Source of the DNA: Candidatus Lloydbacteria bacterium
GTDB lineage: Bacteria; Patescibacteriota; Minisyncoccia; Phycocordibacterales; UBA6899
Assembly: GCA_043719805.1 (NCBI GenBank)
Contig: JAYSTI010000001.1
Coordinates: 215,770 to 279,769, forward strand
Direction of reading: 5' to 3'
DNA length: 64,000 nucleotides
In this document: positions 1-64,000 of the stretch, piece after piece
Layout of the letters: the number at the start of each line of letters is the position of its first letter
How positions within the stretch are numbered: position 1 is the stretch's first letter
Program-made: the position numbers and the translations under genes
The notes under the pieces: model-generated
Seen by the model: the letters and a program-made list of their open reading frames with translations, nothing else
Database searches by the model: none
What the model was told of the DNA's origin: nothing

Positions 1-2649
1 CGGTCGGGATATGTGGTGCCACCTAGATTGGGGGTAAGTATTCTGTCCACAGTTCCATTCCCGTCAATATCTACGGTCAGAGGGGTTGCGCTTGTTGGAT
101 CACTCTCGGGAGGCATAGTGAATGTTGCAACCGTGCTCGGGGATACGGGGATGGAGGCGAAGGTGGTACTTGCGAGCACCTCGTCGCCGCGTCTGCGTTC
201 TACATCTAAACTAAACGTGCCTGTGGCATATCCGTGAAGGGACAGATGCTGTGCTACCCCTGCATCAGCAATAATGTATTTCACATCCCCCAGTGTGCCA
301 TAGCGAGAGCCGGGGATGTTTTGCTCCAGCATTCCGGATGTCGTTGAAATGCCGGTGTGATTTCCTAGCGCATCGTAGAGGTCGAGAGTAAGCGGGGAAT
401 GAAGGGTGTAAATGTATTCTGTACTTAATTTTTCACTGAGTGCGGCGGTAGAAGTTGCGATGTAGTTGAGCGGGGGCAACGATGCGTTGGTGAGTTTGGA
501 TTTAATTAATTCGATAAGAGACTGAACTTCCGTGATGTTTTTATGATCTCGGTCAATATTTCCCGCTGTTGCTGAGTTATATTTCCACAAATCCACCCAA
601 TATCTCTCCACATTCGGAGAACTCGTCGACATCCAAAGAGCGCTCGGCACCACAACCGTACCGTCTCCTTCGGTGGTGAAGTTCGGCCTATATTTTTTCA
701 CCTCGTAGTAAGGGCCGCATTCTTCGTGCGAGCCAATCGAATATGTATTTTGAACTATCCTGCAGTCTTGTTTCTCTTCAGTGTAATAACTCACACCAGA
801 AATAGTCGACTCACCCCAACCTGCGATTTGAATTACCCGTGTCGATGTCGCGGGTTGCCAATCGTCGATCTGTGCGTGAGTCATTAATGCTTGATCAAGG
901 AGGCCCTCTTTGAGCACATTTGGTGCATCAGGATCATTGTCGGCGGGCTCGGTGCGACCCTCGCTTCCCAAAAGAAATCCACGGAGTTCTGTCATATTGC
1001 TTACCAACAAGCCATAGCGTGCACGCTCATTTGCATACAGGGGGGAATTGGTGAATGTGACGAGCTTGCTCGTGATGGATGAGTAGCTCACTGTGTCAAA
1101 ATATTTTTGTGACGGCATAAGCGCATAACCGCTCGGCATGTTTTCTCCCAATGTGCGCGCGTGCATCTCATCAAGAAAAACCGATATACCGAGATCAGTG
1201 CCGTGCAGAAGTCCGCCAACGGCCTTTGGTGTTCCGATTTGCGGAACCGCAACGAGAATCAGATTGTCGACCAGGTCTTCCCTCCCCATTTCACGCAGTT
1301 TCAGCATGAGTCGCTTTGCGACCAAGCCCCCATTTGAATGCGCGATAATCGTCACCTTCTTGGTGCGTGACGAGCTCGCCATGCGGAGGAATTCATCGAG
1401 GATATATGTACCCGGTGCCCCACCATAAAATACCTTGTCACCATCACGGACTCCCTTCTCAAGCACATCATCGATAGAAAGCCGCCAGTCGTATGGTGTG
1501 ACGGCAAAATCCCTAATTATGCGCTCATCATCCCTCCAAGATTTCAGATCTTTGAGAAATGTTTTGTATATATTTGTTCCTGCAATCGGAAGTGGTACTT
1601 CCTCGAGCGGTCCGCGAATGATGCTTGTATAGATATTGCCAAGGATACTTGAGCCCATGGGATTCAAATAGAGTTTCTCCGCGTCGGCATCACTGTTGGC
1701 AAGCCAGAGTTGATTTTCACAGCTAAGAAAGAGGCAATTTGGATCAGTCCAATATAGTCGACTTGCTTCTAAGCCTGGCAGAAACAGCACATTCGAATTG
1801 CAATTCTCAACCCCGGCACACGGGTCACCCGGCGTTTCATCCACGGGCGGCGACAAGAGCCACGGTGAGTAGTCCACCCGCGAAGAAACCAGATTCCCCA
1901 TGGAGATGATTCCTGCATATGTTGTCGGCCCACCAAATGCCCCCCACCAGTTATTCGTCGCATCGACAACCTTCATGCTTTCATTGAATATCCCATATAC
2001 GAGATTGTCATAAATACTCGAGTGATTCACCGAGAGCGTACCGTCAAGCACATGAATACCGTATTGCACGGTGTGTGCAATCTCCGAGTTCGTGATGGTG
2101 GTCGTTCCTGCCAACTGCTGTATGCCATAGGATTCATTGTGCACAATCCTGACGTGATTGAGACTGAGTATTCCGCCATCGTTCTTCACGAGCGAGCAGT
2201 TGGTACGCCACCCATAGGAGTTAAGTGCCGCGCCACCGTAGCGGATGGTGGTGTTCTCTATGGTCGTCCGTGAGCCGGGGTTGAGCATGATGCTGCACCA
2301 GTTTCCCGATGCGGGGACGGTTGAGCTACCGTCGTTATTCGTGTCGCCGCCCACCGAGTCGTCACTAATTGAGGTGATGACTACGGGGGCGCCACTCGGT
2401 GCGCCAATGATAAGCGTGCCGCTCACGTGGAGTGGAGAACCATCACGCATGACCTTCACAATAGTTCCGGGAAGGATGGTGAGGGTTGCGGCGGGGAGGA
2501 TACTGACGCCGGTCACAATGTATGGACTGTCTGCCGCGGTCCATGTCGTATCACTCACTATCGGGCCGGACACTTCTGTGGCGGCGAGGGCGGGGGTCCA
2601 TGCGAGGAGGGAGAGGAGGGTGGAGAGCGCTACGGCGGACTTGCGCATG
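1..2649 (-). CDS. Secreted parallel beta-helix / alpha-beta-hydrolase (lipase-like) protein. The 3' end lies outside the window, which is why it is absent from the ORF track.
   Basis: Minus-strand ATG at 2649 (atgcgcaag). Signal-peptide-like N-terminus MRKSAVALSTLLSLLAWTPALAA. Beta-helix-repeat-like stretch TNSEIAHTVQYGIHVLDGTLSVNHSSIYDN. GxSxG nucleophile elbow IIAHSNGGLVAKRL. The frame stays open to position 1 (2649 nt = 883 codons). The plus-strand ORFs listed in 1-2660 are short shadow ORFs. Confidence 0.6.
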
Positions 2650-2739
2650 GTGGTGGTGTAGTTAGTGTGTATTGGTCCTTAAACTACTCCATGGGACGTG
2701 GAATGCAAGGAGGTGCGGAATTTGGCCACATTGTTTAAC

Positions 2740-2863
2740 TTTGCACCATTGTGCACATGCCCTCGACTCATCCAAGGCCACGCGTGAGCTCGGCTGGAAA
2801 CCACTGAAGGATTTTGAACAAGGACTCAAGGAAACATTCGACCACTACCGCGCCTTGAAGTAG
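2740..2863 (+). pseudogene. Orphan 3'-terminal fragment (copy A) of an rmlB-like NAD-dependent sugar dehydratase/epimerase gene
   Basis: Encodes ...ALDSSKATRELGWKPLKDFEQGLKETFDHYRALK*, a typical C-terminus of dTDP-glucose 4,6-dehydratase-like SDRs. There is no upstream gene body. About 90% nucleotide identity to copy C at 4890-5010. Confidence 0.55.
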
Positions 2864-2905
2864 TAAAACAGTGTGGCTCGACTCTTCTTGTTTTGCTACT
2901 CCGAA

Positions 2906-3973
2906 TTAGACGGTCTTCTTGGCTTCGTTTTTCGCTCGCTCAATCATGAAATGCACCACGGGGAGCATGTTGGTTTCCTGAAGCGCGATATGGGGATATT
3001 TGCGCGCAAAGACGCGGTATATCTCGTCGGCAAATGCCTGCCCCACAACCGGAACTTTAGCAAAATCAAAAACTATGACTTTAAATTTTTCCAAACCCGA
3101 AAGAATTCGACGTGCCTGAGAGCGTGAAATATGTACCCCTGCCGCCGCATAAAGGTTGACGCGGACTTCAGTCTTGTCAAAACCATAATCACTCTCATCC
3201 CCGATGTTCGTATATTTTCTAAACACATCACTTAAATGTTGCGATGCAGAAACGTTAAGTTGAAAGGTGACCCTCGTGCCCTTTTTTCGTTGTTTCACTT
3301 GCTCGATAAATACATCTTTAATTGTATTGTCCATGGTGACGCGATACCCAAAGCTCTCTAGGAGAAAGGTATCCCCTATCTTTGAAGTGAAAAATATACC
3401 TTCACCGGAATGAGACGTCGGCATTGTCGTCGTTTTCCCCTTTAAGAGATCCTGAATCGCCTCCAACTCCGAGTGGAGAGATTTCTTCTGCATGATATTT
3501 TTGAATATACCCACCCCGGAATCCTCGATGATAAACGTAAGTATTTTGCCGCGCGCCAACACGTCAACGTGTACTACTGTTGACCGTGAATGTTCGATCG
3601 CGTTGTTTAACATCTCGGAAAATGCAAATGCGAAAATACTTCTAATATTTTCCGGCATTTTTTTTAATTTGGAAAATTTACTTTCCACGTCGTTCAATAC
3701 ATTGTGTTCTTCAAGCGCGACATTTCGAAATGTTTTTGTGTATGACGCGGGAAAAATCTCCGGATGTTTTCGTGCGTATTCCGGAAGTACGTAAAATGCA
3801 CTTCTTGTAGACCCAATTTTTACAAGTCGCTGCTCACGAACAAGTTCTCCGACAAGTGCGCTTGCGTACTGTCGAGAAACACCAAAGGATGCGACGAGAT
3901 GGCTCGTGAGTATCTTCCCTACAGCTTTGCCTCTCTTCAATATTTCACCTTTCGTCAGCATGTTGCAAGACAA
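2906..3973 (-). CDS. HTH / histidine-kinase-like ATPase (HATPase_c) / C-terminal STAS-like (DUF4325-like) protein. Likely cassette cargo.
   Basis: N-terminal wHTH-like segment (GKILTSHLVASFGVSRQYASALVGELVREQRLVK). GHKL ATPase motifs (FSEMLNNAIEHS ... IIEDSGVGIF). C-terminal STAS-like segment (VIVFDFAKVPVVGQAFADEIYRVF). AT-rich. Flanked by the rmlB-like fragments. Confidence 0.55.
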   Translation of the reverse strand: MSCNMLTKGEILKRGKAVGKILTSHLVASFGVSRQYASALVGELVREQRLVKIGSTRSAFYVLPEYARKHPEIFPASYTKTFRNVALEEHNVLNDVESKFSKLKKMPENIRSIFAFAFSEMLNNAIEHSRSTVVHVDVLARGKILTFIIEDSGVGIFKNIMQKKSLHSELEAIQDLLKGKTTTMPTSHSGEGIFFTSKIGDTFLLESFGYRVTMDNTIKDVFIEQVKQRKKGTRVTFQLNVSASQHLSDVFRKYTNIGDESDYGFDKTEVRVNLYAAAGVHISRSQARRILSGLEKFKVIVFDFAKVPVVGQAFADEIYRVFARKYPHIALQETNMLPVVHFMIERAKNEAKKTV

Positions 3974-4044
3974 TTGTAAACCAAGATAGGATTAATTGTC
4001 AAGTAATTGACAACCCCCCACGGCGTCAGTATGCGCGGAAAACG

Positions 4045-4140
4045 AACTTCGGAGCAACGACATCCGCTACGCCCTCGACTCATCCAAAGCCACCCGCGAA
4101 CTCGACTGGAAGTCGCTAAAGAATTTCGAGTAAGCACTCA
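4045..4140 (+). pseudogene. Orphan rmlB-like 3' fragment, copy B, with an in-frame stop
   Basis: Encodes IRYALDSSKATRELDWKSLKNFE*ALKETFSHYDTLG. Homologous to copies A and C but more diverged and interrupted by TAA. Confidence 0.5.
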
Positions 4141-4177
4141 AAGAAACGTTCAGCCACTATGACACTCTGGGGTGCAG

Positions 4178-4435
4178 CTACCGATAAACATCCTTGCGAT
4201 GCTGAATACGAAGGATGATTATGGCATGCCTATCGAGGTCGAAGATGATACGAAAATTGCCGACACGGAGACGATACTCCCCCGCAACATGATTATGTAA
4301 TTTCTTCGCCACTACGCCAATGTCGCCCAGCGAAGCAAAATGGACGAGCTTTTTATGCAATAGCCGTCGCACTGTTATGTTTTGTTTTTCAATATCCTTC
4401 TGCGCCCCCCTTGTGAACAATACTTTATACGGCAT
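4178..4435 (-). CDS. relE: RelE/ParE-family type II toxin
   Basis: 85 aa. GEYRLRVGNFRIIFDLDRHAIIILRIQHRKDVY matches the RelE/StbE core. The stop is 3 bp from the upstream antitoxin gene. Confidence 0.8.
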   Translation of the reverse strand: MPYKVLFTRGAQKDIEKQNITVRRLLHKKLVHFASLGDIGVVAKKLHNHVAGEYRLRVGNFRIIFDLDRHAIIILRIQHRKDVYR

Positions 4436-4438
4436 ACA

Positions 4439-4693
4439 CTAGACAATGTCTGCAAAGAGGTCGTGCATGTTCACCACATCCCCTTTTGCGTACTCTTTGC
4501 GCGCAGTCCTGATGCTCGCCAAAAACACCTTGTCTCTTGCCGATAGAAGATCCTCAAACTCATCTATACCCATCAATACCGCAGTGGGAATAGCCCGCTC
4601 AGTGATTACAAGCGGCATCTTGCTTGATTTCACGTGATCCATACTTACCTTGAAATTACTTCGCAGTGCTGTGGCGTTGATTGTTTTTATCAT
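4439..4693 (-). CDS. Phd/YefM-family antitoxin
   Basis: 84 aa. Phd/YefM-like N-terminus (MIKTINATALRSNFKVSMDHVKSSKMPLVITERAIPTAVLMGIDEFEDL). Lies immediately upstream of the RelE-like gene on the same strand. Confidence 0.75.
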   Translation of the reverse strand: MIKTINATALRSNFKVSMDHVKSSKMPLVITERAIPTAVLMGIDEFEDLLSARDKVFLASIRTARKEYAKGDVVNMHDLFADIV

Positions 4694-4857
4694 ATACAGA
4701 CAGAATATACACTCCAGTTGTACATGTCAAATGTACGGTCTGCGGGGAGGCCACACAGCAAACATGCGGTGAAATTAAGATATTAATCCAAAGTGTTAGT
4801 AAATTCATGTAAATTTGTAAAGTTCATATGTGCAATTCGCAAATATCATGCCTTGAC

Positions 4858-5010
4858 GGCCTCGGCCACGATACCTTCCCGCACTACGGCAGACGGGTCC
4901 GCTACGCCCTTGATTCGCGTAAGGCCACGCGTGAGCTCTGCTGGAAACCACTGAAGGATTTTGAACAGGGGCTCAAAGAAACATTCGACCACTACCGCTC
5001 CCTCAAATAA
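4858..5010 (+). pseudogene. Orphan rmlB-like 3' fragment, copy C. Longest copy, about 50 codons.
   Basis: Encodes ...HYGRRVRYALDSRKATRELCWKPLKDFEQGLKETFDHYRSLK*. No N-terminal dehydratase body upstream (4700-4850 is non-coding and AT-rich). Confidence 0.55.
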
Positions 5011-5036
5011 CAAAACATCCGCGAGCGGATGTCTTG

Positions 5037-6292
5037 TTATTGGCACAATTTTTTATAATATTCAATTTGCTTCTCAATCAAGATGTTCTGGTCATAGTGG
5101 ACAAGCGCATGAGCCCTCGCTGCATCACTCATATCAGCCCACATTTCAGGATCTTCCATAAATTTGAGAATTGCATTCGCCATTGAATCGGGATTATTTT
5201 CTTCTCCGAGGTATCCGTTCTTTCCGTCCTCAACCTGCTCCGGAAAACCGCTGTGGCGTGTCGCCACCACGGGAAGTCCTGTCGCTAGTGCTTGTGAAAT
5301 TACTGTATTCATAATTATTATTCCATATCACCGTTCGCTGCGGTCTTCGACGTCTGCACGTACAACTGCATTTGTAAAAAATATTGAATGATATCTTCCA
5401 CCTTCATGTACCCCCTCCACTCAACTACATCCATTACGCCGAGCGAGGTCGCAAGATTGCGTAACTTTTCCTCCGCCTCCTTTGGCCCGCCCACAATGTG
5501 ACACACGAATTTTTGCTTGGCCTTCGACTTCAGAAGTGCCAGTGCGCGCAACAAATCATCAAACCCCTTTTTCTCAACAAAGCGGCCGACAGAGAGCATG
5601 TGAAAGATCCCATCTTTCGCAACCTCGCGCCTTGCAAACGGATACGAAACAACATCGATCGACACCGGCAGGGAAATAACCTTTGCGGGGTCAAACCCGA
5701 GTGCGACCACGCGTTCCTTCATGTTTTCCGACATCGTAAAGAAGAGAGATGCCTCATTGCGTAATCGATCGTAATAATGCACTCCTTTTTGCTGTATGCT
5801 TTGGCTCACGTCTGCCCCGTAGAAGGTAACGACCATACGTTGAGGTAACTTAAGAATCTCGCGAATGACAAGAAATTTATTCGCAATCGGCCCAAAATGA
5901 CAATGCACAAGATCAAATGCTTCTCCAATGAAGGGCTCAGCCCAAAAAATGGTTTTCCCCGACAGCGCATTGCGTCCATACTTGAATACGTTTGCCGCTC
6001 GTAAAAGTGCCATCGGATTCTTTGCGAGCAGATGAACCTTCTTCGGAATGATGTGTGCCATACGCGACAACAGCCCCTTTGGCATTTCGAGCACCTTAGT
6101 TCGTAATTGCATCTTGTGTGAAAAATATCGATCAGAGATATTCTCCAAACTTCCCTGCCTGAAAGTGAATATCGTCACATCAATCCCACGATCGATGAGG
6201 TCCGCAATCTGATTAATAATAAACGTCTCAGACACAACGGGAAATATCCCGACAACAAACGCAACGCGTATTTTCTTTGAATCAACTTTCAT
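5037..6292 (-). pseudogene. GT4 glycosyltransferase interrupted by a frameshift at about 5313-5318
   Basis: ORF 5318-6292 is a GT4 N-terminal domain. ORF 5037-5312 is a GT4 C-terminal domain (ALATGLPVVATRHSGFPEQVEDGKNGYL). The two are in different frames: ...ANGDME-taa taa, then ATG in the +2 frame, and reading through gives GIIIMNTVISQ. Confidence 0.65.
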
Positions 6293-6328
6293 TGCCTTAG
6301 CTTAGCAGAAAAATTCACACAAATTGAT

Positions 6329-6357
6329 TGACATTCTTTTGTATATATGATAAAATT
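6329..6357 (+). promoter_or_regulatory. Sigma70-like promoter, predicted
   Basis: ttgaca - 17 bp - taaaat in an AT-rich stretch (ttgacattcttttgtatatatgataaaat) about 35 bp upstream of the ATG at 6393. Confidence 0.4.
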
Positions 6358-6392
6358 TATGTAGAATTTTTGAACTCAAAATAGGATTTTCC

Positions 6393-6989
6393 ATGAGCAA
6401 AGATGTCGTTGACTTCATGCGAAACGCAAGCTGGGAAGAACTTGGCCCGATACTTCAGATTGTCGCAGACCGCGTCAACGAGAGCCGACGCGGGACGGGT
6501 GGCAATACGCCTCGTCCGATCTGGAGGGCATGTGTGGAGCTGGGGCCCTCTTATGCGTGTATCGAAATCGTGCTTTGGGTCAAAGATGACTCTGGAGAAA
6601 CCGTTGGCGTAGCCCTCAAAAAACGCGAAATGAGCGACCAGGGATGGGCTGGGAGCGAGCACGTAAATGGCTGCGCACTACGTCCGAACGATGACCTCGC
6701 GCGTGCTCAAGAGCGACTACTCGACGAGCTCACAGACGATGCTTGCCTGCGAGAACAACTCCGTACGTCATTCGAATCCCGGCATGCATTCATCGAAGTG
6801 CACCGGGAAGACCCCGAACGAAGCGTCAATTGCATGACCGCTGTTTGGGAAGCGTGGGTTCCCCTCTCTGCCATGACGCTCCTTAAGCCGGGATTTGTCT
6901 TTCGTCCGCTCAGCCAAATGTCAGCTGACGCGATTGTTGATCACCATCAGACCACGCTCGCGGACATGTACGCGAGCAGACTACGCTGA
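6393..6989 (+). CDS. Hypothetical protein with a degenerate Nudix-like box
   Basis: 198 aa. Locally GC-rich ORF with a good promoter. GCALRPNDDLARAQERLLDEL resembles a Nudix box with altered catalytic residues. Weak similarity to the WcaH-like Nudix pair at 56.3-57.5 kb. Confidence 0.3.
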   Translation: MSKDVVDFMRNASWEELGPILQIVADRVNESRRGTGGNTPRPIWRACVELGPSYACIEIVLWVKDDSGETVGVALKKREMSDQGWAGSEHVNGCALRPNDDLARAQERLLDELTDDACLREQLRTSFESRHAFIEVHREDPERSVNCMTAVWEAWVPLSAMTLLKPGFVFRPLSQMSADAIVDHHQTTLADMYASRLR

Positions 6990-7026
6990 AAACAGCAATT
7001 CACGCCGAGGCAATCCCTCGGCTTTT

Positions 7027-8133
7027 CTATTTGCCTGCAAAAAAATCCTTTACTGCGTTGATGACTGCTTGCTGGTCAGCCACTGATAGTTCGGGATAAA
7101 TTGGGAGTGAGAGTATCTCGCCCGAGATCGCTTCAGCGTTCGGGAACATCCCTATTTTGTATTTCAAAAATCGATACGCCTCTTGTGCCGGAACGAGCAT
7201 GGGATAATGGACCGACGTCGCAATACCACACTTCTTCAGATGCTCCTGAAGTGCGCTACGTTCTTTTGTGCGTATCACAAAGAGATGCCAAACGGGATGA
7301 TGCGCCCTATCTTCTGCAGGAGGAAGCACGATCGGTAGATACGAAAATGCCTTGAGATATCGACATGCGATCTGTGCGCGTTTCTTGTTCCAAGAAGGAA
7401 GTTTTGTAAGCGACCAAGAGAGAAGCGCAGCCTGCATCTCGTCGAGCCTGCTATTGATACCCTCGATTGCATTTTTGTATTTTGCGACCTCGCCATAATT
7501 ACGAAGTTGCCACATGCGCTCAGCGAGCTCTTTGCTGTTGGTCCCAACAGCGCCTCCGTCGCCAAATGCACCAAGATTCTTTGTTGGATAGAAACTGAAG
7601 CATGCGATATCTCCAAATGTACCGACCATGCGCTTCCCGATTCGCGCGCCCACCGCCTGTGCAACGTCCTCCACGACGAAGAGTTTGTGCTTCCGTGCGA
7701 CCCGCATGATCGCTCCCATATCCGCAGGATGTCCGTAGATGTGGACGGGCAATATCACCTTGGTTCTTTTTGTTATCTTCGCCTCAATATTTTTTGGGTT
7801 TATATTGTAGGTTGCAAGATCGATGTCAACAAATACGGGGGTCGCACCCGCCATGCGTATTGCGGATATTGTCGGTGTTGCCGTGTGCGGAGTCGTGATG
7901 ACCTCGTCCCCCTTCCCGACGCCAAGTGCCCGGAGTGCAAGGAATATCGCGTCAGTACCCGAGTTGACACCATACACATGTTTTAGTCCCGCGAACTCTG
8001 CAAACTTCTTTTCAAACTCCTCCCCCTCAACACCAAGAATGAACCATCCGCGCCTGAGAACACGCCGAATGGCAGCATCGATCGCTTTTTTATTATCTCT
8101 ATATTTCTTCTTGAAATCATTGAACGGTATCAT
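7027..8133 (-). CDS. DegT/DnrJ/EryC1/StrS-family PLP-dependent sugar aminotransferase
   Basis: 368 aa. Family-typical N-terminus (FNDFKKKYRDNKKAIDAAIRRVLRRGWFILGVEGEEFEKKFAEFAG...VNSGTDAI) and architecture. 4-bp ATGA overlap with the upstream gene. Confidence 0.9.
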   Translation of the reverse strand: MIPFNDFKKKYRDNKKAIDAAIRRVLRRGWFILGVEGEEFEKKFAEFAGLKHVYGVNSGTDAIFLALRALGVGKGDEVITTPHTATPTISAIRMAGATPVFVDIDLATYNINPKNIEAKITKRTKVILPVHIYGHPADMGAIMRVARKHKLFVVEDVAQAVGARIGKRMVGTFGDIACFSFYPTKNLGAFGDGGAVGTNSKELAERMWQLRNYGEVAKYKNAIEGINSRLDEMQAALLSWSLTKLPSWNKKRAQIACRYLKAFSYLPIVLPPAEDRAHHPVWHLFVIRTKERSALQEHLKKCGIATSVHYPMLVPAQEAYRFLKYKIGMFPNAEAISGEILSLPIYPELSVADQQAVINAVKDFFAGK

Positions 8134-9341
8134 GGGTGTGCTGCTGCGTAAGTCTTAAAATCTTCGTATTTTCGAATGTAATCTGGTTCGTCAAAATGGT
8201 CGGACGCAAGTACCAAGATAACGCAGTCTTTCGAAAATTGTCGCATGCTATGCCACAATTTTGGCCCCAGTCGAACACCAAAATCAGAAGAGTTAAGTAT
8301 GAACTTCTGATGTGTCGTTCCGTCATCGATGCGTAGCTGAAACGACCCACTTAAACAGAAGATAACCTGATCAAGCGTCTTGTGTGCATGTCCGCCACGC
8401 ACGGCATAAAAATCAGGGATGTCTTTTATCAGGTAAAAGCGCCTGATATCGAACGGTATACTCTTCTTCCCTTCTCCGGACATAAGTGTTCCTAATTCAG
8501 GGTTTTCCATGGAGGGGATCTGTACGATACCAGAATGTTTCACGCGAAGAGCAACTTTCTGCCCGACGGCAAACACCTCGAACCCCAAACGGCGGGAGAC
8601 TGACCTACCCGAAAGCAGATCGAGAAATTTCGTTCCCCGATTAATGGCACCGCCGATTAGCCTAAAGATTGGGTGGTGTATTTTCCATCGATAGACCCCG
8701 TAGGCAAAATAGAATCCGTCGATATTAATATTCTGCATGTAATATCGCTGAAACAGTTCCTGTAGTTCTCCACCTGAGAATGATCGCTCATGCCCATAGG
8801 AATATTCTTTCCCAAGTAGCCGTAACCCATTCTTGTACATAGTGTGCGGAAGATTCCATGAGTTCACTGCGGAGAGGATAAGCGTTCCCCCAGGTTTTAA
8901 TACGCGTATCATTTCTTTTACGGCATTTTGATACTGTGGGATATGCTGAATGACCGCATCACAAAACACAACATCGAATGCATCCTCGGCAAACGAGAGG
9001 CGGAAGGCATCTTCTTTTTGTACCGTCACATTAGTGAGGCCAAGTGCATTTTTGAGATTCATCATCCCCAAAATTGCAGTGTCCACAATGTCAGTAAGCG
9101 TCACGTGAGCGTCAGGAAACTCTGTGGCAAACTTTAATCCGTAACGCCCACTTCCTGCACCGATCTCCAAAATACTGCGTGCTCCTTCGGGAACGTACTT
9201 CTTAAACACAGGATACCCCTCAAGAAAAAGCCGCTGAAGAAAGATGTCATGCACACTCGGCGGATTGCCTCCCCACACCTCGCCCCACACGTCGTTGACT
9301 TGGTCTTGGGTGAGCGCTGGTTTTTTGTAATTATCCGTCAT
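8130..9341 (-). CDS. Fusion of a class I SAM methyltransferase with an FdtA/WxcM-like NDP-4-keto-6-deoxy-sugar 3,4-ketoisomerase (cupin)
   Basis: Motif I ILEIGAGSGRYG. C-terminal WxcM/FdtA-like cupin segment IPFDIRRFYLIKDIPDFYAVRGGHAHKTLDQVIFCLSGSFQLRIDDG. Probable start at MTDNYKK (9341); the ORF-track start is 9386. Confidence 0.75.
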   Translation of the reverse strand: MTDNYKKPALTQDQVNDVWGEVWGGNPPSVHDIFLQRLFLEGYPVFKKYVPEGARSILEIGAGSGRYGLKFATEFPDAHVTLTDIVDTAILGMMNLKNALGLTNVTVQKEDAFRLSFAEDAFDVVFCDAVIQHIPQYQNAVKEMIRVLKPGGTLILSAVNSWNLPHTMYKNGLRLLGKEYSYGHERSFSGGELQELFQRYYMQNINIDGFYFAYGVYRWKIHHPIFRLIGGAINRGTKFLDLLSGRSVSRRLGFEVFAVGQKVALRVKHSGIVQIPSMENPELGTLMSGEGKKSIPFDIRRFYLIKDIPDFYAVRGGHAHKTLDQVIFCLSGSFQLRIDDGTTHQKFILNSSDFGVRLGPKLWHSMRQFSKDCVILVLASDHFDEPDYIRKYEDFKTYAAAHP

Positions 9342-9410
9342 TTTGTGCTTTTCTGTTGCGTATTTATAACTCGACCGACCGCGCAAGGTGGCATTTATAC
9401 AGAGAATACC

Positions 9411-10055
9411 TTACTTTTTGGCCACTACGTGTTGCCCGAGTGGAAATGCCGTATTTCGTTCGTGCTTGTAGCATAAAAGTCCTGCGACATTAAAAAATAC
9501 CACAATAGGAGTGAGCGCCCAGTGGCGCATGTGCAATTGTGCAAGTGCGCACATTGAGTAAAGGTATCCATTCGACGCGCGTGTCTTCACCTCGGTGAAA
9601 CCTGCCTCTTGGAACAAGTGCGCGAGGCCATAGTTCGTATAACGGAAAAAATCGTACGGGGCCTCGTGCACTGGCCACACCATCGGAGTCGTGAGCAGAA
9701 CTGTTCCTCCCACTTTTGTGATGCGATACATTTCTTTTACCACCAAATGCGGCTGCTTCGTATGCTCCAATGTTTCCGTACAAATGACCAAGTCGGCAGT
9801 ATTATCAGGCAGAGGAATTCCCTCGTTTACATCCGCAATCACAACGTCCGTAACGCCACCACGATCTTCAATGTCCACGCCAATATATCTTTCGGCAGTG
9901 ACAAACCTTTTATGAGGGGCGCGTCCGCAGCCAATGTCCACTACCGTGGAAAATTTTTTCTTCGCAGTGTGTGTAATGATAAAATTTGCCTGCAAACGGC
10001 GTACCAAAAAGCGCGTACTGGAAACTATGCGTAATAGAGAAAAAATGCGCTTCAT
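9411..10055 (-). CDS. Class I SAM-dependent methyltransferase
   Basis: VVDIGCGRAP motif I and Methyltransf_11-like core. Probable start MKRIFSLL (10055); the ORF-track start 10124 would overlap the upstream gene. Confidence 0.75.
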   Translation of the reverse strand: MKRIFSLLRIVSSTRFLVRRLQANFIITHTAKKKFSTVVDIGCGRAPHKRFVTAERYIGVDIEDRGGVTDVVIADVNEGIPLPDNTADLVICTETLEHTKQPHLVVKEMYRITKVGGTVLLTTPMVWPVHEAPYDFFRYTNYGLAHLFQEAGFTEVKTRASNGYLYSMCALAQLHMRHWALTPIVVFFNVAGLLCYKHERNTAFPLGQHVVAKK

Positions 10056-10137
10056 GTGGTTCACGTGTGGCACCAAGTGGGCCGAGAATGTAGGCAGTAT
10101 CGCAAATTTACCCCCGCACGGCAAATCTCACTCTTCT

Positions 10138-10881
10138 TTATCCCCTCTTTGCCACCACCAGATTGTTTCCCGTGCCGATGGGGAACAATATGTCGAGCCA
10201 GCCGAGGAGTTTGTAGAGTGGCATGAGATAGGGGTTGTATCGGCCACCCCACGGCTTTCCATGCAAGAGGTGTTCAATCTCCCATGCGAGGTGTCCCCAA
10301 AGTGTAAACGTCTGTCGCGACAGCAGGATCTCAAATCCGGTTTCCTTCATCAACGCGACGAGTGGTGCCATTGGGCGCATCTCTCCAATATGCTCTACGT
10401 CCGCCCAGTCGTAGAAGTCTCCGAACCAGCGTTTTGGCAACACAAAGCGCTCGGTGTCTTCACAGGGAACCGCAAGATACAAAATTCCACCGGGACGAAG
10501 CGCCTTAAAAAACTCTCTCAACACGCGCTCGTTGCCCGAGATATGCTCGAGTGTATCGATTGAAACAATCACGTCTCGAGTCGCGTCCTCGTCCATCAAA
10601 GTAAGATCTGCGGTGTGAAAGTGCATTTGGGGATCTGTGAAGGTTTTCCACTCTTCATCTGCCCTGAGGTCAACTCCTTCGATGTGCGCATTCGGGAAAA
10701 GCTTGCGCAGCATAACGGAATGCCTGCCGTTTCCACACGCGGCGTCAAGAATCGATGGCTCGACCGGCTTCACGTATCCTGGAAGATAGTGCCGACAATA
10801 AAGGGCACGTATCCAGTTCCCGGTATGCACGGGGCGAAACGGTTCATGCGTCAGTAAAAATTTCTTTATAAGTTTGAGCAT
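10138..10881 (-). CDS. Class I SAM-dependent methyltransferase
   Basis: ILDAACGNGRHSVML motif I, plus DTLEHI and LRPGG motifs. Confidence 0.75.
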   Translation of the reverse strand: MLKLIKKFLLTHEPFRPVHTGNWIRALYCRHYLPGYVKPVEPSILDAACGNGRHSVMLRKLFPNAHIEGVDLRADEEWKTFTDPQMHFHTADLTLMDEDATRDVIVSIDTLEHISGNERVLREFFKALRPGGILYLAVPCEDTERFVLPKRWFGDFYDWADVEHIGEMRPMAPLVALMKETGFEILLSRQTFTLWGHLAWEIEHLLHGKPWGGRYNPYLMPLYKLLGWLDILFPIGTGNNLVVAKRG

Positions 10882-11027
10882 ATGAGAAAAATATCTTCGT
10901 CAGATGCGCACCGGGCGACAATCGCCAAAAGTTGCGCTTCGACAGTATATCAGCTCAACGCCGGACTACAAAAATATGGCAAAAGAGGTTGTAACCGCAA
11001 CCTTTCATCGTCAGGGATGCTTATATA

Positions 11028-12293
11028 TTGTACGCCACCCACATGAGCTTACTTCATAATCAAATGAACAAACTTATCCGCTGGGGAGAGCGGAAGGCTC
11101 AAACTGACCTGCGCTACGTGCTGCATGGCGGTTTTTGGCTTTTTGTGGGGCAGGTGGGGGGGGGTGTCACGGCAATTTTTCTTGCCATCGGATACGCGCA
11201 TTATCTCCCCAAGGAGGTCTACGGAACATACAAATACATTTTATCGGTCTTCGGAATACTCTCGCTCTTTTCTCTGACGGGGATGGACACAGCAGTGCAA
11301 CGCGGGATAGCACAGGGAAAAGATGCGATCTTTTGGAAAACATTCCGCCTGCGAGTCATGAGCTGCACGATTGCAGTGCTCGTCTGTGTGGCATTTGGCG
11401 TTTATTATTTTACAAACGGGAACAGGGAGCTTGCAACGCTGTTTTTTGTTTCTGCTCCATTCCTGCTACTCCTCGACCCGCTATCCCATTATAACTCTCT
11501 CCTAGTCGGGAGAAAGCTCTTTCGCGAGAGCTCGAAACTCAGCATCATTCTTCAAGTCGGATCGGCACTTATTATGCTCGGAGTCATTTATCTTACAAGA
11601 AACGTGCTGGGGATAATTTTGGCATATCTCTTTGCAACGCTACTCCTTCGAGGTGGTATTTTTTTGTATGTTACGAGTAGACACCCGCTCAACAAAATTG
11701 AGGACAAAGAATCTTTTCAATTCGGCAAACACCTGACGGCAATGAGCGTTCTTGCGACCATCAGTGGCCGACTGGATGCAATAGTCCTCTTTCATTTTCT
11801 TGGACCCGCAGCACTCGCAGTATATTCTTTTGCGCAAGCCGCCGTGAGCAATATTCAAAATTCGTTCAAGCTCATCACCACAACCCTAGCATTCCCCAAA
11901 ATGGCCGCCCAAGACAAGGAGGTCATAAAAAAAACATTGCTCCGCAAGGTGCGGATTGCGCATTATTTCACAGTCCCCTTGTCCATTGCCGCCATCTTCA
12001 TTATTCCATATTTTTTCCAGATATTCTTTCCAAAATATCTTGAATCAATCCCCTATGCACAAGTAATGACTGGACTACTAGCATTTTCGCCTTTACGTTT
12101 TATTTCAACAGCAATCACTGCAAAGGCCTCGGTAAAAATTTACTATACACTTGCGATCAGTAACCCGATCATTACGAGCGCTGGACTTCTCGTCTGCGTG
12201 CCACTCTGGGGAATTTGGGGTGCAATCATGGCCCTTGCAGTACAGCAATTCGTCGGAAATGTGCTCGCGCTTTATCTATTTAAGAAAATGTAA
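11028..12293 (+). CDS. wzx: Wzx/RfbX-like (MOP superfamily) oligosaccharide flippase
   Basis: About 420 aa polytopic membrane protein. N-terminal region typical of polysaccharide biosynthesis protein family flippases. About 12 predicted TM segments. Confidence 0.7.
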   Translation: MYATHMSLLHNQMNKLIRWGERKAQTDLRYVLHGGFWLFVGQVGGGVTAIFLAIGYAHYLPKEVYGTYKYILSVFGILSLFSLTGMDTAVQRGIAQGKDAIFWKTFRLRVMSCTIAVLVCVAFGVYYFTNGNRELATLFFVSAPFLLLLDPLSHYNSLLVGRKLFRESSKLSIILQVGSALIMLGVIYLTRNVLGIILAYLFATLLLRGGIFLYVTSRHPLNKIEDKESFQFGKHLTAMSVLATISGRLDAIVLFHFLGPAALAVYSFAQAAVSNIQNSFKLITTTLAFPKMAAQDKEVIKKTLLRKVRIAHYFTVPLSIAAIFIIPYFFQIFFPKYLESIPYAQVMTGLLAFSPLRFISTAITAKASVKIYYTLAISNPIITSAGLLVCVPLWGIWGAIMALAVQQFVGNVLALYLFKKM

Positions 12294-12350
12294 ACATCAA
12301 GATTTTCGCATGATGTCCATTTGGCAAACGTGCTAAGAATACGGTGATTT

Positions 12351-13235
12351 TCAATTTAAAATTTCCGTGAGTGACGTACGAGAAATATCAGTTTTGGAAT
12401 AAGCCTCCCAGAGACGTTCGTCGTCCTTCCCGCCCAGCATCTGAAATCGACGATAACCCAATGACTTGAGTTTGTCGCGCAACCCCTGAACATTCCCCCC
12501 GAGATTGGCAATGTCTGTGGGATGAAATTCAATAAAGAGCGTTGGTGCATCGTCCCGCACCAATGACTCGGGGAGGTTGTTGATTACAAAATACTCGGCC
12601 CCCTCGATGTCCATCTTAATAAGCGTTGGCATACCAAACTCCTGAAAATAACCATCAAGCGCCCTAGTGCGCACCTCAAGTGGAGGGGCAGACGCTTTTT
12701 TGTTGACCGACTCTTGCGATTTAAATATCTTTCCTACGCCAAAATTCCCCTCACGGTGCGGATAAAACGTTACTGTTCCTTCTTTACCAGAAACTGCCTC
12801 AGGGACAACGGTTATTCGTTCCGAAAGATGATTCAATTCAATATTGCAAGATAGCCACTCTTGCATTTCCGGGCAAGGCTCAAATGAGTAGATGCGTGCA
12901 CCATGCGATGCAGCAAGGATAGAATAATATCCAATATTTGCCCCAATATCATAAAGTACCGTATCACTACCGATCAAACTAAGAAATATCTGCACTTGGG
13001 TATTTTCAAAATCACCGGAATAGTACATTCGCTTACCTAGCGACTCACCGGTAAAGATCTTCAGTTTTATTCCATTTGCATTAACCACGGTAGAAAAATT
13101 GCGCATACCAGGAGGCATCATTGTGAGCATTTTTGAAGCAAGCTTCGGATGCACGTTCCGCATTATCCAACCTACCGTCCATGGAATGGCGTGGCCGTCT
13201 TTGATTGCGCTTTTGGGAGTCAACATAATGGTCAA
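12351..13235 (-). CDS. FkbM-family methyltransferase
   Basis: YDIGANIGYYS and KMDIEGAEYFV motifs characteristic of the FkbM family (Methyltransf_21). Confidence 0.8.
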   Translation of the reverse strand: MTIMLTPKSAIKDGHAIPWTVGWIMRNVHPKLASKMLTMMPPGMRNFSTVVNANGIKLKIFTGESLGKRMYYSGDFENTQVQIFLSLIGSDTVLYDIGANIGYYSILAASHGARIYSFEPCPEMQEWLSCNIELNHLSERITVVPEAVSGKEGTVTFYPHREGNFGVGKIFKSQESVNKKASAPPLEVRTRALDGYFQEFGMPTLIKMDIEGAEYFVINNLPESLVRDDAPTLFIEFHPTDIANLGGNVQGLRDKLKSLGYRRFQMLGGKDDERLWEAYSKTDISRTSLTEILN

Positions 13236-13318
13236 TTATACACACGACCGGTTTGCGGCACAAGCCGTCTTCCTACTCCATTTCAAGAGTAATACAGTAG
13301 CAAATATCGAAATTTTGA

Positions 13319-14194
13319 TTATCTCTTCAGGCAAGTATATAGCCAGTGAAAAAGATAACGTGGATTTTTACTTAGCAAAAATGCTTTCATGAAATATTGT
13401 TTTGCTTTTTCTGATTGTCCGGCATCACGGCACCACAGCGCAAGCCAGAAAATAAGCAGAGCGAGCTCGCGTGGATGCTGTGCATATAAAACCATATGCT
13501 TCTCGAGGAGTAGCTCTCTCCCCTTGATGCGCCGATCCAAGTTGCCTCCGATGTGCTCACCGCGCGCCGAGAGCATGTTCATACGCACAAGAGGCTTCGC
13601 GATGCCTATTCCTTTGTATTTCTGACCGATTCGCAACAAAAGATCGATCTCCTGGTGGCTCGGGAGTGACGCGTCAAACATACCGACATCCGCAAAAACT
13701 GAACGCCGAACCACGAGCGAGCTCGTGAGAAATCCTTTGAACCGGATGAGTATGATAGGTAGAAAATTGCGGACTCCGGGTACGACACGATTCACAACCT
13801 CGCCATTATCGGTAGTATTTGACACGCTCGTAACGGAGAATCCTACGTCTGGAGCAGTTTTCGTGAACTCCTCCAGTTGCAGGGCCAACTTCTCCGGCAA
13901 CCATTCGTCGTCGTCATCAAGAAACGCCACATACTTCCCCTTCGACTCACTAATGCCCACATTTCGCGTTGCTCCACCACCACGTTTTGGCGGGTCATTT
14001 TTAAGATATCGGATTCTTGGATCATGAAAACTCCCTACGACGTCCCTCGCCCCTATCTTATCTCCATCATCGACGACGACAATTTCGTAGTCGGTGAATG
14101 TCTGAGCCAATACGGATCGTAAGGCTCGCGCAACGAGCTCAGGGCGATTGAATGTCGGAACGACGACGGAAACGAGTGGTGATGATGTGGCCAT
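13319..14194 (-). CDS. GT2-family glycosyltransferase
   Basis: VSVVVPTFNRPELVARALRSVLAQTF...EIVVVDDG...VAFLDDDDEW: GT-A DXD-type motifs. Confidence 0.8.
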   Translation of the reverse strand: MATSSPLVSVVVPTFNRPELVARALRSVLAQTFTDYEIVVVDDGDKIGARDVVGSFHDPRIRYLKNDPPKRGGGATRNVGISESKGKYVAFLDDDDEWLPEKLALQLEEFTKTAPDVGFSVTSVSNTTDNGEVVNRVVPGVRNFLPIILIRFKGFLTSSLVVRRSVFADVGMFDASLPSHQEIDLLLRIGQKYKGIGIAKPLVRMNMLSARGEHIGGNLDRRIKGRELLLEKHMVLYAQHPRELALLIFWLALWCRDAGQSEKAKQYFMKAFLLSKNPRYLFHWLYTCLKR

Positions 14195-14268
14195 ATATTA
14201 GGAAAGCTTCACATTAAATTTTTTTACCCAAACTGAGAATTGTACGTTGGAAGTCTGCATTTAGTCTT
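14143..14268. repeat. Junction repeat copy 1: 5' end and leader of the GT2 gene plus a relic of the asnB 3' end
   Basis: About 94% identical to 15796-15927. Contains the GT2 start (MATSSPLVSVVVPTFNRP) on the minus strand, plus ttaggaaagcttcacattaaattttttt, which encodes ...VWVKKFNVKLS* (the asnB C-terminus) on the minus strand. A further degenerate partial copy lies at 14276-14325. Confidence 0.7.
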
Positions 14269-14401
14269 GCCCTCGAGCTCGCAGCGGTTGAATGTTGAAA
14301 TTACGACGGAAACACGGAGCATGGTGCTCTTTATAACCGACAAATAAGGTTATGGGTAGTATGGTGATAAACAAAGCACATTCTCGGATATTGTGTTCTT
14401 G

Positions 14402-15109
14402 TTAATTTTCTCCATCAAGAGCGAGTCTGAGAAAGAAAATAGCTTCGGTGCGTAATTTTGTGCGCACCCAATCCTTTTCCTTTTCTGTATGCAAAAGCTC
14501 ACCAAGACCGGAAAGCATGTCTCTATCCGCAACCAGATCCAAAGAATCGATTAATTTTTGCAGAACGACTTTGTAAGAAAGTCCGGTACGCATCTCAATT
14601 ATTCGCGCGTTAATCGGCCAGCTGTTCTTGCAAAAAAACCAAACATCAAAAATATCACGATTTGCGGTGTCTCCTCGCTCGTACATAGCCACTATTTTAT
14701 GAGCAAAGATGTCTTCCCGCGTCATCACCTTCATTGCAATTCCAAGATGCTCCTTGACTTCATATGTTGAGCCAAATTGTCGGGAACTAATGTCTATTTT
14801 TACATTCTGTGCCCAGGCCTCTTTGTTGGCATATGAAAGATTAAAAAATAAATTTTCGTACTTGTTGTCTTGATTTTTAATTTCACCGTACTGTGCCAAT
14901 ATCTGCCCAACTCGCTCAAATACGTATTCTCTTTTCTCTATATCGAGAAGGTCAAAATCGAGATCTACAGAAAAACGAGGAAGGTTGTAGAAAAGATACA
15001 CTGCCGTTCCTCCCTTAAATCCCAGAAAAGGACCGATGGTTGAATCAGAAAAAACATCCTTAAGAATCCGTATCAAAATCGCCCTATGTGTGGGAATGTG
15101 TAATGTCAT
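14402..15109 (-). CDS. abiEii: AbiEii/AbiGii-family nucleotidyltransferase toxin (type IV TA / abortive infection)
   Basis: LGFKGGTAVYLFYNLPRFSVDLDFDLL matches the GGTAL...R.S.DLDF signature of AbiEii/DUF1814 nucleotidyltransferases. AT-rich. Confidence 0.75.
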   Translation of the reverse strand: MTLHIPTHRAILIRILKDVFSDSTIGPFLGFKGGTAVYLFYNLPRFSVDLDFDLLDIEKREYVFERVGQILAQYGEIKNQDNKYENLFFNLSYANKEAWAQNVKIDISSRQFGSTYEVKEHLGIAMKVMTREDIFAHKIVAMYERGDTANRDIFDVWFFCKNSWPINARIIEMRTGLSYKVVLQKLIDSLDLVADRDMLSGLGELLHTEKEKDWVRTKLRTEAIFFLRLALDGEN

Positions 15110-15110
15110 A

Positions 15111-15737
15111 CTATTTTACTGACTTCGCTAATTTATTAACGGTTTCTTCCATGCGCTTATTTCCGTCATAAATAGGCAAAAGTGCGTAAACCTTTTCCCA
15201 ATTAATGGGGCGTAAATTATCAAAATGATAGCGTTTGTTGAGGTAGAGTACATCCAAAAATGCGCGCTCTGTGGATGCAATACTATATCCTGCTTCATTT
15301 GCCATTCCGAGATTGCTCGTGAGGATATTTTCTTTCACCCTTCGAAAAGAATATTTTTGACTACCAAGGGTTAACTCTTTTGACTGGTATGATGCAAGAA
15401 ATATTTGTGAGTAATACTGAAAAGTAACACCGGCGGAACCGAGAACCGTTTCGAAGCTAATGTACGATGGAATGAATATTTTCGTAGCAAGTTCATTCTT
15501 GTTATAATCATTATCTTTCGCGTAGAGACCCCGTCGGAGCCGCAGGAGTTTCCCCGCTTTCGCATATGAGTTTAATCGCACCCTTACTGCGTTTGTTCCC
15601 TCTTCGCCCCAAAGCAAAGCGATCTCTTTGTTTGAAAAGACTGTTTTTGGAGACCGAAGTAAAATTTCCAAATATTCACCCTTTGTAGCTTTTTTGTTCA
15701 TAATGTCGCTGGAAGTTAGCTTAAAGCTAACTTCCAA
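15111..15737 (-). CDS. abiEi: AbiEi-family antitoxin / transcriptional regulator
   Basis: N-terminal AbiEi_4-like wHTH (KGEYLEILLRSPKTVFSNKEIALLWGEEGTNAVRVRLNSYAKAGKLLRLRRGLYA). Immediately upstream of abiEii with a 1-bp gap. Confidence 0.7.
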   Translation of the reverse strand: MEVSFKLTSSDIMNKKATKGEYLEILLRSPKTVFSNKEIALLWGEEGTNAVRVRLNSYAKAGKLLRLRRGLYAKDNDYNKNELATKIFIPSYISFETVLGSAGVTFQYYSQIFLASYQSKELTLGSQKYSFRRVKENILTSNLGMANEAGYSIASTERAFLDVLYLNKRYHFDNLRPINWEKVYALLPIYDGNKRMEETVNKLAKSVK

Positions 15738-15795
15738 CTCTTATTATTGCATATTTTCAGAAACATTGCAAGTGCGGGGCAAGATTGTCCGCCCG

Positions 15796-15927
15796 GCCAT
15801 GGGGGCGATTGAATGTCGGGATGACGACGGAAACGAGTGGTGATGATGTGGCCATATATTAGGAAAGCTTCACATTAAATTTTTTTACCCAAAATGGGAA
15901 TTGTACATTGGAAGTCTGCATTTAGTC
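15796..15927. repeat. Junction repeat copy 2: duplicated GT2 5' fragment plus asnB 3' relic
   Basis: Minus strand encodes MATSSPLVSVVIPTFNRP followed by out-of-context sequence. Contains ttaggaaagcttcacattaaattttttt as in copy 1. A third, genuine copy of the asnB 3' end is at 16483-16556. Confidence 0.7.
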
Positions 15928-15982
15928 TTGCTGTAGTCACCATGTCGCGCAATGACAAAATATATTTTCTCGCACGGCATCC

Positions 15983-16246
15983 TTACTCCGAATAAAAGTA
16001 TTTGCGAAGTGTCTCATCGGACACATAGGCAAGTGCTTGCACATATATTGCACGAAGTGTCCCCGCTCGAATAGTGGTATGGTTTGGAATTATTAGGGTT
16101 TGCTTACGTCCGTCAATCGTGCGCCTCAATTTTATGTGCCCGCCACACTGGTTGAGCACAAGGAAATCGTTTGACACAAAAAATTTCACCAGATCACCGC
16201 CGGAAACATCTTTTAACTTAGGCATAATCAAGCTGTGGCACTTCAA
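15983..16246 (-). CDS. hicA: HicA-family mRNA interferase toxin
   Basis: 87 aa. MPKLKDVSGGDLVKFFVSNDFLVLNQCGGHIKLRR...TLIIPNHTTIRAGTLRAIYVQA matches the YcfA/HicA fold signature. Confidence 0.7.
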   Translation of the reverse strand: MKCHSLIMPKLKDVSGGDLVKFFVSNDFLVLNQCGGHIKLRRTIDGRKQTLIIPNHTTIRAGTLRAIYVQALAYVSDETLRKYFYSE

Positions 16247-16448
16247 TGTTCATCAGTAGTGAGGGGTGACTCGAAAGCCCAAGCTCGGCAAGATTCTCAC
16301 CTTCCACGTACAACAAGGTCGCCTCGCGAATATTTTCCTGTAAAGCATCGAGGGTATCCGCCTCGGTAACAATGGGATGACCAACGGCAGTGGCGACATA
16401 GTAGCCCTCGTGTTCTCGTGAAATAGAAAATTGAATAATATTTTTCAT
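16218..16448 (-). CDS. hicB: HicB-family antitoxin (short form)
   Basis: 76 aa. YYVATAVGHPIVTEADTLDALQENIREATLLYVEG matches the HicB/UPF0150 N-terminal domain. Overlaps hicA by 29 bp. Confidence 0.6.
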   Translation of the reverse strand: MKNIIQFSISREHEGYYVATAVGHPIVTEADTLDALQENIREATLLYVEGENLAELGLSSHPSLLMNIEVPQLDYA

Positions 16449-16490
16449 ACATGCATCATAACACGAGTTCAGCAGAAAATCAAAACTATT

Positions 16491-18350
16491 TTAGGAAAGC
16501 TTCACATTGAATTTTTTTGCCCAGACTTGGAATTGGACGATGGGGAGGAACTCCATGAGGTCTGCTTTCTCGAAGTGGACTTTTCCGTCGAGCGACCGCT
16601 TCTTGAGTGTGACAAAATCAAAAAGCTCTGCTGTGGGAGGGTAATACTCGGGGGTAAGAACGTCTCTCACCATCGCTCCAAATTCCCCCGACATCCATTC
16701 CGCTATCGGGGCGTTCCAACCGGTCTTCTTTTTATTGAGAATATAATCAGGGAGTTTTCCTTTGTATGCCTCCCGCACAAGTGATTTTTTCCCCATTCGC
16801 AATTTTTCCTGAGACGGTATGCCGTTCGCATAGCACACGAGGTCATTCGCGAGAAACGGAAACCTCCCTTCCATGCCAAAATGCATAATGACTTTATCGG
16901 TCCGCATGAATTCTTCGTTCGCAAGCCAGAACCATCGATCAAGTTCTGCAATCGCATTTACACGATCCCCGAGCGGGTCACTGAGCGGAGGAATGTCGGT
17001 ACCGAGAAAACTCCGCGTCGCATCCACCATGTCAAAACCATTCATAAAACGAAATGCGGGATTTCCGGAAGGAGGCGTAATTTTGTTCACGTATGCCCAC
17101 AACGAAATGTCTTCCCCGAGATGTAATATGTGTCCTGGTTTTACAAACCCACTCTTGAATCCCTCAACCGTGTACCGCGCGTCAAGAAGAAATTTTGGGT
17201 AGCGTTCATATTTTGCGGCTATATTTTTTGCATTCTGGTATCTCGGATAGCCCAAAAAGAGTTCGTCGCCGCCCGAACCATTGAGCACAACAGTGATGTC
17301 TTTTGATGCCATTTGTGCCAAGAGCCAATATGCGGGAACAGATGGGTTGTACCTTGGCTCTTCCATGGCCAAAATTGCCGCCTCATAAGTATCAATGAAC
17401 ATGCGCTCAGTAACAAGAAGCTCGTGATGAGCGATACGATAATCATCTGCAAGCCTCGCGGCAAGGTCTGCGTCTTCGTTGAACCTTGCATCTTTTGCCT
17501 CAAAGCGGGTTGTGTAGGTGTTCACCATCCCTCGCTCGCTCTCAGCGAGCTCATGGAGTATCACCGTTGAATCGAGTCCCCCGGAAAGAAAGAGTCCAAA
17601 CGGTCGCAGTCCCATGGTGTGCCCACGCACAGAATCACCAAATTTTTGCCGAAGCGCGGCAGGCGAGAACACTGCGTCCTTATCAATGCGGTCACTCCAC
17701 CCAAACCATTCATCACGCTCCTTGCCTGACGCAAGGTCAACCTCTTTCCATGAACCGGGTGGCAACTTTGATATGCCACTGACGAGCGTCTCCTTCGTCG
17801 GAGTATATCCGAACACAAAAAACGAGCGCGCCACTTCAATATTGAGAACCCGCGGCACGCCATAAGCAAAAAGTCCGCGCATTTCCGAAGAAAAGACAAG
17901 CGCCTCGTCATGGCGAGCCATGTAAAGTGGCTTCATCCCGGCGCGGTCGCGGGCCAAAAACACTTTTTGCTTTCGTTTGTCATAAAATGCGATGGCGAAC
18001 ATGCCGTCGAGACGAGAAAAATATGAAGGCCCATGACGCATCAGTCCTTCAAATATCACCTCCGTATCTCCGTCCGTGTGAAAAATTGCCCCCTCCCCCT
18101 CAAGTTCTTTTCTGAGTGTCTTGTAATTATAAATTTCACCGTTATAGACGAGGACATAATTCCCATCTTTTGATTCGTACGGCTGCTTGGCATTGACCGG
18201 AGTTTCTGTGATGGCAAGAAGATTCTGTCCGAATGTCACGTGCTCGTCACGAAATACCCCGACACCGTCGGGCCCGCGGTGCTTCGTCGCCTCGTTCATG
18301 CGCTCGATGCCGCCCGTCTCTTTTTTTAATATGCCGTTTATTCCACACAT
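16491..18350 (-). CDS. asnB: Asparagine synthase (glutamine-hydrolysing)-type amidotransferase, as found in glycan clusters
   Basis: Starts MCGI (Ntn class II glutamine amidotransferase nucleophile Cys2). 619 aa. AsnB synthetase-domain SGGLDS motif. Confidence 0.9.
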   Translation of the reverse strand: MCGINGILKKETGGIERMNEATKHRGPDGVGVFRDEHVTFGQNLLAITETPVNAKQPYESKDGNYVLVYNGEIYNYKTLRKELEGEGAIFHTDGDTEVIFEGLMRHGPSYFSRLDGMFAIAFYDKRKQKVFLARDRAGMKPLYMARHDEALVFSSEMRGLFAYGVPRVLNIEVARSFFVFGYTPTKETLVSGISKLPPGSWKEVDLASGKERDEWFGWSDRIDKDAVFSPAALRQKFGDSVRGHTMGLRPFGLFLSGGLDSTVILHELAESERGMVNTYTTRFEAKDARFNEDADLAARLADDYRIAHHELLVTERMFIDTYEAAILAMEEPRYNPSVPAYWLLAQMASKDITVVLNGSGGDELFLGYPRYQNAKNIAAKYERYPKFLLDARYTVEGFKSGFVKPGHILHLGEDISLWAYVNKITPPSGNPAFRFMNGFDMVDATRSFLGTDIPPLSDPLGDRVNAIAELDRWFWLANEEFMRTDKVIMHFGMEGRFPFLANDLVCYANGIPSQEKLRMGKKSLVREAYKGKLPDYILNKKKTGWNAPIAEWMSGEFGAMVRDVLTPEYYPPTAELFDFVTLKKRSLDGKVHFEKADLMEFLPIVQFQVWAKKFNVKLS

Positions 18351-18351
18351 A

Positions 18352-19131
18352 CTAGTTGTCGCCGAATAAACGACGCATGCGCTTCATTGCCCCGATGCGC
18401 AGTGAATTTATCTTTTTTGCCGGAGAAAGGTAATGATTGAGACGTTTGAAATATACATTCTCGCCCCCATCAAGCGGGATATAGTTGAAATGAAGTCCGG
18501 TTTTCCATGCCGAATAATTAAAACTCATCTGGTCGCGCTTTGTCCATGTGACCAACTCCTGCCACCATGCTTCCATCGCGCTCTGCACGTCAAGCTCATT
18601 ATGCCGTCGCAAAAGCAGGAGCGTCCAAGCCAATCCTGACGTATCGGGGTATCCCAAGGTGCGATACGCTTCTCCTTGTTTCCGCACAAGCTCCGGGTCT
18701 TCCTGGTGTTTTCCTGCGCGCTCCATGCGGAGCAATCTCTCTTCTTCCTCAGCTAGCGTATGTGCCGGGACCTTTTCACAGGCAGCCTGATCTATGACCG
18801 CGAGATTCGCGTCGGCAAGATAATCACGCACAAGTTCATTAAAATCTCCGCGAATGAGCACATTACCATCGACCCAAATACTTGTGCGGTACTCCGGAAG
18901 AAATTTATGCACGAGGATCTTATATTTGCGAGCACTGCGTGTTGGATCTTTCTCCGGAGGCGAGACACGACGAACTTGCCACATCCGTGACTGAATATCC
19001 TGATCGGTGAAACAGATAAGATCACAATTCGCAGGAAGAAATGAAGGGACAACGAGGTCGTCTTTCTTGCCAAAAATCGCCGTGTAGATAACGATGCGAT
19101 TCGGATCGATGGTGCTGCCGTTTGATTCCAT
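18352..19131 (-). CDS. DUF616 (TOD1/MUCI70-like) putative glycosyltransferase
   Basis: IVIYTAIFGKKDDL...CFTD pattern typical of DUF616. No other recognisable domain. Confidence 0.5.
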   Translation of the reverse strand: MESNGSTIDPNRIVIYTAIFGKKDDLVVPSFLPANCDLICFTDQDIQSRMWQVRRVSPPEKDPTRSARKYKILVHKFLPEYRTSIWVDGNVLIRGDFNELVRDYLADANLAVIDQAACEKVPAHTLAEEEERLLRMERAGKHQEDPELVRKQGEAYRTLGYPDTSGLAWTLLLLRRHNELDVQSAMEAWWQELVTWTKRDQMSFNYSAWKTGLHFNYIPLDGGENVYFKRLNHYLSPAKKINSLRIGAMKRMRRLFGDN

Positions 19132-19190
19132 GTTTTTAAATGCTTATCACATACGTGAACCTACTGCCATAATAAAAAGTAGCAAAATAA

Positions 19191-19853
19191 CTAGGTTTTT
19201 CTTATGATTTTGATAATAAAATTTTGTGCAAAAAGCCCGGGGAACCAGCCTGACAAGAGCCTCGTTCCACGGGTCGGAACATGATGTGCGACAGAATCTA
19301 AAATAAATCCCGATTCGGTGACAAGTGAGCGGAGGCTATTCCATGAAAAGAAGTGGATGTGTCCTCTATCCATGAGCCCACGTTCCTCATACTCGAAGTG
19401 GCCCAAGAAGATACGCAGGCGATTTTTCCAAAAAAGAATATTTGGAACCGTGATAATAATGGTCGTTTGCGTATCCGATGACCGTCGAAGTTGCATCAGA
19501 AGATGCTCCGGCGCGAAGAGATGTTCGAGCACCTCAGAAATTATAATTACGTCGAAGACCTTGTTGCGAAGCTCTTTTGGCCACGCATCTTCAACTTCGG
19601 TATCAAAAATATACACATGATCAAGGGCGCGACGCGCCTCTTCCCCCGCCGCAGATGAGACGTCAATTCCCGTGATTTCACAAGGAGAAATCTTTTTCAG
19701 TATCTCCCCCAATGCGCCATTTGCGCACCCCACATCAAGAATGTGCTTGCCCGAAAAATCTCCAAGAAGAGCGAGTATTCCGCGGCGGCGACCGGCACTT
19801 ATCTTTTCATATTTTTTACCCTCATAGTGACTAAGAATTAATGATTGTGACAT
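19191..19853 (-). CDS. Class I SAM-dependent methyltransferase
   Basis: HILDVGCANGALGEIL motif I, plus VFDVIIISEVLEHL. Confidence 0.75.
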   Translation of the reverse strand: MSQSLILSHYEGKKYEKISAGRRRGILALLGDFSGKHILDVGCANGALGEILKKISPCEITGIDVSSAAGEEARRALDHVYIFDTEVEDAWPKELRNKVFDVIIISEVLEHLFAPEHLLMQLRRSSDTQTTIIITVPNILFWKNRLRIFLGHFEYEERGLMDRGHIHFFSWNSLRSLVTESGFILDSVAHHVPTRGTRLLSGWFPGLFAQNFIIKIIRKT

Positions 19854-19870
19854 GCAAAAGAAATTATGTT

Positions 19871-20974
19871 TTATAGTGTCTTAAAGATTTGACGAAGATG
19901 CTCCACGCTAAAATTGCGCGCAACCACATCCTGCCCCGCACTTCCGACCCGCGGGAGTTCTGCCGTATTATATGCTCTCAAGATGGCATTAGCCAAATCG
20001 ACCGGATCACCCATATTTGAAAAAAATATATTTTTCCCCTCTTCAAAAAATCTCTCAACCGGGGCGCTCCGTCCCGTTACAATGGGGACACCTAGTGCCG
20101 CGGATTCGATGACCTTATTCGCAACAACACGTTTTGCTTTGTCGCTTTTTCCAAAGATCCCAAGGGAAAGATCTACTCCCTTGGTATACGCGAGTAAGTC
20201 TACGTACGGCACGCGCCCCATGAAAATGAGGCTGGGCAGAGAAAGAGAATCGACAAGTTCCTCCATTTTTTGTTTCGTTTGTCCGCTGCCGAGAAGCGTG
20301 AAGCGAATATCCTTATGATCGCGAAGAATGTGTGCCGCCCGAATGATGTGCTCTACCCCTTGCAGTGGTATAAAGTAGCCGCAAAATAATACTTGAAACT
20401 TCCCATCCTCCGCATGCGGGAGTTTTTTCTTCGTTACCGACCTCATGACATTCAGGTCGACAGCCACAGGGACAATGAGCGCGGGGCGTGTCCTGAGCGA
20501 AAATGTGCGGTCAAAATATTCTTTGTGCTCCATGGTGTCAAAAAAGAGGACATCGCAAAGATGCGTGAACACCCAGTCGAGGAGGAAATAATATGCGGCC
20601 TTAACGCTCCACCTACCGGCAAGCTTACGATCAAATACGAACGAATCATACAAAGAAGTAAACGCATCGCCGATATATTTCCCCCTCCAAAAGGGACGAA
20701 TAATGAGGAGTGGGAATACAAACTTTTTAGTTGGCTGGACGGCCAGTAATGCATCATAACTATTTCGCGCACTCCATAGCGATTTAATACGAGACCAAGT
20801 CGAATACTTTGCCATGTCACATTCCGTTGTTTTGTGAACATCTGAAAGTGCGCTCAAAAGCACATCGTTGCGCGGATATCCCCTCAGGCGCTCTCCAATA
20901 ACAAAAATATGCATGACATTCATTCTAACACCCCAAATTGCCGTAGGGTCACTTATTAAGACTAACGGTTTCAA
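19871..20974 (-). CDS. GT4-family glycosyltransferase
   Basis: C-terminal Glycos_transf_1 region (FQVLFCGYFIPLQGVEHIIRAAHIL...KVIESAALGVPIVTGRS). Confidence 0.75.
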   Translation of the reverse strand: MKPLVLISDPTAIWGVRMNVMHIFVIGERLRGYPRNDVLLSALSDVHKTTECDMAKYSTWSRIKSLWSARNSYDALLAVQPTKKFVFPLLIIRPFWRGKYIGDAFTSLYDSFVFDRKLAGRWSVKAAYYFLLDWVFTHLCDVLFFDTMEHKEYFDRTFSLRTRPALIVPVAVDLNVMRSVTKKKLPHAEDGKFQVLFCGYFIPLQGVEHIIRAAHILRDHKDIRFTLLGSGQTKQKMEELVDSLSLPSLIFMGRVPYVDLLAYTKGVDLSLGIFGKSDKAKRVVANKVIESAALGVPIVTGRSAPVERFFEEGKNIFFSNMGDPVDLANAILRAYNTAELPRVGSAGQDVVARNFSVEHLRQIFKTL

Positions 20975-21005
20975 TAAAAAAACAGCGCTGGTGCGCTGTC
21001 GGGGC

Positions 21006-21191
21006 TCAGAACTTCTTCATGGGGCAGACGGGGTCGAAGGCACCGAACTTACTACGTGGCCACACGACAGCTGGCGGTTGGCTGGCGAGTTCGGCGCGAC
21101 GCTGTGCGATGCGGCGCTCGAGGTCGTCGAGCTCGAGCTTGGTGCCGGTGGCGACGAAATCTTGAATGGCGACTGGGGATGCACGATTCAT
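21006..21191 (-). CDS. Small GC-rich hypothetical ORF (61 aa)
   Basis: The only open frame in the 290-bp gap. No recognisable motif. Could be non-coding. Confidence 0.25.
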   Translation of the reverse strand: MNRASPVAIQDFVATGTKLELDDLERRIAQRRAELASQPPAVVWPRSKFGAFDPVCPMKKF

Positions 21192-21266
21192 GGAAGAACT
21201 CCTGCTGTGATTGATCCGATTGAACTACCACAGTATACACAATAAGCTGAGGTACGTCAAGCCACC

Positions 21267-23006
21267 TCAACCGACGAACGTCATCAGCCTTTTTGCGCGC
21301 GCATCCCAACTGTAATCCCGTACAATCTCGGACGCATTTTTTGCCCGCTTCAGTCCTTCTTCTTTATTGCGAAGCAACATCGCTATTTTTTCCGCCAAAT
21401 CGCTCCGGTCTCCCGGCAGAAACAGCACCGCATTTTTCTCACTCAAAATTTCGCGCATGGAGGGTAGGTCTGACGCAACGATAGTCCGCCCAGATGCCAT
21501 GTACTCGAATAATTTTATCGGCGAGGTGAATCGTATGGATTCCTCGCTCACCGGCTCGTTGGGCAGTAGAAGCATATCTGCAGCACGAAGGTACGTGGGA
21601 ATTTGCGATGCGGATACGTGGGCGCGAATGATACAGCGTGAGTCGGTGCGCACCTCCTTGCATTCGGGAAAACGGTCGAGCTCTTCGTGCGTTCCGCCAA
21701 CCATGACGAGATGTGCGTCCGGAAACTGACTTCGCACATCGGCCCACGCACCACAGAGCGTCGCGACACCCTTCCAGCGAGCGAAGGAGCCGACGTACAT
21801 GACGATGTCACCATCGACAGGAAGATCGACTTTTTTGCGCGCATCTTCGCGTGAGATCTCAATAGCAAATTTTTCAAGATCGGCGCCGTTGCGAATGACT
21901 TCCGTATGTGTAAAACCATTTTTTCGAAAGACCTCTGCAGTGCCGTCTGAATTTGCGACGACCCCTTTCACTCCGCGAAGAAAGAACTTGAATACCCCAC
22001 TCTTCGAGCTCGGCCACAGATGCGCTTCGTAATACACATCCGCACCCTTCAATGCGAGGAGCCATGCGACCTCGGCATTACGTGTGTAATACACAGACGA
22101 CGTGTCTACTCTTTCTGCGGCGAGGGTGAGTAGAAAAAATGCGGCATCGATCCAATATGCGATCGCTCCGATGATGCTCTTTAGCCTGAGGGCGGGGAGC
22201 ACCGGTAAATATCGAACGGGAAATTGCTCGGTCAGTCCATAATATGCGAACACATCTTCACTAATGGCGTTTGTTCGCTTCGCCACCCAAAGCTCGACAT
22301 GCCCCCCCGCTCTTGCGAGGGACTGAAGAGTGTTGGCTATTTGGAGCCCGTGCGCCTTCTCGGTCGGCATACGCAAGTGCATCACAAATCGCCACAAGCG
22401 AACATGTTCCAATGCGTGTCGTGTCTTCTCCTCGTTTTCGGGGGTCACCACCATCGTGGTCATGGGAAGTTCATTGCGCACCACATACAGCGCCTCAAAG
22501 TTCTTCTCTCGTGCACTCTCCCATGCGTCCCTCATTTCTTCATTCATGTCTTCGCGCGCTCCATATCCACGGGACTGGAGTCTTTCTGCGCGCACACCTT
22601 CATCGGTGACAAAAAGCAGAAGTACGTCCGGGCGAGGAAGCTCGGCAAGAAACGTGCGCACTGACTCTTCCGAGAGAGCCCCATCAAAGAGTGAAATGAC
22701 ATTTTGATGATGGCCTTGGTCTATGATTGCGCGCGGAAGTCGCGACGCCTTCATGTATTTTGCATTGTGGACCAAAAAAAGATTGACGAACTTTGTGTAC
22801 CAAAAAGGAGATGCACCGCGGAAGCGAATCACGGCGACAAGGCCGTTAAAAAAATACACGGGGTGGCGTATCGCAAAACAGAGATTGTTCCAGAGAATAT
22901 CAGCGGCTCCATTCGTGTGGACGACACGCCAACCCTCTTCGTCGGCAAGCTTCCTTGCAAAAGTGCTTTTTCCGCTTCCCGGCAATCCTACAAGCTCAAG
23001 AATCAT
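21267..23006 (-). CDS. Fusion of a P-loop kinase-like domain with a GT4 glycosyltransferase
   Basis: N-terminal Walker A ELVGLPGSGKSTFARKLA (AAA_33/zeta-toxin/KTI12-like small kinase fold). A complete GT4 follows (...VGSFARWKGVATLCGAWADV...LPNEPVSEESIRFTSPIKLFEYMASGRTIVASD). Confidence 0.7.
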   Translation of the reverse strand: MILELVGLPGSGKSTFARKLADEEGWRVVHTNGAADILWNNLCFAIRHPVYFFNGLVAVIRFRGASPFWYTKFVNLFLVHNAKYMKASRLPRAIIDQGHHQNVISLFDGALSEESVRTFLAELPRPDVLLLFVTDEGVRAERLQSRGYGAREDMNEEMRDAWESAREKNFEALYVVRNELPMTTMVVTPENEEKTRHALEHVRLWRFVMHLRMPTEKAHGLQIANTLQSLARAGGHVELWVAKRTNAISEDVFAYYGLTEQFPVRYLPVLPALRLKSIIGAIAYWIDAAFFLLTLAAERVDTSSVYYTRNAEVAWLLALKGADVYYEAHLWPSSKSGVFKFFLRGVKGVVANSDGTAEVFRKNGFTHTEVIRNGADLEKFAIEISREDARKKVDLPVDGDIVMYVGSFARWKGVATLCGAWADVRSQFPDAHLVMVGGTHEELDRFPECKEVRTDSRCIIRAHVSASQIPTYLRAADMLLLPNEPVSEESIRFTSPIKLFEYMASGRTIVASDLPSMREILSEKNAVLFLPGDRSDLAEKIAMLLRNKEEGLKRAKNASEIVRDYSWDARAKRLMTFVG

Positions 23007-23017
23007 GATGAACCGGG

Positions 23018-23755
23018 TTATGGCTTACGAAAAGTTACGCAATAGGATTCGGCGAATAACCCACCAAAGAATCCAAGTGGCCTGCCCTCAAATAACTTTC
23101 CCAAATACCTATTCGCGAGTGCCGAATGGAGGAGCGGAAATACCATTGTCACGGGATAACAATCAACGTCGATGAACCCAGCCTCAAGAAATACGCTTTG
23201 GAGCGCCGTGGGGGCGATTTGCCCCTGGTGGAGGTCGCTTTTCGCCCGACGGAGGAGCTGTTCACGTTGGTAGTGGGGCATTTTGGTTATCAGAAATCCC
23301 CTTCCCTTTGATTCGAGTACGGAAAAGATCTTCTCACAAAACTGTTTTTTGTCGTCGATGTATTCGATGACGCGTGACGAAAAAAAATAATCGTACTTTC
23401 TCTCAGGCTTCCATTCGAGAATATCTGATTCGACGTAGTGCACATTTGCATTCTCGCCGACGGCTTTTTGCGCACGCAGAAGCATCTCTTTTGAAATATC
23501 AAGAAGGTAAAACGATGCATCCGGAAAACGTGAGAGGAGGTGCTTTGTCCACGTGCCTGCTCCTGGGCCGAGTTCGAGGATAGAAGACGGATCTAACGCC
23601 GCATCGTCGAGAACGTGCACCGTGATCGCATCCTTGGTCTGCGCGTATCCCATCCGCTGAATCTCGTCTTTGAACCAACGCGTATATTCGTAATCATCGC
23701 CAAATTTCCCCGGCATGGTTTCGTTATAAAAATTTTTGACCTCGTTGTTTGCCAT
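23018..23755 (-). CDS. Class I SAM-dependent methyltransferase
   Basis: ILELGPGAGTWTKHL motif I. Probable start MANNEVKNFY (23755); the ORF-track start is 23824. Confidence 0.75.
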   Translation of the reverse strand: MANNEVKNFYNETMPGKFGDDYEYTRWFKDEIQRMGYAQTKDAITVHVLDDAALDPSSILELGPGAGTWTKHLLSRFPDASFYLLDISKEMLLRAQKAVGENANVHYVESDILEWKPERKYDYFFSSRVIEYIDDKKQFCEKIFSVLESKGRGFLITKMPHYQREQLLRRAKSDLHQGQIAPTALQSVFLEAGFIDVDCYPVTMVFPLLHSALANRYLGKLFEGRPLGFFGGLFAESYCVTFRKP

Positions 23756-23842
23756 ATGGTTAGTCCTAAGATAACACGATTTTCTCACATAATGACGCAA
23801 ATGCCACGCCCACTTGTTCGACATACCGTGGTGTGGCTAGAA

Positions 23843-24490
23843 ATGGCACATATTTCTTGGTACACTCATCGAATGACAACGCACGACGAACGCTACCGGA
23901 TGTGGATGGCATCAATATTTACAAAAAACGTTCCCAAGAAACTGGTGATAGACATCGGTGGAGGACTGCGTCTCAAGAGTACTCAAGGTGACCGCTACAA
24001 TTCGGATACCGCGTGGCTTTCGAAGCTCGCAGAAAACGTTGACTACAAGATAATGGATCCCGTCGACACATTTCACCCCGACATTGTCGGAGACATTCAC
24101 AAGATGCCATTCGGAGATAACTTCATCGATGCCATCATCTGCTCATCGGTACTTGAGCACGTAACGAATCCTTTCCTTGCGGCAGAGGAAATATATCGCA
24201 CACTCAAGCCCGGCGGCCAGGTATACCTCTATGTCCCCTTTCTGTATTACTATCATCCGGAACCCGGCTACTACGGCGACTACTGGCGGTTCACCGAAGA
24301 GGCTATTCGCGAACTCTTCAAAAAGTTTTCCTCATTTGAAATAATTCCCATTCGCGGCGCACTTGAAACTTGGGTGATACTCAACCCGCATACGCGCTTT
24401 CTCGAGCCTGTTGCGCGCGCCATCGACCGCCTCATTGGAAAGAACAAAACAAAGCAAGTAAGTGCCTATGCCGCACTGCTCACCAAATAG
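23843..24490 (+). CDS. Class I SAM-dependent methyltransferase
   Basis: LVIDIGGGLRLK and PFGDNFIDAIICSSVLEHV, plus LKPGG. The N-terminal part of the ORF-track call (from 23615) is antisense to the neighbouring gene. Start chosen at MAHISW (23843) or MTTHDERY (23873). Confidence 0.75.
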   Translation: MAHISWYTHRMTTHDERYRMWMASIFTKNVPKKLVIDIGGGLRLKSTQGDRYNSDTAWLSKLAENVDYKIMDPVDTFHPDIVGDIHKMPFGDNFIDAIICSSVLEHVTNPFLAAEEIYRTLKPGGQVYLYVPFLYYYHPEPGYYGDYWRFTEEAIRELFKKFSSFEIIPIRGALETWVILNPHTRFLEPVARAIDRLIGKNKTKQVSAYAALLTK

Positions 24491-24505
24491 CCCCTGCGGA
24501 AAACC

Positions 24506-25948
24506 ATGTTGTTTAATTCTCTCAATTTCCTGATATTCTTCCCGGTTGTGTCGACGCTTTTTTTTCTGCTTCCCCATCGTTTTCGATGGGCGCTGCTTCT
24601 CGTTGCGAGCTGTATCTTCTATATGGCGTTCATTCCAAAATATATTCTTATTTTGGCAGCCACAATTGTCGTAGACTACTTTGCGGGGATACAGATCGAG
24701 CGCTCCACCGGAAAAAGAAGGATGGTATTTCTCACAGTATCCATACTTTCCAATATAGGATTTCTCGCGTTTTTCAAATACGGGAACTTCATAGAAGTGA
24801 ACGTCAACGCACTCGCACAATTTCTTGACTGGAACTACTCTCTTGCGGCACTTAAAATAATATTGCCAGTCGGACTCTCGTTTCATACATTTCAGGCCTT
24901 AAGCTACATCATAGAGGTCTACCGGGGTACCCAAAAGGCTGAGCGCAATTTTGGTATCTTTGCGCTTTATGTCATGTTCTTCCCTCAGTTGGTTGCCGGT
25001 CCTATAGAGCGACCGCAAAACCTGCTTCCACAATTCCGCATCGAGCACCACTTCGACCTCGAGCGGGTCGGATCGGGCCTACGACTCATGCTTTGGGGTT
25101 TCTTCAAAAAAATGGTTGTTGCGGACACGCTCGCAGCCGGAGTAAATGTCGTATTTAATAATCCGACAGACTTCACCGGAACCGCATTCATTGTAGCGAC
25201 AATATTTTTTGCATTCCAAATTTATTGTGACTTCTCCGGATACTCGGACATTGCGATCGGCTCAGCACGAGTCCTCGGTTTCAAGCTCATGCAAAACTTC
25301 GACGACCCGTACCACTCACGCTCAATTTCAGAATTCTGGAAACGATGGCACATCTCACTCTCAACTTGGTTCAAGGATTATCTCTACATCCCGCTCGGAG
25401 GAAACAGGGTTCCCAAATGGCGTAATTACCTAAATCTTTTCATTGTGTTTACTGTGAGCGGACTATGGCATGGGGCAAACTGGACATTTATCGCATGGGG
25501 GGCACTTCATGGTGCGTACCTCATCCTTGCTATCGTTTTCAGAAAATGGCGCGAGCGACTCGCATCGCTCTTACACCTCGACCACTTTCGCATTCTTTCC
25601 GCGGCGCTCAGCATTGCCACGACATTCTCACTTGTCTCGATCGGCTGGATATTTTTCCGCGCAAATTCTATTCAGGATGCAATATATATTGTTTCGCACC
25701 TCTTCATGGGACTCTCCCTCGATAGCTACTCCCTCACCCTCACAAAGGGGCGCACGTGGCTCATCTACGCTCTCGCTGCAATCGCGGTTATGGAGACGGT
25801 CCAGATCCTCATCAAGAGCCCCCGTGCTGTAGCCTATTTTATGAATTGTCCCAAATATGTCCGAATAGCGATCTACGCTGTCTTGACCCTCACCATCCTC
25901 CTTTCGGGAAACACCAATGAGGCACAATTCATCTATTTTCAATTTTAA
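24506..25948 (+). CDS. MBOAT-family membrane O-acyltransferase (AlgI/DltB/PatA-like)
   Basis: 480 aa polytopic. MBOAT His box RWHISLSTWFKDYLYIPLGGNR. N-terminus MLFNSLNFLIFFP typical of AlgI/DltB. Confidence 0.85.
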   Translation: MLFNSLNFLIFFPVVSTLFFLLPHRFRWALLLVASCIFYMAFIPKYILILAATIVVDYFAGIQIERSTGKRRMVFLTVSILSNIGFLAFFKYGNFIEVNVNALAQFLDWNYSLAALKIILPVGLSFHTFQALSYIIEVYRGTQKAERNFGIFALYVMFFPQLVAGPIERPQNLLPQFRIEHHFDLERVGSGLRLMLWGFFKKMVVADTLAAGVNVVFNNPTDFTGTAFIVATIFFAFQIYCDFSGYSDIAIGSARVLGFKLMQNFDDPYHSRSISEFWKRWHISLSTWFKDYLYIPLGGNRVPKWRNYLNLFIVFTVSGLWHGANWTFIAWGALHGAYLILAIVFRKWRERLASLLHLDHFRILSAALSIATTFSLVSIGWIFFRANSIQDAIYIVSHLFMGLSLDSYSLTLTKGRTWLIYALAAIAVMETVQILIKSPRAVAYFMNCPKYVRIAIYAVLTLTILLSGNTNEAQFIYFQF

Positions 25949-26001
25949 TGCTCCGGACAATTCTCGTGTGAGTTGGAGTAACCAGCCGAGCATCACAAGC
26001 A

Positions 26002-27852
26002 CTACTTCGCTCCGGGGACCTCGTAAACAGTAAAATACTGATCGGCATATACCATGCTCCATGCGACGACCTCCTCCATTCTCTGAGCCTGCGCATTTGG
26101 AACAACGACAAATCGTACGTGATATGCACGAAGCGACTCCGCCGGTCGCACGAGAATCTTTTCTCGATATTCCTTTTCCATTTCGCGAAACCGCGAGTGA
26201 TCGGCATCATTGTATGTTGGTGGTGGACTAATGCAGCGCTCACCTGAAGTAAGCTTCTTGCACACAGAGAACCACAACTCGGCATTTCTTGTATAAAACA
26301 ACTTTCCCCCGCTCCAAAAATCATTTGCGGAACGTTCAATCAGGTCGATATCAACGGGTGACGGGAAGCGCGAAAGGAGCCATCGTTCTTCGATCTCCCT
26401 GTTTGATGCAAAATATCCAAGTCCGTATCGATTAAAAAGGATGGGATTCCCCGTCTCAATGGGGATATATCCACTCATTCGCTCCGATGCAAGTACGACA
26501 GATCGTTCACCCTGAGCACTCAACCAGTCAAATACTCCGGAGTAAGACTCCACCTCAAGCACGACCTCTCGGGACATGTTTAGCGGTTGAAGTGACCTGG
26601 GCAGCGAAAGGACAGCTTCTAATGCGAGCAAGAAAAAAAGTCCGAGCGCGACAATCCGGAGAAACAATCGCTTCCCGAAAAAATCACGACTAAGTGGTGT
26701 CCGACAAAAAAAGACAATGACGACTGAGAGGAACACCCAAAACATCGCAAACCGACCAACGTGCGTAGCGTTTTCAAAATCGACACCGGTGATGTTGCTC
26801 GAGACAAGCGCAAGGAGTATCCCCGTCCCACAAATGAGGAGGAAGTCAAAAACCGAGGCCATCCTATTGTCTGCACATGATTTTCGAAAAATTATGCACA
26901 TTGTGACACCGACAAGGATCCATCGTCCGTAGTAATATTCCTCAATTTGAGGCAGATGAGAAAACAGGGGCGCGTACCGCAGGAGTGTTTCATGATAAAA
27001 TTGATCTTTTGCTCCAAAAAATGCAAATATGGCAAATGGCACCACAAACAATGCGGCACACGCCGATGCCCAGAAATATTGCGGGAGATGCTCGCGACGG
27101 CGGACAAAGAGGTGTACAAAGATCACCGCCCACGTCGATGCAACAAGCACAAATAAATGCGGGTATACAAAGACTGTTCCCCCGACCAATGATCCAAGGA
27201 GTGAGGCGAGGCGAAAGTCTCTCTTTGCCAGCCATTCCGACAGGAGAAGGAGGAATAAGACATACACCGGCAAATAAATTTGCATTGACGTCTGGCGAAG
27301 TACGTACGAGTACGTACCGAGCAATATCAAACTCGCCCCTATCACCGAACCGCGAGAGGATATACCGAGAGATTTAAGAAGAAGAAAAAGTAACGACACA
27401 TACACAAGACACCAAAGAAAAAAATTTAATAGTACGGCAAAAAGAGGCGGGAAGCCCAGAAAAAAAGGCAATGCAGCCAACATGTCGGGGAATGGCGTGG
27501 ACGGAAACTGTTCCCCGATATGTTCAAGAAAATAGGGATTGCTCCCAAAGATATATCCCTCTGAGACTACCATTGCCCGAGAAATATAGAACTGTGCGTC
27601 GCCGACCAATTCGGGAAGGATCCCCCGCCACGAGTCACCCGCAAGTACCCGTACTTCAACATAGGGCACAATTGCTGCAAACAGGACAACAGCAACGAGG
27701 GCGCCGAAGGCCCGCAGTGGGAATAGTTTGGATGGAAAAAGTTTTCCCCCTTCGCAAGAACGCCCGATCTCCTCAGTGAACCAATTTCCGAGGCGGTGAA
27801 AATTGCCGGACATCATTGTGGCATTGTATATATCATGCACGGACCATGTCAA
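26002..27852 (-). CDS. Large polytopic membrane protein with a C-terminal soluble domain, possibly a GT-C-type transferase or a partner of the acylation module
   Basis: 616 aa. More than 10 hydrophobic segments in the first 400 aa, then a hydrophilic C-terminal domain. No signature motif recognised. Confidence 0.45.
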   Translation of the reverse strand: MTWSVHDIYNATMMSGNFHRLGNWFTEEIGRSCEGGKLFPSKLFPLRAFGALVAVVLFAAIVPYVEVRVLAGDSWRGILPELVGDAQFYISRAMVVSEGYIFGSNPYFLEHIGEQFPSTPFPDMLAALPFFLGFPPLFAVLLNFFLWCLVYVSLLFLLLKSLGISSRGSVIGASLILLGTYSYVLRQTSMQIYLPVYVLFLLLLSEWLAKRDFRLASLLGSLVGGTVFVYPHLFVLVASTWAVIFVHLFVRRREHLPQYFWASACAALFVVPFAIFAFFGAKDQFYHETLLRYAPLFSHLPQIEEYYYGRWILVGVTMCIIFRKSCADNRMASVFDFLLICGTGILLALVSSNITGVDFENATHVGRFAMFWVFLSVVIVFFCRTPLSRDFFGKRLFLRIVALGLFFLLALEAVLSLPRSLQPLNMSREVVLEVESYSGVFDWLSAQGERSVVLASERMSGYIPIETGNPILFNRYGLGYFASNREIEERWLLSRFPSPVDIDLIERSANDFWSGGKLFYTRNAELWFSVCKKLTSGERCISPPPTYNDADHSRFREMEKEYREKILVRPAESLRAYHVRFVVVPNAQAQRMEEVVAWSMVYADQYFTVYEVPGAK

Positions 27853-27881
27853 ACAGATATATTTTCACTTTCAATAGAAAA

Positions 27882-28943
27882 CTACTGTGCACTTAATATA
27901 GACGAGATCTGGTCTGCAACGAGTTTCGCACCATACGCAGTGACGTGTCCGTCGCCCTCAATAAAAATTTCGCTCATATTAGGGTGAGTTGCAATGATGG
28001 GTTCCATGGTGGCACAAGTGAGGCCAAATTTAGCACAGGTGTCTTCGAAAAGTTTTAAGTTTGCACGATAGAGCTCGGTGTTCCCCACTTCTTTGTAAAA
28101 AGGTATTTCGTATATTAGCAAACGCGCACTTGGATGTTCTGCCTTCAATTTCTCAAAAATCCTGAACACACTCTCCATTTTTGTTACATCAAAAACCTGC
28201 GGCTGTTTTGCGCTGACCTTCAAATTGAACCCGATGGCCTTGCGCACGAGGGGGCGCAAAAGTGTGTAGGTCGCAGTATTTCGTACTTGCGCAACAAGCC
28301 CGGAAGGCTTTGAGCTCGGTGTCGCCGGAAGAAGCGGCATATTCGCGGGTACGTCAAACGAATCTTTAAAATATGGCTTCGCGAAACCCTGATATTCGTC
28401 TGATTCAATCCCTGGCAAATCATTGATAGGAAACAATACTGCAACGATGTCAGTCACATTATATACGGGCAGTGCGGCTCTCGCGCGTAGGAGATACTGG
28501 TCAGGCGCATAACCGCTTACGCCAAGATTCAACACCTGCTTGCCATTTAATTTTTTCTCAATTAAATAAGGAAAAGATTCTTCATAGGGCAGGTAGTAAC
28601 TCTCAACAAAACTGCTCCCCAGCATCGCGACGGATTGTTGCGTCGTGGAGGCATGCTCATGCCAACGAGCGGCAGTCGTCGGAAACCCTTCCGGATTGTA
28701 ATAATTGAACTGTCCGTAATAAAGAGACGAGCGATAAAACTTATAATCACTGCGCGTCTTCCACCCGAGCAAATCATCGAATTGGTACGTAGCCATTCGG
28801 TCGGTCGTTGGATCAATACCAACAACGATGCGGAGAAAATACTCCGTACAAAAAAAGACGGTCCCAAGTCCGAGTACCCCGATGACGCCACGTGAAATGA
28901 ATCGCTTGATGGACATGAAATGTAGGATAAATATACACGCCAT
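27882..28943 (-). CDS. SGNH/ALGX-DltD-like acyltransferase/esterase partner of the MBOAT
   Basis: N-terminal anchor MSIKRFISRGVIGVLGLGTVFF. AMLGSSFVESYY ... GVSGYAPDQY resembles DltD/AlgJ/AlgX SGNH-like modules. Start at 28943 or 28916 (ORF track: 29009). Confidence 0.55.
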   Translation of the reverse strand: MACIFILHFMSIKRFISRGVIGVLGLGTVFFCTEYFLRIVVGIDPTTDRMATYQFDDLLGWKTRSDYKFYRSSLYYGQFNYYNPEGFPTTAARWHEHASTTQQSVAMLGSSFVESYYLPYEESFPYLIEKKLNGKQVLNLGVSGYAPDQYLLRARAALPVYNVTDIVAVLFPINDLPGIESDEYQGFAKPYFKDSFDVPANMPLLPATPSSKPSGLVAQVRNTATYTLLRPLVRKAIGFNLKVSAKQPQVFDVTKMESVFRIFEKLKAEHPSARLLIYEIPFYKEVGNTELYRANLKLFEDTCAKFGLTCATMEPIIATHPNMSEIFIEGDGHVTAYGAKLVADQISSILSAQ

Positions 28944-28997
28944 GCATAGGTCAAGCAACACTTGTGGGTCGCGGTGCTCATCGGTATAGTTATGTGC

Positions 28998-30167
28998 ATG
29001 AATCTCCATGAGTACGAAGGTAAGGAGCTCCTCAGGCGGGGTGGCATTGAGATTCCGCGTGGGAAACTTTTTGACGGGTCAGATGCCCCCCCAGAATTAG
29101 CATATCCCGTCTTCGTGAAGGCTCAGATACTTGCGGGCAGGCGAATGAGCTCAGGTGGAATCATGATTGCACGAGACTATGAGGAATTGGCTCTTGCAAC
29201 AACCAAGCTGCTCGGAAGTACGCTGGCGGACAGGATAGTCAAGGATGTGCTCGTTGAAGAGGCGGTTGCCTTTACCGGTCAGGAACATTTTGTCTCTTTT
29301 TCATGTGACACAAAGACTAGGACGTTCGTGTGCACAACCTCCGATGAGGGCGGTACGGGAATAGAGGAGCGGCCGGTGCAGAGGTTTGTCATTGATTACG
29401 AAAATCCTCAATTCGACAACAGCGCAGTTCCGCGCGCGGTTCTCGAAAAACTCTTTGATATATTTTGTGTGAATGATTGCATTCTCCTTGAGGTCAACCC
29501 ACTCGTTCACTGCCTTGATACCGACACCTGGGTAGCGCTTGATGCAAAGATCGTCATCGACGATTTCGCGTTGCCACGACACCCGGAATTCACTTTCTCT
29601 GAGCGCACGAACACTCCAGGAAACATCAGAACATCACGGGAAATAGCCGCTCAAAAAATTGACCATGGAGATCATCGCGGTAGTGCGGGCTCATCGTATG
29701 TCGACCTCGACGGGAACATCGGGATGCTCCCCTCCGGTGGAGGGGCATCACTCATTGCGATGGATGCACTCTTTCAAAATGGCGGGAGGCCGGCAAACTA
29801 TACTGAATATTCGGGAAACCCCACAAAAGAGAAAGTGGAAAAACTTGTTTCCATCGTTATATCAAAACCCGGACTTCACGCGCTGTGGGTGGTTGGAGCT
29901 GTCGCAAATTTCACCGACATTTATGAAACTCTGAGTGGCCTCGTCCTTGGACTACGTGCCGCACGAAATAATTTATCACTTCCCATTGACTACCCCATCA
30001 TCATCCGCCGAGGGGGGCCACGTGATGAGGAGGCATACGCGATGCTTCGTGAGGTAACGGATTTCGACCTACATCTTTTTGGAGAAGAAACAAGCATCGA
30101 ACAGTCGGCGAAGGAAGTGATGAAATTAGCCCAAGCGTATGCAAATAAACAAACTCATACCAAATAA
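28998..30167 (+). CDS. Succinyl-CoA synthetase beta (SucC)-like ATP-grasp subunit. Candidate citryl-CoA synthetase / ATP-citrate lyase-like.
   Basis: Starts MNLHEYEGKELLRRGGIEIPRG (compare SucC MNLHEYQAKQLF). ATP-grasp plus ligase-CoA domain layout. Confidence 0.75.
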   Translation: MNLHEYEGKELLRRGGIEIPRGKLFDGSDAPPELAYPVFVKAQILAGRRMSSGGIMIARDYEELALATTKLLGSTLADRIVKDVLVEEAVAFTGQEHFVSFSCDTKTRTFVCTTSDEGGTGIEERPVQRFVIDYENPQFDNSAVPRAVLEKLFDIFCVNDCILLEVNPLVHCLDTDTWVALDAKIVIDDFALPRHPEFTFSERTNTPGNIRTSREIAAQKIDHGDHRGSAGSSYVDLDGNIGMLPSGGGASLIAMDALFQNGGRPANYTEYSGNPTKEKVEKLVSIVISKPGLHALWVVGAVANFTDIYETLSGLVLGLRAARNNLSLPIDYPIIIRRGGPRDEEAYAMLREVTDFDLHLFGEETSIEQSAKEVMKLAQAYANKQTHTK

Positions 30168-31056
30168 TCCGCGTGTACTTATTCAAGGAATAACAGGCAA
30201 GGAGGGCATGCGTGCGATGCGTGCGATGCGTGCTTACGGAACAAACGTCATCGGTGGGGTCACCCCGAGGAAGGGCGGGCAAATCGTGGAGGGCGTCCCT
30301 GTTTGGAACACAATTAGCGAAGCGATACGCGAAGGCGGGCCAATTAACATGGTTGTCCAATTCGTTCCACAGCAAGGCGTTCTCAACGCAACAAAAGAAG
30401 CACTAGATTTCGATATCCCCTTCATTCTCGTTGGAGCAGAAAAAGTTCCAATACACGACACTATTCACATACATCGCCTTGCGAACAAAAAGGGAGCAAT
30501 TCTCATTGGGCCAGGCTCGGTCGGGATGATCGTCCCCCACTTGAGGCTCAAGATCGGAATGATTGGCGGCGATACCCCTGAACGAGTATTTGCACCAGGT
30601 CGAATTGCCATACTGTCAAAGTCCGGTGGCATGACTTCAGAAATAGCCCTTGCGCTCAAGCAAAGTGGACTCGGAGTGTCTCTGGCGTGCGGAGTCGGAG
30701 GAGAAAGAATCACCGGAAGCGATTTTGCCGACCTGTTAATCGCACTTGAAAATGACGAAAGTACCGCCGCGACCATCATCTTCGGTGAGGTTGGTGGATT
30801 CGCCGAAGAGCGAGTTGCCGAAAAGGCTTCTCGTGGGTTGTTCAAGAAACCTATTATTGCGCTCACTGTCGGCGAGTTCATCGCGAATCTTTCGCACGAA
30901 GCCCCCTTTGGGCACACCGGCGCGATAATGGAAAATGGTCACGGCGGAGTCCTGGAAAAACGGGATGCCCTTAGGAGGGCGGGCGTGCACGTCGTGGAGC
31001 GTCTTGATGAAATTGCGCCGCTTCTTGTGCGCCTATCAAATAATGAGTTATCCTAA
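30139..31056 (+). CDS. Succinyl-CoA synthetase alpha (SucD)-like CoA-binding subunit
   Basis: VLIQGITGKEG...AYGTNVIGGVTPRKGG...PVWNTISEA and GMIGGD...ILSKSGGMTSEI match SucD/CcsA/AclA N-terminal halves. Confidence 0.75.
   Translation: MQINKLIPNNPRVLIQGITGKEGMRAMRAMRAYGTNVIGGVTPRKGGQIVEGVPVWNTISEAIREGGPINMVVQFVPQQGVLNATKEALDFDIPFILVGAEKVPIHDTIHIHRLANKKGAILIGPGSVGMIVPHLRLKIGMIGGDTPERVFAPGRIAILSKSGGMTSEIALALKQSGLGVSLACGVGGERITGSDFADLLIALENDESTAATIIFGEVGGFAEERVAEKASRGLFKKPIIALTVGEFIANLSHEAPFGHTGAIMENGHGGVLEKRDALRRAGVHVVERLDEIAPLLVRLSNNELS
30208..30234 (+). repeat. Perfect 9-bp tandem repeat (atgcgtgcg x3, the last copy ending gct) inside the SucD-like gene, encoding MRAMRAMRA
   Basis: Directly visible as ggcatgcgtgcgatgcgtgcgatgcgtgcttac. 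Confidence 0.8.
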
Positions 31057-31060
31057 TTAT

Positions 31061-31726
31061 ATGACAACCGTAACTCACAAAAATGACGAACCCTGGTTCG
31101 GCGACACCCCCCTCATCAGCGCTGCACAGGACAAAACTTTTATTGCAATGATATTTGAGATGTTCTCCGGAAAAATGCCGACGAAATACGAAGGTGAGCT
31201 TTTCGAGCTTTTACTCAAGCTCTCAATCGATCATGGGACCAATACGCCCTCCGCAAAAACAACGATAATGCGAGCGGGAGAAAAAAGAGCAATGGGTGAT
31301 GCGGTCGGCGCAGGAATTGCAGAGATCAATAATGCCCACGGAGGTGCAACGGGGCCTGCGATGAGCATGTTTTATGAAACGAAAGAATCAGGAAATTGTG
31401 GGCGTAATGTTGTTGCGAATTTTGAGATACACAAAGAACGCGTACCGGGTTTTGGTCATCGTATATACAAAAAAGACCCACGTGCCGAACTTATTCTGGA
31501 AACCATCGTACGCCTGGGCTTCCCCGATACGTACATCGACCTTGCCCGCGAACTAGAAAAGGAGCTGGCGGAAAGTTTGCCTCATAAGATTCTTCCGCTC
31601 AATATCGACGGGGCGATTGCCGTCGCGCTATGCACGCTCAGATGGAGGCCGGAGTGGAGTACTGCAGTCTTTATCTCATCCCGCAGTGCGGGGCTCTGTG
31701 CTCACTATCTCAATACTGCGCGATGA
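31061..31726 (+). CDS. Citrate-synthase-like small protein (citryl-CoA lyase / ACL C-terminal-domain-like)
   Basis: VPGFGHRIYKKDPRAELI is the citrate synthase/citryl-CoA lyase signature (GFGHRVYK..DPR). About 220 aa. Start overlaps the end of the SucD-like gene (ATG at 31043 or 31061). Confidence 0.6.
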   Translation: MTTVTHKNDEPWFGDTPLISAAQDKTFIAMIFEMFSGKMPTKYEGELFELLLKLSIDHGTNTPSAKTTIMRAGEKRAMGDAVGAGIAEINNAHGGATGPAMSMFYETKESGNCGRNVVANFEIHKERVPGFGHRIYKKDPRAELILETIVRLGFPDTYIDLARELEKELAESLPHKILPLNIDGAIAVALCTLRWRPEWSTAVFISSRSAGLCAHYLNTAR

Positions 31727-32753
31727 TGCGCGGAATGAGTGAGGAGATATCGTGAGAGGAGCTAACAATATCCTGCAATTTTGCACCAAGTGCTTGTCGC
31801 CCTGCCTGATCTTTGTCTACAAAAGAGCGAATATGGGAGACAAAATCGTTGGTTTCACCCCCTGAAAACATGCAAATATCACGAAGCGGTAGAAGTGTGC
31901 TTTCCAGTCCGGGATTTGAGGTAAGCACAGGAACTCCCGCCGCCATTGCTTCGAGTACGGCCTTATCAAGACTTCCCGTTCCGGACATATTCACAAAAAG
32001 ATCTGCCTGCGCGAGATATGGTAATATCGCGTGATGAGAGACAGGACCGACCCACACCACATCCGTATCGAAACCCCTCCTGGCCACATCCGCGCGAAGT
32101 GCATTCATGTATATCTTGTCCTCGTCAGTGAGCGGACCACCAACAATGTGGGTGCGGATGGCGACTCCCTCTTGTTTCAGTATTTCTAACGCATCAAAAA
32201 GAATGTCATACCCCTTCGTTCGCGAGACGCGTCCGATTGAGATGATGCGAAATACCGGATCGGGAACAAGCCCAACCTTCCGATAGTCCGCGACGTTGAT
32301 GCCGTGTCCCATCACGTGGCGTTTTATTGTAGGAATGCGAAAACTTTCAATCGATGCGGTAAAAATTATATCTGCGAAAATCACCGCCGTGCGAAGCGAT
32401 ATATCTACCTGCTTGTGCGTATACCAAAGTGCGACTTTTTTCCCTATGAGTTTCCAGAATATTCCACCAAGGAGAACATAGACCTGATTCATATGCACGA
32501 ACACTGCATCATAATTTTTACGTTCGTTCCAAATGATGCGGAAAAAATTCCAAAGATATTTTATGCGGGAAACTCCCCCCTCCTTTCCAAGTGAATACAC
32601 GCGAACATTTTTGGGGAGATCATGCTCCCCCACAAAAAGCCCCACAGCGATGACCTCGTCACAATGTTTGGCGAACTCGGCTATCCACCCATGAAAAAAC
32701 CCGAGTACATCGTCGTTCCGGTCGATTTTTTGTGTGAAGATGAGAAGTTTCAT
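31710..32753 (-). CDS. GT4-family glycosyltransferase
   Basis: RVSRTKGYDILFDALEIL...GSLDKAVLEAMAAGVPVLTSN. Start MKLLIFTQKID at 32753 overlaps the upstream gtrA stop in an ATGA arrangement. Confidence 0.75.
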   Translation of the reverse strand: MKLLIFTQKIDRNDDVLGFFHGWIAEFAKHCDEVIAVGLFVGEHDLPKNVRVYSLGKEGGVSRIKYLWNFFRIIWNERKNYDAVFVHMNQVYVLLGGIFWKLIGKKVALWYTHKQVDISLRTAVIFADIIFTASIESFRIPTIKRHVMGHGINVADYRKVGLVPDPVFRIISIGRVSRTKGYDILFDALEILKQEGVAIRTHIVGGPLTDEDKIYMNALRADVARRGFDTDVVWVGPVSHHAILPYLAQADLFVNMSGTGSLDKAVLEAMAAGVPVLTSNPGLESTLLPLRDICMFSGGETNDFVSHIRSFVDKDQAGRQALGAKLQDIVSSSHDISSLIPRIIAQY

Positions 32754-33166
32754 GATTTGTGTGAAGAAAAAATATATCGCTCGTAAAAAAAGTAGCTCAT
32801 GATTGAAATAATACCCCCGACAATAATCTGGGCAACAACGTAATGTAAGTGTGCATATTCCACAAGCAGATAAAGTGCGGTCGTATTTAAGGTGAGGTTG
32901 CACAATATGATGACGGAGTACGAGAACAACTGTTTCGTAATGGTTTCCATGCCTCGGTCACCAAACGTCCAGAACTTCTGTAATAAAAAACTCACGAAAA
33001 ATGCAAACAGGAAGGCAATGCCTGACGAAAGAAGATACCACACATGAAGAAAGTGTGTCAGCAAAAAGAGTATTGTAATAGCAGTAATTGCGGATGTACC
33101 ACCCACAATAATAAATTTCGCCACCTTATAATATTTTCCGATATTTGAATGCAGTGTGCTGTTCAT
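32750..33166 (-). CDS. gtrA: GtrA-family small membrane protein (polyprenyl-P-sugar translocation)
   Basis: 138 aa, 4 TM. KFIIVGGTSAITAITILFLLTHFL plus a C-terminal ERYIF-like tail, typical of GtrA. Confidence 0.7.
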   Translation of the reverse strand: MNSTLHSNIGKYYKVAKFIIVGGTSAITAITILFLLTHFLHVWYLLSSGIAFLFAFFVSFLLQKFWTFGDRGMETITKQLFSYSVIILCNLTLNTTALYLLVEYAHLHYVVAQIIVGGIISIMSYFFYERYIFSSHKS

Positions 33167-33186
33167 GGCAAATATGAGAATGTAAA

Positions 33187-34119
33187 TTATGCGCGCTTTT
33201 TCATAAACGATATGATTTTTTTTGCGATAAGTTCCGGTGCCATACCGACAGAGCGCAGGAGGTAATCGCGGTCACCCACGAGAGTCACGAAAATATCCGG
33301 AAACCCAAATGCGTGAAATTTTATTGGCGCCAATCCACCTTGCCACAAAATACCGGAAACAATAGACCCCAAACCACCGATGGTGCTGTGCTCTTCAACG
33401 GTAAACACTCCTTTTGCCGTTTTTGCTTTTTCAAGAATAAGATTTTTGTCGATTGGCTTTAGGTTTGGCATGCTAATGACGCAAGTCGACATGCCCGTCT
33501 TCTTTTCAATCTTCACTGTGGCCTCCATTGCGATATCAAGCACATTCCCGGTCGCAATTATAATGATATCCTTCCCTTCTTTTATGACATATCCTCGACC
33601 CGACGCAAAGCGAAATGACGGCTGAGTGTAATCCACGCCCGGACTTTTGCCTAATCGAATATATGCCGGACCCTTGGTGCGGAGCATCGTTTTCGTTGCC
33701 TCACGTGCCTCCCATGAGTGCCCCGGGGAATAAATTGCCATGTTCGGAAGTGCGTTCATAATTGCATAGTCCTCAACGGTATGGTGCGTTACGCCGTGTG
33801 CGGGGTAATTGAACCCGCCTCCCGTACCAACGATCTTTACATCAAGGTTGTCGTAGCAAACGCCGGTGCGTATCTGTTCGTAAGGGCGCATGGTTGCGAA
33901 TGATGCAATAGAATAGGCGATTACTTTTTTCCCCTCAAGCGCAAGTCCTGCCGCCATGCCCACCATGTGCGACTCGGCGATGCCAACATTTATGAACCTA
34001 TCGGGAAACTTTTCCTGAATCGGCTCAAGGGCATTAAAGCCGAGGTCACCCGTCAAGAACATAATGTCCTTATTTTTTTCCATTTCGATAAGCACTTGTT
34101 TGACAAAATCTCGTCTCAT
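33187..34119 (-). CDS. Transketolase C-terminal subunit (pyrimidine-binding plus C-terminal domain)
   Basis: GIAESHMVGMAAGLALEGKKVIAYSIASFATMRPYEQIR ... IVGTGGGFNYPAHGVTHH. Confidence 0.85.
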   Translation of the reverse strand: MRRDFVKQVLIEMEKNKDIMFLTGDLGFNALEPIQEKFPDRFINVGIAESHMVGMAAGLALEGKKVIAYSIASFATMRPYEQIRTGVCYDNLDVKIVGTGGGFNYPAHGVTHHTVEDYAIMNALPNMAIYSPGHSWEAREATKTMLRTKGPAYIRLGKSPGVDYTQPSFRFASGRGYVIKEGKDIIIIATGNVLDIAMEATVKIEKKTGMSTCVISMPNLKPIDKNLILEKAKTAKGVFTVEEHSTIGGLGSIVSGILWQGGLAPIKFHAFGFPDIFVTLVGDRDYLLRSVGMAPELIAKKIISFMKKRA

Positions 34120-34946
34120 GACTTTTTCATTTTATCCCGTGACACGGCAACGTCCTTTGCGTTGGGAACATAATAATGCGCATGGAGCGTGTGTTCGATG
34201 TGAGGAATGCTTTTCCCGGCAATCGTATCGGCAATGACCACCACGGGGACTCTCGATTGTTTCGCCGCACGAAGCACCTTCACGAGCGCCACTGAATCGT
34301 GCCCGTCCGCACGGAGCACCTTCCATCCGAATGCCTCCCACTGCGCACCAAGGTCCTGCTTGTTTGTTAATTTTGTGGCGCCAAATCCCTGGAATTTATT
34401 GTCGTCGATGATTGCGACAATATTTCCAAGCTGGTGATTCCCGGCGAACATGACTGCCTCCCATACCGACCCCTCGTTGCATTCGCCATCACCGATAAGG
34501 ACATACGCCTTGCTCTTTGTTCCTCGGAGCGCGTATGCTATGCCAATCGCGATGGAAAGCCCATGCCCAAGAGAACCGGTCGATGCCTCTACTCCCGCGC
34601 CCGCGCTGCGCGATGGGTGGGTATGAAAATGCCCCCCGTTCACCCGATGACCAAGGAGTTTTTTTAGCGGAAAATATCCACGTAGTGCGAGTGTGGCATA
34701 GTATGCCGCGGCGGCATGACCCTTCGAGAGCACGAAGCGGTCGCGCGAAGAATCATTCGGGCGCTTCGGGTCAATGTTGAGTATGTCAAAATAGAGTACT
34801 GCGAGTATGTCACTCACCGAAAGCGACGAACCCGTCTCACCAGAGCGGCTGCGTTCAGACATCTCTATGACGAGGTGGCGAATGTGGCCCCCGATTGCCC
34901 CAAGCTGCCTCGGATTCATCATCTTATTTTTTATACTTGTCGGCAT
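34116..34946 (-). CDS. Transketolase N-terminal subunit (TPP-binding)
   Basis: LSKGHAAAAYYATLALRGYF ... GSLGHGLSIAIGIAYA ... LIGDGECNEGSVWEA. ATGA overlap with the C-terminal subunit gene. Confidence 0.85.
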   Translation of the reverse strand: MPTSIKNKMMNPRQLGAIGGHIRHLVIEMSERSRSGETGSSLSVSDILAVLYFDILNIDPKRPNDSSRDRFVLSKGHAAAAYYATLALRGYFPLKKLLGHRVNGGHFHTHPSRSAGAGVEASTGSLGHGLSIAIGIAYALRGTKSKAYVLIGDGECNEGSVWEAVMFAGNHQLGNIVAIIDDNKFQGFGATKLTNKQDLGAQWEAFGWKVLRADGHDSVALVKVLRAAKQSRVPVVVIADTIAGKSIPHIEHTLHAHYYVPNAKDVAVSRDKMKKS

Positions 34947-35862
34947 GTTGTGTGAACCACACGATACTCTCCTTGAGGCCTTTATTCAAGTCATATCGAG
35001 GAGTAAAACCAAGCTGCTCTTCTGACTTCTTCATGTCTGCAACCCAGCTGAATGTGTCAAAACTGCGCTTTTCATATGCCCCTTCAACAAGATTCGATGT
35101 ACTTTTTGTTTCATTAATGACCAAGTCGGCGAACTCACGGAGCGTAGTCTGTGTGCCGCTGCCAACGTTGAACACCTCACCTGCGAGTTCAGGCTTTTGC
35201 GCCGCAAGAATGAATGCATCGGACACGTCATCGAGGTAGACAAAGTCACGAGCTATACGCGGGTCAGCAAGTTGGATGTCTTTATTTTCAAGTGCATTCA
35301 TAATAACAGTTGGCACGAGGCGGCCGGATTCCTCAAATTGTCCGTACACCGAAAAAAGCCGAAGCGTAAGTACGGGGAGTTTTTCCGCGCGACCATAGTG
35401 CTGGCATAGAAGTGTCTGTGCCGCTTTCCCAACGGCATAATAACTGTTTGGGTCGATGCGTTCATCCTCCCGCATCGGGTGATCTTTCGTACCGTACTCC
35501 GACGAACTCCCGGTATTTACAAGTACTTTAACCCCAACTTCTTTTGCGGCTTCGAGCAGAGAAAGTGTCGAGAGGATAGATGACTGAAGAATCTTTTCCT
35601 TGTCTTGTTGCGTGGAATAGGCACCATATACTCCGAGATGAAACACCACCTCCGGGTGTGCGGCGCGAAGAGCGCGAACGAGCGATTCTTTTTCTAGGAG
35701 GTCACCTTCGTGTAAATGGAGAGAATCCGTGACCCCTTCGAGTCTCCAAAGATTTGATGTGGGACGAACGATGCCATGTACTTCATGTCCCGCACCGAGG
35801 AGTCGCCTTGCCAAGCCTGCTCCGACAAATCCGGAGATACCCGTGATGAATGCTTTCATCAA
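34924..35862 (-). CDS. NAD-dependent epimerase/dehydratase (extended SDR)
   Basis: MKAFITGISGFVGAGLARRLLGAGHEV Rossmann motif, plus YAVGKAAQ catalytic YxxxK. Confidence 0.85.
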   Translation of the reverse strand: MMKAFITGISGFVGAGLARRLLGAGHEVHGIVRPTSNLWRLEGVTDSLHLHEGDLLEKESLVRALRAAHPEVVFHLGVYGAYSTQQDKEKILQSSILSTLSLLEAAKEVGVKVLVNTGSSSEYGTKDHPMREDERIDPNSYYAVGKAAQTLLCQHYGRAEKLPVLTLRLFSVYGQFEESGRLVPTVIMNALENKDIQLADPRIARDFVYLDDVSDAFILAAQKPELAGEVFNVGSGTQTTLREFADLVINETKSTSNLVEGAYEKRSFDTFSWVADMKKSEEQLGFTPRYDLNKGLKESIVWFTQHADKYKK

Positions 35863-35901
35863 GAAATATTACAACGTGAATCATAGATTGTCGAATGCCC
35901 C

Positions 35902-36639
35902 TTATTTCGCATTTGGCTGCTGCGCTTTTTCGCAGACGAGAATGATCTGGGCGCTCAGAAACTCACGCACGACGGGAATCCTTTCAAGTAGTGGCTGAAA
36001 AAAGTGAATGGCGCGCGCGAGGGGTGCCGGGCAAAAGAACGGCACAAAACCCACATACTCGTGGCGCACGACCCTTCCTCCTACTTCTTCGCACCAGCTT
36101 TTTAATTGCCAATATGTATATGACTGTTCTTCGTGTTCGCGATGATAGAGAGATACTTTTTCTATAATTTTTAATATCGGATTATTCCCATTTGGCTCAA
36201 CAATAATTAACGTCCCTGAAATTTGAAGAGCGTTGCGAATTGCAACCTTTTGATCAGTCAAATGATGAAGTACTCCACGGAGAACCCCAACATCAAATTG
36301 ATGCGTCGACGAAACGATGTCGTCCGACAAAATGTTGCGCACACTAAATATGATCTCCGGATATTTTTTTTGAGCAAGCAATATTGCATCTGAGGCAGGA
36401 TCAAAACCCTCAACGGCAAGGTTTGGAAACTGCTGTTTGAACTCGGACGTATATGTGCCGTCTCCGCACCCGATATCTGCCAGGGTGCCATATTCAGGGA
36501 GCACGTAAGAACCAACGGCGTCAGAAATGCGCAGATTCGAAAGGATGGAGGAGATTGGGGCATTTGTTGTGTAGCGATAACCCTCATTTACCCTGACGTC
36601 ATCATTGAATTCCGCTACATTTTTTTTCGAGAGTTCCAT
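35902..36639 (-). CDS. Class I SAM-dependent methyltransferase
   Basis: LADIGCGDGTYTSEF motif I. Confidence 0.7.
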   Translation of the reverse strand: MELSKKNVAEFNDDVRVNEGYRYTTNAPISSILSNLRISDAVGSYVLPEYGTLADIGCGDGTYTSEFKQQFPNLAVEGFDPASDAILLAQKKYPEIIFSVRNILSDDIVSSTHQFDVGVLRGVLHHLTDQKVAIRNALQISGTLIIVEPNGNNPILKIIEKVSLYHREHEEQSYTYWQLKSWCEEVGGRVVRHEYVGFVPFFCPAPLARAIHFFQPLLERIPVVREFLSAQIILVCEKAQQPNAK

Positions 36640-36687
36640 GGTGTGTGTTTATTATACTATGAGTAACGGAGATTCGCCTAACACCAC

Positions 36688-37398
36688 TTAGTTACGGGAC
36701 GCCCTAATAAATATAGATTGTGAGGCCATGCTCACAAGTGGAATTTTTTCGAACAGGTCGCCCATGACGATCGACGGGCGGATCAGGGATGCCGGAATCC
36801 CCGGTAGAAGAAAGTCCTTGTAATCAACTTGAATATTTTTGTACCCCGCGTGGTCGAGTTTTCTTGCTATAAAATTCTTTGAAAAGGCCATTTCGTCAGG
36901 TTCTAACTTTGCCTTATTGCGCAACCATGGGTAGGAAAATATCAGGTATACATATGGATTGTAAAAATTCGGTTCAAGAAAAATTATCTTGCCGTTCTCC
37001 TTAAGCAACGAACGCATGTTTGTGAGTGCTGCATCGAGGTGGTCATACAGATGATGCAAGATACCGTTCCCGACAATATAATCAAATTTCTCCCCTTTCC
37101 ATTCCTCCGCCTTATTAAAATCTAACGTCGCATAGCGCAAATTCGGCAACACAAATTTTTTCTGCGCCCCCTCGATAAAGGACACGGAGAGGTCGGTGCC
37201 AAGGACACTTGCCGGTGTTTTTTCTGCGATCCAAAAAGCAATTTCGCCCGTCCCGCACCCAATCTCAAGGATTGTCGTTTGTTCCGTCAGATTCATCTCG
37301 GAGAGGATCAGGTCGGCCCTTCTTCTCATCCGAACTTCCGTACTTTTGACGAGCCGAAAACCCTGATTGTACCCTCTCTCATCTCTGATACTTGCCAT
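36688..37398 (-). CDS. Class I SAM-dependent methyltransferase
   Basis: ILEIGCGTGEIAFWIAEK motif I, plus IVGNGILHHL. Confidence 0.75.
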   Translation of the reverse strand: MASIRDERGYNQGFRLVKSTEVRMRRRADLILSEMNLTEQTTILEIGCGTGEIAFWIAEKTPASVLGTDLSVSFIEGAQKKFVLPNLRYATLDFNKAEEWKGEKFDYIVGNGILHHLYDHLDAALTNMRSLLKENGKIIFLEPNFYNPYVYLIFSYPWLRNKAKLEPDEMAFSKNFIARKLDHAGYKNIQVDYKDFLLPGIPASLIRPSIVMGDLFEKIPLVSMASQSIFIRASRN

Positions 37399-37499
37399 AT
37401 CCCCACACTATAGCAAATGCCACTTATTCGACAATCTGTTCGACTTTTCTTGACTCTCGGTGAATGCTATGATTCCCATACTAATAACCCATCAATATT

Positions 37500-38465
37500 A
37501 TGCCTATTAAGGAAAAGAAAATCTCTGCAGTAGTCACATGCTATCGCGATGGGCAAGCTATTCCGGTCATGCACGAAAGACTTACAAAAGTCTTTCAAAA
37601 AATAGGGTGCCGATATGAGATAATCTTCGTGAACGACGGAAGTCCTGACAACTCGGAGGAGGTCTTGCGGGGCATTGCTGCAAAAGACAAGAACGCCATT
37701 GCAATATTCCACTCGCGAAACTTCAGCTCCCAAAATGCGTTTATGAGCGGAATGACTGTGTCGACGGGCGACGCAGTAGTTCTGCTCGACGGCGACCTTC
37801 AGGACCCCCCTGAGCTTATTGAACAATTCGCTGAAAAATGGCAGGAAGGATTCGACGTGGTGTACGGAGTTCGTACCAAGCGAGAGGCTCAACTCTTTCT
37901 CCAGATCGCCCCAAAACTTTTCTACCGACTATTCCGAAAGCTCGCGTACATTGAGATGCCACGTGATGCGGGGGACTTTTCGCTGATGAGCAGAAAGGTT
38001 GTCGATATTCTAGTCGCGATGCCCGAACGCGATATATTTGTTCGCGGGCTTCGTGCCTGGGTGGGATTCAAGCAGACTGGGGTTCCTTATTTTCGACCTG
38101 AGCGCATGTTCGGAAAAACCACCAACAACATGGTGCGAAACATTCGGTGGGCAAAAAAGGGGATTTTTTCTTTCTCCTATGAGCCCCTTGAATTTGTGTT
38201 TTACCTAGCCATTACCATATCTTTTCTTTCACTCCTTGCCATCATCTACTATGTTTCACTTTACTTTTATACGCCATCCGCACCGCGCGGCATCCCGACC
38301 ATCATCGTGCTCGTTCTCTTCTTTAGCAGCGTTCAGTTATTGAGCCTTAGCATTATCGGAGAATATCTTGGTCGAATTTTTGAGGAGGTAAAAAGCCGTC
38401 CAAAATTCATCGTTAAAGAGATTCTCAACAATCCGAGGAAGAGCGACGAGGGCGCACGCACTTAA
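37500..38465 (+). CDS. GT2 polyprenyl-phosphate glycosyltransferase (GtrB/DPM1-like)
   Basis: ISAVVTCYRDGQAI...EIIFVNDGSPDNS...VVLLDGDLQDPP...KT ... and two C-terminal TM helices. GtrA is encoded nearby. Confidence 0.8.
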   Translation: MPIKEKKISAVVTCYRDGQAIPVMHERLTKVFQKIGCRYEIIFVNDGSPDNSEEVLRGIAAKDKNAIAIFHSRNFSSQNAFMSGMTVSTGDAVVLLDGDLQDPPELIEQFAEKWQEGFDVVYGVRTKREAQLFLQIAPKLFYRLFRKLAYIEMPRDAGDFSLMSRKVVDILVAMPERDIFVRGLRAWVGFKQTGVPYFRPERMFGKTTNNMVRNIRWAKKGIFSFSYEPLEFVFYLAITISFLSLLAIIYYVSLYFYTPSAPRGIPTIIVLVLFFSSVQLLSLSIIGEYLGRIFEEVKSRPKFIVKEILNNPRKSDEGART

Positions 38466-38471
38466 TGCTTT

Positions 38472-40208
38472 CTATAAATTTTTTATCATATACGTTCCCT
38501 CGAGGACATATCCCAGCTTGCGGTAATACTCACGGACGCCGACACCGGAGATAACAGCTATTTTTTTGTATCCCCTTTCCTTGGCGATACGTTCTGCTTC
38601 CGCGAGAAGCCTTCGCCCGAAACCGACGTGCTGGCTTTGACTGCCGTCGCCGCCCACGCGCGTATGCCTCCCGTACGTGTGCAACTCGCGGATGAGTGCC
38701 GTGCCGCGAAGCACCGGCAGCACTGCGTCATCGCCATGATTATCCGGTAGACGAAGCCGCGTGAACGATACGAGCTTTCGCGCTGCTAAATCCTCGAAAC
38801 TCAAAAATTGTTCTTCGCCCGTTTTGGTTCGGTATGTGATGTTCGATAACGTAAAATCATCCGGATTAACCTCCCCCTCGCGTATCTCTCGACAGCGAAT
38901 GCATTTGCACTGCCAGCCATTTTTTTTCATGTCTTCGTCCATAGCCTGACGAAGATTCGAGACGTGACTTCCCGCCATGATGTACGTGGCCGGAATGTCA
39001 CGTATAACGCGTAAAATGCGCACATACGGAGGAACTTGCTGCTTTGCGCCCCGAAGCACGTCTATGAGCTCTGAGTCGGTATATGGCGTAAATCCGCCCG
39101 TTTTCCACGTCTCATACAGCTCGCTATTATCAAGGACCATGCATGGGTAGATCTTGAGCATATCCGGCTGAAAATCCTCACCGGAAAATAGTTCGCCGAA
39201 CATAGAAATGTCCCGAGCGATGGTACTCCCGGGAAGATTCGGCATCATGTGGTACACAATCTTGAATCCGGCGTTACGAAGCAACTCTGACGCACTTTTT
39301 ACGCGTGCGATTTTCATGTCGCGCTTTGTGAGCTTGAGTACGTCATCATCAAGATGCTGCACTCCAATCTCCACCTTCGTCACGCCAAACACGCGGAGTC
39401 GCTCAATTTCAAAATCAGTAATGTAGTCGGGGCGCGTCTCGATGGAGAGACCGATAATGCGCGATACTGCGCGTTCGTTCTCGTCCTGGAGCTTGAGGAG
39501 ATACGCAAGCCGGCCGCGCCCGTCCTGCTTTGCGGGATCGGGGTCTTCATATACTTCGGTGCGCGAGTCATTTCCCGTCCCGTAATCATTGCACGCACGA
39601 TAGCATCCGATCAAAAACTCCTCCTGATAAACTGGATGATAAAAACTCCACGTGCCTCCGATCACGATCATTTCGATCTTGTCGATGGGATGTCCGTTCT
39701 GCTCGAGCGCCTTCAGTCGGCTGGTGATCTGCATGTACGGGTCAAAGTCATTCGCGAGTGCACGTGCCGCAGCGGGCTCCTTGGCCAGATAGCTTTTGGG
39801 CATCGACACGTCGGTCGGACAATACGTGCACCGACCGGGGCACGCGAACGGCTTCGTGAGGAGCGACACGACGGCAACACCGGAATTCGATTTCGTCTTT
39901 ATTTTCCGCATCGCCATTTCCGCATCGATGCTGACTTCTTCGACGCCCTCTTTGACGAGCGCGCGATAAAGCGCAAGCACCTCGGATTTTGTCGGCATTT
40001 GAATGCTTCCATCCTGTTCATTTTTGACATTTCGGGATTCTCCCGTCTTCGTATAACTGTCGCCACTCTGTCGCATTTCACGAAGGCGCGCCGAAAGTAC
40101 CGCGTCTTTGACGATGCGTTTCTTGAGCTTTTCGACATCCAGATCAGTTTTGATATTTGCGAATAGCATGAATTCCATTACACTAGCAAAAAAATATACA
40201 AAACGCAC
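38472..40208 (-). CDS. ELP3-family radical-SAM/GNAT protein (Elongator Elp3 / tRNA U34 acetyltransferase-like)
   Basis: Radical-SAM CxxxCxxC cluster in FACPGRCTYCP. C-terminal GNAT (GFGRRLLAEAERIAKERGYKKIAV). 578 aa. Probable start at the internal Met MPTKSEV. Confidence 0.75.
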   Translation of the reverse strand: MRFVYFFASVMEFMLFANIKTDLDVEKLKKRIVKDAVLSARLREMRQSGDSYTKTGESRNVKNEQDGSIQMPTKSEVLALYRALVKEGVEEVSIDAEMAMRKIKTKSNSGVAVVSLLTKPFACPGRCTYCPTDVSMPKSYLAKEPAAARALANDFDPYMQITSRLKALEQNGHPIDKIEMIVIGGTWSFYHPVYQEEFLIGCYRACNDYGTGNDSRTEVYEDPDPAKQDGRGRLAYLLKLQDENERAVSRIIGLSIETRPDYITDFEIERLRVFGVTKVEIGVQHLDDDVLKLTKRDMKIARVKSASELLRNAGFKIVYHMMPNLPGSTIARDISMFGELFSGEDFQPDMLKIYPCMVLDNSELYETWKTGGFTPYTDSELIDVLRGAKQQVPPYVRILRVIRDIPATYIMAGSHVSNLRQAMDEDMKKNGWQCKCIRCREIREGEVNPDDFTLSNITYRTKTGEEQFLSFEDLAARKLVSFTRLRLPDNHGDDAVLPVLRGTALIRELHTYGRHTRVGGDGSQSQHVGFGRRLLAEAERIAKERGYKKIAVISGVGVREYYRKLGYVLEGTYMIKNL

Positions 40209-40213
40209 CAGTT

Positions 40214-41212
40214 TCAGTAGCGTGGGCCCATTGAGTTAATTTTTTGCATCAACTTTCTCGCATTCCCGTGTTTCATCATACCCAGATACGACTGCACGGT
40301 TTCCTGTCTACCTGCTTTCATTTTGATATTTTTGATCATCCTCCGCTTCGTCGCCGTACGCAGCACTCGATGGTCCGGGAAATGTACCCAACCGAGAAAA
40401 TCGACACCCGAGGCAAGCGTGCTAATACTCACCTTGTTGGGATGGAGCGCGAGGTGCAATCGAGACGAAAGAAATTTCTCTATGTTGGGTAATGGCTCAA
40501 TAAGTTCGTATCTGTCATTGCTCATAAATACGAAGTCGTCGGCGTAGCGTATGTAGTATTTCTGTCCAAGCTCGTGCTTCACAAATTGGTCAAATGCATT
40601 CATGTAAATATTCACGAGGAGCTGCGAGGTGAGATTGCCGAGTGGTAATCCCTTTCCATGCCCCGTGCTCTCAAAACTTTTTATGACACACTCGAGTAGC
40701 CACATCGTATCGTGATCGGGAACGCGTTGCACTAGGACAGTGAGCATTACTGCATGGTCGATAGACGCGAAGAATTTACGAATATCGCACTTCAGTATCC
40801 AGCATGTGCGTGTGTTGTTTTGGCTCACCTTCTGAGCAAAGGACTGAAAGCGCATGGTTGCCTTAAGTGTGCCCTTATTAACACGGCAAGAGTACGAATC
40901 GGCGATGAAAGTACGGTCAAAGAATGGATAGAGCATGCGGTGAATAGCGTGATGCAGGAGTCTATCGCGCACGGTGGCTTTGTGGATGTTGCGCGGTTTG
41001 GGGTCGTTTATAGAAAATGCTACATACGCACCATGTTGGTACTTCTTTGTGCACAAATCATCATGAAGCACGGAAATGTTGTGCGCAAGATGCAGCGCAA
41101 ACTCCATGACATCTTTTTTGTGCTTCTTGCCACGCACAAACTCACCCCATGCCTCATAAAGATTTTGGAGAGAAACGATGTCATCAAAGCAAGGTGGTGT
41201 ATTGTTCTTCAT
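40214..41212 (-). CDS. DGR reverse transcriptase
   Basis: RT motifs: RNIHKATVRDRLLHHAI (1), SYSCRVNKG (2), ILKCDIRKFFASIDH (A), GLPLGNLTSQLLVNIYMNAFD (B), YIRYADDFVF (C, YADD). About 330 aa. Adjacent Avd-like gene and TR. Start at MKNNTPP (41212) rather than 41257, which would overlap avd. Confidence 0.75.
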   Translation of the reverse strand: MKNNTPPCFDDIVSLQNLYEAWGEFVRGKKHKKDVMEFALHLAHNISVLHDDLCTKKYQHGAYVAFSINDPKPRNIHKATVRDRLLHHAIHRMLYPFFDRTFIADSYSCRVNKGTLKATMRFQSFAQKVSQNNTRTCWILKCDIRKFFASIDHAVMLTVLVQRVPDHDTMWLLECVIKSFESTGHGKGLPLGNLTSQLLVNIYMNAFDQFVKHELGQKYYIRYADDFVFMSNDRYELIEPLPNIEKFLSSRLHLALHPNKVSISTLASGVDFLGWVHFPDHRVLRTATKRRMIKNIKMKAGRQETVQSYLGMMKHGNARKLMQKINSMGPRY

Positions 41213-41229
41213 AATTATAGAATGGCCGC

Positions 41230-41598
41230 ATGACACACACACCGAGAGAGCTCCCATCCGTCATACTTAAACAAAAAGATGCATATGTGCTTTGGCTCAA
41301 ACTGCACAGGGATTTCCCAAAGGTTGAGCGGCTCGGCATTGGACAGAAAATAGAGCAATCATTTCTTGCGGTACTCGAATATACGTTTACCTCAGCTTAT
41401 CTTCCACCCAACCAAAAGATTGTCCTTCTTGGAAAAACTATTTCTCGGCTCGATGTACTCAAATTTTTTCTGCAGCTCGCATGGGAAAGTAAGCTCATCC
41501 CGACGGAAAAATATGCCGATCTTTCGGAGCGACTTGAAGAAATCGGTCGCATGCTCGGCGGATGGCGAAAAGGATTGCTCAACAAAACTCCCACCTGA
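41230..41598 (+). CDS. avd: Four-helix-bundle Avd-like (DGR accessory variability determinant / 23S-IVS protein family)
   Basis: 122 aa. Helical protein resembling Avd/IVS four-helix-bundle proteins (YVLWLKLHRDFPKVERLGIGQKIEQSFLAVLEYTFTSAY ... LDVLKFFLQLAWESKLI). Lies between the RT and the TR. Unusually, divergent from the RT. Confidence 0.6.
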   Translation: MTHTPRELPSVILKQKDAYVLWLKLHRDFPKVERLGIGQKIEQSFLAVLEYTFTSAYLPPNQKIVLLGKTISRLDVLKFFLQLAWESKLIPTEKYADLSERLEEIGRMLGGWRKGLLNKTPT

Positions 41599-41618
41599 CA
41601 TCGGTGGGAGAAATAGTT

Positions 41619-41745
41619 AGTTTCGGAAGCACCACGCGATTGCGGTTCTCGGCATTCCACACGTTGTCGTTCGCGAAGGGGTTCACGTTCACCCTCAATC
41701 TCTCATCGGAGTTCCGGTTCACGTTGGCGACGAAATTTTCTGTGC
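41619..41745 (-). repeat. DGR template repeat (TR)
   Basis: 127 bp, 111 of 127 identical to 42063-42189. On the minus (sense) strand it reads ...ENFVANVNRNSDERLRVNVNPFANDNVWNAENRNRVVLPKL, rich in AAC (Asn) codons. All 16 differences from the VR fall at TR adenines. Confidence 0.85.
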
Positions 41746-42037
41746 GATACACCATCTGTGCCACCACCCATTGAGTACTCTTTGGGCTGTATCGTATCTG
41801 AGACTTCAAAGTCCTCCAGTGTATCGCACCAACTGACTATATTTTTGTTTCTTGAAAATAGATCCACCCTTTTGCGAGACGTATCCGGCAAAATACCCAA
41901 ATATATTTTCACACAATCATCGTGCCCGAGCCATGACCGGAGCACTGCGGATATATTGCCCTATAATGATACACGAGTATACAAAAAACCCTCAGACCTT
42001 GCCAATGCAAGTGTCCAAGGGTCGAAGAGTCAAAGGG

Positions 42038-42703
42038 TCAAGAGCTCTGCGCAGAAGCGTCCAGTTGCGGAAGCACCACGCGATAGCGGTTCTCGGCAAA
42101 CCACACGTTGCCGCTCGCGAAGGGGTACACGTACACCCCCAATCTCTCATCGGAGTACCGGTACACGTCGGCGACGAAAAACTCGGTGCCCACCGTGAAC
42201 GGAAGGAAGGTCGCCCAACCCTTCGGATGGAGCCACTTTGCGTGGTGCTCGACGAATGCAATCACCTGATCTTGGTTGAAAAAATTCGTGACGCCAGCGA
42301 ACATATCCTTGAAGGTGCTGTTGCGCACAAGCTCGTGGACCGCAATGCGCGTTACGCCAGTTGATGCCGACAGTACATCGAGTGCCGTGAAGCCGGAGTC
42401 GATGTGCCCAGGGAAGGTGCGCTTCGCCAGCGCAATCGACCGCAGCCCATCGGTTGCAGGGAGCATCAGCACGTTGTCACCGGAGAGGAGGCGGAGGTGG
42501 GGTTTGGGTGCCACGGGGACAGGTCGCGCATCGAGTCCGAGAAGCTTCAGTATCGCAGGCATGTTGCTGAAATCTGCCATGGGGTTGAGCGCAGCGGCGA
42601 TGATTCCACTGCCGTATGCGCGCTGAATGCTTTCGGCAGTTGCGCCTTGCTCCTCTCCTGTTTCGATGTACTTCTTCACTTGTCCGCCTGTCATTGTGCT
42701 CAT
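42038..42703 (-). CDS. DGR target (variable) protein, C-type-lectin/FGE-like C-terminus expected
   Basis: 221 aa. C-terminal GTEFFVADVYRYSDERLGVYVYPFASGNVWFAENRYRVVLPQL is encoded by the VR. The stop is 25 bp past the VR end. Confidence 0.75.
   Translation of the reverse strand: MSTMTGGQVKKYIETGEEQGATAESIQRAYGSGIIAAALNPMADFSNMPAILKLLGLDARPVPVAPKPHLRLLSGDNVLMLPATDGLRSIALAKRTFPGHIDSGFTALDVLSASTGVTRIAVHELVRNSTFKDMFAGVTNFFNQDQVIAFVEHHAKWLHPKGWATFLPFTVGTEFFVADVYRYSDERLGVYVYPFASGNVWFAENRYRVVLPQLDASAQSS
42063..42189 (-). repeat. DGR variable repeat (VR) at the 3' end of the target gene
   Basis: Aligns gap-free with the TR at an offset of +444. Mismatches only where the TR has A on the sense strand. 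TR Asn codons correspond to Y/D/S/F/G/Q in the VR. Confidence 0.85.
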
Positions 42704-42769
42704 GTGGATTCTCCAGTATGAACGCCGTCTCTTGCGAGGGGCATGTGCTCGTGCCTTACCGAATTTGGT

Positions 42770-42868
42770 TGCGCCAGAGCAGAAAATGGCTGACTCTGTG
42801 GGGGATTTGGAGATTAAAACTCCAAATACCCCGAGTGGAACTTAGTCCGCAATTTTCTGCTCTGGCGC
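42770..42868. repeat. Nested inverted repeat: outer 17-bp perfect arms enclosing an inner 12-bp hairpin
   Basis: Outer arms gcgccagagcagaaaat ... attttctgctctggcgc. Inner hairpin ggggatttggag-attaaaa-ctccaaatacccc. Lies in the intergenic region between the DGR target start and the plus-strand methyltransferase. Confidence 0.5.
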
Positions 42869-42967
42869 ACACTTTATACTCAACGAACATATGTGGAAAT
42901 TTACCATAATTTAGCCATTTTGTCAACTTCTTTTCATGGTTAGCTCAATTACACTAGTGGAACAAGC

Positions 42968-43663
42968 ATGAAGCGTGAAGTAGCAGAAAAAAAGGCAAAA
43001 GAAACCCAACATTCCTACGACCAAATGGCGAAGGAATTTTCCGACAGCCGTGCGCACTTTTGGGATGAGCTGGCATTCCTTGCCGAACACATCCTGCGCG
43101 ATGACCACGTACTCGACATCGGATGCGGGAACGGACGTTTTGCGCCGCTCGTAGCCCTGCGTCACGCACACTATGGCGGCGTCGACTATTCAACGGAGCT
43201 CATAAAAGCAGCGAAACAAAAATTTCCGCAGGGCACGTTCACCGTGGGTGACGCGACGGCACTCCCCTTTCCAGATAATAGTTTTGATATCGCATTTTCC
43301 TTTGCGGTCATCCATCACATGCCGGGCAAGGAGGCCCGAAGCGCATTCGTTCGAGAAGCACTCCGCGTGCTACACCCCGGAGGAAAACTCATCATCACTT
43401 CTTGGGACCTGTGGTCAAAAAAATATATCGGGAGACTACTCCAAAGCGCAATCGGCTCCATGCTTCAGGTCAATGCTATGGACCTGCGGGATGTCATGCT
43501 TACCTTCGGACAAAAGAAACAACCGCGCTATGTCCACGCATTCACCGTGTCCGAACTACGCGCACTCCTAGAGTCGAACGGGTTGGAAGTCTTGGGTATC
43601 GATACTGTCTCCCGCGGAAGCGGAGAAAGAAATATTGTTTTGGTCGCACAGAAGCCGATATAG
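42968..43663 (+). CDS. Class I SAM-dependent methyltransferase (UbiE/Methyltransf_11-like)
   Basis: VLDIGCGNGRF motif I, IAFSFAVIHHM, LHPGGKL. Confidence 0.75.
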   Translation: MKREVAEKKAKETQHSYDQMAKEFSDSRAHFWDELAFLAEHILRDDHVLDIGCGNGRFAPLVALRHAHYGGVDYSTELIKAAKQKFPQGTFTVGDATALPFPDNSFDIAFSFAVIHHMPGKEARSAFVREALRVLHPGGKLIITSWDLWSKKYIGRLLQSAIGSMLQVNAMDLRDVMLTFGQKKQPRYVHAFTVSELRALLESNGLEVLGIDTVSRGSGERNIVLVAQKPI

Positions 43664-43667
43664 ATGC

Positions 43668-44747
43668 TTATTTTTGATTGGAGGTGAGGGCTTCTATTGA
43701 CGCAATGTCTTCGCCGGTCTCTTCGTAGACGTCGGCGAGCTTGACGAGGTCTTCGCCTGCGCGGGCGTATGCTGCTTCAAGGGTCGGTAGGTCGTCTTTT
43801 TCGCGCGCCAGTCCCATTGCTTCGATGTCATCACCTTCTTTCATGAACGCTTCCTGCATGTGTGAAATGTCCTCATCGACTTTTCCGTACACCGCATCAA
43901 GAATATCGAGATCCTTTCCGGAACTGCGGAGCAACTGATTATTTTTTGTTTCAAGGGCACGAAGTAGAGTAATTGCCGCTTTGTCGTGTCCGAGATTTTG
44001 CTCAAACATCTGCCTAAATGCGGCGAAATCCTTGAGGAAGCAATGCCCACCCGCACCACGCCCGGCGACTTCTCCCATGTGTTTGATCTGGTGAAGCGGC
44101 TGCATGTGTGACGTGCCGATGCGCGGATCAGCGGTCATGTTCTTGGCAACGGTGTCCCACGTCGCACCGTGCTGCATCGCGATGTCGTACATGAGATTCA
44201 TAAAGATCACTTTGACGAAAAGAAAATTATTGCTTCCGTACTTCGTGAGTTCCGCTTCGGAGGCTTTGCAAATGGCGTTGTAGGGAGCTTCGGGAAATAT
44301 GTCCATCACTTCCTGTGCCTTTACCTGCCATGTTTCATGATCGACGAACGGAGAAGGGATGCCGACGATGTTGCGATCAGGTTTGTCGATATCGCGACGT
44401 ACTGATACTTCGCGCAAAAATTCCGGGGAATGCATGACGAAGCGGTCGGGGTAGAGCGCCGCGAGTGCATCGGTCGTGCCGGGGAGGATGGTGGACTTGA
44501 TGACGGCGGTCTTTCCCGGACCGACGATGGAAAGAACGGAGCGAATGATCCGGTCGTCGAAACCCTCCGGAGTTGAAGGTGTGGGCACCGCGATGAAAAC
44601 AATGTCGCAGAGAGCGATGGCGTCTTTGTTGCCCTCGAACTCCGGCTCTTTGGCATAACGAACAATATCAAAACCACGGTCCTCAAAATGGTCCGCGAGA
44701 TTTTTCCCTATCCACCCCTGTCCGATAAATCCGATCTTTGTGCTCAT
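43668..44747 (-). CDS. NDP-sugar dehydrogenase-like protein lacking the usual C-terminal UDP-binding domain, with an acidic repeat tail
   Basis: KIGFIGQGWIGKNLA Rossmann motif, AVPTP, SPEFLREV, catalytic GGHCFLKD. The tail DLDILDAVYGKVDEDISHMQEAFMKEGDDIEAMGLAREKDDLPTLEAAYARAGEDLVKLADVYEETGEDIASIEAL is an imperfect repeat of about 15 aa. Start at MSTKIG (44747); the ORF-track start is 44999. Confidence 0.65.
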   Translation of the reverse strand: MSTKIGFIGQGWIGKNLADHFEDRGFDIVRYAKEPEFEGNKDAIALCDIVFIAVPTPSTPEGFDDRIIRSVLSIVGPGKTAVIKSTILPGTTDALAALYPDRFVMHSPEFLREVSVRRDIDKPDRNIVGIPSPFVDHETWQVKAQEVMDIFPEAPYNAICKASEAELTKYGSNNFLFVKVIFMNLMYDIAMQHGATWDTVAKNMTADPRIGTSHMQPLHQIKHMGEVAGRGAGGHCFLKDFAAFRQMFEQNLGHDKAAITLLRALETKNNQLLRSSGKDLDILDAVYGKVDEDISHMQEAFMKEGDDIEAMGLAREKDDLPTLEAAYARAGEDLVKLADVYEETGEDIASIEALTSNQK

Positions 44748-45028
44748 ATGTATGGTAACCGCGCACAAACGCAAAACGTCACGCGCGACTAATGTCGACA
44801 TAGTAAATGAGGATGTTGTGTAATGCAAACATGGACGCATGGAAAGGTGTGCTCGAAGGGCAAGGCCCAAATTGCGAGAATCACATACTTGGTATATTCT
44901 TTTAGGACTTACGCAAATGGATAAAATTCGAGGCGTGGGGAAGGCGTCGAGGAAGACATATTCATATATGTTAACCGAGGTGCCGGAGCCCCACAACAAA
45001 GAAGTTCGCCATTTTCGAAAGTCCTACT

Positions 45029-46180
45029 ATGAAAATTGTTCTCGCAACGCCACTATATCCCCCGGAAATCGGCGGCCCCGCAACGTACATCATCGAGCTC
45101 ACGGAACGCACGCACGAGGCGCACGAGATAACCATCGTGGCGTTTGCGTCGACATCCAAACCTGCAAAAGGGGCGCACCTTGTCACGGTGAGCAAAAGGC
45201 GTGCGCTTCCCCTCCGACTCCTCAAGTTCACGTGGGTGCTGTGGAAAGAGTCACGCGGCAAAGATATCATCTACGCACAAAATGCTGTTGCGGCCGGATT
45301 CCCTTCGGTCATCGTTGGTATCTTGCGCGGAATCCCCGTTGTCATCAAATTCGTCGGTGACGAAGCATGGGAAAAGGCCACTCAGCAAAAACTCACCACA
45401 AAGCAGCTCGAGGAATTTTTGGAACATCCCGATCCGGTGCCTTTCTATATTGCACTCGTAAAGAACATTCAGCGATGGACGCTGAATCATGCGGATGTTG
45501 CCACCACGCCGTCACAATACCTTCGCGACGCGATTGTCCGTGCGTATAACATTCCACCCGAACGCGCGCTCGTCAACTACAATGCCACGGAGAATGCCGA
45601 GATTCTCCCCTTCTCGAGCGAAAAACAAAAACATCAGATCGTCGCGACGGCACGACTCGTCGAGTGGAAAGGAATAGATGGAATCATTCGCGCGGTGGCA
45701 CTCCTCACAAAGCGCTTCCCTGATATCAAATTGCTCGTTGCCGGCGACGGTCCCGACGAAGAAAAATTAAAAAAACTGGCGCACGACCTAGGTGTCGATG
45801 CGCACGTCGAATTTCTCGGGCGCGTTTCTCGTGCAGAGACATGGCACATTCGCAAAACGTCGCAGGTGTATGTCTTAAACTCAACCTATGAGGGATTGCC
45901 GCATACCGTACTCACGAGTTTCTCGGCGGGAATCCCCACTATTGCGACGAATATTCCGGGGACGAATGAAGCGGTCATCCATGAGTCGACTGGCCTGCTT
46001 GTGCCAGTCGGAGACGACAAGGCGCTTGCAGATGCGATCGCGCGGCTCTTCGAAGATGAGGCACTCTGCACACGACTGGTCATGAACGCGGAGCAGATCA
46101 TCAAAGACAAATTCTCCTGGGAGGCGCACCTCGCGATACTCTTTCAGATATTTGAGAAACTCACCGGTAAAAAATCATAG
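45029..46180 (+). CDS. GT4-family glycosyltransferase
   Basis: MKIVLATPLYPPEIGGPATY plus C-terminal ...VLNSTYEGLPHTVLTSFSAGIPTIATNIPGTNE. Confidence 0.8.
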   Translation: MKIVLATPLYPPEIGGPATYIIELTERTHEAHEITIVAFASTSKPAKGAHLVTVSKRRALPLRLLKFTWVLWKESRGKDIIYAQNAVAAGFPSVIVGILRGIPVVIKFVGDEAWEKATQQKLTTKQLEEFLEHPDPVPFYIALVKNIQRWTLNHADVATTPSQYLRDAIVRAYNIPPERALVNYNATENAEILPFSSEKQKHQIVATARLVEWKGIDGIIRAVALLTKRFPDIKLLVAGDGPDEEKLKKLAHDLGVDAHVEFLGRVSRAETWHIRKTSQVYVLNSTYEGLPHTVLTSFSAGIPTIATNIPGTNEAVIHESTGLLVPVGDDKALADAIARLFEDEALCTRLVMNAEQIIKDKFSWEAHLAILFQIFEKLTGKKS

Positions 46181-47125
46181 ACGATTCTCCCGTACCCATT
46201 CGACGAGACGCCTGATTCCCTCCTCCAGCGACACCTCCGGTTTCCATCCGAGCTCGGTGTTTGCTTTCCCGATGTCGGCAAACGTATCCTCGACGCTCGC
46301 TTTGTGACTCTCGCGCTCACGTACTTTTGCCTTTACGCCGATGACTCTCTCGAACGTCTCCAGAAGTTCGCGCAGTGAAACGGGATTGTTGTTGCCGATA
46401 TTAAATGTCTGATTGCCGTTCGGATGTTCCAGTGCGAGAATTGTGCCGCGGACAGTGTCGCCGACATAAGTATAGTCACGCTTGCGGTCCCCTTTTCCGG
46501 ACATTTCAATTTCCTCTCCGCGTAATATTGCCTGCGCCCATTTGTATGGGACCATGCCGGGGCGGTTGTGCTCGCCGTAGACATTAAAAAAGCGGAGCGA
46601 GGTAATCGGGATTCCGAAATTGTGATGATACGAATGCGCAAATAATTCAACCGCCCGCTTCGTCGCGCCATAGGGAGATATCGGCTTATCGGTAATGGTC
46701 GACTCACTCCACGGTGTAGGCATATTGCCGTAGACCGAAGACGACGAGACGTTCACGACATGCTTCACGTCCACACTACGCGCTGCGTCAAATACGACCA
46801 ACGAGCCGTTGATGTTGTTATCGACATACGGATACGGGTCGAGAACTGCAGCGCGCGTATCTGCTTTTGCGGCAAGATGGACGACGGAGTCCGGTTCCTC
46901 CCTCGCAAATAGCTCGACCATCGCCTCTCGGTCGCGAATGTCGATGCGTTCGAGTAAGAAACACTCATTGGAAAGGAGGCTCTTCACGTGCTCCTCCTTA
47001 AAGCGCGTCTCGTATGTGTCGTCGAAATTGTCGATGCCAACAACGCGATACCCGCGTACGAGTAATTCCTTCGAAAGATTTGAGCCGATGAAGCCTGCGG
47101 CTCCGGTGACGATAACTGTTTTCAT
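46175..47125 (-). CDS. NAD-dependent epimerase/dehydratase (UDP-sugar 4-epimerase / UXS-like)
   Basis: MKTVIVTGAAGFIGSNLSKELL, YGATKRAVE (YxxxK). C-terminal ELGWKPEVSLEEGIRRLVEW. Confidence 0.85.
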   Translation of the reverse strand: MKTVIVTGAAGFIGSNLSKELLVRGYRVVGIDNFDDTYETRFKEEHVKSLLSNECFLLERIDIRDREAMVELFAREEPDSVVHLAAKADTRAAVLDPYPYVDNNINGSLVVFDAARSVDVKHVVNVSSSSVYGNMPTPWSESTITDKPISPYGATKRAVELFAHSYHHNFGIPITSLRFFNVYGEHNRPGMVPYKWAQAILRGEEIEMSGKGDRKRDYTYVGDTVRGTILALEHPNGNQTFNIGNNNPVSLRELLETFERVIGVKAKVRERESHKASVEDTFADIGKANTELGWKPEVSLEEGIRRLVEWVRENRL

Positions 47126-47154
47126 GATTATTTTTAGTATATGATACTCATACT

Positions 47155-48270
47155 ATGCGAGCAAACGAAAAGCAGGAAACATGGGAAAAATGGCGCGATG
47201 AGGAACTCCTGCGAGCACGGACCTACCTCGCGCGACTCCACTACACACTCGACGATGAACAGGCGCATATTAGCGGTGAGCGTTTTCTCGTGAGCGGACA
47301 TAAGTTGGTACTCACCGGAGTTGAGACAAGTAGCAACACGCCCGTCGTCATCAAGTGGAGTACCGACAAAGAGAGTATGGACGAAATTCGCGACGAGCGC
47401 ACGAGGCGTGAGATCCTGCGCAATATCCATTTCGCAAACCGCGCGATGCGTTTCCCTGATGAACAATATTGGGAGGGCAACGGAGCAGTGACCATTCTTG
47501 CGACAAAATTCATCCCTCAAAAAAATATTTTCATTCGGCTCACTATCTCCGAGCAATTCTTCTTCGCGCTCTCTGCACTTGAATCTCAGGAAGGCACACA
47601 CGTTGCAACGCACGAACACGAACGGATTCTTCTCGCCCTTGGAAGAATGATGCACGCGGAAGACTACCTTCTGCAATTTGACGTGTGGTGTGAACATATT
47701 CGCGCGCGGACCGCGACGGAGAATGCCCTTCACCAGTCGCTTGCGCTCGCCGGAGAATTCCTCCGTACGCACCGCACGACCATCGATCGCTACTGTGGAG
47801 TGCTCACACACACAGACTTTGTTCCGCACAATTTTCGCATCATCGACAGGCAGATTGTCATCCTCGACCACACGTCCCTCATCATCGGAAATAAATATGA
47901 AAGTTGGGCGCGTCTCATCAACTTTATGTCACTCTACAATCCGGAACTTGAGAAGATGCTTTTGTTGTACGTAAAAGAAAACAGGGGGGAAGACGAATAT
48001 CTCTGTCTGCGCGCAATGCGCATCTATAAACTGGGGTTCCTCTTGGACCACCACACCGCCGCTCACAACGTATCCGAAGGAGACTTGCACCTCCTCACGG
48101 GTGAACGCGTCACATTCTGGGGACATGTACTCGACAGCGTGATTAACAACACGCCTGTCACACCGGAAGTGGTCGCACACTACAGGTCGCGCGCCATCGC
48201 ACTACGCACCAAGGAGGAAGAGCGTCGTCATCAAGATATTTCAGGATGGAAGCAGGTCGAGACGAAGTAG
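47155..48270 (+). CDS. Aminoglycoside-phosphotransferase/choline-kinase-like (APH fold) small-molecule kinase
   Basis: HTDFVPHNFRIIDRQIVILDHTS matches the H.D...N...(I/L)(I/L)D catalytic and Mg loops of APH/CotS/LicA kinases. Confidence 0.6.
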   Translation: MRANEKQETWEKWRDEELLRARTYLARLHYTLDDEQAHISGERFLVSGHKLVLTGVETSSNTPVVIKWSTDKESMDEIRDERTRREILRNIHFANRAMRFPDEQYWEGNGAVTILATKFIPQKNIFIRLTISEQFFFALSALESQEGTHVATHEHERILLALGRMMHAEDYLLQFDVWCEHIRARTATENALHQSLALAGEFLRTHRTTIDRYCGVLTHTDFVPHNFRIIDRQIVILDHTSLIIGNKYESWARLINFMSLYNPELEKMLLLYVKENRGEDEYLCLRAMRIYKLGFLLDHHTAAHNVSEGDLHLLTGERVTFWGHVLDSVINNTPVTPEVVAHYRSRAIALRTKEEERRHQDISGWKQVETK

Positions 48271-49086
48271 AGGTTTCAAGTGCTCAAATAACTGCGGCGA
48301 AGCGACGGCGATGATGGTCTGCGGCGTGAGCGTAATTGCGACGGGGACGCCGCGCGACGTGTACACTTCTCCTCCCGCCTCACGTACCATGCCGATAGTG
48401 CCGGAAATATCTGCTGTGGTCATTCCACCATAGATGACAATTTCGACGGAGCCTGAGGAAAGCAGCGAGAGGTCATAAGCCGACGCACCAAAGTTTCCTA
48501 CTTTGGCCACGGCACCTGAGGTAAAATCTTCGACGACCTTAAATGCCCACGGTTGGACCTTCTTATTCCTTCCGGGACGAACGACGGCAAACGCCTCCTT
48601 GGGATCGCTTTTTGACGAGGCATGAACGCGCACGCCATCTCGCCACACGCCTTCTCCATTCGCGAAGATAAATGTTTCCCGTGTTATCGGATGATGCACG
48701 ACGGAAAAAACGGGTTCGCCGTTTTGCACGAGCGAGATGACTGTCGTGAAGAGCGGAATACGTCGGGCAAAATTGGATGTGCCGTCGATGGGGTCGATTG
48801 TCCACAGGTGTGCGTGACCTGCGATGGAAGTAATATCTCCATGTTCCTCTTCAGAATAAATTTCGTGTTCAGGAAAATTCTTTTTTAGTTCTTCTGCTAT
48901 CCGGATGCCGATCTCACGATCGGCGGAAGTCACTTCGTCCTGCACATCTCCATTCTTGTATTCAATGGCGAGGGACTCCGAATAGGCCGCGCGGATACGC
49001 TCGCCCGCAGACGTGGCAATGGCCGAAACGATATCCGCATACCGCGCCATGAGTGGACCGGTGGAATTTTCCATATCTTTCATCAT
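48241..49086 (-). CDS. Inositol-monophosphatase-family (IMPase/CysQ/SuhB-like) phosphatase
   Basis: WTIDPIDGTSNFARRIP family signature, EEE...DIT metal site. Start at MMKDMEN (49086), so the upstream terminator is not inside the gene. Confidence 0.8.
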   Translation of the reverse strand: MMKDMENSTGPLMARYADIVSAIATSAGERIRAAYSESLAIEYKNGDVQDEVTSADREIGIRIAEELKKNFPEHEIYSEEEHGDITSIAGHAHLWTIDPIDGTSNFARRIPLFTTVISLVQNGEPVFSVVHHPITRETFIFANGEGVWRDGVRVHASSKSDPKEAFAVVRPGRNKKVQPWAFKVVEDFTSGAVAKVGNFGASAYDLSLLSSGSVEIVIYGGMTTADISGTIGMVREAGGEVYTSRGVPVAITLTPQTIIAVASPQLFEHLKPLLRLDLLPS

Positions 49087-49116
49087 AGTTATCTTCCCAC
49101 AAAAATCCGCAAAAGA

Positions 49117-49142
49117 AAAACCGAGCAACTTGTGCTCGGTGA
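49117..49142 (-). terminator. Rho-independent terminator (minus strand) after the 49147-49869 gene
   Basis: Minus-strand caccgagcacaagttgctcggtttttcttttg: 7-bp GC-rich stem and T-run. Near-identical copy at 52317-52343. Confidence 0.6.
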
Positions 49143-49146
49143 TGTG

Positions 49147-49869
49147 CTATGAGATGGCAATGTTTTCATTGATCCATTCGAGGGTGACTCCGGCGCGTGC
49201 GGCTTCCTGTTCCTGTCTCGCTCGCTTGGTGTCCTTCACTTCTACGTGATGTGCTTTTCCGTCTTCAGAATCCCTGATACGCAGGGCGGTTTCTTCACTT
49301 GGAGAAATGAGCACGGCGCATTTTCCATGCTTCTTGATAAGTCTCGCAAGCGGGGCAACCTCCTCGACGCCGATCACGCTGTCAAATCCACCCACATCAA
49401 GGAGGGCCTGCACGTTCCAAAATGCCATGGTGTTTTCGATGGGCATAGCATGCACAACATCAAGTTCGCTGATGCGCACACCGACAACATCAAAACCGGA
49501 CAGAAGGAGGTTTGCTGCGCTATCCATTACTCCGAAACTCAAATACTCCGAAGCTTTATTGGAAACAATCGCGACAAATTCGACGTCACCGCTCACCGCA
49601 CGAAGTGCCTGATTGAGCGCTTCGCCGCTATGGTGACCCGTCGCAGGGCAAACTTCCGCCCGCAAACCCTCGCGCTGAAATGCCTCAGTGAGAGAGGCAA
49701 CTGTTCCCCCAAAGTCATAGTCCGTTGGCACAACGACAAGTACGCGGTCGAACCCGCACAAAATTGCTTTTCTGACGCTTACAAGCGCCCGCTTCGCGAC
49801 TTCAGCGAGCTGCGCCTCCGTCTTTGCGTACGAACGAAGAAAAATCCCGCGACGTGCTTGGGTCATCAC
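49147..49869 (-). CDS. Hypothetical protein, member 1 of a local three-gene paralog family
   Basis: 240 aa. Shares AFW.VQ.LL.VGGFD...IGVEE blocks with 49958-50866 and 51355-52155. No signature motif recognised. Confidence 0.45.
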   Translation of the reverse strand: MMTQARRGIFLRSYAKTEAQLAEVAKRALVSVRKAILCGFDRVLVVVPTDYDFGGTVASLTEAFQREGLRAEVCPATGHHSGEALNQALRAVSGDVEFVAIVSNKASEYLSFGVMDSAANLLLSGFDVVGVRISELDVVHAMPIENTMAFWNVQALLDVGGFDSVIGVEEVAPLARLIKKHGKCAVLISPSEETALRIRDSEDGKAHHVEVKDTKRARQEQEAARAGVTLEWINENIAIS

Positions 49870-49957
49870 TGACTCCTTTGTAAGAACAAAAAGTTGACAA
49901 ACATTTACGACTCAGCCAACGACAATCATAACACAAACGTTAAACTTTGCAAAAGAG

Positions 49958-50866
49958 CTACTGCAATATCCCCTGCTCTATTATCTCGAGTGACTCGCCG
50001 ATACTCTTTGCCACATGCTCTTGCCTCTTTTCTTTTGTTGCAAGTTTTGCGAAATGCCGCCGATGCGCAACGGGGTCAATGGTTTCGTCCAGCTCTTTCC
50101 ACTTCGCCCCGTCGCAGGGCAACACAATGCCGATAGACGGACCAAAATATTTTACGAGTCGAATGAGCGGAATTATTTCTTCACCTCCGACGGCGGGATA
50201 TTCAATGTTTTTCCCCTCCGAGGGAACAGAGACCGTTTCACTCATGTGCAATCCTTTCTTCTTCTGCGCCGCACGAAGGTCAAATCCGCCGACAGACACG
50301 AGGCTCTTGTTGTGCCAGATAGAAAAAACATTTGACACCCTCCCCTTTACGACAAATCTTTCGAGCTCACGAAGAGCGAGTCCGGCTACACGAGCCCTGT
50401 TTTGCATCTGCCCGAGTAACCCAAAAACATTCTCTTTGGATATATATTCCGTAGCACCGTGAGAAATGATCATCGAATACGAAATACGATCTTCTAGCTG
50501 ATTCGCAATTCCGTAGTTGAGCAACACGCAGTAAATGTCCCCCTTTTTTATTTCCAGCACGTGCACTGGTGCATCAGGAAATCGTGACGAAACTTCCGTA
50601 CGCAGTCGCTCCCCCGAAAGCCCGCAATCACTATCAACGTAATCCCGATCACTCGACACCAGAAGGTCGATGCGGGCAAAAACCGGGCGATCATCAATTT
50701 TTATCGCAAGCAATTTTTCAACTGCGTCGAGTGCGGATTCCGTTTGATATTCCACCGCCTCGGGCGTCGTGGCAAACACACGAAGGAGCGCACCCACCCG
50801 ATTGCGCTCCAATAATTTTGCTGCGAGCTCATTTGACATACAAACAGTATAACAAAATCCCCCCAA
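49958..50866 (-). CDS. Hypothetical protein, paralog family member 2
   Basis: 302 aa. NVFSIWHNKSLVSVGGFD block shared with 49147-49869. Confidence 0.45.
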   Translation of the reverse strand: MGGFCYTVCMSNELAAKLLERNRVGALLRVFATTPEAVEYQTESALDAVEKLLAIKIDDRPVFARIDLLVSSDRDYVDSDCGLSGERLRTEVSSRFPDAPVHVLEIKKGDIYCVLLNYGIANQLEDRISYSMIISHGATEYISKENVFGLLGQMQNRARVAGLALRELERFVVKGRVSNVFSIWHNKSLVSVGGFDLRAAQKKKGLHMSETVSVPSEGKNIEYPAVGGEEIIPLIRLVKYFGPSIGIVLPCDGAKWKELDETIDPVAHRRHFAKLATKEKRQEHVAKSIGESLEIIEQGILQ

Positions 50867-50896
50867 GTTTCCTTGGGGGGATTACAGGAACAAATT

Positions 50897-51337
50897 CTAT
50901 TCGAGAAATTCCCCTTCATCCCGCGGTGCATCAACGGTAGCGGCGAAGGCCTCAAGCGTCAGCGTCCCAAACGGGAGAGGAACGTAGACGGTAAGGCTTG
51001 GCCTCACGACCATGGCGAGGTTGGGGCAATCACATCCCTTGTTATAGCGGATGATGGCAGACACGTTCTCTGCTCCAACTTGATTAACCACGTCGAGTAC
51101 GCGGCGAGACCGGAGCCTGTTCGTTACCTCGAAAGTCATGATTCCCTGAGAAAGTCCAACCAGCCAAAACCGGTCACTATACCCCCACTCAATCGTGTTC
51201 GGCTTCACCATGAGAACCGATTTGTTGATTGCACAGAGCCGCGCGTTAGACTCAAGGTCTCCGCCAACTTGTGCGGCGACCAGAGCGAGGTCAAGGTGGG
51301 TGGCAACGGGGAAACTATCTCCGATATTCAGTGTCAT
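50897..51337 (-). CDS. Hypothetical protein (146 aa)
   Basis: Open frame in a GC-rich region with sensible spacing to its neighbours. No recognised motif. Confidence 0.35.
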   Translation of the reverse strand: MTLNIGDSFPVATHLDLALVAAQVGGDLESNARLCAINKSVLMVKPNTIEWGYSDRFWLVGLSQGIMTFEVTNRLRSRRVLDVVNQVGAENVSAIIRYNKGCDCPNLAMVVRPSLTVYVPLPFGTLTLEAFAATVDAPRDEGEFLE

Positions 51338-51354
51338 ATCATTTCTCCTTCAGT

Positions 51355-52155
51355 TTAGATGTGAATGACGCGGCCGAACGGGATATTCGCAAGCGCCATT
51401 TGCTTTGCGGCACGGGTGAGCGCCGAGGCGCGCTTGTGCTCGTCGAGCACTTTGCGTGCTCCGACGATGCCGGAGGCATCACGATCTGCTCCGGTGACGT
51501 GAACGAGTTTCACTTTCGCATTCTCCACCCCGAGCATGTGCTGGATGAGGGAGAAGGTCGGCACCTCCTTGATTCCGGCCACCTTCATGCCGGGGTCATT
51601 CGGAGCACCGACATCTTCGAAGCGTTCACATCCGATCCACGGCGCTTCGCTCACGCCGATGAAATTGTAGAGCGCAAGCATCTGCACACGCACCAGCATG
51701 AATGCGTCAGCGGGCACGCGCATGCCGTTCATCTCGTGTTCGCCGGGAACGTGGTCGTGGAAACCCTCGAGTGCGGCGCCAACCACGAGGGTGTCCTCGG
51801 CGAGATGTGCGTCGAGCGCGGCGATGTTCACGTCGGTTGGCACATGTTCGGTATTCGCGAACAAGACCTTCTCGTGACCGTCGAATGCCGCCTGCATAAC
51901 GAGCGCATTCAGCGGCTCGACATAGCGACCCCACGGAGTGACAGGGAGAGCGAGCAGCTTCTTTCCGCGAGGCACAGGGAGTGTCTTGAGGAAGGAAAGC
52001 GTGTCGCCGATATCACGCACGGTGTTCACCGCAACATAGGCGGTATCGATGGCGTCGCAGCGGAAGCAGGCCGACACAAAACGGACAATCTTCAGCAGGC
52101 CGGCGTCGATGCCGGACATGTCGGAAATGAAAAAACGCGTCACAAGTGCGGTCAT
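51355..52155 (-). CDS. Hypothetical protein, paralog family member 3
   Basis: 266 aa. ADAFMLVRVQMLALYNFIGVSEAP resembles the shared block. Preceded by the conserved leader element. Confidence 0.45.
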   Translation of the reverse strand: MTALVTRFFISDMSGIDAGLLKIVRFVSACFRCDAIDTAYVAVNTVRDIGDTLSFLKTLPVPRGKKLLALPVTPWGRYVEPLNALVMQAAFDGHEKVLFANTEHVPTDVNIAALDAHLAEDTLVVGAALEGFHDHVPGEHEMNGMRVPADAFMLVRVQMLALYNFIGVSEAPWIGCERFEDVGAPNDPGMKVAGIKEVPTFSLIQHMLGVENAKVKLVHVTGADRDASGIVGARKVLDEHKRASALTRAAKQMALANIPFGRVIHI

Positions 52156-52200
52156 GGCTTGCCTTTCGATGTGCGCTTTTGCGCGGGGTTTGAATGGAGA

Positions 52201-52272
52201 GTTCTTCTCTTCACTGAGTTAAACCTTCTCGACAAAGTTGAGTCGATAAGGGATATGAATCAAAGAACGATA
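52201..52272 (-). promoter_or_regulatory. Conserved 72-nt leader element, copy A: candidate cis-regulatory RNA or promoter/operator
   Basis: Aligns gap-free with 53014-53085. The first 14 and last 18 nt are identical. The central hairpin arms differ (tcgac/gtcga versus ccggc/gccgg) while staying complementary. The loop aaagttga is conserved. Confidence 0.5.
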
Positions 52273-52316
52273 CTGTTGTATTATACATAAAATACGCTTT
52301 CTGTCAAGAAGAAGTA

Positions 52317-52343
52317 AAAACCGAGCAGCTTGTGCTCGGTGGG
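52317..52343 (-). terminator. Rho-independent terminator (minus strand) after the 2H phosphoesterase gene
   Basis: Minus-strand caccgagcacaagctgctcggttttta. One substitution relative to the 49117-49142 copy. Confidence 0.6.
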
Positions 52344-52354
52344 ACTACCGTGAT

Positions 52355-52981
52355 TCAGAATCTCCAGGCTTCAACTATCGCTTCTTTCTTCATTTGTCCG
52401 AATTCATTGATCACCCCGAAATACAGAGCCCTTGGGGCAAATGTGGTTCGAGGAAGACGAAACTGCTCTACCTCCACGACATCAGCACTGTGTTGCAGTC
52501 GGGCGATGGTGACGTGTGGGTGGTAGTACTCCCCCGTTGCAAGCATGCCGTAACGCAAAATTCGATCTTGTTCCGTCGACGTTGCCGTGAGCATGGCCTT
52601 ACTTGCCTGCGGAAGTAACCGGCCGGCCGCAAACGCACTCATGTGTGATGCGACGAATTCATGAAGGCGGCAGAGTGTGGGTGCTACTTCCAAATTCCAA
52701 AATACATTGTTGTTCTTTCTCACCTCGAGTCTGTCGACGAGAATAAGTTGCTTTGTCTTTGGCTTATTTACGACCAACTCCATTTTCAGCTCTTCCCATG
52801 CGCAGAGGGCATCTCGCATATTCGCGAATCGCCCCTGATACAGCGTTACGTGAGAATGGTATTCCGGGGAGAGCTCATACAAAAGCAGAATGCGTTCGTC
52901 GTAAAAACGAGAAACGGTGCGGCGAGCGGAAGCATCGACGCGCCCAGAGAGTGCGAGTGCAACTCCACAATCATAGGTCAT
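52355..52981 (-). CDS. 2H phosphoesterase superfamily protein (LigT/ThpR-like 2',3'-cyclic phosphodiesterase)
   Basis: Two H-x-T-x motifs (HSHVTLYQG and HPHVTIARL) spaced about 95 aa apart, as in LigT-like 2H enzymes. Confidence 0.6.
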   Translation of the reverse strand: MTYDCGVALALSGRVDASARRTVSRFYDERILLLYELSPEYHSHVTLYQGRFANMRDALCAWEELKMELVVNKPKTKQLILVDRLEVRKNNNVFWNLEVAPTLCRLHEFVASHMSAFAAGRLLPQASKAMLTATSTEQDRILRYGMLATGEYYHPHVTIARLQHSADVVEVEQFRLPRTTFAPRALYFGVINEFGQMKKEAIVEAWRF

Positions 52982-53013
52982 GTGACCTCCTGTTTTATTA
53001 CCAATGAGGAAGC

Positions 53014-53085
53014 GTTCTTCTCTTCACGAAGTTGGGCCAGACCGGCAAAGTTGAGCCGGTTGGGGGCATGAATCAAAGAACGATA
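53014..53085 (-). promoter_or_regulatory. Conserved 72-nt leader element, copy B
   Basis: See copy A. Located between the YvcK/CofD-like gene stop (53112) and the 2H gene start (52981). Confidence 0.5.
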
Positions 53086-53111
53086 TGATTCAGAATTACA
53101 CGAAATGTGAC

Positions 53112-54152
53112 TTATGTCAATATACTCGCAAGGACGGAGGCAAGCTTGTCTGAGTCGTGGCGAATAAGTGTGCGACGCAGAAGGTCCTTCTTTGGGGTTT
53201 TTGCGACTCCCTCGGCGAGCAGATCACGACCGATCAATCTTTCCTTGTCGCCCTTCACGCACTTGTCGGTGCAGACCACGGGCTCCCCTTCGTCGGCATA
53301 GCGCCGCACGAGGGTCTGCGGAGGTTTTTTTGTGTTGTACACAATAAGATCAAATGCTTTCTTCCCGATATATTCTTCGAGTGCACGGACATAATCGGTC
53401 ACCGAGAAATTATCGGTATGACCCTGCTGACTCATGAGGTTCGTCACAAACACTTTTTTTGCTTTTGAATTCATGAACGCACGGGAGACGCCGCGCACGA
53501 GAAAATTTGGAAGTATCGATGTGTAGAGCTTGCCGGGACCGACAACAATGAGGTCCGCTTCTTTGATTGCCTTGAGTGCCATCGGATTTGCATTTCCCGT
53601 CGGCTCGAGAAATATTTTTTTGATTCCGTATTTTGAGACGAGCTGATATTCCATAAATGTACTTTCGCCGTGCAGGACCTTGCCGTTTTCAAGTTCAGCG
53701 TGCAGCGAAATCCTATCGAGCGTCACCGGGACAACGCGTCCGCGGATATTCAAAATCTTTCCCGCAACGTCGAGTGCTTTATCGATACTTCCGGTGACTT
53801 GCTCTAGTGTCGAAATGAAAATATTCCCAAAATTATGTCCAGAAAGTTCGCCTTTCGCATAACGATGATTGAAAAGTTTGCGCATTACCTGATCAGCATC
53901 AGAAAGCGCGACGAGGCACTGGCGTAGGTCACCGGGAGGAAGCACACCGAACTCATCGCGGAGTCTCCCCGTAGAACCTCCGTCGTCCGCCATAGAAACG
54001 ATTGCGGTGAGATCGAGTGGATAATGCTTAAGGCCGGAGAGCACGGTAAAAGTACCGGTGCCACCACCCATCACAACCACCCTCGGGTTAGACTTCAAAC
54101 GGCGAACTTCCTTTGTGTTTTTTTTACTATTTTTTTGTTTTTTTGTGTCCAT
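53112..54152 (-). CDS. YvcK/CofD-family (UPF0052) protein: gluconeogenesis factor / 2-phospho-L-lactate-transferase-like
   Basis: VVVMGGGTGTFTVLSGLK...LTAIVSMADDGGSTGRLRDEFGVLPPGDLRQCLVAL is the family signature. Confidence 0.85.
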   Translation of the reverse strand: MDTKKQKNSKKNTKEVRRLKSNPRVVVMGGGTGTFTVLSGLKHYPLDLTAIVSMADDGGSTGRLRDEFGVLPPGDLRQCLVALSDADQVMRKLFNHRYAKGELSGHNFGNIFISTLEQVTGSIDKALDVAGKILNIRGRVVPVTLDRISLHAELENGKVLHGESTFMEYQLVSKYGIKKIFLEPTGNANPMALKAIKEADLIVVGPGKLYTSILPNFLVRGVSRAFMNSKAKKVFVTNLMSQQGHTDNFSVTDYVRALEEYIGKKAFDLIVYNTKKPPQTLVRRYADEGEPVVCTDKCVKGDKERLIGRDLLAEGVAKTPKKDLLRRTLIRHDSDKLASVLASILT

Positions 54153-55371
54153 AATGATGTGCGTTCACCCAACTCGCTTTGTACGCAGCAAGGGTTTCGG
54201 CGTGGGTCGGCAATTTTGCCACTTCAGCAAATGCCGCCTCAGGGAGTGACTTCCGCAGTGTAACACTTGCAAGCATTTCAACCATTGCGCCGACGAGCGC
54301 CCTCTCATCGGCAACGGGAATGACAAGCCCGGTCTCTCTGTCGCGCACCAACTCCCCTGCGATGCCGACGTTCGTCATGAGTACCGGGGCTCCCGAAGCC
54401 ATTGCCTCCACCACTGCGAGGCCCCATCCTTCATATAACGAAGGCTGCACATAGAGGTCGCAGGTCTTGTAATACGACACGACGTCGCGCGCCCACGGAA
54501 GGACGATGACCGACTCGGCAAGGCCAAGCGAGGACGCAAGCAGCAGCAGGCGCTCGCGTAATGGACCGGAACCGACAATGAGGAGTAGCGCATCGTTGTG
54601 GCGCTTCTGCACTTCGGCAAACGCCCGGATAAGTCCGTGAAAATTTTTCTCCGGCTGCAGTCGGCCGATCGAAAGAATTATTCTTCCGAACATTTTGTAC
54701 GAGACATGGAGATCGAATGTCGGGACCGCGTTCTTCCACATCGCCACATCGGTATAGATAGGTACACGCGTCACGCATTCCCTTTTTATTCCCATGCGTA
54801 ATACGCTCTCCTCGACGCGTCTTGATACGACGCGGATACCGGATGCTTGTAGCAGTAAAAAATACATGAGCGCAAACCTGACGCGATTCATCGCGCGTTC
54901 ATGTTTCCACTCCTCGCTCCATGGGTCGGTATGTATTTGCAGATGAAGCGGGACGTGAAGGACTTTCGCGATGAGATAGCCGAGGGCCCCCGTCTCAAAA
55001 GGGTCCTGCGTACTCACCAGCCATTTCTCACGATGTCCGTGATGGGCAATAATAGATTTCGCCAGTCTGAACGCGTCCGGAAGATACGACCACTTCCCGA
55101 CTGAACTCGTCGGATAGATGGTCAGATGTTCTCCTCCGTGAAACTTTTTGAACCGCTCTCCTTTTGGAGTGAACACGACGACGTGCAATTCCGACACGAG
55201 ACCGGCCTGCTCCTTTAATCGCGAAAGGAGTGCGGAGTCGGCGTCGAAGACCGACTTGTCGGTAGATATCATTAAAACTTTTATCATAAGGGGTTTGTCG
55301 CCGCATTCGGATGCGAACCTAATGAGAACATCATACACGAGGGGGAGGTCACTGTTGAGAGTGGGCGGCAT
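54127..55371 (-). CDS. GT4-family glycosyltransferase (BshA/MshA-like retaining GT)
   Basis: YVQPSLYEGWGLAVVEAMASGAPVLMTNVGIAGELV... Possible start at MIKVLMISTDKS. Confidence 0.8.
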   Translation of the reverse strand: MPPTLNSDLPLVYDVLIRFASECGDKPLMIKVLMISTDKSVFDADSALLSRLKEQAGLVSELHVVVFTPKGERFKKFHGGEHLTIYPTSSVGKWSYLPDAFRLAKSIIAHHGHREKWLVSTQDPFETGALGYLIAKVLHVPLHLQIHTDPWSEEWKHERAMNRVRFALMYFLLLQASGIRVVSRRVEESVLRMGIKRECVTRVPIYTDVAMWKNAVPTFDLHVSYKMFGRIILSIGRLQPEKNFHGLIRAFAEVQKRHNDALLLIVGSGPLRERLLLLASSLGLAESVIVLPWARDVVSYYKTCDLYVQPSLYEGWGLAVVEAMASGAPVLMTNVGIAGELVRDRETGLVIPVADERALVGAMVEMLASVTLRKSLPEAAFAEVAKLPTHAETLAAYKASWVNAHHYGHKKTKK

Positions 55372-55452
55372 GACGCCTCAGGAAATGCATGGTGTGCAAC
55401 TTTCGGCATGGAAAAAGGTTAAAACTTGTATATAATGCCTACCAACCACACC

Positions 55453-56235
55453 ATGCCCCAAATGAACAACAAAAAACGTGTCGTCGCAGTATCCGGGGGG
55501 TTCGACCCCGTGCACATCGGACACATCCGCATGTTCGAGGAGGCGCGTGCGCTCGGTGACGAGCTGGTCATTATTTTGAACAACGACAATTGGCTCATGG
55601 CAAAAAAGGGTTTTGTTTTCATGCCGGAGAATGAGCGTGCGGAAGTACTCCGTTCGCTTCGCGTCGTCGACCGCGTGGTCATCACCAAACATCTGCCGAA
55701 CGACCCGGACCGCTCGGTTATCAATGCACTCGCCGAGACCAGACCGGATATTTTTGCCAACGGCGGAGACCGCAAAAATGAGAACGACATCCCCGAGGCG
55801 GCCATCTGTCGGGAGCTCGGTATCGAAATGGACTTTAATGTCGGACACGGCGGCAAAGTGCAAAGCTCTTCCTGGCTTACGGAAAGCTTGCGCAATCATC
55901 ACGAGGACCGACCGTGGGGATCGTTTGAGAATCATGCGCATCGCGATGACTGGCATCTCAAGGTGATCACCGTCCACGATGGAAAACGTACGAGCTTACA
56001 GCATCACAAGCATCGAAAAGAGACGTGGGTCGTCGTCGAGGGGACCATTCGCGCAACTGCGGGAGACAAGGAAGTGCTTCTTTCTCAGGGAGGAATCATC
56101 AGCGTAGAACCTGAAGAAAAACATCGCATCCATGCGGTGGGCGGAAACGCGAAGCTCGTTGAAGTCTCACTCGGATATTTTGATGAAGACGATATCATCC
56201 GCCATGAAGACGACTACGGTCGCCTGGGGGCATAA
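55453..56235 (+). CDS. Fusion of a cytidylyltransferase-like nucleotidyltransferase (HxGH) with a C-terminal cupin domain
   Basis: VVAVSGGFDPVHIGHIRMFEEARALGDELVIILNND is RfaE-domain-II/TagD-like. The C-terminal HHKHRKETWVVVEGT...EKHRIHAVG is cupin-like. Start at MPQMNNKK or MNNKK. Confidence 0.7.
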   Translation: MPQMNNKKRVVAVSGGFDPVHIGHIRMFEEARALGDELVIILNNDNWLMAKKGFVFMPENERAEVLRSLRVVDRVVITKHLPNDPDRSVINALAETRPDIFANGGDRKNENDIPEAAICRELGIEMDFNVGHGGKVQSSSWLTESLRNHHEDRPWGSFENHAHRDDWHLKVITVHDGKRTSLQHHKHRKETWVVVEGTIRATAGDKEVLLSQGGIISVEPEEKHRIHAVGGNAKLVEVSLGYFDEDDIIRHEDDYGRLGA

Positions 56236-56289
56236 CTCACGACGACACTCCGCACTATCGTGGAGTGATGGATTTGATATAATATACGG

Positions 56290-56844
56290 ATGAACACAAC
56301 AGAAGACGACAATCTCGAGATAGTTCCGAACTTGGGAACATTTCACGAAGACCCGACGCACCACATCGAACGTGTGCGATTATCCGATGAGCAATATGCA
56401 CTCGCGACACAGGCACTTCCCGTCGTCTGTACTGACGTCGTACTCGTCGACACCGAGGGAAGGTTCGTACTCTCCTATCGCAACCATCCCGCCGCAAAAG
56501 GATGGTGGTGGAGCGGGGGATCGTGGAAAGCGGAATACTCTCGCGAAGAATCAATTGCAAGGATATTACAACGTGAGCTCGGCTTTGTGCCGGATAAAGT
56601 AACAACGCTCGCCATCTTTGACCACTTCTGGTCTTCGCGCGGTGAGCTACCTCATGAGACCGGTCGCCACGACATCATCTTCCTCCACTATGTAGAAGTC
56701 AGCGAGGAAACCATTGCACACATCAGACTTGACCCGGGCGAATACGATGCCGACCGCGGCCTCATGCGCTATGACGGCACGCAGGACGTCCGCACCGCAG
56801 TAAAAAAGGCGTACAAACTCTATTGTTGCCGTCCCGCTGCGTAA
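56290..56844 (+). CDS. Nudix hydrolase, WcaH/GDP-mannose-mannosyl-hydrolase-like
   Basis: RNHPAAKGWWWSGGSWKAEYSREESIARILQRELG parallels the WcaH box [33 protein letters not shown]. Confidence 0.7.
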   Translation: MNTTEDDNLEIVPNLGTFHEDPTHHIERVRLSDEQYALATQALPVVCTDVVLVDTEGRFVLSYRNHPAAKGWWWSGGSWKAEYSREESIARILQRELGFVPDKVTTLAIFDHFWSSRGELPHETGRHDIIFLHYVEVSEETIAHIRLDPGEYDADRGLMRYDGTQDVRTAVKKAYKLYCCRPAA

Positions 56845-56945
56845 AAAAAGCGGAAAGGGCTAAAACTTGCGCAAATGACTAATTTGTGCTACTATTTTGC
56901 GCGGACCATGGAAACAGGATGTAAGTTCTACTCAAGGAGCAAGAA

Positions 56946-57509
56946 ATGCAAGTACCACAAACGTTCTGCGAAACGCCCGGCAAGAAGCTGGCCTGCGTCT
57001 TCATCGACACACCCGAACTCTCGCGCGCGTACGACCGGCTCATCAGCCTTTGCACCGACGTGGTGTTCGTCGACGCAGAGAACCGCTTTGTCCTCGCCCA
57101 CCGCGTCATCGACTCGGCGCAAGGGTGGTGGTGGAAGGGCGGCGGCATGCGCAAAGGCGAAACAATCGATGATTCCCGCAATCGTCTCATGAAGCGCGAA
57201 GTCAGCTTCGTTCCCGATGGAATCCATCTCTTGGATCAATTCTTCCATCAGTGGGACCGCCGCGCCGAAGCGCCCTTCGAGAACGGCAAGCATGACTTCA
57301 TCTTCCTCTCTTTCGTGAAGGTGGACGAAGACACGATCGCGAAGATCAGGCTCGACCCGGGCGAGTACGATCCGGCACGCGGCCTAATGCGCTACGATGG
57401 CACGCAGGAAGTGCGGCCCGCAGTGAAGGCAGCGTACGAGCTCTATTGCAAGCTGCACGCTCCGAGGGCGCAGTGGGCCACGGGGATACTTGGGGACGAG
57501 GAGTGCTGA
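56946..57509 (+). CDS. Nudix hydrolase, tandem paralog of the preceding gene
   Basis: HRVIDSAQGWWWKGGGMRKGETIDDSRNRLMKREV. The C-terminal halves are highly similar (IRLDPGEYD.ARGLMRYDGTQ.VR.AVK.AY.LYC). Confidence 0.7.
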   Translation: MQVPQTFCETPGKKLACVFIDTPELSRAYDRLISLCTDVVFVDAENRFVLAHRVIDSAQGWWWKGGGMRKGETIDDSRNRLMKREVSFVPDGIHLLDQFFHQWDRRAEAPFENGKHDFIFLSFVKVDEDTIAKIRLDPGEYDPARGLMRYDGTQEVRPAVKAAYELYCKLHAPRAQWATGILGDEEC

Positions 57510-57534
57510 CCTAAAGCACTGACGAGAAACGACA

Positions 57535-57563
57535 CGGGCTCGCGATTGCGAGCCCGTTTTTTT
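57535..57563 (+). terminator. Rho-independent terminator after the Nudix pair, also serving the convergent minus-strand gene
   Basis: cgggctcgc-gatt-gcgagcccg followed by ttttttt. Confidence 0.7.
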
Positions 57564-57572
57564 ATTTACAAT

Positions 57573-58589
57573 TCATGCCCAGAGTGAGCGTTTGCCTCCC
57601 TCTCTCCTGCGCTTGATCCACTCTGCGGTCACATTGAGTCCGTCCGCAAGCGGGGTTTTCGGCTCCCAGCCAAGGGTGGTTTTAATTTTTGCGATATCCA
57701 CTTCACGGCGCAGTGCAGTATTTGCCGTCGTCTCAACGACTTGATATTTGAACTCGCGGCCGTCGCCGAACATTTTCCAGACGATCTCGCCAAGTTCGAG
57801 AATTGTGTAATATTTGTTGTTTCCAATATTGAAATCATTATTCCTGACACTCTCGTCTCCTCGCGCAGCGCGCTCAACTATTTCTACGGTTGCCTCTATC
57901 GCGTCATCAATGTACGTGAAGGGGCGCGTCGATGCGGGGTCACCGAGGAATTCGAGCGGATACTGTCCGCTTATCACTTTCTCGAGGAGTGCAGGAATGA
58001 CATGAATGTCTCCCGGCGTTGCGCCCTTAGAATCCTCTCCTGCTCCGTAGATATTGTGATAACGAATAATGGTGTAGTCGAGGCCGTACTGCTCCTTGAA
58101 TGAGCGGCAGAAATATTCGCCGCTGAGTTTCGAAAAACCGTAGACATTCGTCGGAGGATTAATTTTTGTGATGTCTTTCTCCGTATACGGGAACTGTGGC
58201 GGATGCTGAAAGACCATCGAGCTCGATGAGTAAATGATGTGCGGAATCTTGTTCTTCACCATTGCCGGATAGACCGATGCATCAATGGCGCTGTTGTTGG
58301 CCATGATTTCCGCCTGATGGTCGCGCATATAGGTGAGCGAACCGATGTCCGCAGCAAGCTGAAGGACGACGTCACCGCCAGCGAGCGCCTTCTCGGCCTC
58401 ACCGGCAATGCGCAGATCGTGCTGTCGGAATGCAATTCCCCCGGGAAAAGTGATGCCGCGTTCTTCGGGTGGAACGATATCAACGACCACGACATTGTAG
58501 CCGAGGCTCGCCAACCTTACTGCAGCGCGACTCCCAACGTACCCTGACCCACCGGTTACGATAATAGTCTTTGCTTTTTCTGTTGCCAT
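57573..58589 (-). CDS. NAD-dependent epimerase/dehydratase (extended SDR)
   Basis: IIVTGGSGYVGSRAAVRLASLGYNVVVVD. YGFSKLSGE (YxxxK). Confidence 0.85.
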   Translation of the reverse strand: MATEKAKTIIVTGGSGYVGSRAAVRLASLGYNVVVVDIVPPEERGITFPGGIAFRQHDLRIAGEAEKALAGGDVVLQLAADIGSLTYMRDHQAEIMANNSAIDASVYPAMVKNKIPHIIYSSSSMVFQHPPQFPYTEKDITKINPPTNVYGFSKLSGEYFCRSFKEQYGLDYTIIRYHNIYGAGEDSKGATPGDIHVIPALLEKVISGQYPLEFLGDPASTRPFTYIDDAIEATVEIVERAARGDESVRNNDFNIGNNKYYTILELGEIVWKMFGDGREFKYQVVETTANTALRREVDIAKIKTTLGWEPKTPLADGLNVTAEWIKRRREGGKRSLWA

Positions 58590-58607
58590 ATGAAAATAAA
58601 TTATCTC

Positions 58608-59963
58608 CTAAAATGACCGATATCCAAGATTTGCATACGCTATCCCTTCGGCGATGATGTCCTCACGCAATTTGTTGTACATACCCCATGGATCAAGTGC
58701 CAACTTCACTATTGTGGAACGATCCTTCCCAAAAATTAATTTATCGTGATCGAAATAATTCTCATGTCGATGCATGAAAATCACAATGTCACCGCTCTTT
58801 GCGATCTCATCAATGTGTCCTATTCGCCCGATTTGCCAAGCCTCAAATACCTCCGGTGCAACATGTGCATCATAACCGCTGATGTTCTCATACCCGAGGC
58901 CGCGAAGGTCCCGAATGAGTGCCTCACTCGGAGAAAAGCGCACATCTGATGTTGACGGACTTCCTTTGAATGCAAGACCGACGACAACAATATGCGGTTC
59001 AATATTTTTGCCTGACTGCTTTACAAATTCATGCACGATATTGGCCACGTGGCTTGTCATGAGCTTGTTCACCGTACGCCCTTGTCGGAGCAACTCTCCC
59101 GCATCTTCATGTTTTTCTGTGCCATGCGTAAGCAAAAGCGGGTCTTTCGTCAGACAATAGCCGCCAACTCCCGGCGAAGGAAGAGGAATGCGATTTCGCG
59201 CGTAACCTTCGTTCGCGGCCTCAATGACCGTGTTCACGTTGACGTTGTGCACCGATGAGATGAGTGCAAGTGAATTCGCAAAAGCGAAAGTGAGATCGCG
59301 GTAGGCGTTGGAAATAAGCTTGATCATCTCTCCTTCTTCGAGCGTATCAACCAACACGATGTGCTTGGCAAAGCGCGCAAACAATTTTTCAGCAACGTTC
59401 CTGCACTCCGGGGTCAGTCCCGCTACCACCTGCGGAAGCGTGCGCAATTCTTCGAGTGCCTTTCCCTCGATGGTGCGCTCAGGGGCGAATGCAACATGAA
59501 AATCTTTCTCGGCCTTCAGCCCCGAAGTCTTTTCGAGAATCGGGATGACGCGATTGCGGGTTGTTCCGACAGTGACCGTTGAGCGCAAAATAACAATATC
59601 CCCCGCTTTGAGTACGCCACCGATATCCTTCGATGACTGCTCAACGTGAGAATAGTCAGGATTTCCCTTCTCGTCGACATTGCTTCCCACGGAGATTACA
59701 AAAGCGGTCGCCTTCGCGGCGTCCAAAATAGAAGTTGAAAAAGTGAGTCTGCCCGCATGCGCGGCAATCTTCTCCTCGAGCCCCGGTTCAAAAAAATGAG
59801 GCATCCCGCTCTCGAGTGCGTCAATAATTGCTTCATTTGAATCGATGCCAAAAACAGTTGCGCCCTCTTCTGCAAACGTGACCGCAAGAGTCAGCCCAAC
59901 GTAGCCGAGACCGACGACGCAAACGATGCCTTCCGCCCAAATTTGTTGATTTGTGTGTGCCAT
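58608..59963 (-). CDS. UDP-glucose/GDP-mannose dehydrogenase family protein (WecC/Cap5O-like NDP-sugar dehydrogenase)
   Basis: IVCVVGLGYVGLTLAVTFAEEG. Full three-domain length. Start at MAHTNQQ (59963). Confidence 0.85.
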   Translation of the reverse strand: MAHTNQQIWAEGIVCVVGLGYVGLTLAVTFAEEGATVFGIDSNEAIIDALESGMPHFFEPGLEEKIAAHAGRLTFSTSILDAAKATAFVISVGSNVDEKGNPDYSHVEQSSKDIGGVLKAGDIVILRSTVTVGTTRNRVIPILEKTSGLKAEKDFHVAFAPERTIEGKALEELRTLPQVVAGLTPECRNVAEKLFARFAKHIVLVDTLEEGEMIKLISNAYRDLTFAFANSLALISSVHNVNVNTVIEAANEGYARNRIPLPSPGVGGYCLTKDPLLLTHGTEKHEDAGELLRQGRTVNKLMTSHVANIVHEFVKQSGKNIEPHIVVVGLAFKGSPSTSDVRFSPSEALIRDLRGLGYENISGYDAHVAPEVFEAWQIGRIGHIDEIAKSGDIVIFMHRHENYFDHDKLIFGKDRSTIVKLALDPWGMYNKLREDIIAEGIAYANLGYRSF

Positions 59964-60084
59964 GTTCTGTGTGAAAGATAACTTGCCCCGCATTGATTAT
60001 GTCGCAGAAATCCAAGCTGCGAGTCTACCATCGGTCAATCATACTACAATTGCGACATCGTCCTAGTTTACATACAATGAAGCC

Positions 60085-61194
60085 ATGAAAAACGAAATCA
60101 TGCCAGTCATCTACGTCTCGCCTTATTACGACCCGAAAGTATATTCCGGGGGTAACCGACGTTTCGGCGAGCTCGTCTCGCGTTTTAAGCGGGACCTCGG
60201 CGGCAAATTCACGCTCGTCGTTACAAAGGGAAAAGCCCCTGAAAACTGGGATGGAAAACTCGTTGAAATCGCATACGAATTCAATCACGTGAGCAAATTT
60301 AGTGCGGCAAAAGAAATAGCGGAATTTCTCGACTCGCAGCCGCCGTCAATTGTCATCCTCGAATCCGTGCCCATCCCCTTTGCGGCACTCAAGCGTCATG
60401 TGCATTTTCAAGTCGCATATGATTTTCGCTACTTCACCGGCGACAGCAAGGGCTTCCTCTATCGCATGGCATTCTCGCAATATCTCAAAAACCAATGGAG
60501 CCGCTCACAGTTTATGGTCACATGCAGTGATTTCTCCATCGATGAACTGAAAAAATATGTCGGCTACGATCCGAAACGCGTCGTGAAGAGTTTCTTCGGC
60601 ATCGACGAGAACGTGTTCGACATCGCAAAAGAACCGGCCCCCGCGAAAGAAATCGATATCATCTATGTCGGCCACTACGAAAAGAGGAAGAACCACGAAG
60701 CGCTCGTCCGCGCCGTCGCACTTATCGACAAGAACCTAAAAGTATTTTTCATTGGAAGAGACAACGGCCTGGAAATGTCCCTCAAGGAACTCTGCAAAGA
60801 GCTCGGTCTCACCAATGTCGAATTCGGGAAGTCCGTCGATGACAAGACCTTGTGGAATCTCTATCGCAAGAGCCGTGTGTTTGCCTACCCGTCGACCTAC
60901 GAGGGATTCGGCATTCCTACGATCGAGGCACTCGCGCTCGGCGTGCCGGCGGTCATTTCCGATGTACCAGTGTTCCACGAAGTGGGTGGCGACCTCGTCA
61001 CCTATTTTGACCCACTTGACCCAAAAGATATCGCGGAAAAAATAAAAGCACGTCTCGCGGACGGTGCTGTTCCTCCACCCGAAAAAGTGCGCGCACATCT
61101 CGAGCAATTTTTCTGGGAAAATATCTACAAGACGTTTGTGGATGACCTGCAGAAATTTTCTGAAGAAGCTGTTGCCAAAAGAGCACTCCGATAG
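60085..61194 (+). CDS. GT4-family glycosyltransferase
   Basis: IIYVGHYEKRKNHEALVRAVALI...AYPSTYEGFGIPTIEALALGVPAVISDVPVFHEVGGD. Confidence 0.8.
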   Translation: MKNEIMPVIYVSPYYDPKVYSGGNRRFGELVSRFKRDLGGKFTLVVTKGKAPENWDGKLVEIAYEFNHVSKFSAAKEIAEFLDSQPPSIVILESVPIPFAALKRHVHFQVAYDFRYFTGDSKGFLYRMAFSQYLKNQWSRSQFMVTCSDFSIDELKKYVGYDPKRVVKSFFGIDENVFDIAKEPAPAKEIDIIYVGHYEKRKNHEALVRAVALIDKNLKVFFIGRDNGLEMSLKELCKELGLTNVEFGKSVDDKTLWNLYRKSRVFAYPSTYEGFGIPTIEALALGVPAVISDVPVFHEVGGDLVTYFDPLDPKDIAEKIKARLADGAVPPPEKVRAHLEQFFWENIYKTFVDDLQKFSEEAVAKRALR

Positions 61195-61258
61195 ACAGTC
61201 GCACCAGACGTGCTAGATTGCATAGAGATATTCTGCGCCAAGACGAAAGGAGCGAACA

Positions 61259-61924
61259 ATGACAACAAAGCTGATAGAGGTGCTGTTTTTTGACTTTGGG
61301 AATGTGTGCGCGACGTTCGATTTTCGCCGGTTTCTTGGCCCATTCAGTGCCCGTATCGGACAGAGCGTCGCCGATGTTCGAGCGGCGCTTGTGGGCAATG
61401 CTGCAGGCAGATCATACGGGCCGTTCTTTGAGCGCGTAGAAAGCGGGACCATCAGTCCGAGTCAGTTCTTCCACGAACTCACCCGCACGCTCAACTGTGC
61501 GCACTTGGTCGACTACGAAACGTTCGCGCGCATGTGGTCGGACATCTTTGTCGCCGAGAACACCGAGCTCGATCACCTCCTCGCGAAAATTCCCTTGCGA
61601 AAGTACTTGCTCTCAAATACGAATCACATCGTACACAGCCGATATATAGCCCACACGGCCATCGTGCGAAATCATTTCCGTTATTGGGAGCAACGCGTCC
61701 TTTCCTACCTCGTCGGCGGAATCAAGCCCGATGCGAAAATCTACGTCGAGGCACTCCGTCGTGCCGGCATCGATCCGTCGCAATGCCTTTTTGTCGACGA
61801 CCTCGCCGAGAACATCGCCGCATGGGAAACCCTCGGCGGTCGCGGCATCGTTTACAACGCACACCACGACTCAATCGAGATGTTGCGCCGCGAATTCGCC
61901 GCACACGGCATCACGCCCATATGA
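61259..61924 (+). CDS. HAD-superfamily hydrolase (subfamily IA-like phosphatase)
   Basis: Motif I FFDFGNV, motif II LSNTNH, K in GIKPD, motif IV FVDDLAENI. Confidence 0.75.
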   Translation: MTTKLIEVLFFDFGNVCATFDFRRFLGPFSARIGQSVADVRAALVGNAAGRSYGPFFERVESGTISPSQFFHELTRTLNCAHLVDYETFARMWSDIFVAENTELDHLLAKIPLRKYLLSNTNHIVHSRYIAHTAIVRNHFRYWEQRVLSYLVGGIKPDAKIYVEALRRAGIDPSQCLFVDDLAENIAAWETLGGRGIVYNAHHDSIEMLRREFAAHGITPI

Positions 61925-61927
61925 GCA

Positions 61928-61960
61928 AACACCCACGCATAATGCGGTGGGTGTTTTTTG
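61928..61960 (+). terminator. Rho-independent terminator after the HAD gene
   Basis: aacacccacgc-ataat-gcggtgggtgtt followed by tttttt. Confidence 0.6.
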
Positions 61961-61977
61961 CGTCTCGAATGTTGCTC

Positions 61978-63483
61978 TTAGTTATTGTCCTCGTTGCCCT
62001 CGATGATGATATATTCATCGGCGGGTAGCATCTTGCCGCCCTGATTGCCAACAATGATAAAGCCCGCAAGGACCAAGAGTGCCAACACGATCAATCCAAG
62101 GACCCAATTCATGATGTTGTCGGAAAATAGCCCAAAGGGAGAATTTTTTTGTGCGGTGCCTCCCTGCCACAGTATGGTTGCGGCGGTTGCTGTCGCCCCT
62201 TGCGTGGTCGGTGCAACGGCTATACTTGGTGCAGACGCAACACTTCTACCCGTAGCCACGCTCTTACTCAATCCCTGCGATACGACACGCGAAGATGCCT
62301 GCTTACTGACTCCTGCAACCGAAGTCGGAATAGTGGCGGACGCCGACGGTGCAAGCGTCCCCCACGTGAAAGCGACGGTGCCGTCAGGATAACGAAGGGA
62401 GATTTGTGGCGAGTCAAAATCGATGCCGCTCACGCGATGCGACAATAGAAATGTTTTTTTCGACAAAACAATTGTATTGGAAGAAAACACGAACGGTGTC
62501 CCGCTCACACCAGAAAGAGACCACCCCGAAAGATCCATTTCACTACCGGTCCGATTGGTAAGTTCAACGTACCCCTTCTCGCCCGGAATAACTTTTGAAA
62601 TAATGATATCGGGATTCACTACCGAAACGGACAGTCTATCTGCGCTGTGATACTCCGCCAAAAACACTTCGAGTGTCACCACGTACTCCCCCGGAAATTC
62701 GTACACATGTGACACATTGCGCTCATCTGAAATAGCACCATCACCGAAATTCCATCGATAGGTTGCCCGGGTGAGCGGCTCATTGTAGAGGCCAGTAGAA
62801 CTTCCCTGAAATGCGACAGGAAAGGCAGTGAATGCGCGTTTATCCTCCCCCGCATCAACGACAATGTTTTTTCGCGGATATGGAGACTTCACTCCTGTGC
62901 CGAATGCGCTGCCTGCGGTAGCATTCGCCACTGTCTCGGCCGTGGTATTTGTCTCCACAACAATGCCCGCACCAGCGACCTCGCCGACCGTTCCACTGTT
63001 AAGTGCGCGCGGAGTTGGCCGAGCGGTCGCCCACGCACTTCCTATGCGCTGTGCAGTATCTTTTGTTGTATTGTCTCCCCCGACGTTAATCCAACTTGCT
63101 CCTCCAATGACGACATTAACATCGACGCCATCTTTATCCTTGAGCCGAAGTGTTTCGCCGAGCTCATTGCCCAGTGAGCCAGTATAGATTTGATCGGCAG
63201 CAACAGAAAGAATGCTGTCATCGCTGGTACGCTCAAGTAGAAAATAACCATTGCCTGCAATTGTGCCAACGAGAGTAATCACCGGAGAACCGTCATCGGC
63301 CTTAAGCATCCAACCGGACAAGTCGACCGCAGTTGAATCCGGATTGTAGAGCTCTATCCATTCACTATTGGCGGACACCGTCGTCCCCATCCACGCAATC
63401 TCATTAATGACCACATTGGCATATGCGGTGCTTGCGCACGATGCCCACAACACAAAAATGCCAGTGAGTATGTTTCTGTTCAT
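61978..63483 (-). CDS. Secreted/anchored surface protein with two lamin-tail domains and a PKD domain, an S/T/A-rich linker and a C-terminal TM anchor
   Basis: Signal peptide MNRNILTGIFVLWASCASTAYA. LTD motifs VVINEIAWMG...EWIELYNPDSTAVDLSGWML and GYVELTNRTGSEMDLSGWSL. PKD YRWNFGDGAISDERNVSHVYEFPGEYVVTLEV. C-terminal WVLGLIVLALLVLAGFIIV. Start at 63483 (ORF track: 63660). Confidence 0.7.
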   Translation of the reverse strand: MNRNILTGIFVLWASCASTAYANVVINEIAWMGTTVSANSEWIELYNPDSTAVDLSGWMLKADDGSPVITLVGTIAGNGYFLLERTSDDSILSVAADQIYTGSLGNELGETLRLKDKDGVDVNVVIGGASWINVGGDNTTKDTAQRIGSAWATARPTPRALNSGTVGEVAGAGIVVETNTTAETVANATAGSAFGTGVKSPYPRKNIVVDAGEDKRAFTAFPVAFQGSSTGLYNEPLTRATYRWNFGDGAISDERNVSHVYEFPGEYVVTLEVFLAEYHSADRLSVSVVNPDIIISKVIPGEKGYVELTNRTGSEMDLSGWSLSGVSGTPFVFSSNTIVLSKKTFLLSHRVSGIDFDSPQISLRYPDGTVAFTWGTLAPSASATIPTSVAGVSKQASSRVVSQGLSKSVATGRSVASAPSIAVAPTTQGATATAATILWQGGTAQKNSPFGLFSDNIMNWVLGLIVLALLVLAGFIIVGNQGGKMLPADEYIIIEGNEDNN

Positions 63484-63595
63484 AGTTCGGATTTTACTCG
63501 TAAATATGCGTGGCGCAAGGATTTTGTGTAACAAAAAACTCTTGACACGGGTGTCAAGAGTTGAAACAAATACCTCACCGACATTCAAAAAACTG

Positions 63596-64000
63596 TTACC
63601 GAGCCAACAGGAGCGGACCAAAAACGAGTTCAGGGGATTGCCCGTTCCGCACATGCTCACCAGTGAGGTGGACTTTCACGACCTTGCGAGTACTGCGCTG
63701 AAGCGTCGGGAGCCGAAGGAACGTTTGGTGATAGATACCGGCGCAAATGGTCCGAAGACCACGCGCGCCCATCTTTTCACGGATCGCTCTCTTCGCAATC
63801 TCCTTAATGGCTTCGGGGTCACAGACGGACTCCGCACCTTCACGTCCGATGATCTCGGCGTATTGCTTCAAGAGCGCATTCTTCGGCTCAGTCAGGATTG
63901 CTTCCAGCATCGCTTCGGTCAGCTCATCGAATGTCGCCCGGACAGGGAGACGAGCGATAAACTGCGTATCGAAACCAAACATCGCGAGATCTTGCGGAGT
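63596..64000 (-). CDS. clpX: ATP-dependent Clp protease ATP-binding subunit ClpX, C-terminal part. The 5' end lies beyond the window.
   Basis: LTEPKNALLKQYAEIIGREGAE...GARGLRTI matches the ClpX C-terminal domain. The frame is open to position 64000. Confidence 0.8.
   Translation of the reverse strand, partial: TPQDLAMFGFDTQFIARLPVRATFDELTEAMLEAILTEPKNALLKQYAEIIGREGAESVCDPEAIKEIAKRAIREKMGARGLRTICAGIYHQTFLRLPTLQRSTRKVVKVHLTGEHVRNGQSPELVFGPLLLAR

Follow-up and report, generated by a model that had tools for sequence, protein, structure and literature searches.

Repeated rmlB 3' ends flanking small gene cassettes at a putative insertion hotspot beside the surface-glycan genes of a Paceibacteria-like (CPR) bacterium

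Organization of the locus

The window analysed here, a 64-kb stretch of a metagenome-assembled genome, carries three direct repeats, designated A, B and C (Table 1), which lie in the same sense and encode the C-terminus of dTDP-glucose 4,6-dehydratase (rmlB). The initial annotation had proposed three rmlB-type C-terminal fragments at these sites, and both blastn and the NCBIfam profile TIGR01181 confirm them, the translations of A (E = 6e-6) and C (E = 4e-8) both matching positions 275-312 of the 321-position profile. When the region was compared with the window by blastn, A (2774-2870) and C (4921-5017) were 89.7% identical over 97 nt (E = 5e-32), in agreement with the earlier estimate of about 90%, and B was the more degraded copy, as had been stated, with an in-frame TAA and identities of 79.8% to A (A 2759-2847, B 4071-4159; E = 8e-17) and 73.2% to C (E = 2.6e-10). 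The repeat search returned a single family with these three members, and no further matches to the repeats were detected elsewhere in the 64-kb window. Alignment of the fragments with each other and with intact rmlB, a check that the initial annotation had suggested, gave significant similarity and established them as rmlB ends; all copies align with the last 105-140 nt of the intact rmlB genes of relatives. Only the last 35-50 residues are represented in A, B and C, which score at most 32.7 bits against a curated cut-off of 365 bits for full-length RmlB, and by this measure they are gene fragments and not genes.

Table 1. Features of the rmlB-end array and its flanks (window coordinates)
Feature	Position	Strand	Remarks
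Intact rmlB stop codon	~-1537
Two genes for small membrane proteins of 127 and 84 aa	left of LCAT-like gene, up to intact rmlB stop
First cassette: secreted LCAT-like lipase/beta-helix protein, 1040 aa	1..2648, partly outside window	-	Pfam LCAT, Beta_helix
Copy A, orphan rmlB 3' end	2757-2863	+	last ~105 nt and TAG stop; reading frame open
Second cassette: HTH (DIP2311-like), HATPase_c (GHKL ATPase) and DUF4325/STAS-like protein, 351 aa from ATG	2906-3961	-	Pfam
Promoter-like site TTGACA-18-TACAAT and 18-nt palindrome	3973..4013	-	promoter 11/12 matches; upstream of HTH-ATPase gene
Copy B, orphan rmlB 3' end	~4040/4054 to 4187	+	in-frame TAA at 4131-4133
Third cassette: ParE/RelE-fold toxin, 85 aa	4178-4435	-	PF05016, 31.1 bits (cut-off 23)
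Third cassette: Phd/YefM antitoxin, 84 aa	4439-4693	-	PF02604, 41.8 bits (cut-off 29.8)
Promoter-like site, ParE-Phd cassette	4730-4702
Copy C, orphan rmlB 3' end	4855-5010	+	occupies place of intact rmlB end opposite GT1 gene
Terminator-like hairpin	5015..5032	+	between copy C and convergent GT1 gene
Right flank: GT1 glycosyltransferase as two ORFs (5318-6292 and 5037-5312)	5037..6292	-	frameshift near 5312-5320

The sequence before copy A, upstream of position 2757, is homologous neither to rmlB nor to copy C, and a candidate for longer decayed homology in this direction was discarded as not significant. Copy C is distinguished by 27 nt at 4873-4899, where one codon is replaced by nine (TFPHYGRRV). 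Among the 25 matches of a representative search there was no intact RmlB with this insertion; fragment C (52 aa), used as the query for homologs, matched nothing but itself, and exact look-up of the 60-aa ORF returned none. Past the stop codon nothing convincing is common to the copies.

As had been reported, A, B and C each lack an rmlB body directly upstream. A fourth copy, Z, lies outside the window, 1.5 kb to its left and 4.3 kb upstream of A, and was reached through the Logan contig L001, which is identical to window positions 1-4086, extends 1631 nt further left and ends in Z. Translated, Z is identical to the C-terminal 30 residues of P0123, an intact RmlB of 318 aa encoded outside the window, on a contig whose length (284,620 nt) is that recorded for the proteins of the window itself. 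On this evidence Z is the end of an intact rmlB that heads the array, and the dTDP-sugar pathway keeps its dehydratase. The proposal that the gene body was later lost is therefore wrong, and the suggested functional loss of the 4,6-dehydratase finds no support. From left to right the array reads rmlB, two membrane genes with the LCAT-like gene, A, the HTH-ATPase gene, B, the ParE-Phd pair, C, the glycan genes and a flippase.

Cassette genes and flanks

Pfam searches uphold the earlier assignment of an HTH/HATPase/STAS gene between A and B and of a RelE/Phd-YefM pair (PF05016, PF02604) between B and C. In the latter the antitoxin gene is directly upstream of the toxin gene at a distance of 3 nt, and the pair is predicted to be a type II toxin-antitoxin system of the ParE/RelE with Phd/YefM kind. 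Upstream of the HTH-ATPase gene, the stretch 3973..4013 contains, in addition to the promoter-like site, an 18-nt palindrome (TTGTCAAGTAATTGACAA). Collections of plasmids, phages and viruses contained nothing matching the HTH-ATPase gene, fragment alignment against viral contigs gave no match, and exact look-up of the 355-aa version of the protein starting at TTG was also negative. The LCAT-like gene and the 127-aa gene occur as a pair in two further loci (L161/L162) in an unrelated context, and when genome contigs were scanned with the LCAT-like protein, no relative exceeded 36% identity. On the right flank, the two GT1 ORFs match the N-terminal and C-terminal halves of one Pfam domain, and the split is also present in the independent Logan contig L002.

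A parallel array and empty sites in relatives

Comparison with related genomes, which the initial annotation had recommended, revealed empty sites and cassettes that partly vary. One relative (L084/L158) has a parallel array in the order rmlA-rmlB, a SoFic-like Fic gene, a copy of the rmlB end, an orthologous HTH-ATPase gene, a second copy and a flippase. Window positions 2757-4017 match L084 8673-9954 at 74% identity, the homology running unbroken through the left-hand copy (A in the window, c2 in L084) into the HTH-ATPase gene, including the promoter and palindrome stretch, and ending ~37-50 nt short of the copy that follows, from which a gene end with its cargo is taken to be the unit. In five related lineages (L155, L156/157, L159/160, L165-170 and L171) the site is empty, and in L159 an intact rmlB directly faces GT1 and DegT genes matching those that follow C in the window. 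Arrays were seen in only two of about seven related lineages. Conserved rmlA-rmlB genes stand at one border and a flippase at the other, and the block between differs in every relative.

Several apparent second copies in other metagenome loci were discarded or lapsed: those in L104 and L116 lie in full-length ORFs (351 and 313 aa) of separate SDR-type genes, the search with fragment C did not recover those in L130, L143 and L147, and an apparent 120-nt duplication in L158 arose where an N gap links a pair of variant contigs.

Such a gap, followed by a variant copy, would suit an artefact in which strain variants of the rmlB end were stitched into a false array during metagenome assembly, and short-read contigs do break inside B and inside Z. 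This explanation is nevertheless highly improbable, as Logan contigs from different runs agree at 100% identity from Z to B (L001), from Z to ~3275 (L003) and from B to 14 kb (L002), these contigs break only at shared 30-mers, and for the relative an array of this kind is present in assemblies from both JGI and ENA.

Divergence among the copies

In 19 pairwise comparisons among the copies, dN/dS was 0-0.18, and all pairs except A-C differed by 0.43-0.88 synonymous substitutions per site. The differences are mostly synonymous, and judged by this pattern the copies come from different rmlB alleles, whose ends diverged in working genes and were displaced in turn; they are not decaying duplicates. 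Core divergence between the alleles amounts to 16-27%; A and C are 95% identical in the 75-nt core. In B, a 55-nt tract (4057-4111) with diverged sequence on both sides appears to be identical to intact rmlB, as deduced from the limits of k=31 Logan contigs (L001 ends at 4086, and L001 and L002 start at the 30-mer 4082-4111). Counted from the stop codon, the 5' limits fall close together, between -137 and -140, in four of the five orphan copies (c2, C, c3 and probably B).

Copy c3 of L084 has the TFPHYGRRV insertion in common with C, and this shared and unique feature suggests that the two descend from a common orphan ancestor. They differ by 9 synonymous and 12 non-synonymous changes, which was read as a mostly synonymous difference; since it is still of this kind despite the presumed orphan ancestor, it is a poor fit to neutral decay.

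The same data bear on the proposal that the gene end or junction was first duplicated locally in tandem, creating a harmless gap into which foreign DNA inserted later, the copies then being decayed paralogous duplicates. The similarity of the A and C cores would suit such an origin, as would the second site described below, where the joint resembles a novel joint and the copies are nearly identical. Most rmlB pairs, however, are near synonymous saturation with their amino acids kept, unlike decaying duplicates, and in two genomes the HTH-ATPase gene is accompanied by the left-hand copy, so that this explanation is considered quite unlikely.

A second site at the asnB|GT2 junction

Elsewhere in the window, HicAB and AbiE cassettes lie between 129-nt repeats of the uninterrupted asnB|GT2 junction, and these repeats are 96% identical. 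The target is unrelated to the rmlB end and the architecture is the same, with the 5' end of the downstream gene also duplicated. The joint connects GT2 position +66 to asnB position -74, like the novel joint of a tandem duplication.

Searches for a recombinase and attachment sites

Recombinases were sought in the 64 kb of the window and in 20 kb from the relative. Pfam scans detected no recombinase domain in the scanned cassette genes of both window sites and of the relative, or in roughly 50 larger ORFs of the window, and tblastn with XerD and lambda Int, a search of low sensitivity, found no match with E < 0.2 in either the window or L084. Of the att-like core repeats that the initial annotation had suggested looking for there was no sign, no common core standing out beyond ordinary coding conservation. 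Integron attC sites were likewise rejected, since folding of A, B and C on either strand is not stronger than that of shuffled sequences (z-scores +0.42 to +1.23).

The initial annotation had likened the array to integrative elements of the kind that insert at gene 3' ends. Part of this stands, in that same-sense target-end repeats flank the inserts and the gene is regenerated; what was not found by Pfam in the scanned cassette genes is the recombinase that such an element should carry, and with a second site of the same architecture at another target, classical integrative elements are not shown to be the cause. In a broader version of classical site-specific integration, the rmlB 3' end that replaces the old one would be part of an attP, the tyrosine or serine recombinase would be supplied by another part of the genome or by a helper since lost, insertion would occur serially at an attB within rmlB, and the orphan ends would be attR scars. 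Same-sense repeats, a regenerated head gene and empty sites in relatives are the textbook layout of 3'-end islands and tandem accretion, the clustered 5' limits of c2, C, c3 and probably B are in keeping with it, the strong divergence of the alleles is no obstacle to a site-specific enzyme, and accretion with integrase-less remnants is comparable in tycheposons (10.1101/2020.12.28.424599) and tandem SGI1 (PMC2297512). The empty recombinase screens, the unrelated target at asnB|GT2 with its duplicated downstream gene start, the missing core, and tracts of identity between copies that vary in length and position tell against it, and it is regarded as possible but rather unlikely. If the array does depend on a recombinase acting in trans, it would be a decayed island array of the ordinary sort, found in an unusual host.

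Proposed mechanism of accretion

That cassettes inserted serially at the rmlB 3' end and left the displaced ends behind, as originally proposed, is supported by the intact rmlB at the head of the array, the array of the relative, the five empty sites and the synonymous divergence of the copies. The putative hotspot marks the transition from the conserved rmlA-rmlB genes to the variable surface-glycan block of this Paceibacteria-like (CPR) bacterium. We favour, at a little under even confidence, an insertion hotspot driven by homology after DNA uptake. Each unit would comprise an rmlB 3' end of ~105-140 nt reaching to the stop codon together with one to three genes, which would point back towards rmlB and have their own promoter. 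Each arrival would provide a new working end for rmlB and push the previous end downstream as an orphan, and C would be the oldest end, still at the former meeting point of rmlB and GT1. Movement probably requires no integrase encoded by the units themselves: DNA of a related strain, once taken up, would recombine through its rmlB homology, a cassette between two rmlB ends would bring its own homology arms, and recombination among the copies may reshuffle or delete units. The cargo (toxin-antitoxin pairs, the HTH-ATPase gene and, in the relative, Fic) is likely to be selfish or defensive and probably helps to keep the array in place.

Natural competence with homologous integration has been demonstrated in Saccharibacteria, another CPR lineage (PMC10633639). 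The homology route is further favoured by the lack of a recombinase among the scanned cassette genes and of XerD- or lambda-Int-like genes in the window or L084, by the 55-nt tract of B that seems identical to the intact gene within diverged flanks, by the high identity of the A and C cores and by the second site with its different target. Against it, a core divergence of 16-27% is large for RecA-type exchange over arms of 105-140 nt, the clustering of the 5' limits is also expected from a fixed attachment site, the origin of the first unit is left unexplained, the C/c3 pattern fits neutral decay poorly, and few of the related lineages have arrays.

Relationship to known systems and implications

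The array is a variant of island accretion at gene 3' ends. As in SGI1 at trmE (PMC2297512, PMC8409611) and the dusA islands (PMC4482086), same-sense target-end repeats flank the insert, the gene is intact at one end with older insertions pushed outward, relatives have empty sites, and the cargo includes toxin-antitoxin and defence genes. Unlike these islands, the array has no integrase in its scanned cassette genes, its units are only 0.7-4.3 kb, its repeats measure 105-140 nt and come from clearly different alleles, and the same arrangement recurs within this gene cluster at another target, unrelated to the first. The tycheposon islands of Prochlorococcus (10.1101/2020.12.28.424599) also belong to streamlined genomes without the usual mobile elements, and in them new arrivals push older ones inwards and partial target copies are scattered through the island; they target tRNA genes, however, and carry tyrosine recombinases and replication modules, whereas here the target is the end of a protein-coding gene and no recombinase was seen, so that the array does not qualify as a tycheposon. 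Integron arrays and CALINs resemble it in their cassettes of one to three genes, repeats of ~100-150 nt and richness in toxin-antitoxin pairs, but the present repeats are copies of coding sequence without hairpin potential (z +0.4 to +1.2), the cassettes have their own promoter-like sites, and neither IntI nor attI was seen.

Variable surface-polysaccharide loci such as those for O-antigen and capsule are bounded by conserved rml genes. The present locus is alike in having rmlA-rmlB at one border, a flippase at the other and a variable block between; ordinary flank-to-flank replacement, however, leaves no repeated gene ends, and here the border has collected non-glycan cassettes. A speculative and on balance unlikely extension is that CPR bacteria hold integrase-free mobile cassettes, small units that have a copy of a conserved host gene end or junction on either side, carry their own homology arms and replacement end, spread by uptake and general recombination and form arrays at several surface-glycan junctions, of which the rmlB end and asnB|GT2 would be two examples.

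Arrays of this type disrupt short-read assemblies, and gene-end fragments in metagenome-assembled genomes should not be taken as pathway loss. If the favoured reading of homology-driven insertion is true, tiny genomes without the usual mobile elements would still gain and stack toxin-antitoxin and defence genes, and conserved gene ends would act as landing pads while the genes themselves stay intact.

Repeated rmlB Ends and the Intact Gene

Three segments of the window (A, B, and C), read in the initial annotation as copies of the 3′ end of an rmlB-like dehydratase gene, are genuine direct repeats. By blastn of the region against the 64-kb window, A (2774–2870) and C (4921–5017) are 89.7% identical over 97 nt (E = 5e-32), in keeping with the ∼90% first noted, A and B 79.8% over 89 nt (E = 8e-17), and B and C 73.2% (E = 2.6e-10); repeat finding and MAFFT agree, and no further matches occur elsewhere within the 64-kb window. 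The translations of C and A match positions 275–312 of 321 in TIGR01181 (dTDP-glucose 4,6-dehydratase; E = 4e-8 and 6e-6, respectively), the C-terminal part, as had been proposed. Limits of the copies were set by local alignment against relatives' intact rmlB genes. Measured back from the last base of the stop codon, the 5′ limits lie at −140 in c2 (a copy in the relative L084), ∼−137 in C, and −105 to −110 in A; that of B is probably ∼−137 and that of c3, another L084 copy, is similar. On the 3′ side every copy ends within a few bases of the stop codon.

Exact look-up of the HTH-ATPase protein yielded Logan contig L001, which is 100% identical to window 1–4086 and extends 1631 nt further left, its far end being a fourth copy, Z (translation SKATRELDWKPLKDFEQGLKETFEYYRTLE, then a stop). 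The 318-aa RmlB P0123, recovered by a search with a relative's intact RmlB, has C-terminal 30 residues identical to this translation (30/30), and its record carries a 284,620-nt NCBI contig, the size also given for the 60-aa ORF over C and for the LCAT-like protein. Judged from this match and the shared contig size, Z forms the 3′ end of an intact rmlB whose stop codon lies ∼1.5 kb to the left of the window, which refutes the earlier view that the gene body had been lost.

The order from this gene rightward is rmlB (Z), membrane proteins of 84 and 127 aa, a 1040-aa LCAT-like/beta-helix protein, A, the HTH-ATPase gene, B, the ParE–Phd pair, C, GT1, DegT, FdtA-methyltransferase, methyltransferases, and a flippase; the HTH/HATPase gene between A and B and the RelE/Phd-YefM pair between B and C are as initially named. 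The LCAT-like gene and its 127-aa neighbor are also paired in L161/162, in an unrelated neighborhood. The GT1 glycosyltransferase gene beside C, intact in relatives (408–419 aa), is split by a frameshift at 5312–5320 into two ORFs (324 and 91 aa); since the same split is present in the independent Logan contig L002, it is likely to be genuine or programmed.

Features of the two arrays, the L084 locus, and the retroelement (window coordinates unless marked L084)
Feature	Coordinates	Strand	Remark
Copy A	2757–2863		local alignment to relatives' rmlB
HTH (DIP2311-like) + HATPase_c + DUF4325 protein	2906–3961	minus	between A and B
Copy B	∼4040/4054 to 4187		local alignment to relatives' rmlB; in-frame TAA at 4131–4133
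ParE/RelE-fold toxin	4178–4435	minus	between B and C
Phd/YefM antitoxin	4439–4693	minus	between B and C
Promoter-like sites of cassettes	4002–3973 and 4730–4702	minus
Copy C	4855–5010		local alignment to relatives' rmlB
Terminator hairpin			downstream of C
Flippase	11028–12293		right end of array order
Intact asnB-like gene end	16543–16491	minus
HicB/HicA pair	16448–15983	minus
Orphan junction copy, 129 nt	15931–15803	minus	asnB last 74 nt + 3 nt + GT2 first 52 nt
AbiEi-like gene + AbiEii	15701–14402	minus
Further GT2 5′ piece	14313–14274	minus
Second junction copy, 96% identical	14270–14142	minus	runs on into intact GT2 gene
rmlA	L084 5780–6532
Intact rmlB	L084 6535–7494
Fic protein	L084 7536–8588	minus	PADLOC SoFic model, E = 1.9e-42
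Copy c2	L084 8643–8764		in-frame stop
HTH-ATPase ortholog	L084 8840–9898	minus
Copy c3	L084 ∼10004–10150		then flippase
Reverse transcriptase	40214–41257	minus	diversity-generating retroelement
Small four-helix-type accessory ORF	41230–41598		diversity-generating retroelement
Template repeat	41619–41745		diversity-generating retroelement
Variable repeat	42063–42189		3′ end of 221-aa gene

Array and Empty Sites in Relatives

Scanning of JGI metagenomes by fragment alignment gave 71 loci, nearly all of them ordinary full-length genes, and one with an array, the 158.7-kb contig L084, whose RmlB shares 82% identity with P0123. The independent ENA assembly L158 has the same array; at its positions 4516–4640, directly after c3, comes an N gap and then a version of the c3 tail and downstream sequence with 86% identity, a hint that another strain variant of the locus was present in the sample. 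Window 2757–4017 and L084 8673–9954 form a single alignment (74% identity) that spans the rmlB copy, the HTH-ATPase gene, and the promoter region and stops 37–50 nt before the next copy, so the mobile unit consists of an rmlB end plus cargo. In five other lineages (L155, L156/157, L159/160, L165–170, and L171) convergent glycan genes come immediately after rmlA-rmlB and extra rmlB-end copies are absent; among these, L155 has the closest RmlB (87% identical). The gene that rmlB faces in L159 is GT1, with DegT next, as to the right of C; C therefore sits at the original gene-end site. The intact rmlB at the head, the L084 array with its partly different cassettes, and the empty sites together support the serial insertion at an rmlB-like 3′ end first suggested.

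Second Array and Other Features of the Window

A second array of the same build lies in an unrelated place (14134–16543, minus strand), where the orphan 129-nt copy represents the uninterrupted asnB/GT2 junction.

Elsewhere, a diversity-generating retroelement occupies 40214–42703, and all 16 of the 16 mismatches between its template and variable repeats fall at template adenines in the minus-strand reading. A 208-aa gene (52355–52981, minus) with two HxT motifs, 2H-phosphoesterase-like, has intergenic 75-nt direct repeats on both sides (52198–52272 and 53011–53085, 77% identical), and two adjacent NUDIX hydrolase paralogs (56290–56844 and 56946–57509) are 74% identical over 158 nt. At 28962–31726, amid the glycan-synthesis cluster, there are ORFs carrying ATP-citrate-lyase/succinyl-CoA-ligase-like and citrate-synthase C-terminal domains, near split transketolase genes (33187–34946).

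Allele History and Signs of Recombination between Copies

Over the 25 codons common to all copies (75 nt, a small sample), dN/dS was 0 to 0.18 in all 19 pairwise comparisons, with 0.43 to 0.88 synonymous differences per site except for the A–C pair (0.20). Z differs from A by 9 synonymous and 3 non-synonymous changes and from C by 12 and 4, against an expectation of ∼4 non-synonymous per synonymous change for duplicates decaying in place. This trend points to the copies deriving from distinct rmlB alleles whose ends diverged while still functional, and fits units that each brought their own gene end. At the protein level the orphans of each genome are closest to its own clade, so the donors were close relatives.

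Logan assembly uses k = 31. L001 stops at window 4086, and the 30-mer at 4082–4111 is the start of both L001 and L002, which then part, one entering B and the other Z; an exact 55-nt tract (4057–4111) is therefore common to B and the intact gene. With diverged sequence on either side, this tract bears the mark of a recent conversion or crossover. A and C agree at 71 of the 75 core positions, whereas the first 17 nt of A are those of Z and B. Unique to C (4873–4899) and c3 (L084 ∼10010–10036) is an in-frame 27-nt stretch in place of a single codon between GHD and RYALDS, encoding TFPHYGRRV in C and TCPCYGRRV in c3; it may be the scar of an older event or a feature of the allele, and none of the 25 matches of a full HMMER scan was an intact RmlB carrying it.

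Possible Mode of Insertion

No recombinase domain was detected in the cassette genes scanned against Pfam, and no integrase among the ∼50 window proteins scanned likewise, which include glycosyltransferases, methyltransferases, sugar enzymes, and one reverse transcriptase; a crude tblastn screen found no XerD or lambda Int relatives in the window or L084. Integron attC sites were rejected as an identity for the repeats because these show no single-strand folding. A recombinase acting in trans is a serious rival, rather unlikely on balance, and two targets that are unrelated in sequence speak against a single dedicated attachment site. A homology-driven route is tentatively favored: DNA taken up from relatives would recombine via rmlB homology, a cassette between two gene-end copies would bring both homology arms along, and recombination between copies could then reshuffle the array. 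One CPR lineage is competent and integrates DNA by homology, as demonstrated with arms of ∼1 kb (PMC10633639). Three points weaken the homology-driven route: the alleles diverge by 16–27% over short arms, the 5′ limits of the copies cluster, and the first event is not accounted for.

The known patterns that come closest are the accretion of islands at the 3′ ends of genes (PMC2297512, PMC8409611, PMC4482086) and, in Prochlorococcus, tycheposon-shaped islands (10.1101/2020.12.28.424599). The rmlB array differs from both in that no integrase was found, its units are very small, its long repeats come from different alleles, and a second target exists; a full-text literature search turned up no paper in which rmlB is named as an attachment site.

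With an intact rmlB at the head of the array, the FdtA/DegT pathway keeps its dehydratase, and the loss initially suspected for it is not borne out.

Follow-up and report, generated by a model that had tools for sequence, protein, structure and literature searches.

Toxin-antitoxin cassettes and gene-end relics at an asnB-glycosyltransferase junction: a probable recombination-scar array in a Parcubacteria-group bacterium

In an uncultured ultra-small bacterium of the Parcubacteria group (CPR/Patescibacteria), two small toxin-antitoxin cassettes, hicBA and abiE, interrupt the tight junction between asnB and a GT2 glycosyltransferase gene, and dead stubs of the neighboring genes lie beside them. 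On balance, we favor reading this locus as a recombination-scar array at a conserved asnB|GT2 junction within a surface-glycan gene cluster. It would then be a well-documented example of ordinary recombination scarring and a new instance of an already known kind of array, not a new kind of mobile element. All coordinates refer to the window, the whole stretch of 64,000 nt that was analyzed, and the features of this locus lie on its minus strand.

Both flanking genes are intact. The upstream gene (16491 to 18350, 619 aa) encodes an asnB-type glutamine-hydrolysing asparagine synthase (Pfam Asn_synthase 2e-59, plus GATase_7; TIGR01536 356 bits against a cutoff of 267), and the downstream gene (13319 to 14194, 291 aa; Pfam Glycos_transf_2 4e-30) encodes a GT2 family glycosyltransferase that is 100% identical to protein P0001 from a 284,620-nt NCBI contig. 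The GT2, AbiEii, AbiEi, HicA and asparagine synthase assignments were confirmed using Pfam, PADLOC and NCBIfam. In L085 and L086, which are among the closest relatives, the asnB stop is followed by 3 nt and then the GT2 ATG, and in the Lloydbacteria loci L087 to L090 the gap is 5 nt. The asnB|GT2 junction is thus ancestral, as the initial annotation had proposed, and hicBA (15983 to 16485) and abiEi/abiEii (14323 to 15773) are therefore insertions, again in line with that proposal. Among the relatives compared, which include no sister strain and whose nearest GT2 is 64% identical, no donor or intermediate state was observed.

The hicBA cassette is a promoter-to-stop unit that opens with a promoter-like TTGATT-17-TATGAT (16483 to 16455, from a promoter scan), followed by hicB (16448 to 16218, 76 aa) and hicA (16225 to 15983, 80 aa), which overlap by 8 nt. 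HicA matches HicA_toxin at 9e-8, above the Pfam cutoff; the 76-aa HicB, with no significant profile match and no recognisable DNA-binding domain, is assigned only tentatively. Between the hicA stop and the first dead stub lies a 51-nt spacer (15932 to 15982) that shows no homology to other hicBA loci. A proposed continuation of the asnB relic into these 51 nt is not significant, an equal score being obtained in 274 of 1000 shuffles. The abiE cassette (14323 to 15773, including a 79-nt 3' flank) begins with a promoter-like TTGCAA-17-AATAAT (15771 to 15743, same type of scan). A palindrome with 12-bp arms (15736 to 15710), probably the AbiEi operator, separates this promoter from abiEi (15701 to 15111, 196 aa; PADLOC AbiEi 1e-59), and abiEii follows (15109 to 14402, 235 aa; PADLOC AbiEii 2e-73, Pfam AbiEii 1.2e-24). 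The earlier description of both modules as AT-rich holds for abiE, whose GC is 0.38-0.39 compared with 0.46-0.52 for its flanks; for hicBA, at 0.43-0.49, it holds only marginally.

Copy A (14142 to 14270) consists of an asnB 3' relic (14270 to 14198), the trinucleotide TAT and nt 1 to 53 of the functional GT2, and copy B (15803 to 15931) consists of an asnB 3' relic (15931 to 15859, stop at 15861 to 15859), TAT and GT2 codons 1 to 18 (15855 to 15802). Both read ...VQF(S/P)(V/F)WVKKFNVKLS*, then TAT, then MATSSPLVSVV(V/I)PTFNRP, so that the earlier reading of each segment as the first 18 GT2 codons, their leader and a relic of the asnB C-terminus was correct. The segments are indeed nearly identical, at 124 of 129 nt (96%); the earlier figure of 94% was slightly low, and a start at 15796 lies about 7 nt too far out. 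Mismatches occur at 14159, 14161, 14233, 14236 and 14246, so that the 71 nt from 14162 to 14232 form an identical core. Both differences in the GT2 part hit one codon, giving V/I, and the stub in B carries ATC, the family consensus found in relatives. The live asnB end does represent a third copy, C (16487 to 16543), comprising its last 57 nt including 4 nt past the stop; over 57 nt its identity to A is 86%, the match being limited to the asnB part. When up to 3 mismatches were allowed, a 35-nt pattern from the core was found in the window at these 3 sites only, against an expectation of 0 from 100 shuffles.

Two further stubs contain GT2 material. Copy D (14272 to 14322; 17 codons, MLRVSVVISTFNRCELE) abuts the asnB relic of copy A and had been taken for a further degenerate copy of the GT2 5' region. 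It is a GT2 5' end, but one with its own ATG at 14322 and from another allele: positions 14274 to 14313 are 80% identical over 40 nt to GT2 codons 8 to 21, the leader is 3 residues (MLR-) versus 7 in A (MATSSPL-), and the short-leader N-terminus matches that of other orthologues of GT2, P0015 and P0074 among them. Because of this different leader length and N-terminus, D is not a copy of A. Stub 'r' (15774 to 15801, about 28-29 nt) occupies the position of GT2 codons 19 to 27 and matches GT2 poorly in alignments to A and to L092, an abiE locus from another sample; together with the GT2 stub of B it gives 82 nt of GT2 5' sequence, to which the abiE cassette is fused.

These copies differ in age. 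Compared with the live end of asnB, A and B have the same frameshift and the same deletion, so the asnB relic had decayed before the 129-nt unit was copied. The identities, 96% for A and B, 86% for C and the relic and 80% for D and A, bear on the same order of events. Codon-position differences between the relic and the live end ([3,4,4]) show no synonymous bias, which fits duplication in place followed by decay as well as it fits displacement.

Since an assembler can expand or collapse repeats, the initial annotation had raised the matter of read-level support. Logan contigs from two runs, SRR23617208 and SRR23617209, match the window at 100% identity and carry the A-specific and B-specific SNPs, so every unique junction is reproduced; they break off after exactly 30 nt (k-1) of the 71-nt core, and phasing across the core lies outside their reach. 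This break at k=31 leaves room for a mis-resolved assembly, in which the chromosome would read asnB-hicBA-J-GT2, J being the repeat unit, and the 1661-nt J-abiE-D segment would be a separate circle or belong to a co-occurring strain. We give this next to no credence, since the core is flanked by the copy-specific SNPs in independent contigs of both runs, the window derives from a 284,620-nt contig, and a 1.66-kb circle would be without a replication gene. A 71-nt repeat is also shorter than ordinary read length and than the large k-mers of metagenome assemblers, which speaks against mis-resolution.

The cassettes have moved between sites. The abiE core is found in many CPR contexts, and over 15773 to 14326 the cassette is 90.5% identical to that of L092, with a neutral divergence of about 24% between them. 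At the same cassette base ('|ACTTGC'), the L092 cassette is joined to the 5' part of GT2 from another allele, at the equivalent GT2 position of nt ~82; this coincidence could instead reflect a site preference. Homology between hicBA and the cassettes of L085, L103 and L104 starts at 16483 to 16485 and ends at 15985 to 16005, the three sites sharing the left boundary at the -35 hexamer. In L085 and L104 the cassette sits inside homologous glycan clusters, and the asnB|GT2 junction of L085 is empty. No close relatives were found on viral contigs.

No integrase or transposase is encoded in the insert or among the approximately 55 ORFs of the window, as had been noted initially. A repeat scan of 12000 to 19000 found no inverted repeats within the locus except the abiE operator palindrome; it also returned an inverted pair that links 12513 with the end of asnB at 76% over 21 nt, and a second inverted repeat, a 20-nt palindrome inside asnB. 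Against this background, site-specific integration with tandem accretion seems highly improbable. The repeats would be attL/attR-type sites of small integrase-less CIME-like elements, which would target the asnB 3' and GT2 5' ends and depend for mobilization in trans on a recombinase, tyrosine or serine, encoded elsewhere. The arraying of cargo modules with direct repeats between them, the shared cassette base and GT2 position in two genomes, and a large serine recombinase 2 kb from the abiE cassette of L093 would suit such elements. Besides the missing recombinase and inverted repeats, however, the repeat extent varies with the cargo (for hicBA it is the asnB part alone, for abiE 129 nt that span the two genes, and for D only GT2), repeats elsewhere are 38, ~95 and 129 nt of unrelated sequence, and the three other hicBA sites have no flanking repeats. 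Two unrelated features of the window are a DGR and what may be a structured RNA leader.

A sister array at 2759 to 5017 (plus strand), which the initial annotation had rightly linked to the same gene-end theme, adds evidence on the origin of such relics. It contains three orphan 3' ends, all from an NAD-dependent epimerase/dehydratase gene, namely T1 (2759 to 2870), T2 (4071 to 4182) and T3 (4906 to 5017), and between them, on the minus strand, an HTH-HATPase-DUF4325 gene (2906 to 3973), ParE (4178 to 4435) and Phd (4439 to 4693), all assigned by Pfam. No intact parent gene is present in the window. Differences between the relics are concentrated at third codon positions (T1 versus T3 [4,1,10], P=0.0085; T3 versus T2, P=0.003), with 9 synonymous and 3 non-synonymous codons. 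Since they fall mostly at synonymous sites, these relics derive from functional alleles of other lineages, and this purifying selection marks them as leftovers of imported or displaced alleles, not in-situ duplicates.

The favored reading, which we infer in its recombination mechanism and exact event order, would require at least three host-recombination events. hicBA (~0.5 kb) and abiEi/abiEii (~1.45 kb) would have entered separately, each as a self-contained unit with a promoter of its own at one end and a stop codon at the other, joined by the host recombination machinery and not by an element-encoded recombinase. Incoming DNA of related lineages may have paired homologously in a conserved flanking gene (the asnB 3' or GT2 5' end), its other end being joined by illegitimate or short-homology recombination, that is, by homology-facilitated illegitimate recombination ('displacement') or an equivalent ends-in, Campbell-type single crossover; each event would leave a dead flanking-gene stub beside the live copy. 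First, hicBA would have landed just past the asnB stop, leaving a 57-73-nt asnB 3' stub before GT2 that later decayed. Next, abiE would have come to lie inside a GT2 5' end, flanked on the left by the 82-nt stub and on the right by a GT2 5' end, a structure probably older than the split from the L092 cassette lineage. A younger event would have placed the asnB stub, TAT and GT2 behind the truncated D-allele GT2 5' end, leaving the 129-nt copies A and B, which are 96% identical. Patescibacteria have been shown to be naturally competent and to integrate DNA by homology (PMC10633639).

Homologous pairing over 50-80 nt of 80% identity is expected to be inefficient, and a GCTCGA microhomology proposed at the D|A junction has no statistical support; both points count against displacement. 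Some evidence also suits a junction duplicated in place, whether through slippage, through unequal exchange between sisters or through template switching during replication (FoSTeS/MMBIR type), with the cassettes landing between the copies or copied in during the same template switch, and the repeats being genuine variable-length 'target duplications' of 38-130 nt. The near-identity of A and B with their common relic indels and the unbiased asnB relic agree with it, and D|A looks like a tandem-duplication joint from GT2 codon ~21 to the asnB relic start. Local repeats flank other abiE cassettes as well: in L099/L100 host intergenic sequence is repeated directly and perfectly over 38 nt, and in L101 the repeat is ~95 nt of local sequence; these are poorly explained by one-sided illegitimate replacement and look like true duplications made at insertion or tandem-duplication remnants. 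We nevertheless regard such duplication as unlikely here, since D is a different GT2 allele, the stub before abiE recurs in L092 as another allele, selection in other lineages shaped the divergence of the sister-array relics, and 5 of the 9 abiE loci examined, like the other hicBA sites, have no flanking repeat. With D not being a copy of A, the initial reconstruction of a junction duplicated at least twice is too simple. There was no evidence for a dedicated form of the cassette-acquisition mechanism that it suggested; the alternative it offered, repeated recombination with variant alleles of the island, fits better.

The cargo itself is of known types. The pairs, sizes, order and families agree with AbiE (type IV toxin-antitoxin, abortive infection) and HicAB (type II) systems, and the predicted palindromic operator between promoter and abiEi is as in AbiE systems; the proteins are unremarkable, the 76-aa HicB being a short form. 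As in chromosomal integron arrays, which are rich in toxin-antitoxin modules and have repeats of ~120-130 nt between their cassettes, small promoter-proximal cargo, often toxin-antitoxin, is separated by repeats of ~60-130 nt. Unlike in integrons, the repeats are host gene ends, homologous to the empty junction of relatives, and not attC hairpins; IntI was not found, and the cassettes have their own promoters. A Campbell-type single crossover leaves its insert between direct repeats of the shared homology, like A and B around abiE, and their identical 71-nt core would be available for it. No circular intermediate was observed here, however, D and stub 'r' require extra events, and the circle could come only from a sibling lineage, because it must already contain the decayed asnB relic. 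In the S. aureus lpl cluster, the evolutionary unit is a 3' ORF end, the intergenic region and the next ORF 5' end (PMC2568036). The repeat unit J likewise crosses a gene boundary, but it joins two unrelated genes and foreign cargo is inserted, in contrast to the tandem paralogues of lpl, which recombine at a central conserved region.

The closest parallels are displacement arrays. In V. cholerae T6SS arrays, displacement by homology-facilitated illegitimate recombination is described as leaving gene 3' ends, and the same hypothesis is mentioned there for Rhs loci (PMC5361080). As in T6SS effector-immunity arrays and Rhs/CDI orphan C-terminal arrays, a conserved gene would serve as the homologous anchor, new modules would push older material along and leave truncated gene ends, relics alternate with small modules, and no recombinase is element-encoded. 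For these arrays as for ours, the mechanism is deduced rather than demonstrated. The locus differs in that its anchors are housekeeping glycan-synthesis genes instead of a polymorphic toxin gene, its cargo is unrelated toxin-antitoxin modules instead of cognate immunity genes, and one repeat unit runs from the 3' end of one gene across the 3 intergenic nt into the 5' end of the following gene. The array at 2.7-5.0 kb, with relics diverged as functional alleles, is a close fit to T6SS/Rhs displacement.

All genes of the asnB-GT2 region are encoded on the minus strand. Read along that strand, the intact asnB gene (18350-16491) is followed after a 42-nt gap by hicB (16448-16218) and hicA (16225-15983), a 51-nt spacer, the gene-end repeat that we call copy B (15931-15803), a stub of about 29 nt designated r, abiEi (15701-15111), abiEii (15109-14402), a 79-nt 3' flank, copy D (14322-14272), and copy A (14270-14142), which continues into the intact, functional GT2 gene (14194-13319). 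Copies A and B are identical at 124 of 129 nt (96%), and the five mismatches (14159, 14161, 14233, 14236 and 14246) lie towards the edges, leaving an identical core of 71 nt. Each of the two contains an asnB C-terminal relic, ...VQF(S/P)(V/F)WVKKFNVKLS with its stop codon, then TAT, then GT2 codons 1-18. Copy C, the live asnB end (16487-16543), matches the asnB relic at 86% over 57 nt, and copy D, a GT2 5' end with its own ATG, is 80% identical to GT2 codons 8-21. A 35-nt core pattern was found in the window only at three of these places, where none is expected by chance. The initial annotation had described the locus accurately. An apparently longer reach of relic B than of relic A into asnB was discarded, since the same score was obtained in 274 of 1000 shuffles.

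The four ORFs of the inserts are all toxin-antitoxin (TA) genes. Searches of Pfam, PADLOC and NCBIfam backed the identities of GT2, the asparagine synthase, AbiEii, AbiEi and HicA. AbiEii scored above the cutoff for PF08843, the DUF1814 nucleotidyltransferase toxin (1.2e-24), and gave a full-length match to the PADLOC AbiEii model (2.2e-73); its 235 aa agree with the 234 to 235 aa of family members, and it carries KGGTA and SVDLDFD, which we take to be NTase-like motifs. AbiEi matched its PADLOC model at 1e-59, with sub-threshold matches to Pfam AbiEi_4 and NCBIfam, and its gene lies directly upstream of abiEii with a 1-nt gap. A palindrome with 12-bp arms (15710-15736) between the -10 hexamer and the abiEi ATG fits the inverted-repeat operator of AbiE systems. 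HicA matched PF07927 at 9.2e-8 (32.5 bits; cutoff, 27), and the 76-aa hicB ORF overlaps hicA by 8 nt. The HicB assignment is based on operon position and weak similarity only (PDB 2yzt, E=0.086; DUF1902, E=0.043); an 82% identical homologue, P0245, is annotated at source as a HicB family protein. We regard abiEi/abiEii as ordinary members of the AbiE type IV TA/Abi systems and hicBA as ordinary HicA(B) members.

The locus had been assembled independently in runs SRR23617208 and SRR23617209, from which three Logan contigs match the window at 100% identity. Two of them begin on the asnB side (L082 upstream of asnB, L084 within it at 16875) and extend through hicBA as far as copy B, while the third runs from the GT2 stub of copy B across abiE and D into copy A. 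The contigs end exactly 30 nt inside the shared 71-nt core, as a k=31 graph does at repeats. Because they carry every unique junction and the copy-specific A/B SNPs, these are independently reproduced; the phasing of entries and exits through the core lies beyond their reach. That gap would accommodate a single chromosomal junction accompanied by a 1661-nt circle or a second strain, but the 71-nt repeat is shorter than an ordinary read and the window belongs to a contig of 284,620 nt, so that we consider such an arrangement unlikely. The hicBA contig L084 (window 16875-15864, SRR23617209) begins 385 nt ahead of the asnB stop, a start that could reflect low coverage or a strain-variant branch point in asnB, and hence a possible recombination breakpoint.

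The collections searched held no close strain, the nearest GT2 being 64% identical, and an exact look-up of the GT2 protein gave no match. A contig scan with asnB returned no orthologous junction and at most 33% identity among the matches listed; orthologous junctions were instead obtained through the genomic context of GT2 homologues. The named relatives are CPR bacteria of the Parcubacteria group, such as Lloydbacteria and Kaiserbacteria. In the nearest (loci L085 and L086), the stop of a 619-aa asnB lies 3 nt ahead of the GT2 ATG, and in Lloydbacteria (L087-L090) the order is TOD1-asnB-5 nt-GT2, of which TOD1-asnB is also present in the window. These empty junctions, with 3 to 5 nt between the genes, align as ...VQFQVWA(K/R).F..., a stop, 3-5 nt, and M..(K)VS(I/V)VIPT.NRP, exactly the pattern kept in copies A and B. 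The asnB-GT2 junction is therefore ancestral, and the hicBA and abiE cassettes are insertions.

Both cassettes also occur elsewhere. The DNA homology of hicBA with other loci starts at the -35 hexamer (16483-16485), 5 to 7 nt past the asnB stop, and ends at the hicA stop. In the cluster of the nearest relative that has the empty asnB-GT2 junction, a hicBA homologue with a 5'-truncated hicA lies between SxtJ and DUF5989 (L085, 8400-8761). In L104 (6001-6466) hicBA lies between two GT1 genes of a syntenic cluster, with 66 to 77% nucleotide identity to the window, and in L103 (5001-5466) it follows an ACPS gene. All three share a common left boundary with the -35 sequence TTGATT, and flanking repeats are absent from each of them. 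In L103, the ACPS ORF ahead of the cassette runs through the cassette promoter and has its stop on the hicB ATG. AbiEii has thousands of homologues across CPR, many of them carried by contigs of 1 to 2.5 kb, and a scan of metagenomes with AbiEi returned only six loci, at no more than 66% identity. An abiE core comprising promoter, palindromic operator and both genes is common to the window, L093 and L094 (72 to 75% nucleotide identity), the latter two loci having unrelated contexts and no repeats. The two modules behave as promoter-to-stop units that occur at varied sites.

The initial annotation had reported no transposase or integrase, and this held for the insert and for the roughly 55 window ORFs that we scanned, which form a large glycan-synthesis region. 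Scans of viral contigs with AbiEii and with the junction found no close relatives. The sole mobility-type enzyme among the scanned ORFs is the reverse transcriptase of a complete diversity-generating retroelement at 40214-42703. It comprises the reverse transcriptase (40214-41257, minus strand), bAvd (41230-41598, plus strand), a template repeat (41619-41745) and a variable repeat (42063-42189) at the 3' end of a target ORF (42038-42703, minus strand); all 11 mismatches between the repeats fall at T on the plus strand, corresponding to A on the coding strand, the adenine-specific signature. Elsewhere in the region, three adjacent plus-strand ORFs (28962-31726) carry ATP-grasp_2/Citrate_bind, CoA_binding/Succ_CoA_lig and Citrate_synt C-terminal domains, and are predicted to encode ATP-citrate-lyase or citryl-CoA-type enzymes, which would be unexpected inside a CPR surface-sugar cluster.

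The stubs differ in age and probably in origin. Relative to the live asnB end, A and B share a 1-nt insertion and a deletion of roughly 14 nt; therefore the asnB relic decayed before the 129-nt copy arose. The event that produced A and B is the youngest, since their identity (96%) exceeds that of C to the relic (86%) and of D to A (80%). The D leader has three residues (MLR-VSVVI...), like the GT2 orthologues P0015 and P0074, and that of A has seven (MATSSPL-VSVVV...), so that D represents another GT2 allele and was not copied from A. The proposal in the initial annotation that the junction was duplicated at least twice is thus too simple, as D is a different allele and the relic in A and B had already decayed. 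Within their GT2 part, A and B differ at two sites, both belonging to a single codon (GTT versus ATC, V/I), of which the stub has the relatives' consensus, ATC; with two sites only, this suggests allelic variation over random decay. A codon-position test on the asnB relic was flat (3, 4 and 4 differences at the first, second and third positions), with too few sites, for it and for D alike, to be informative, and this relic would fit duplication and decay equally well.

A cassette from another sample (L092) provided a second view of the abiE insertion. Between 15773 and its contig end at 14326 it shares 90.5% identity with the window, and directly to its left another GT2 allele is represented by an in-frame 5' fragment (...MPTVSVVIPTFNRPDLIGRAI.., P0034 type). 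This fragment joins the cassette at the same base as in the window (|ACTTGC, the -35), and the fusion point is the equivalent GT2 position, about nt 82 given a one-codon indel; the gene upstream of the fragment is not asnB. At four-fold degenerate sites, abiEi of the window and of L092 are 76% identical, so common descent is still conceivable for the 29-nt stub r despite its poor match. Most simply, abiE would have entered a GT2 5' end once, before the two lineages split, giving the order stub-abiE-GT2.

We propose that cassette acquisition is driven by the host recombination machinery, with homologous pairing in a conserved flank and, we infer, illegitimate or short-homology joining at the other end. 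A homologous flank combined with illegitimate joining has been proposed for T6SS effector-immunity arrays, where displaced gene 3' ends persist, and the same hypothesis is mentioned for Rhs loci (PMC5361080). A recombination unit that extends from the 3' end of one gene across the intergenic region into the 5' end of the following gene has been described (PMC2568036), and natural competence with homologous integration is experimentally established in Patescibacteria (PMC10633639). A plausible reason for the retention of the stubs is the gap of just 3 nt between asnB and GT2: both genes would stay functional only where an insertion preserved a complete asnB end as well as the native sequence upstream of GT2. 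The present order could have arisen by two right-anchored displacements, by ends-in (Campbell) integration of a circle from a sibling lineage carrying the junction unit, abiE and D, or by tandem duplication of the 1661-nt unit, the second copy of which then lost abiE.

Nine abiE loci in other genomes were screened for comparable repeats. In L099, and in the same arrangement from a second sample (L100), the cassette lies between perfect 38-nt copies (1382-1419 and 2780-2817) of a host terminator/intergenic segment. In L101 a repeat of about 95 nt (about 366-460 and 1808-1900; 92% identity over a 63-nt BLAST match) comprises the abiEii 3' end and downstream sequence. These look like true duplications that accompanied insertion, or like what is left of a tandem duplication. 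They and the GT2 insertion point common to the window and L092 leave a little room for a more specific mechanism, to which we assign a low probability. Under it, CPR promoter-to-stop TA cassettes (abiE, hicBA, parE-phd) would move by a dedicated route, as yet unrecognised, whose target duplications are long and vary in length (a perfect 38 nt in L099/L100, about 95 nt in L101 and 129 nt in the window), perhaps favouring gene boundaries, the conserved GT2 5' end among them. Such a route may involve ends-in integration of circularised cassettes after natural transformation, or a replication template switch to single-stranded DNA taken up from outside. An RNA-mediated (retro) copy was rejected because both cassettes contain their own -35 promoter elements. 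We consider a dedicated route improbable. Of the two explanations offered in the initial annotation, recombination with variant alleles is the better supported.

The initial annotation had also noted the same theme at 2.7-5.0 kb, and relics and cargo do alternate there too. Between 2759 and 5017, three orphan epimerase/dehydratase 3' ends (T1, T2 and T3) are interleaved with an HTH-HATPase_c-DUF4325 gene and a ParE-Phd pair; the window contains no intact parent gene. Differences between T1 and T3 fall mainly at third codon positions (4, 1 and 10 by position; nine synonymous against three non-synonymous codons, P=0.0085), and T3 and T2 likewise show a third-position excess (P=0.003). The three ends were parts of functional alleles in different lineages, a pattern to be expected if segments of incoming allele plus cargo had incompletely replaced a resident gene. 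Beside the array on the minus strand (5037-6292), a GT4/GT1 glycosyltransferase is apparently divided between an N-terminal ORF of 324 aa (5318-6292) and a C-terminal one of 91 aa (5037-5312), a possible pseudogene or frameshift.

A 75-nt element that occurs twice on the minus strand (52198-52272 and 53011-53085, 77% identical) was considered as a third example of such scars and rejected, being a promoter-proximal structured element with compensatory changes. Each copy is preceded by a TTGACA-N17-TATAAT-like site and followed by a gene (a LigT-like 208-aa ORF and a 266-aa ORF). The consensus fold has 20 pairs, with three compensatory changes between the copies, and no Rfam family was matched at the gathering threshold; the element is a candidate for an unnamed cis-regulatory leader RNA.

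How TA and small defence modules spread without mobility genes of their own is a recurring question. Here, four gene-end stubs can be dated, relatives show the site empty, and the cassettes recur elsewhere in homologous clusters. We read this combination as documenting, concretely and in order, how a Patescibacterium gained cassettes at least three times through host recombination. Testing codon positions in relic stubs, which tells the leftover of a displaced allele from a decayed duplicate, could be extended to metagenomes at large.

Several known systems were compared with this architecture. An IS element or transposon was rejected, as the four ORFs of the insert are all TA genes and the flanking repeats are host gene ends of 57 to 129 nt; a repeat scan found no inverted repeats within the locus apart from the abiE operator palindrome. 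Integron cassettes were rejected because the repeats are homologous to the asnB-GT2 junction of relatives and the roughly 55 window ORFs include no integrase; moreover, integron cassettes are promoterless, whereas both cassettes here have promoter-like sites. Tandem accretion of an integrase island or CIME was set aside, since the boundaries vary in extent and sequence with each cargo and the window has no recombinase, although an enzyme encoded elsewhere in the genome might act in trans. In displacement arrays the relics derive from alleles that differ from the live one, as they do here, judging by the leader and N-terminus of D, which differ from those of A, and by the third-position excess among T1, T2 and T3. 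Such arrays would be expected to have microhomology at the illegitimate end and a homologous crossover at the other; here GCTCGA is visible at the D-A junction but is not statistically significant. Intermediate array states in different strains would be expected as well; the collections yielded the empty junction in more distant relatives only, with GT2 at most 64% identical. As an array of relics probably made by recombination, the locus adds a new case to a known phenomenon and does not amount to a new system.

Follow-up and report, generated by a model that had tools for sequence, protein, structure and literature searches.

A gene trio predicted to encode an unfused citryl-CoA synthetase and citryl-CoA lyase in a Patescibacteria-type genome

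Three consecutive genes in the window (the whole 64-kb stretch of DNA that was analysed) very probably encode an unfused, ATP-dependent citrate-cleavage system of the citryl-CoA synthetase/citryl-CoA lyase (CCS/CCL) type. The best explanation of the locus as a whole, to which we assign a probability of roughly 0.6, combines citrate cleavage with a role in supplying acetyl-CoA for the cell envelope; taken by itself, the supply role stands at about even odds. Substrate, direction and complex formation are what we infer from the sequences of the encoded enzymes. The genes, designated g1, g2 and g3, form a tight tandem on the plus strand (28998-31726 in the ORF listing of the window), as the original prediction had described:

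28998..30167, plus strand: g1, 389 aa, CcsA/AclB-like large subunit of a citryl-CoA-synthetase-like enzyme
30139..31056, plus strand: g2, 305 aa, CcsB/SucD-like small subunit
31061..31726, plus strand: g3, 221 aa, citryl-CoA-lyase-like, with a minimal citrate-synthase fold

g1 and g2 overlap by 29 nt, and a gap of 4 nt separates the g2 stop from the g3 start. With g2 ending at 31056 and g3 beginning at 31061, the SucD-like module and the lyase are encoded in two ORFs rather than in an AclA-type fusion. Thus, of the two architectures originally proposed, AclB/AclA or CcsBA plus Ccl, the latter is favored (best structures for this form: 6hxq_B, 6hxq_A and 6hxp_A) and the fused AclA form is not.

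The g1 ORF begins MNLHEYEGKELL (28998-30167), and its start, MNLHEYE, aligns at residue 1 with both CcsA and SucC. Pfam identifies an N-terminal ATP-grasp_2 domain (PF08442, 80.6 bits) followed by a C-terminal Citrate_bind domain of the ATP-citrate lyase (ACL) type (PF16114, 83.5 bits); no SucC-type Ligase_CoA domain (PF00549) was detected in g1. The nearest solved structure is CcsA (6hxq_B, 1.5e-41). A profile of the g1 family scored 284 bits against CcsA, 242 against AclB and from 212 down to 150 against SucC proteins, and the same ranking was obtained with the C-terminal domain (CcsA 86 bits, AclB 83, SucC at most 46). Four motifs of this protein, GGGAS, EYSGNP, ANFT and RRGGP, align with human ACLY G281-283, S308-G309, N346-T348 and R379, with identical residues at these positions, which are citrate ligands in ACLY crystal structures. 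All four are near-invariant across 74-80 homologues. The fallback of the original prediction, an acid-CoA ligase that makes an activated substituent, is therefore unlikely.

The g2 product contains CoA_binding (Rossmann), Succ_CoA_lig and Ligase_CoA domains, including a phospho-histidine domain, in agreement with its earlier description as a CoA-binding SucD-like subunit. We place its start at ATG 30139: public gene calls begin at 30208, which would cut off the CoA-binding glycine motif QGITGKEG, a motif conserved across homologues. The catalytic histidine, whose presence had been proposed as a check, lies in a conserved loop that reads FGHTGAI in g2 (near-invariant across 74-80 homologues; the family consensus GHAGAI is invariant). 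Among solved structures, g2 is about equally similar to archaeal SucD (A. pernix, 204 bits) and to CcsB (6hxq_A, 191 bits), and scores only ~104-115 bits against ACL chains. However, g2 can be aligned with CcsB without gaps over two stretches in which an alignment with SucD requires them, and these two shared indel states favor CcsB.

The g3 ORF, which contains GFGHRIYKKDPR and ends at 31726, most likely starts at ATG 31061, yielding a 221-aa protein identical to NCBI product P0121. Its Pfam match to Citrate_synt (106.7 bits) covers profile positions 136-346 of 357, that is, the C-terminal two thirds only. Both the single sequence (6hxp_A, 3.7e-23) and the family profile find Ccl, the latter with 248 bits over residues 7-226, compared to 126 bits for the best citrate synthase and 111 for the AclA lyase module. 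These results bear out the original description of a citrate-synthase/citryl-CoA-lyase-like protein of roughly 220 aa, and the active-site residues that were to be looked for are present as well: D57/H58, H93, H133, R141, D183 and R208 show no variation among 30 sequences and align with Ccl and citrate-synthase motifs. They correspond to H238, H274, H320, R329, D375 and R401 of pig-heart citrate synthase. Proteins of this type, 220-230 aa in length, constitute a family of >360 members. g3 does not have the C-terminal ~40 residues of Ccl, and therefore probably has no counterpart of the arginine that the second subunit contributes in citrate synthases.

NCBIfam citryl-CoA lyase models were the top four matches to g3, the best of them (NF004869) reaching 113 bits where 212 are required; the SucD model, the top match of g2, reached 234 bits against a cut-off of 336. 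Since the curated SucC, SucD and Ccl models all remain below their cut-offs, the family is divergent, and g3 in particular appears to fall outside the subfamilies that have been curated.

Among known systems, CcsA/CcsB plus Ccl of Hydrogenobacter (H. thermophilus) likewise consists of three unfused polypeptides, whose domain content is that of the trio; CcsA and Ccl are the best sequence and profile matches of g1 and g3, and CcsB shares two indel states and the conserved phospho-histidine loop with g2. The trio differs in that its proteins are shorter than the solved CcsA, CcsB and Ccl chains (389, 305 and 221 aa versus 429, 353 and 268), in its ACL-like citrate-site motifs (ANFT and RRGGP, versus ANNT and RRNGP in CcsA), and in forming one tight operon-like unit with glycan-acetylation neighbors, in a host lineage without a reported reductive TCA (rTCA) cycle. 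AclB/AclA (PDB 6hxj, 6hxi) and ACLY carry citrate-binding motifs of the same type as g1, and their overall chemistry is presumably the same. ACL fuses the SucD-like and lyase modules, whereas the trio keeps them as separate ORFs in every informative locus, and for all three proteins ACL chains score below their CCS/CCL equivalents. SucC/SucD belong to the same superfamily and share the catalytic scheme (ATP-grasp, phospho-histidine, CoA-binding subunit), but g1 has Citrate_bind in place of the C-terminal Ligase_CoA, and the trio invariably includes a linked lyase gene. The fold of g3, its catalytic His/His/Asp and its substrate-binding arginines recur in citrate synthase and 2-methylcitrate synthase (PF00285); g3 lacks the C-terminal tail as well as the first ~135 positions of the model, and these enzymes attain about half the score of Ccl.

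The genes that surround the trio in the window, with the intergenic region upstream of g1, are as follows:

24506..25948, plus strand: membrane-bound O-acyltransferase (MBOAT; Pfam MBOAT, 99 bits), a candidate acetyl-CoA consumer
26002-27852, minus strand: 616-aa membrane protein
27882..28917, minus strand: SGNH/GDSL-like gene (weak assignment), divergent from the trio
28918..28997, no strand: divergent intergenic region of 80 bp between the SGNH-like gene and g1
31710..32753, minus strand: GT4 glycosyltransferase (Pfam Glycos_transf_1), convergent with g3, which it overlaps tail to tail by 17 nt
38472..40208, minus strand: Elp3, a radical-SAM/GNAT tRNA-modification enzyme (TIGR01211, 530 bits; cut-off 350)

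The trio had been placed directly after the MBOAT, membrane protein and SGNH genes, an arrangement that does not hold up as an operon. Two genes, SGNH-like and membrane protein, lie between the MBOAT gene and the trio; both are encoded on the minus strand, so that the trio is transcribed divergently and shares no operon with them. Nor is it co-transcribed with any acetyltransferase in the window. The 80 bp between the SGNH-like gene and g1 presumably serve as a bidirectional promoter region for the two, and no match to the sigma-70 consensus was found within them. The SGNH assignment itself is weak: GSS, GVSG and DGH blocks are present, but Lipase_GDSL_2, at 24 bits, stays below its cut-off of 32.9 and a three-sequence profile matches an SGNH esterase at only E=0.14. 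The start of this gene, the Met of MSIKRFISRG, was set by homology with two related loci (L087 and L088). The MBOAT gene does not encode DltB proper (DltB model 158 bits, cut-off 375). No GlmU-like gene was found in the window, and no citrate transporter was seen adjoining the trio.

To place this arrangement in context, we compared loci of Patescibacteria (CPR) and DPANN archaea, 82 at species level, with flanks of up to 21 kb. The order g1, g2, g3 on one strand was found in 77 loci, the other five being cut by contig ends; in none of the 77 complete loci are g2 and g3 fused, and the distance between them reaches 2.6 kb. Given this shared gene order and the >3000 g1 homologues that were found, the trio is not a chance feature. 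The conserved order, together with the close gene junctions in the window, also suggests that the three products act jointly. An archaeal-type GlmU (TIGR03992, ~250 bits) or its LbH acetyltransferase half occurs within a few genes of the trio in 38-39 of the 82 loci, on the trio strand in 38 of 39 cases and most commonly immediately upstream. The association holds over differing flanking contexts. It is found chiefly in a single large clade (Daviesbacteria, Woykebacteria and Curtissbacteria) and is rare in the window's own clade (3 of ~25), and part of it may be inherited synteny. Other genes recur less often: Tdh/Kbl, which provide a link between acetyl-CoA and threonine, lie near the trio in ~6 loci and GNAT genes in 6, while a WbpB/D/E-like set (GFO oxidoreductase, LbH acetyltransferase and DegT) flanks it in L004 and L082.

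The window's closest relatives (58-63% identity) keep the SGNH-like, MBOAT, GT4 and Elp3 neighbors. In L087 and L088, orthologues of the SGNH-like gene (65-66% identity) occupy the same divergent position, GT4 orthologues (53-55%) are likewise in the same place, and Elp3, another acetyl-CoA user, is encoded downstream of the trio (~72%); in L086, MBOAT homologues with 45-51% identity lie on both sides of it. As the pairing of MBOAT and SGNH-like genes with the trio is confined to close relatives, shared ancestry can explain this synteny. The idea that the enzymes supply acetyl-CoA for glycan acylation thus receives circumstantial support from GlmU/LbH across the loci and from the SGNH-like/MBOAT pairing in the window's own subclade, and is weakened by the opposite strands and by the narrow distribution of that pairing.

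The most likely reaction of g1 and g2, predicted from their motifs and domains, is citrate + ATP + CoA -> citryl-CoA + ADP + Pi. The two subunits would assemble into a SucCD-like heteromer, in which ATP bound in the ATP-grasp domain of g1 would phosphorylate the histidine of the g2 GHTGA loop. The phosphoryl group would then activate citrate bound at the ACL-type site in the C-terminal part of g1, CoA bound to g2 would attack the activated citrate to form citryl-CoA, and g3 would cleave this intermediate to acetyl-CoA and oxaloacetate. The citrate would be scavenged. The presence of GlmU/LbH beside the trio in 38 of 82 loci suggests that the acetyl-CoA is destined for the cell envelope, where it could enter N-acetylation of GlcN-1-P by archaeal-type GlmU and of other sugars by LbH N-acetyltransferases; MBOAT/SGNH O-acetylation, GNATs and Elp3 may be further sinks. 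Eukaryotic cytosolic ACLY, which makes acetyl-CoA from imported citrate, offers a parallel to this proposed role.

The same enzymes could operate in the opposite direction, with g3 condensing acetyl-CoA (e.g., from threonine via Tdh/Kbl, or from pyruvate) and oxaloacetate to citryl-CoA and g1/g2 releasing citrate with a gain of ATP by substrate-level phosphorylation. The overall ACL reaction is near equilibrium, ACL is reported to work in the citrate-forming direction, with a gain of ATP, in Desulfobacter postgatei, and the possible acetyl-CoA producers Tdh/Kbl adjoin the trio in ~6 loci. In an organism without a TCA cycle, however, citrate would be discarded and a C4 acid lost for each ATP, acetate formation gives equal ATP without that cost, and the dominant neighbor, GlmU/LbH, is an acetyl-CoA consumer that fits supply better than disposal; we therefore consider this direction unlikely. 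We have similarly little confidence in citrate fermentation, in which the trio would act as the entry step, acetyl-CoA going to acetate and ATP and oxaloacetate to pyruvate and onward. It requires the same enzyme identity as cleavage for acetyl-CoA supply, and accords with descriptions of CPR metabolism as fermentative, with an acetyl-CoA synthetase that yields acetate and ATP. Yet this first step would be ATP-neutral, and neither fermentation nor transport genes recur next to the trio in the homologous loci, where envelope and glycan acetylation genes are found instead.

A related acid such as 2-methylcitrate, malate or citramalate might be the substrate, giving another acyl-CoA or an activated glycan substituent. 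Every curated family model falls below its cut-off, g3 is without the C-terminal segment of Ccl, and both the window and related loci contain unusual glycan-tailoring genes, among them the FkbH/ACP/MaoC sets of L082 and L086. Against these points stand the four almost invariant g1 motifs, which match human ACLY residue for residue, the invariant oxaloacetate-/citrate-binding His and Arg residues of g3, and a g3 profile about twofold better to Ccl than to methylcitrate or citrate synthases, which together make a different acid quite improbable. A part in CO2 fixation, as the citrate-cleavage step of an rTCA cycle perhaps split between symbiont and host, is very improbable. Characterized CCS/CCL enzymes work in the rTCA cycle of Aquificae, metagenome surveys file these genes under carbon fixation, and a 2022 preprint speculates on an rTCA cycle divided between DPANN symbionts and their hosts. 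CPR bacteria are nevertheless reported to be without a TCA cycle, TCA enzymes and autotrophic pathways, which makes rTCA membership unlikely for a trio in a Patescibacteria-type host. Moreover, a further TCA gene was found neither in linkage with the trio in the 82 loci nor in the 64-kb window, and 2-oxoglutarate synthase, fumarate reductase, aconitase and isocitrate dehydrogenase were all absent from the window and from flanks of up to 21 kb. Finally, the original prediction had been set against the prospect that g1 and g2 encode an ordinary succinyl-CoA synthetase and that g3 is a truncated pseudogene of citrate synthase. The SucC and SucD models are indeed the top NCBIfam matches of g1 and g2, and g3 spans only part of the citrate-synthase Pfam model. 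This reading is refuted by the SucC model score for g1 (168 bits versus a cut-off of 370), by Citrate_bind replacing Ligase_CoA, by the profile scores (CcsA 284 versus SucC at most 212 bits; Ccl 248 versus citrate synthase at most 126), by the large g3-type family with its invariant catalytic residues, by the match of g3 to full-length Ccl and by retention of the trio in 77 of 82 loci, and we give it almost no weight.

Systems of this kind are already known, and the trio adds a member with a plausible role outside the rTCA cycle. CCS/CCL homologues have been noted in CPR and DPANN genomes in the 2022 preprint, in whose phylogeny the 'SCS/CS' sequences of CPR and DPANN fall together with CCS and CCL and are monophyletic with CCS. 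Extending cleavage for envelope acetyl-CoA supply to these lineages at large, we tentatively propose, at less than even odds, that the trio is a CPR/DPANN-wide minimal unfused ATP-citrate lyase that would turn citrate, taken up from the host or the surroundings, into the acetyl-CoA pool of the cell rather than serve carbon fixation. It would be genomically wired to the small set of acetyl-CoA-consuming reactions retained by these reduced organisms, namely UDP-GlcNAc synthesis by an archaeal-type GlmU, sugar N-/O-acetylation and Elp3. If so, it would be a prokaryotic counterpart of the cytosolic role of ACLY, and citrate would be a metabolic currency passing from host to symbiont. In their order, g1, g2 and g3 match the modules of AclB followed by AclA as well as the domains of ACLY; if the proposal is true, this AclB-like, SucD-like, Ccl-like order, together with the ACL-type motifs, would represent a living unfused stage between CCS/CCL and ACL.

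Three plus-strand ORFs, here called the trio, were found at positions 28998-31726 of the window, with minus-strand genes on both sides:

27882-28917, minus strand: SGNH-like gene, upstream of the trio and divergent from g1, with an 80-bp spacer
28998-30167, plus strand: g1, CcsA/AclB-like large subunit, 389 aa, N-terminus MNLHEYEGKELL
30139-31056, plus strand: g2, CcsB/SucD-like small subunit, 305 aa, ATG at 30139, 29-nt overlap with g1
31061-31726, plus strand: g3, citryl-CoA-lyase-like protein, 221 aa, start 4 nt past the g2 stop
31710-32753, minus strand: GT4 glycosyltransferase gene, downstream of the trio, convergent, overlapping the g3 stop

The N-terminus of g1 (MNLHEYEGKELL) aligns from residue 1 with those of CcsA and SucC, and the ATG at 31061 is the most likely start of g3. 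Public gene calls begin g2 at an internal Met (30208), giving 282 aa and losing the conserved CoA-binding glycine motif QGITGKEG; the 305-aa ORF from the ATG at 30139 agrees with the N-termini of SucD and CcsB. The original prediction had placed the trio directly behind the MBOAT, membrane protein and SGNH genes, as if it carried on from them. Because both flanking genes lie on the opposite strand, we instead predict that the trio forms its own transcription unit. A promoter and terminator scan of positions 28700-32000 returned no match above shuffle expectation. The SGNH assignment of the upstream gene reached only E=0.14 with a three-sequence profile, too weak to firm it up. Between this gene and the MBOAT gene lies a 616-aa protein (26002-27852, minus strand), apparently rich in hydrophobic segments, that matches no Pfam or NCBIfam model.

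The trio belongs to the citryl-CoA synthetase (CCS; CcsA/CcsB) and citryl-CoA lyase (CCL; Ccl) branch of the superfamily that includes SCS (SucCD), ATP-citrate lyase (ACL; AclA/AclB, or ACLY in eukaryotes) and citrate synthase. It was placed there by profile scores, indels and motifs, with a rough neighbor-joining tree limited to the trio family itself. Pfam domains in g1 were ATP-grasp_2 and the ACL 'Citrate_bind' domain, with the SucC-type Ligase_CoA absent; g2 contained CoA_binding, Succ_CoA_lig and Ligase_CoA, and the g3 match to Citrate_synt was confined to the C-terminal two thirds of the model. The top NCBIfam models were SucC for g1 (168 bits, cut-off 370), SucD for g2 (234 bits, cut-off 336) and citryl-CoA lyase for g3 (113 bits, cut-off 212; the same family supplied all top four matches). 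All three scores fall under their cut-offs, so the lineage is divergent.

Enzymes of the CCS/CCL kind are known and structurally characterized in Aquificae, and the top solved structures came from H. thermophilus: for g1 the large subunit of citryl-CoA synthetase (6hxq_B, 1.5e-41), for g3 the citryl-CoA lyase (6hxp_A, 3.7e-23). For g2, Aeropyrum SucD scored 204 bits and CcsB 191, whereas two segments align gap-free with CcsB where the SucD alignment requires gaps. A profile of the g1 family ranked CcsA (284 bits) ahead of AclB (242), SucC (212 down to 150) and ACLY (148 down to 124); the g3 family profile scored Ccl at 248 bits (residues 7-226), the top citrate synthase at 126 and the AclA lyase module at 111. 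Of the two identities first proposed, ACL or CCS plus CCL, the CCS/CCL type is thus supported by the domains, by the structures matched by g1 and g3, and by the profile rankings of both families.

In the C-terminal domain of g1, the motifs GGGAS, EYSGNP, ANFT and RRGGP match, residue for residue, G281-283, S308-G309, N346-T348 and R379 of human ACLY, which we take to be citrate ligands. They are the ACL versions (ANFT, RRGGP), in contrast to the ANNT and RRNGP of CcsA. The catalytic His expected of a SucD-like subunit is present in g2, within the phospho-histidine loop FGHTGAI, and g3 carries the active-site motifs expected of a citryl-CoA lyase: IDHG, HGGA, GFGHRIYKKDPR, NIDG and SRSAG, presumably equivalent to H238, H274, H320/R329, D375 and R401 of pig citrate synthase. 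Active-site positions of the trio are invariant or almost so in 74-80 homologues from independent loci, and the catalytic and citrate-site residues are, as judged from sequence, intact. The g3 family differs from Ccl in stopping about 10 residues past a conserved AH motif, beyond which Ccl has a C-terminal tail of about 40 residues.

Searches with g1 retrieved over 3000 homologues (E≤1e-3), the named ones belonging to Patescibacteria (CPR): Daviesbacteria, Woykebacteria, Taylorbacteria, Azambacteria, Giovannonibacteria and Microgenomates. Species-representative genomes, scanned as well, extended the range to Curtissbacteria, Woesebacteria and DPANN archaea (Woesearchaeota among them), one of the hits being on a closed chromosome of 1.2 Mb. 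The g1-g2-g3 order was kept on one strand in 77 of 82 non-redundant loci (tblastn); the remaining five end at a contig edge just after g2. This linkage, together with more than 360 g3-type proteins of 220-230 aa, excludes a pseudogene and indicates that the three genes act as a unit, one that has been inherited as such across CPR and DPANN. An ordinary SucCD pair beside a truncated citrate-synthase pseudogene is the sole rival to be firmly excluded: domain content (g1 lacks the SucC-type Ligase_CoA), scores under the curated cut-offs, the size of the family and its conserved residues rule it out, and the g3 profile favors Ccl.

Several features of individual loci (given here by L numbers) deserve mention. 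In many Daviesbacteria-type loci (L012, L024, L028, L030, L032-L034, L044, L046, L062, L064 and others) the trio is split by one to three small ORFs of 80-260 aa, which separate g1 from g2 by as much as 2.5 kb and g2 from g3 by as much as 2.6 kb; judged by sequence, some of these ORFs resemble small proteins of the toxin-antitoxin or HTH type. In the rough g1 tree (neighbor-joining, no outgroup root; L002-L084), DPANN-labelled sequences (Woesearchaeota and others) fall among or beside Curtissbacteria-type bacterial ones, and Daviesbacteria-labelled genomes fall in both major clades, a branching that hints at transfer between domains and within CPR. Many CPR-type trio contigs with CPR-like neighbors (L002, L008, L009, L013-L016 and others) are labelled 'uncultured Gammaproteobacteria' or 'Pseudomonadales' MAGs ('binchicken' co-assemblies), and L035, labelled Nanoarchaeia, has bacterial mraZ/mraW; these labels are likely placeholder or mis-binned taxonomy.

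To compare gene neighborhoods, we predicted ORFs in each of the 82 loci by a simple longest-ORF rule and clustered four genes per side of the trio. The commonest neighbor, in 39 of 82 loci (a raw count that ignores kinship), was an archaeal-type bifunctional sugar-1-phosphate nucleotidylyltransferase/acetyltransferase (GlmU) or only its left-handed beta-helix (LbH) acetyltransferase half. It shares the trio strand in all but one of these 39 loci (38/39) and lies immediately upstream in 17; a further 8 loci have it at position -2 and 7 at -3, and in some it is downstream. The GlmU-type neighbor scores about 250 bits against TIGR03992 'Arch_glmU' (cut-off 292), and the link persists over contexts as varied as NRAMP/GIY-YIG, MraZ/MraW and RuvC. 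Two forms occur upstream of g1 (L013, L024-L078): the complete bifunctional protein, some 430 aa long, and a separate LbH acetyltransferase of some 220 aa, which abuts g1 directly and follows MraZ/MraW in, for example, L043, L050 and L059. This suggests that the acetyltransferase half of GlmU is the portion that remains linked to the trio. Other acetyl-CoA-linked neighbors were the pair Tdh/Kbl (L-threonine dehydrogenase and glycine C-acetyltransferase; about six loci) and GNAT acetyltransferases (6 loci). No citrate transporter or fermentation genes were seen to recur next to the trio: the recurrent downstream genes of 415-490 aa appeared soluble and unrelated, on the basis of N-termini only, and NRAMP, a neighbor in about 15 loci, transports metals and probably recurs through synteny.

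GlmU seldom occurs beside the trio in the clade to which the window belongs, where glycan genes are frequent neighbors. The window contains no GlmU-like gene, and the GlmU link is therefore drawn from other genomes only. All five closest relatives (58-63% identity) carry the trio within glycan islands. In both L087 and L088 an SGNH-like gene (minus) precedes the trio, with GT4 (minus) after it and Elp3 farther on, and their SGNH-like proteins are 65-66% identical to that of the window; in L086, MBOAT genes flank the trio on both sides, with an ALGX-like gene. DegT lies on one side of the trio in L004, with a GFO oxidoreductase and an LbH acetyltransferase on the other; the same three genes accompany it in L082, one of the five closest relatives, and other loci of the clade have NeuB, AsnB, Mur ligase or glycerophosphotransferase genes beside it. 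The whole 64-kb window is itself a single glycan-biosynthesis island, encoding several glycosyltransferases of families GT4 and GT2, numerous methyltransferases, DegT, an FdtA fusion, a flippase, AsnB, MBOAT, GtrA, a split transketolase, epimerases and UDP-sugar dehydrogenases.

From its sequence, the trio would turn citrate, ATP and CoA, via citryl-CoA, into acetyl-CoA and oxaloacetate, and this acetyl-CoA would then serve amino-sugar and glycan acetylation. CPR bacteria have been reported to lack the TCA cycle and autotrophic pathways, and the trio's neighbors are acetyl-CoA-using amino-sugar and glycan steps; we therefore infer that acetyl-CoA supply is the most economical role. The proposal that the acetyl-CoA serves glycan acylation is supported in spirit. 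Family-wide, GlmU/LbH N-acetylation is a better-supported partner than the MBOAT/SGNH module specifically, and the window trio is not co-transcribed with any acetyltransferase.

Other roles fit these observations less well. The reverse, ATP-yielding direction would consume the acetyl-CoA that the neighboring steps use, and we regard it as unlikely; catabolic use of citrate, for which the enzymes would be the same, is no likelier. That the trio acts on a related acid is more doubtful still, g1 having ACL-type citrate motifs. Metagenome surveys count CCS/CCL genes as carbon-fixation markers, and yet the linkage to GlmU-type and other acetyltransferases implies a non-rTCA role in acetyl-CoA supply; no TCA genes occur in the 64-kb window, and reductive TCA (rTCA) carbon fixation is very improbable.

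The presence of CCS/CCL homologues in CPR and DPANN has already been noted in one preprint and in database annotation: a 2022 preprint found CPR and DPANN sequences annotated SCS or CS to be monophyletic with CCS and CCL, and some members already appear at NCBI as 'citryl-CoA lyase' or as 'ATP citrate lyase citrate-binding domain-containing protein'. In our literature search, no paper put forward a function for CCS/CCL in CPR. In the literature searched, the family-wide three-gene operon colinear with ACL, the compact proteins with ACL-type citrate motifs and the systematic linkage to GlmU-type and other acetyltransferases appear undescribed. The source of acetyl-CoA that these organisms use for peptidoglycan and glycan precursors is seldom addressed, and a conserved citrate-to-acetyl-CoA module beside GlmU-type and other sugar acetyltransferases would answer that question concretely and testably, with citrate a metabolite that symbionts may take from hosts. 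Metagenome surveys bin KEGG ccsA/ccsB/ccl as 'rTCA carbon fixation', which, if the supply role is true, would be a systematic mis-inference for lineages carrying the trio.

tRNA and Rfam scans of the window were both empty. Its other features include the following:

7027-9386, minus strand: adjacent genes for a DegT aminotransferase and a SAM methyltransferase-FdtA/WxcM-like fusion (sugar ketoisomerase domain C-terminal)
14402-15737, minus strand: AbiEii-type nucleotidyltransferase toxin (type IV toxin-antitoxin; 88 bits) and an adjacent 208-aa ORF
33187-34946, minus strand: transketolase-like protein split into a pair, the N-terminal TPP half measuring 276 aa and the C-terminal half 310 aa
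38472-40208, minus strand: bona fide bacterial Elp3 homologue, radical SAM plus GNAT (TIGR01211, 530 bits, cut-off 350)
40214-41257, minus strand: retroelement reverse transcriptase (RVT_1, 88.7 bits)
41619-41745, minus strand: retroelement template repeat, 127 nt
42063-42189, minus strand: retroelement variable repeat, 87% identical to the template, in the 3' end of a 221-aa ORF

Elp3 is an acetyl-CoA-dependent tRNA wobble-uridine modification enzyme; the window copy lies about 7 kb from the trio, with syntenic copies of about 72% identity in L087 and L088. The DegT gene and its fusion neighbor point to a 3-amino-3,6-dideoxy sugar, which may be N-methylated instead of N-acetylated. The split transketolase pair is flanked by a GtrA-like gene and an NAD-dependent epimerase inside the island, which suggests a sugar-tailoring rather than a pentose-phosphate role. 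A GT4 glycosyltransferase (21267-23006, minus strand) has an AAA_33 (kinase-like P-loop) domain at its N-terminus, and GC content drops to 0.41 in the AbiEii stretch inserted in the island. Lastly, a diversity-generating retroelement spans 40214-42703 (minus strand); its 221-aa ORF (42038-42703) matches no family, and each of the 12 mismatches in the repeat core falls on an A of the template, which the variable repeat replaces by G, T or C, the adenine-specific pattern that marks these elements.
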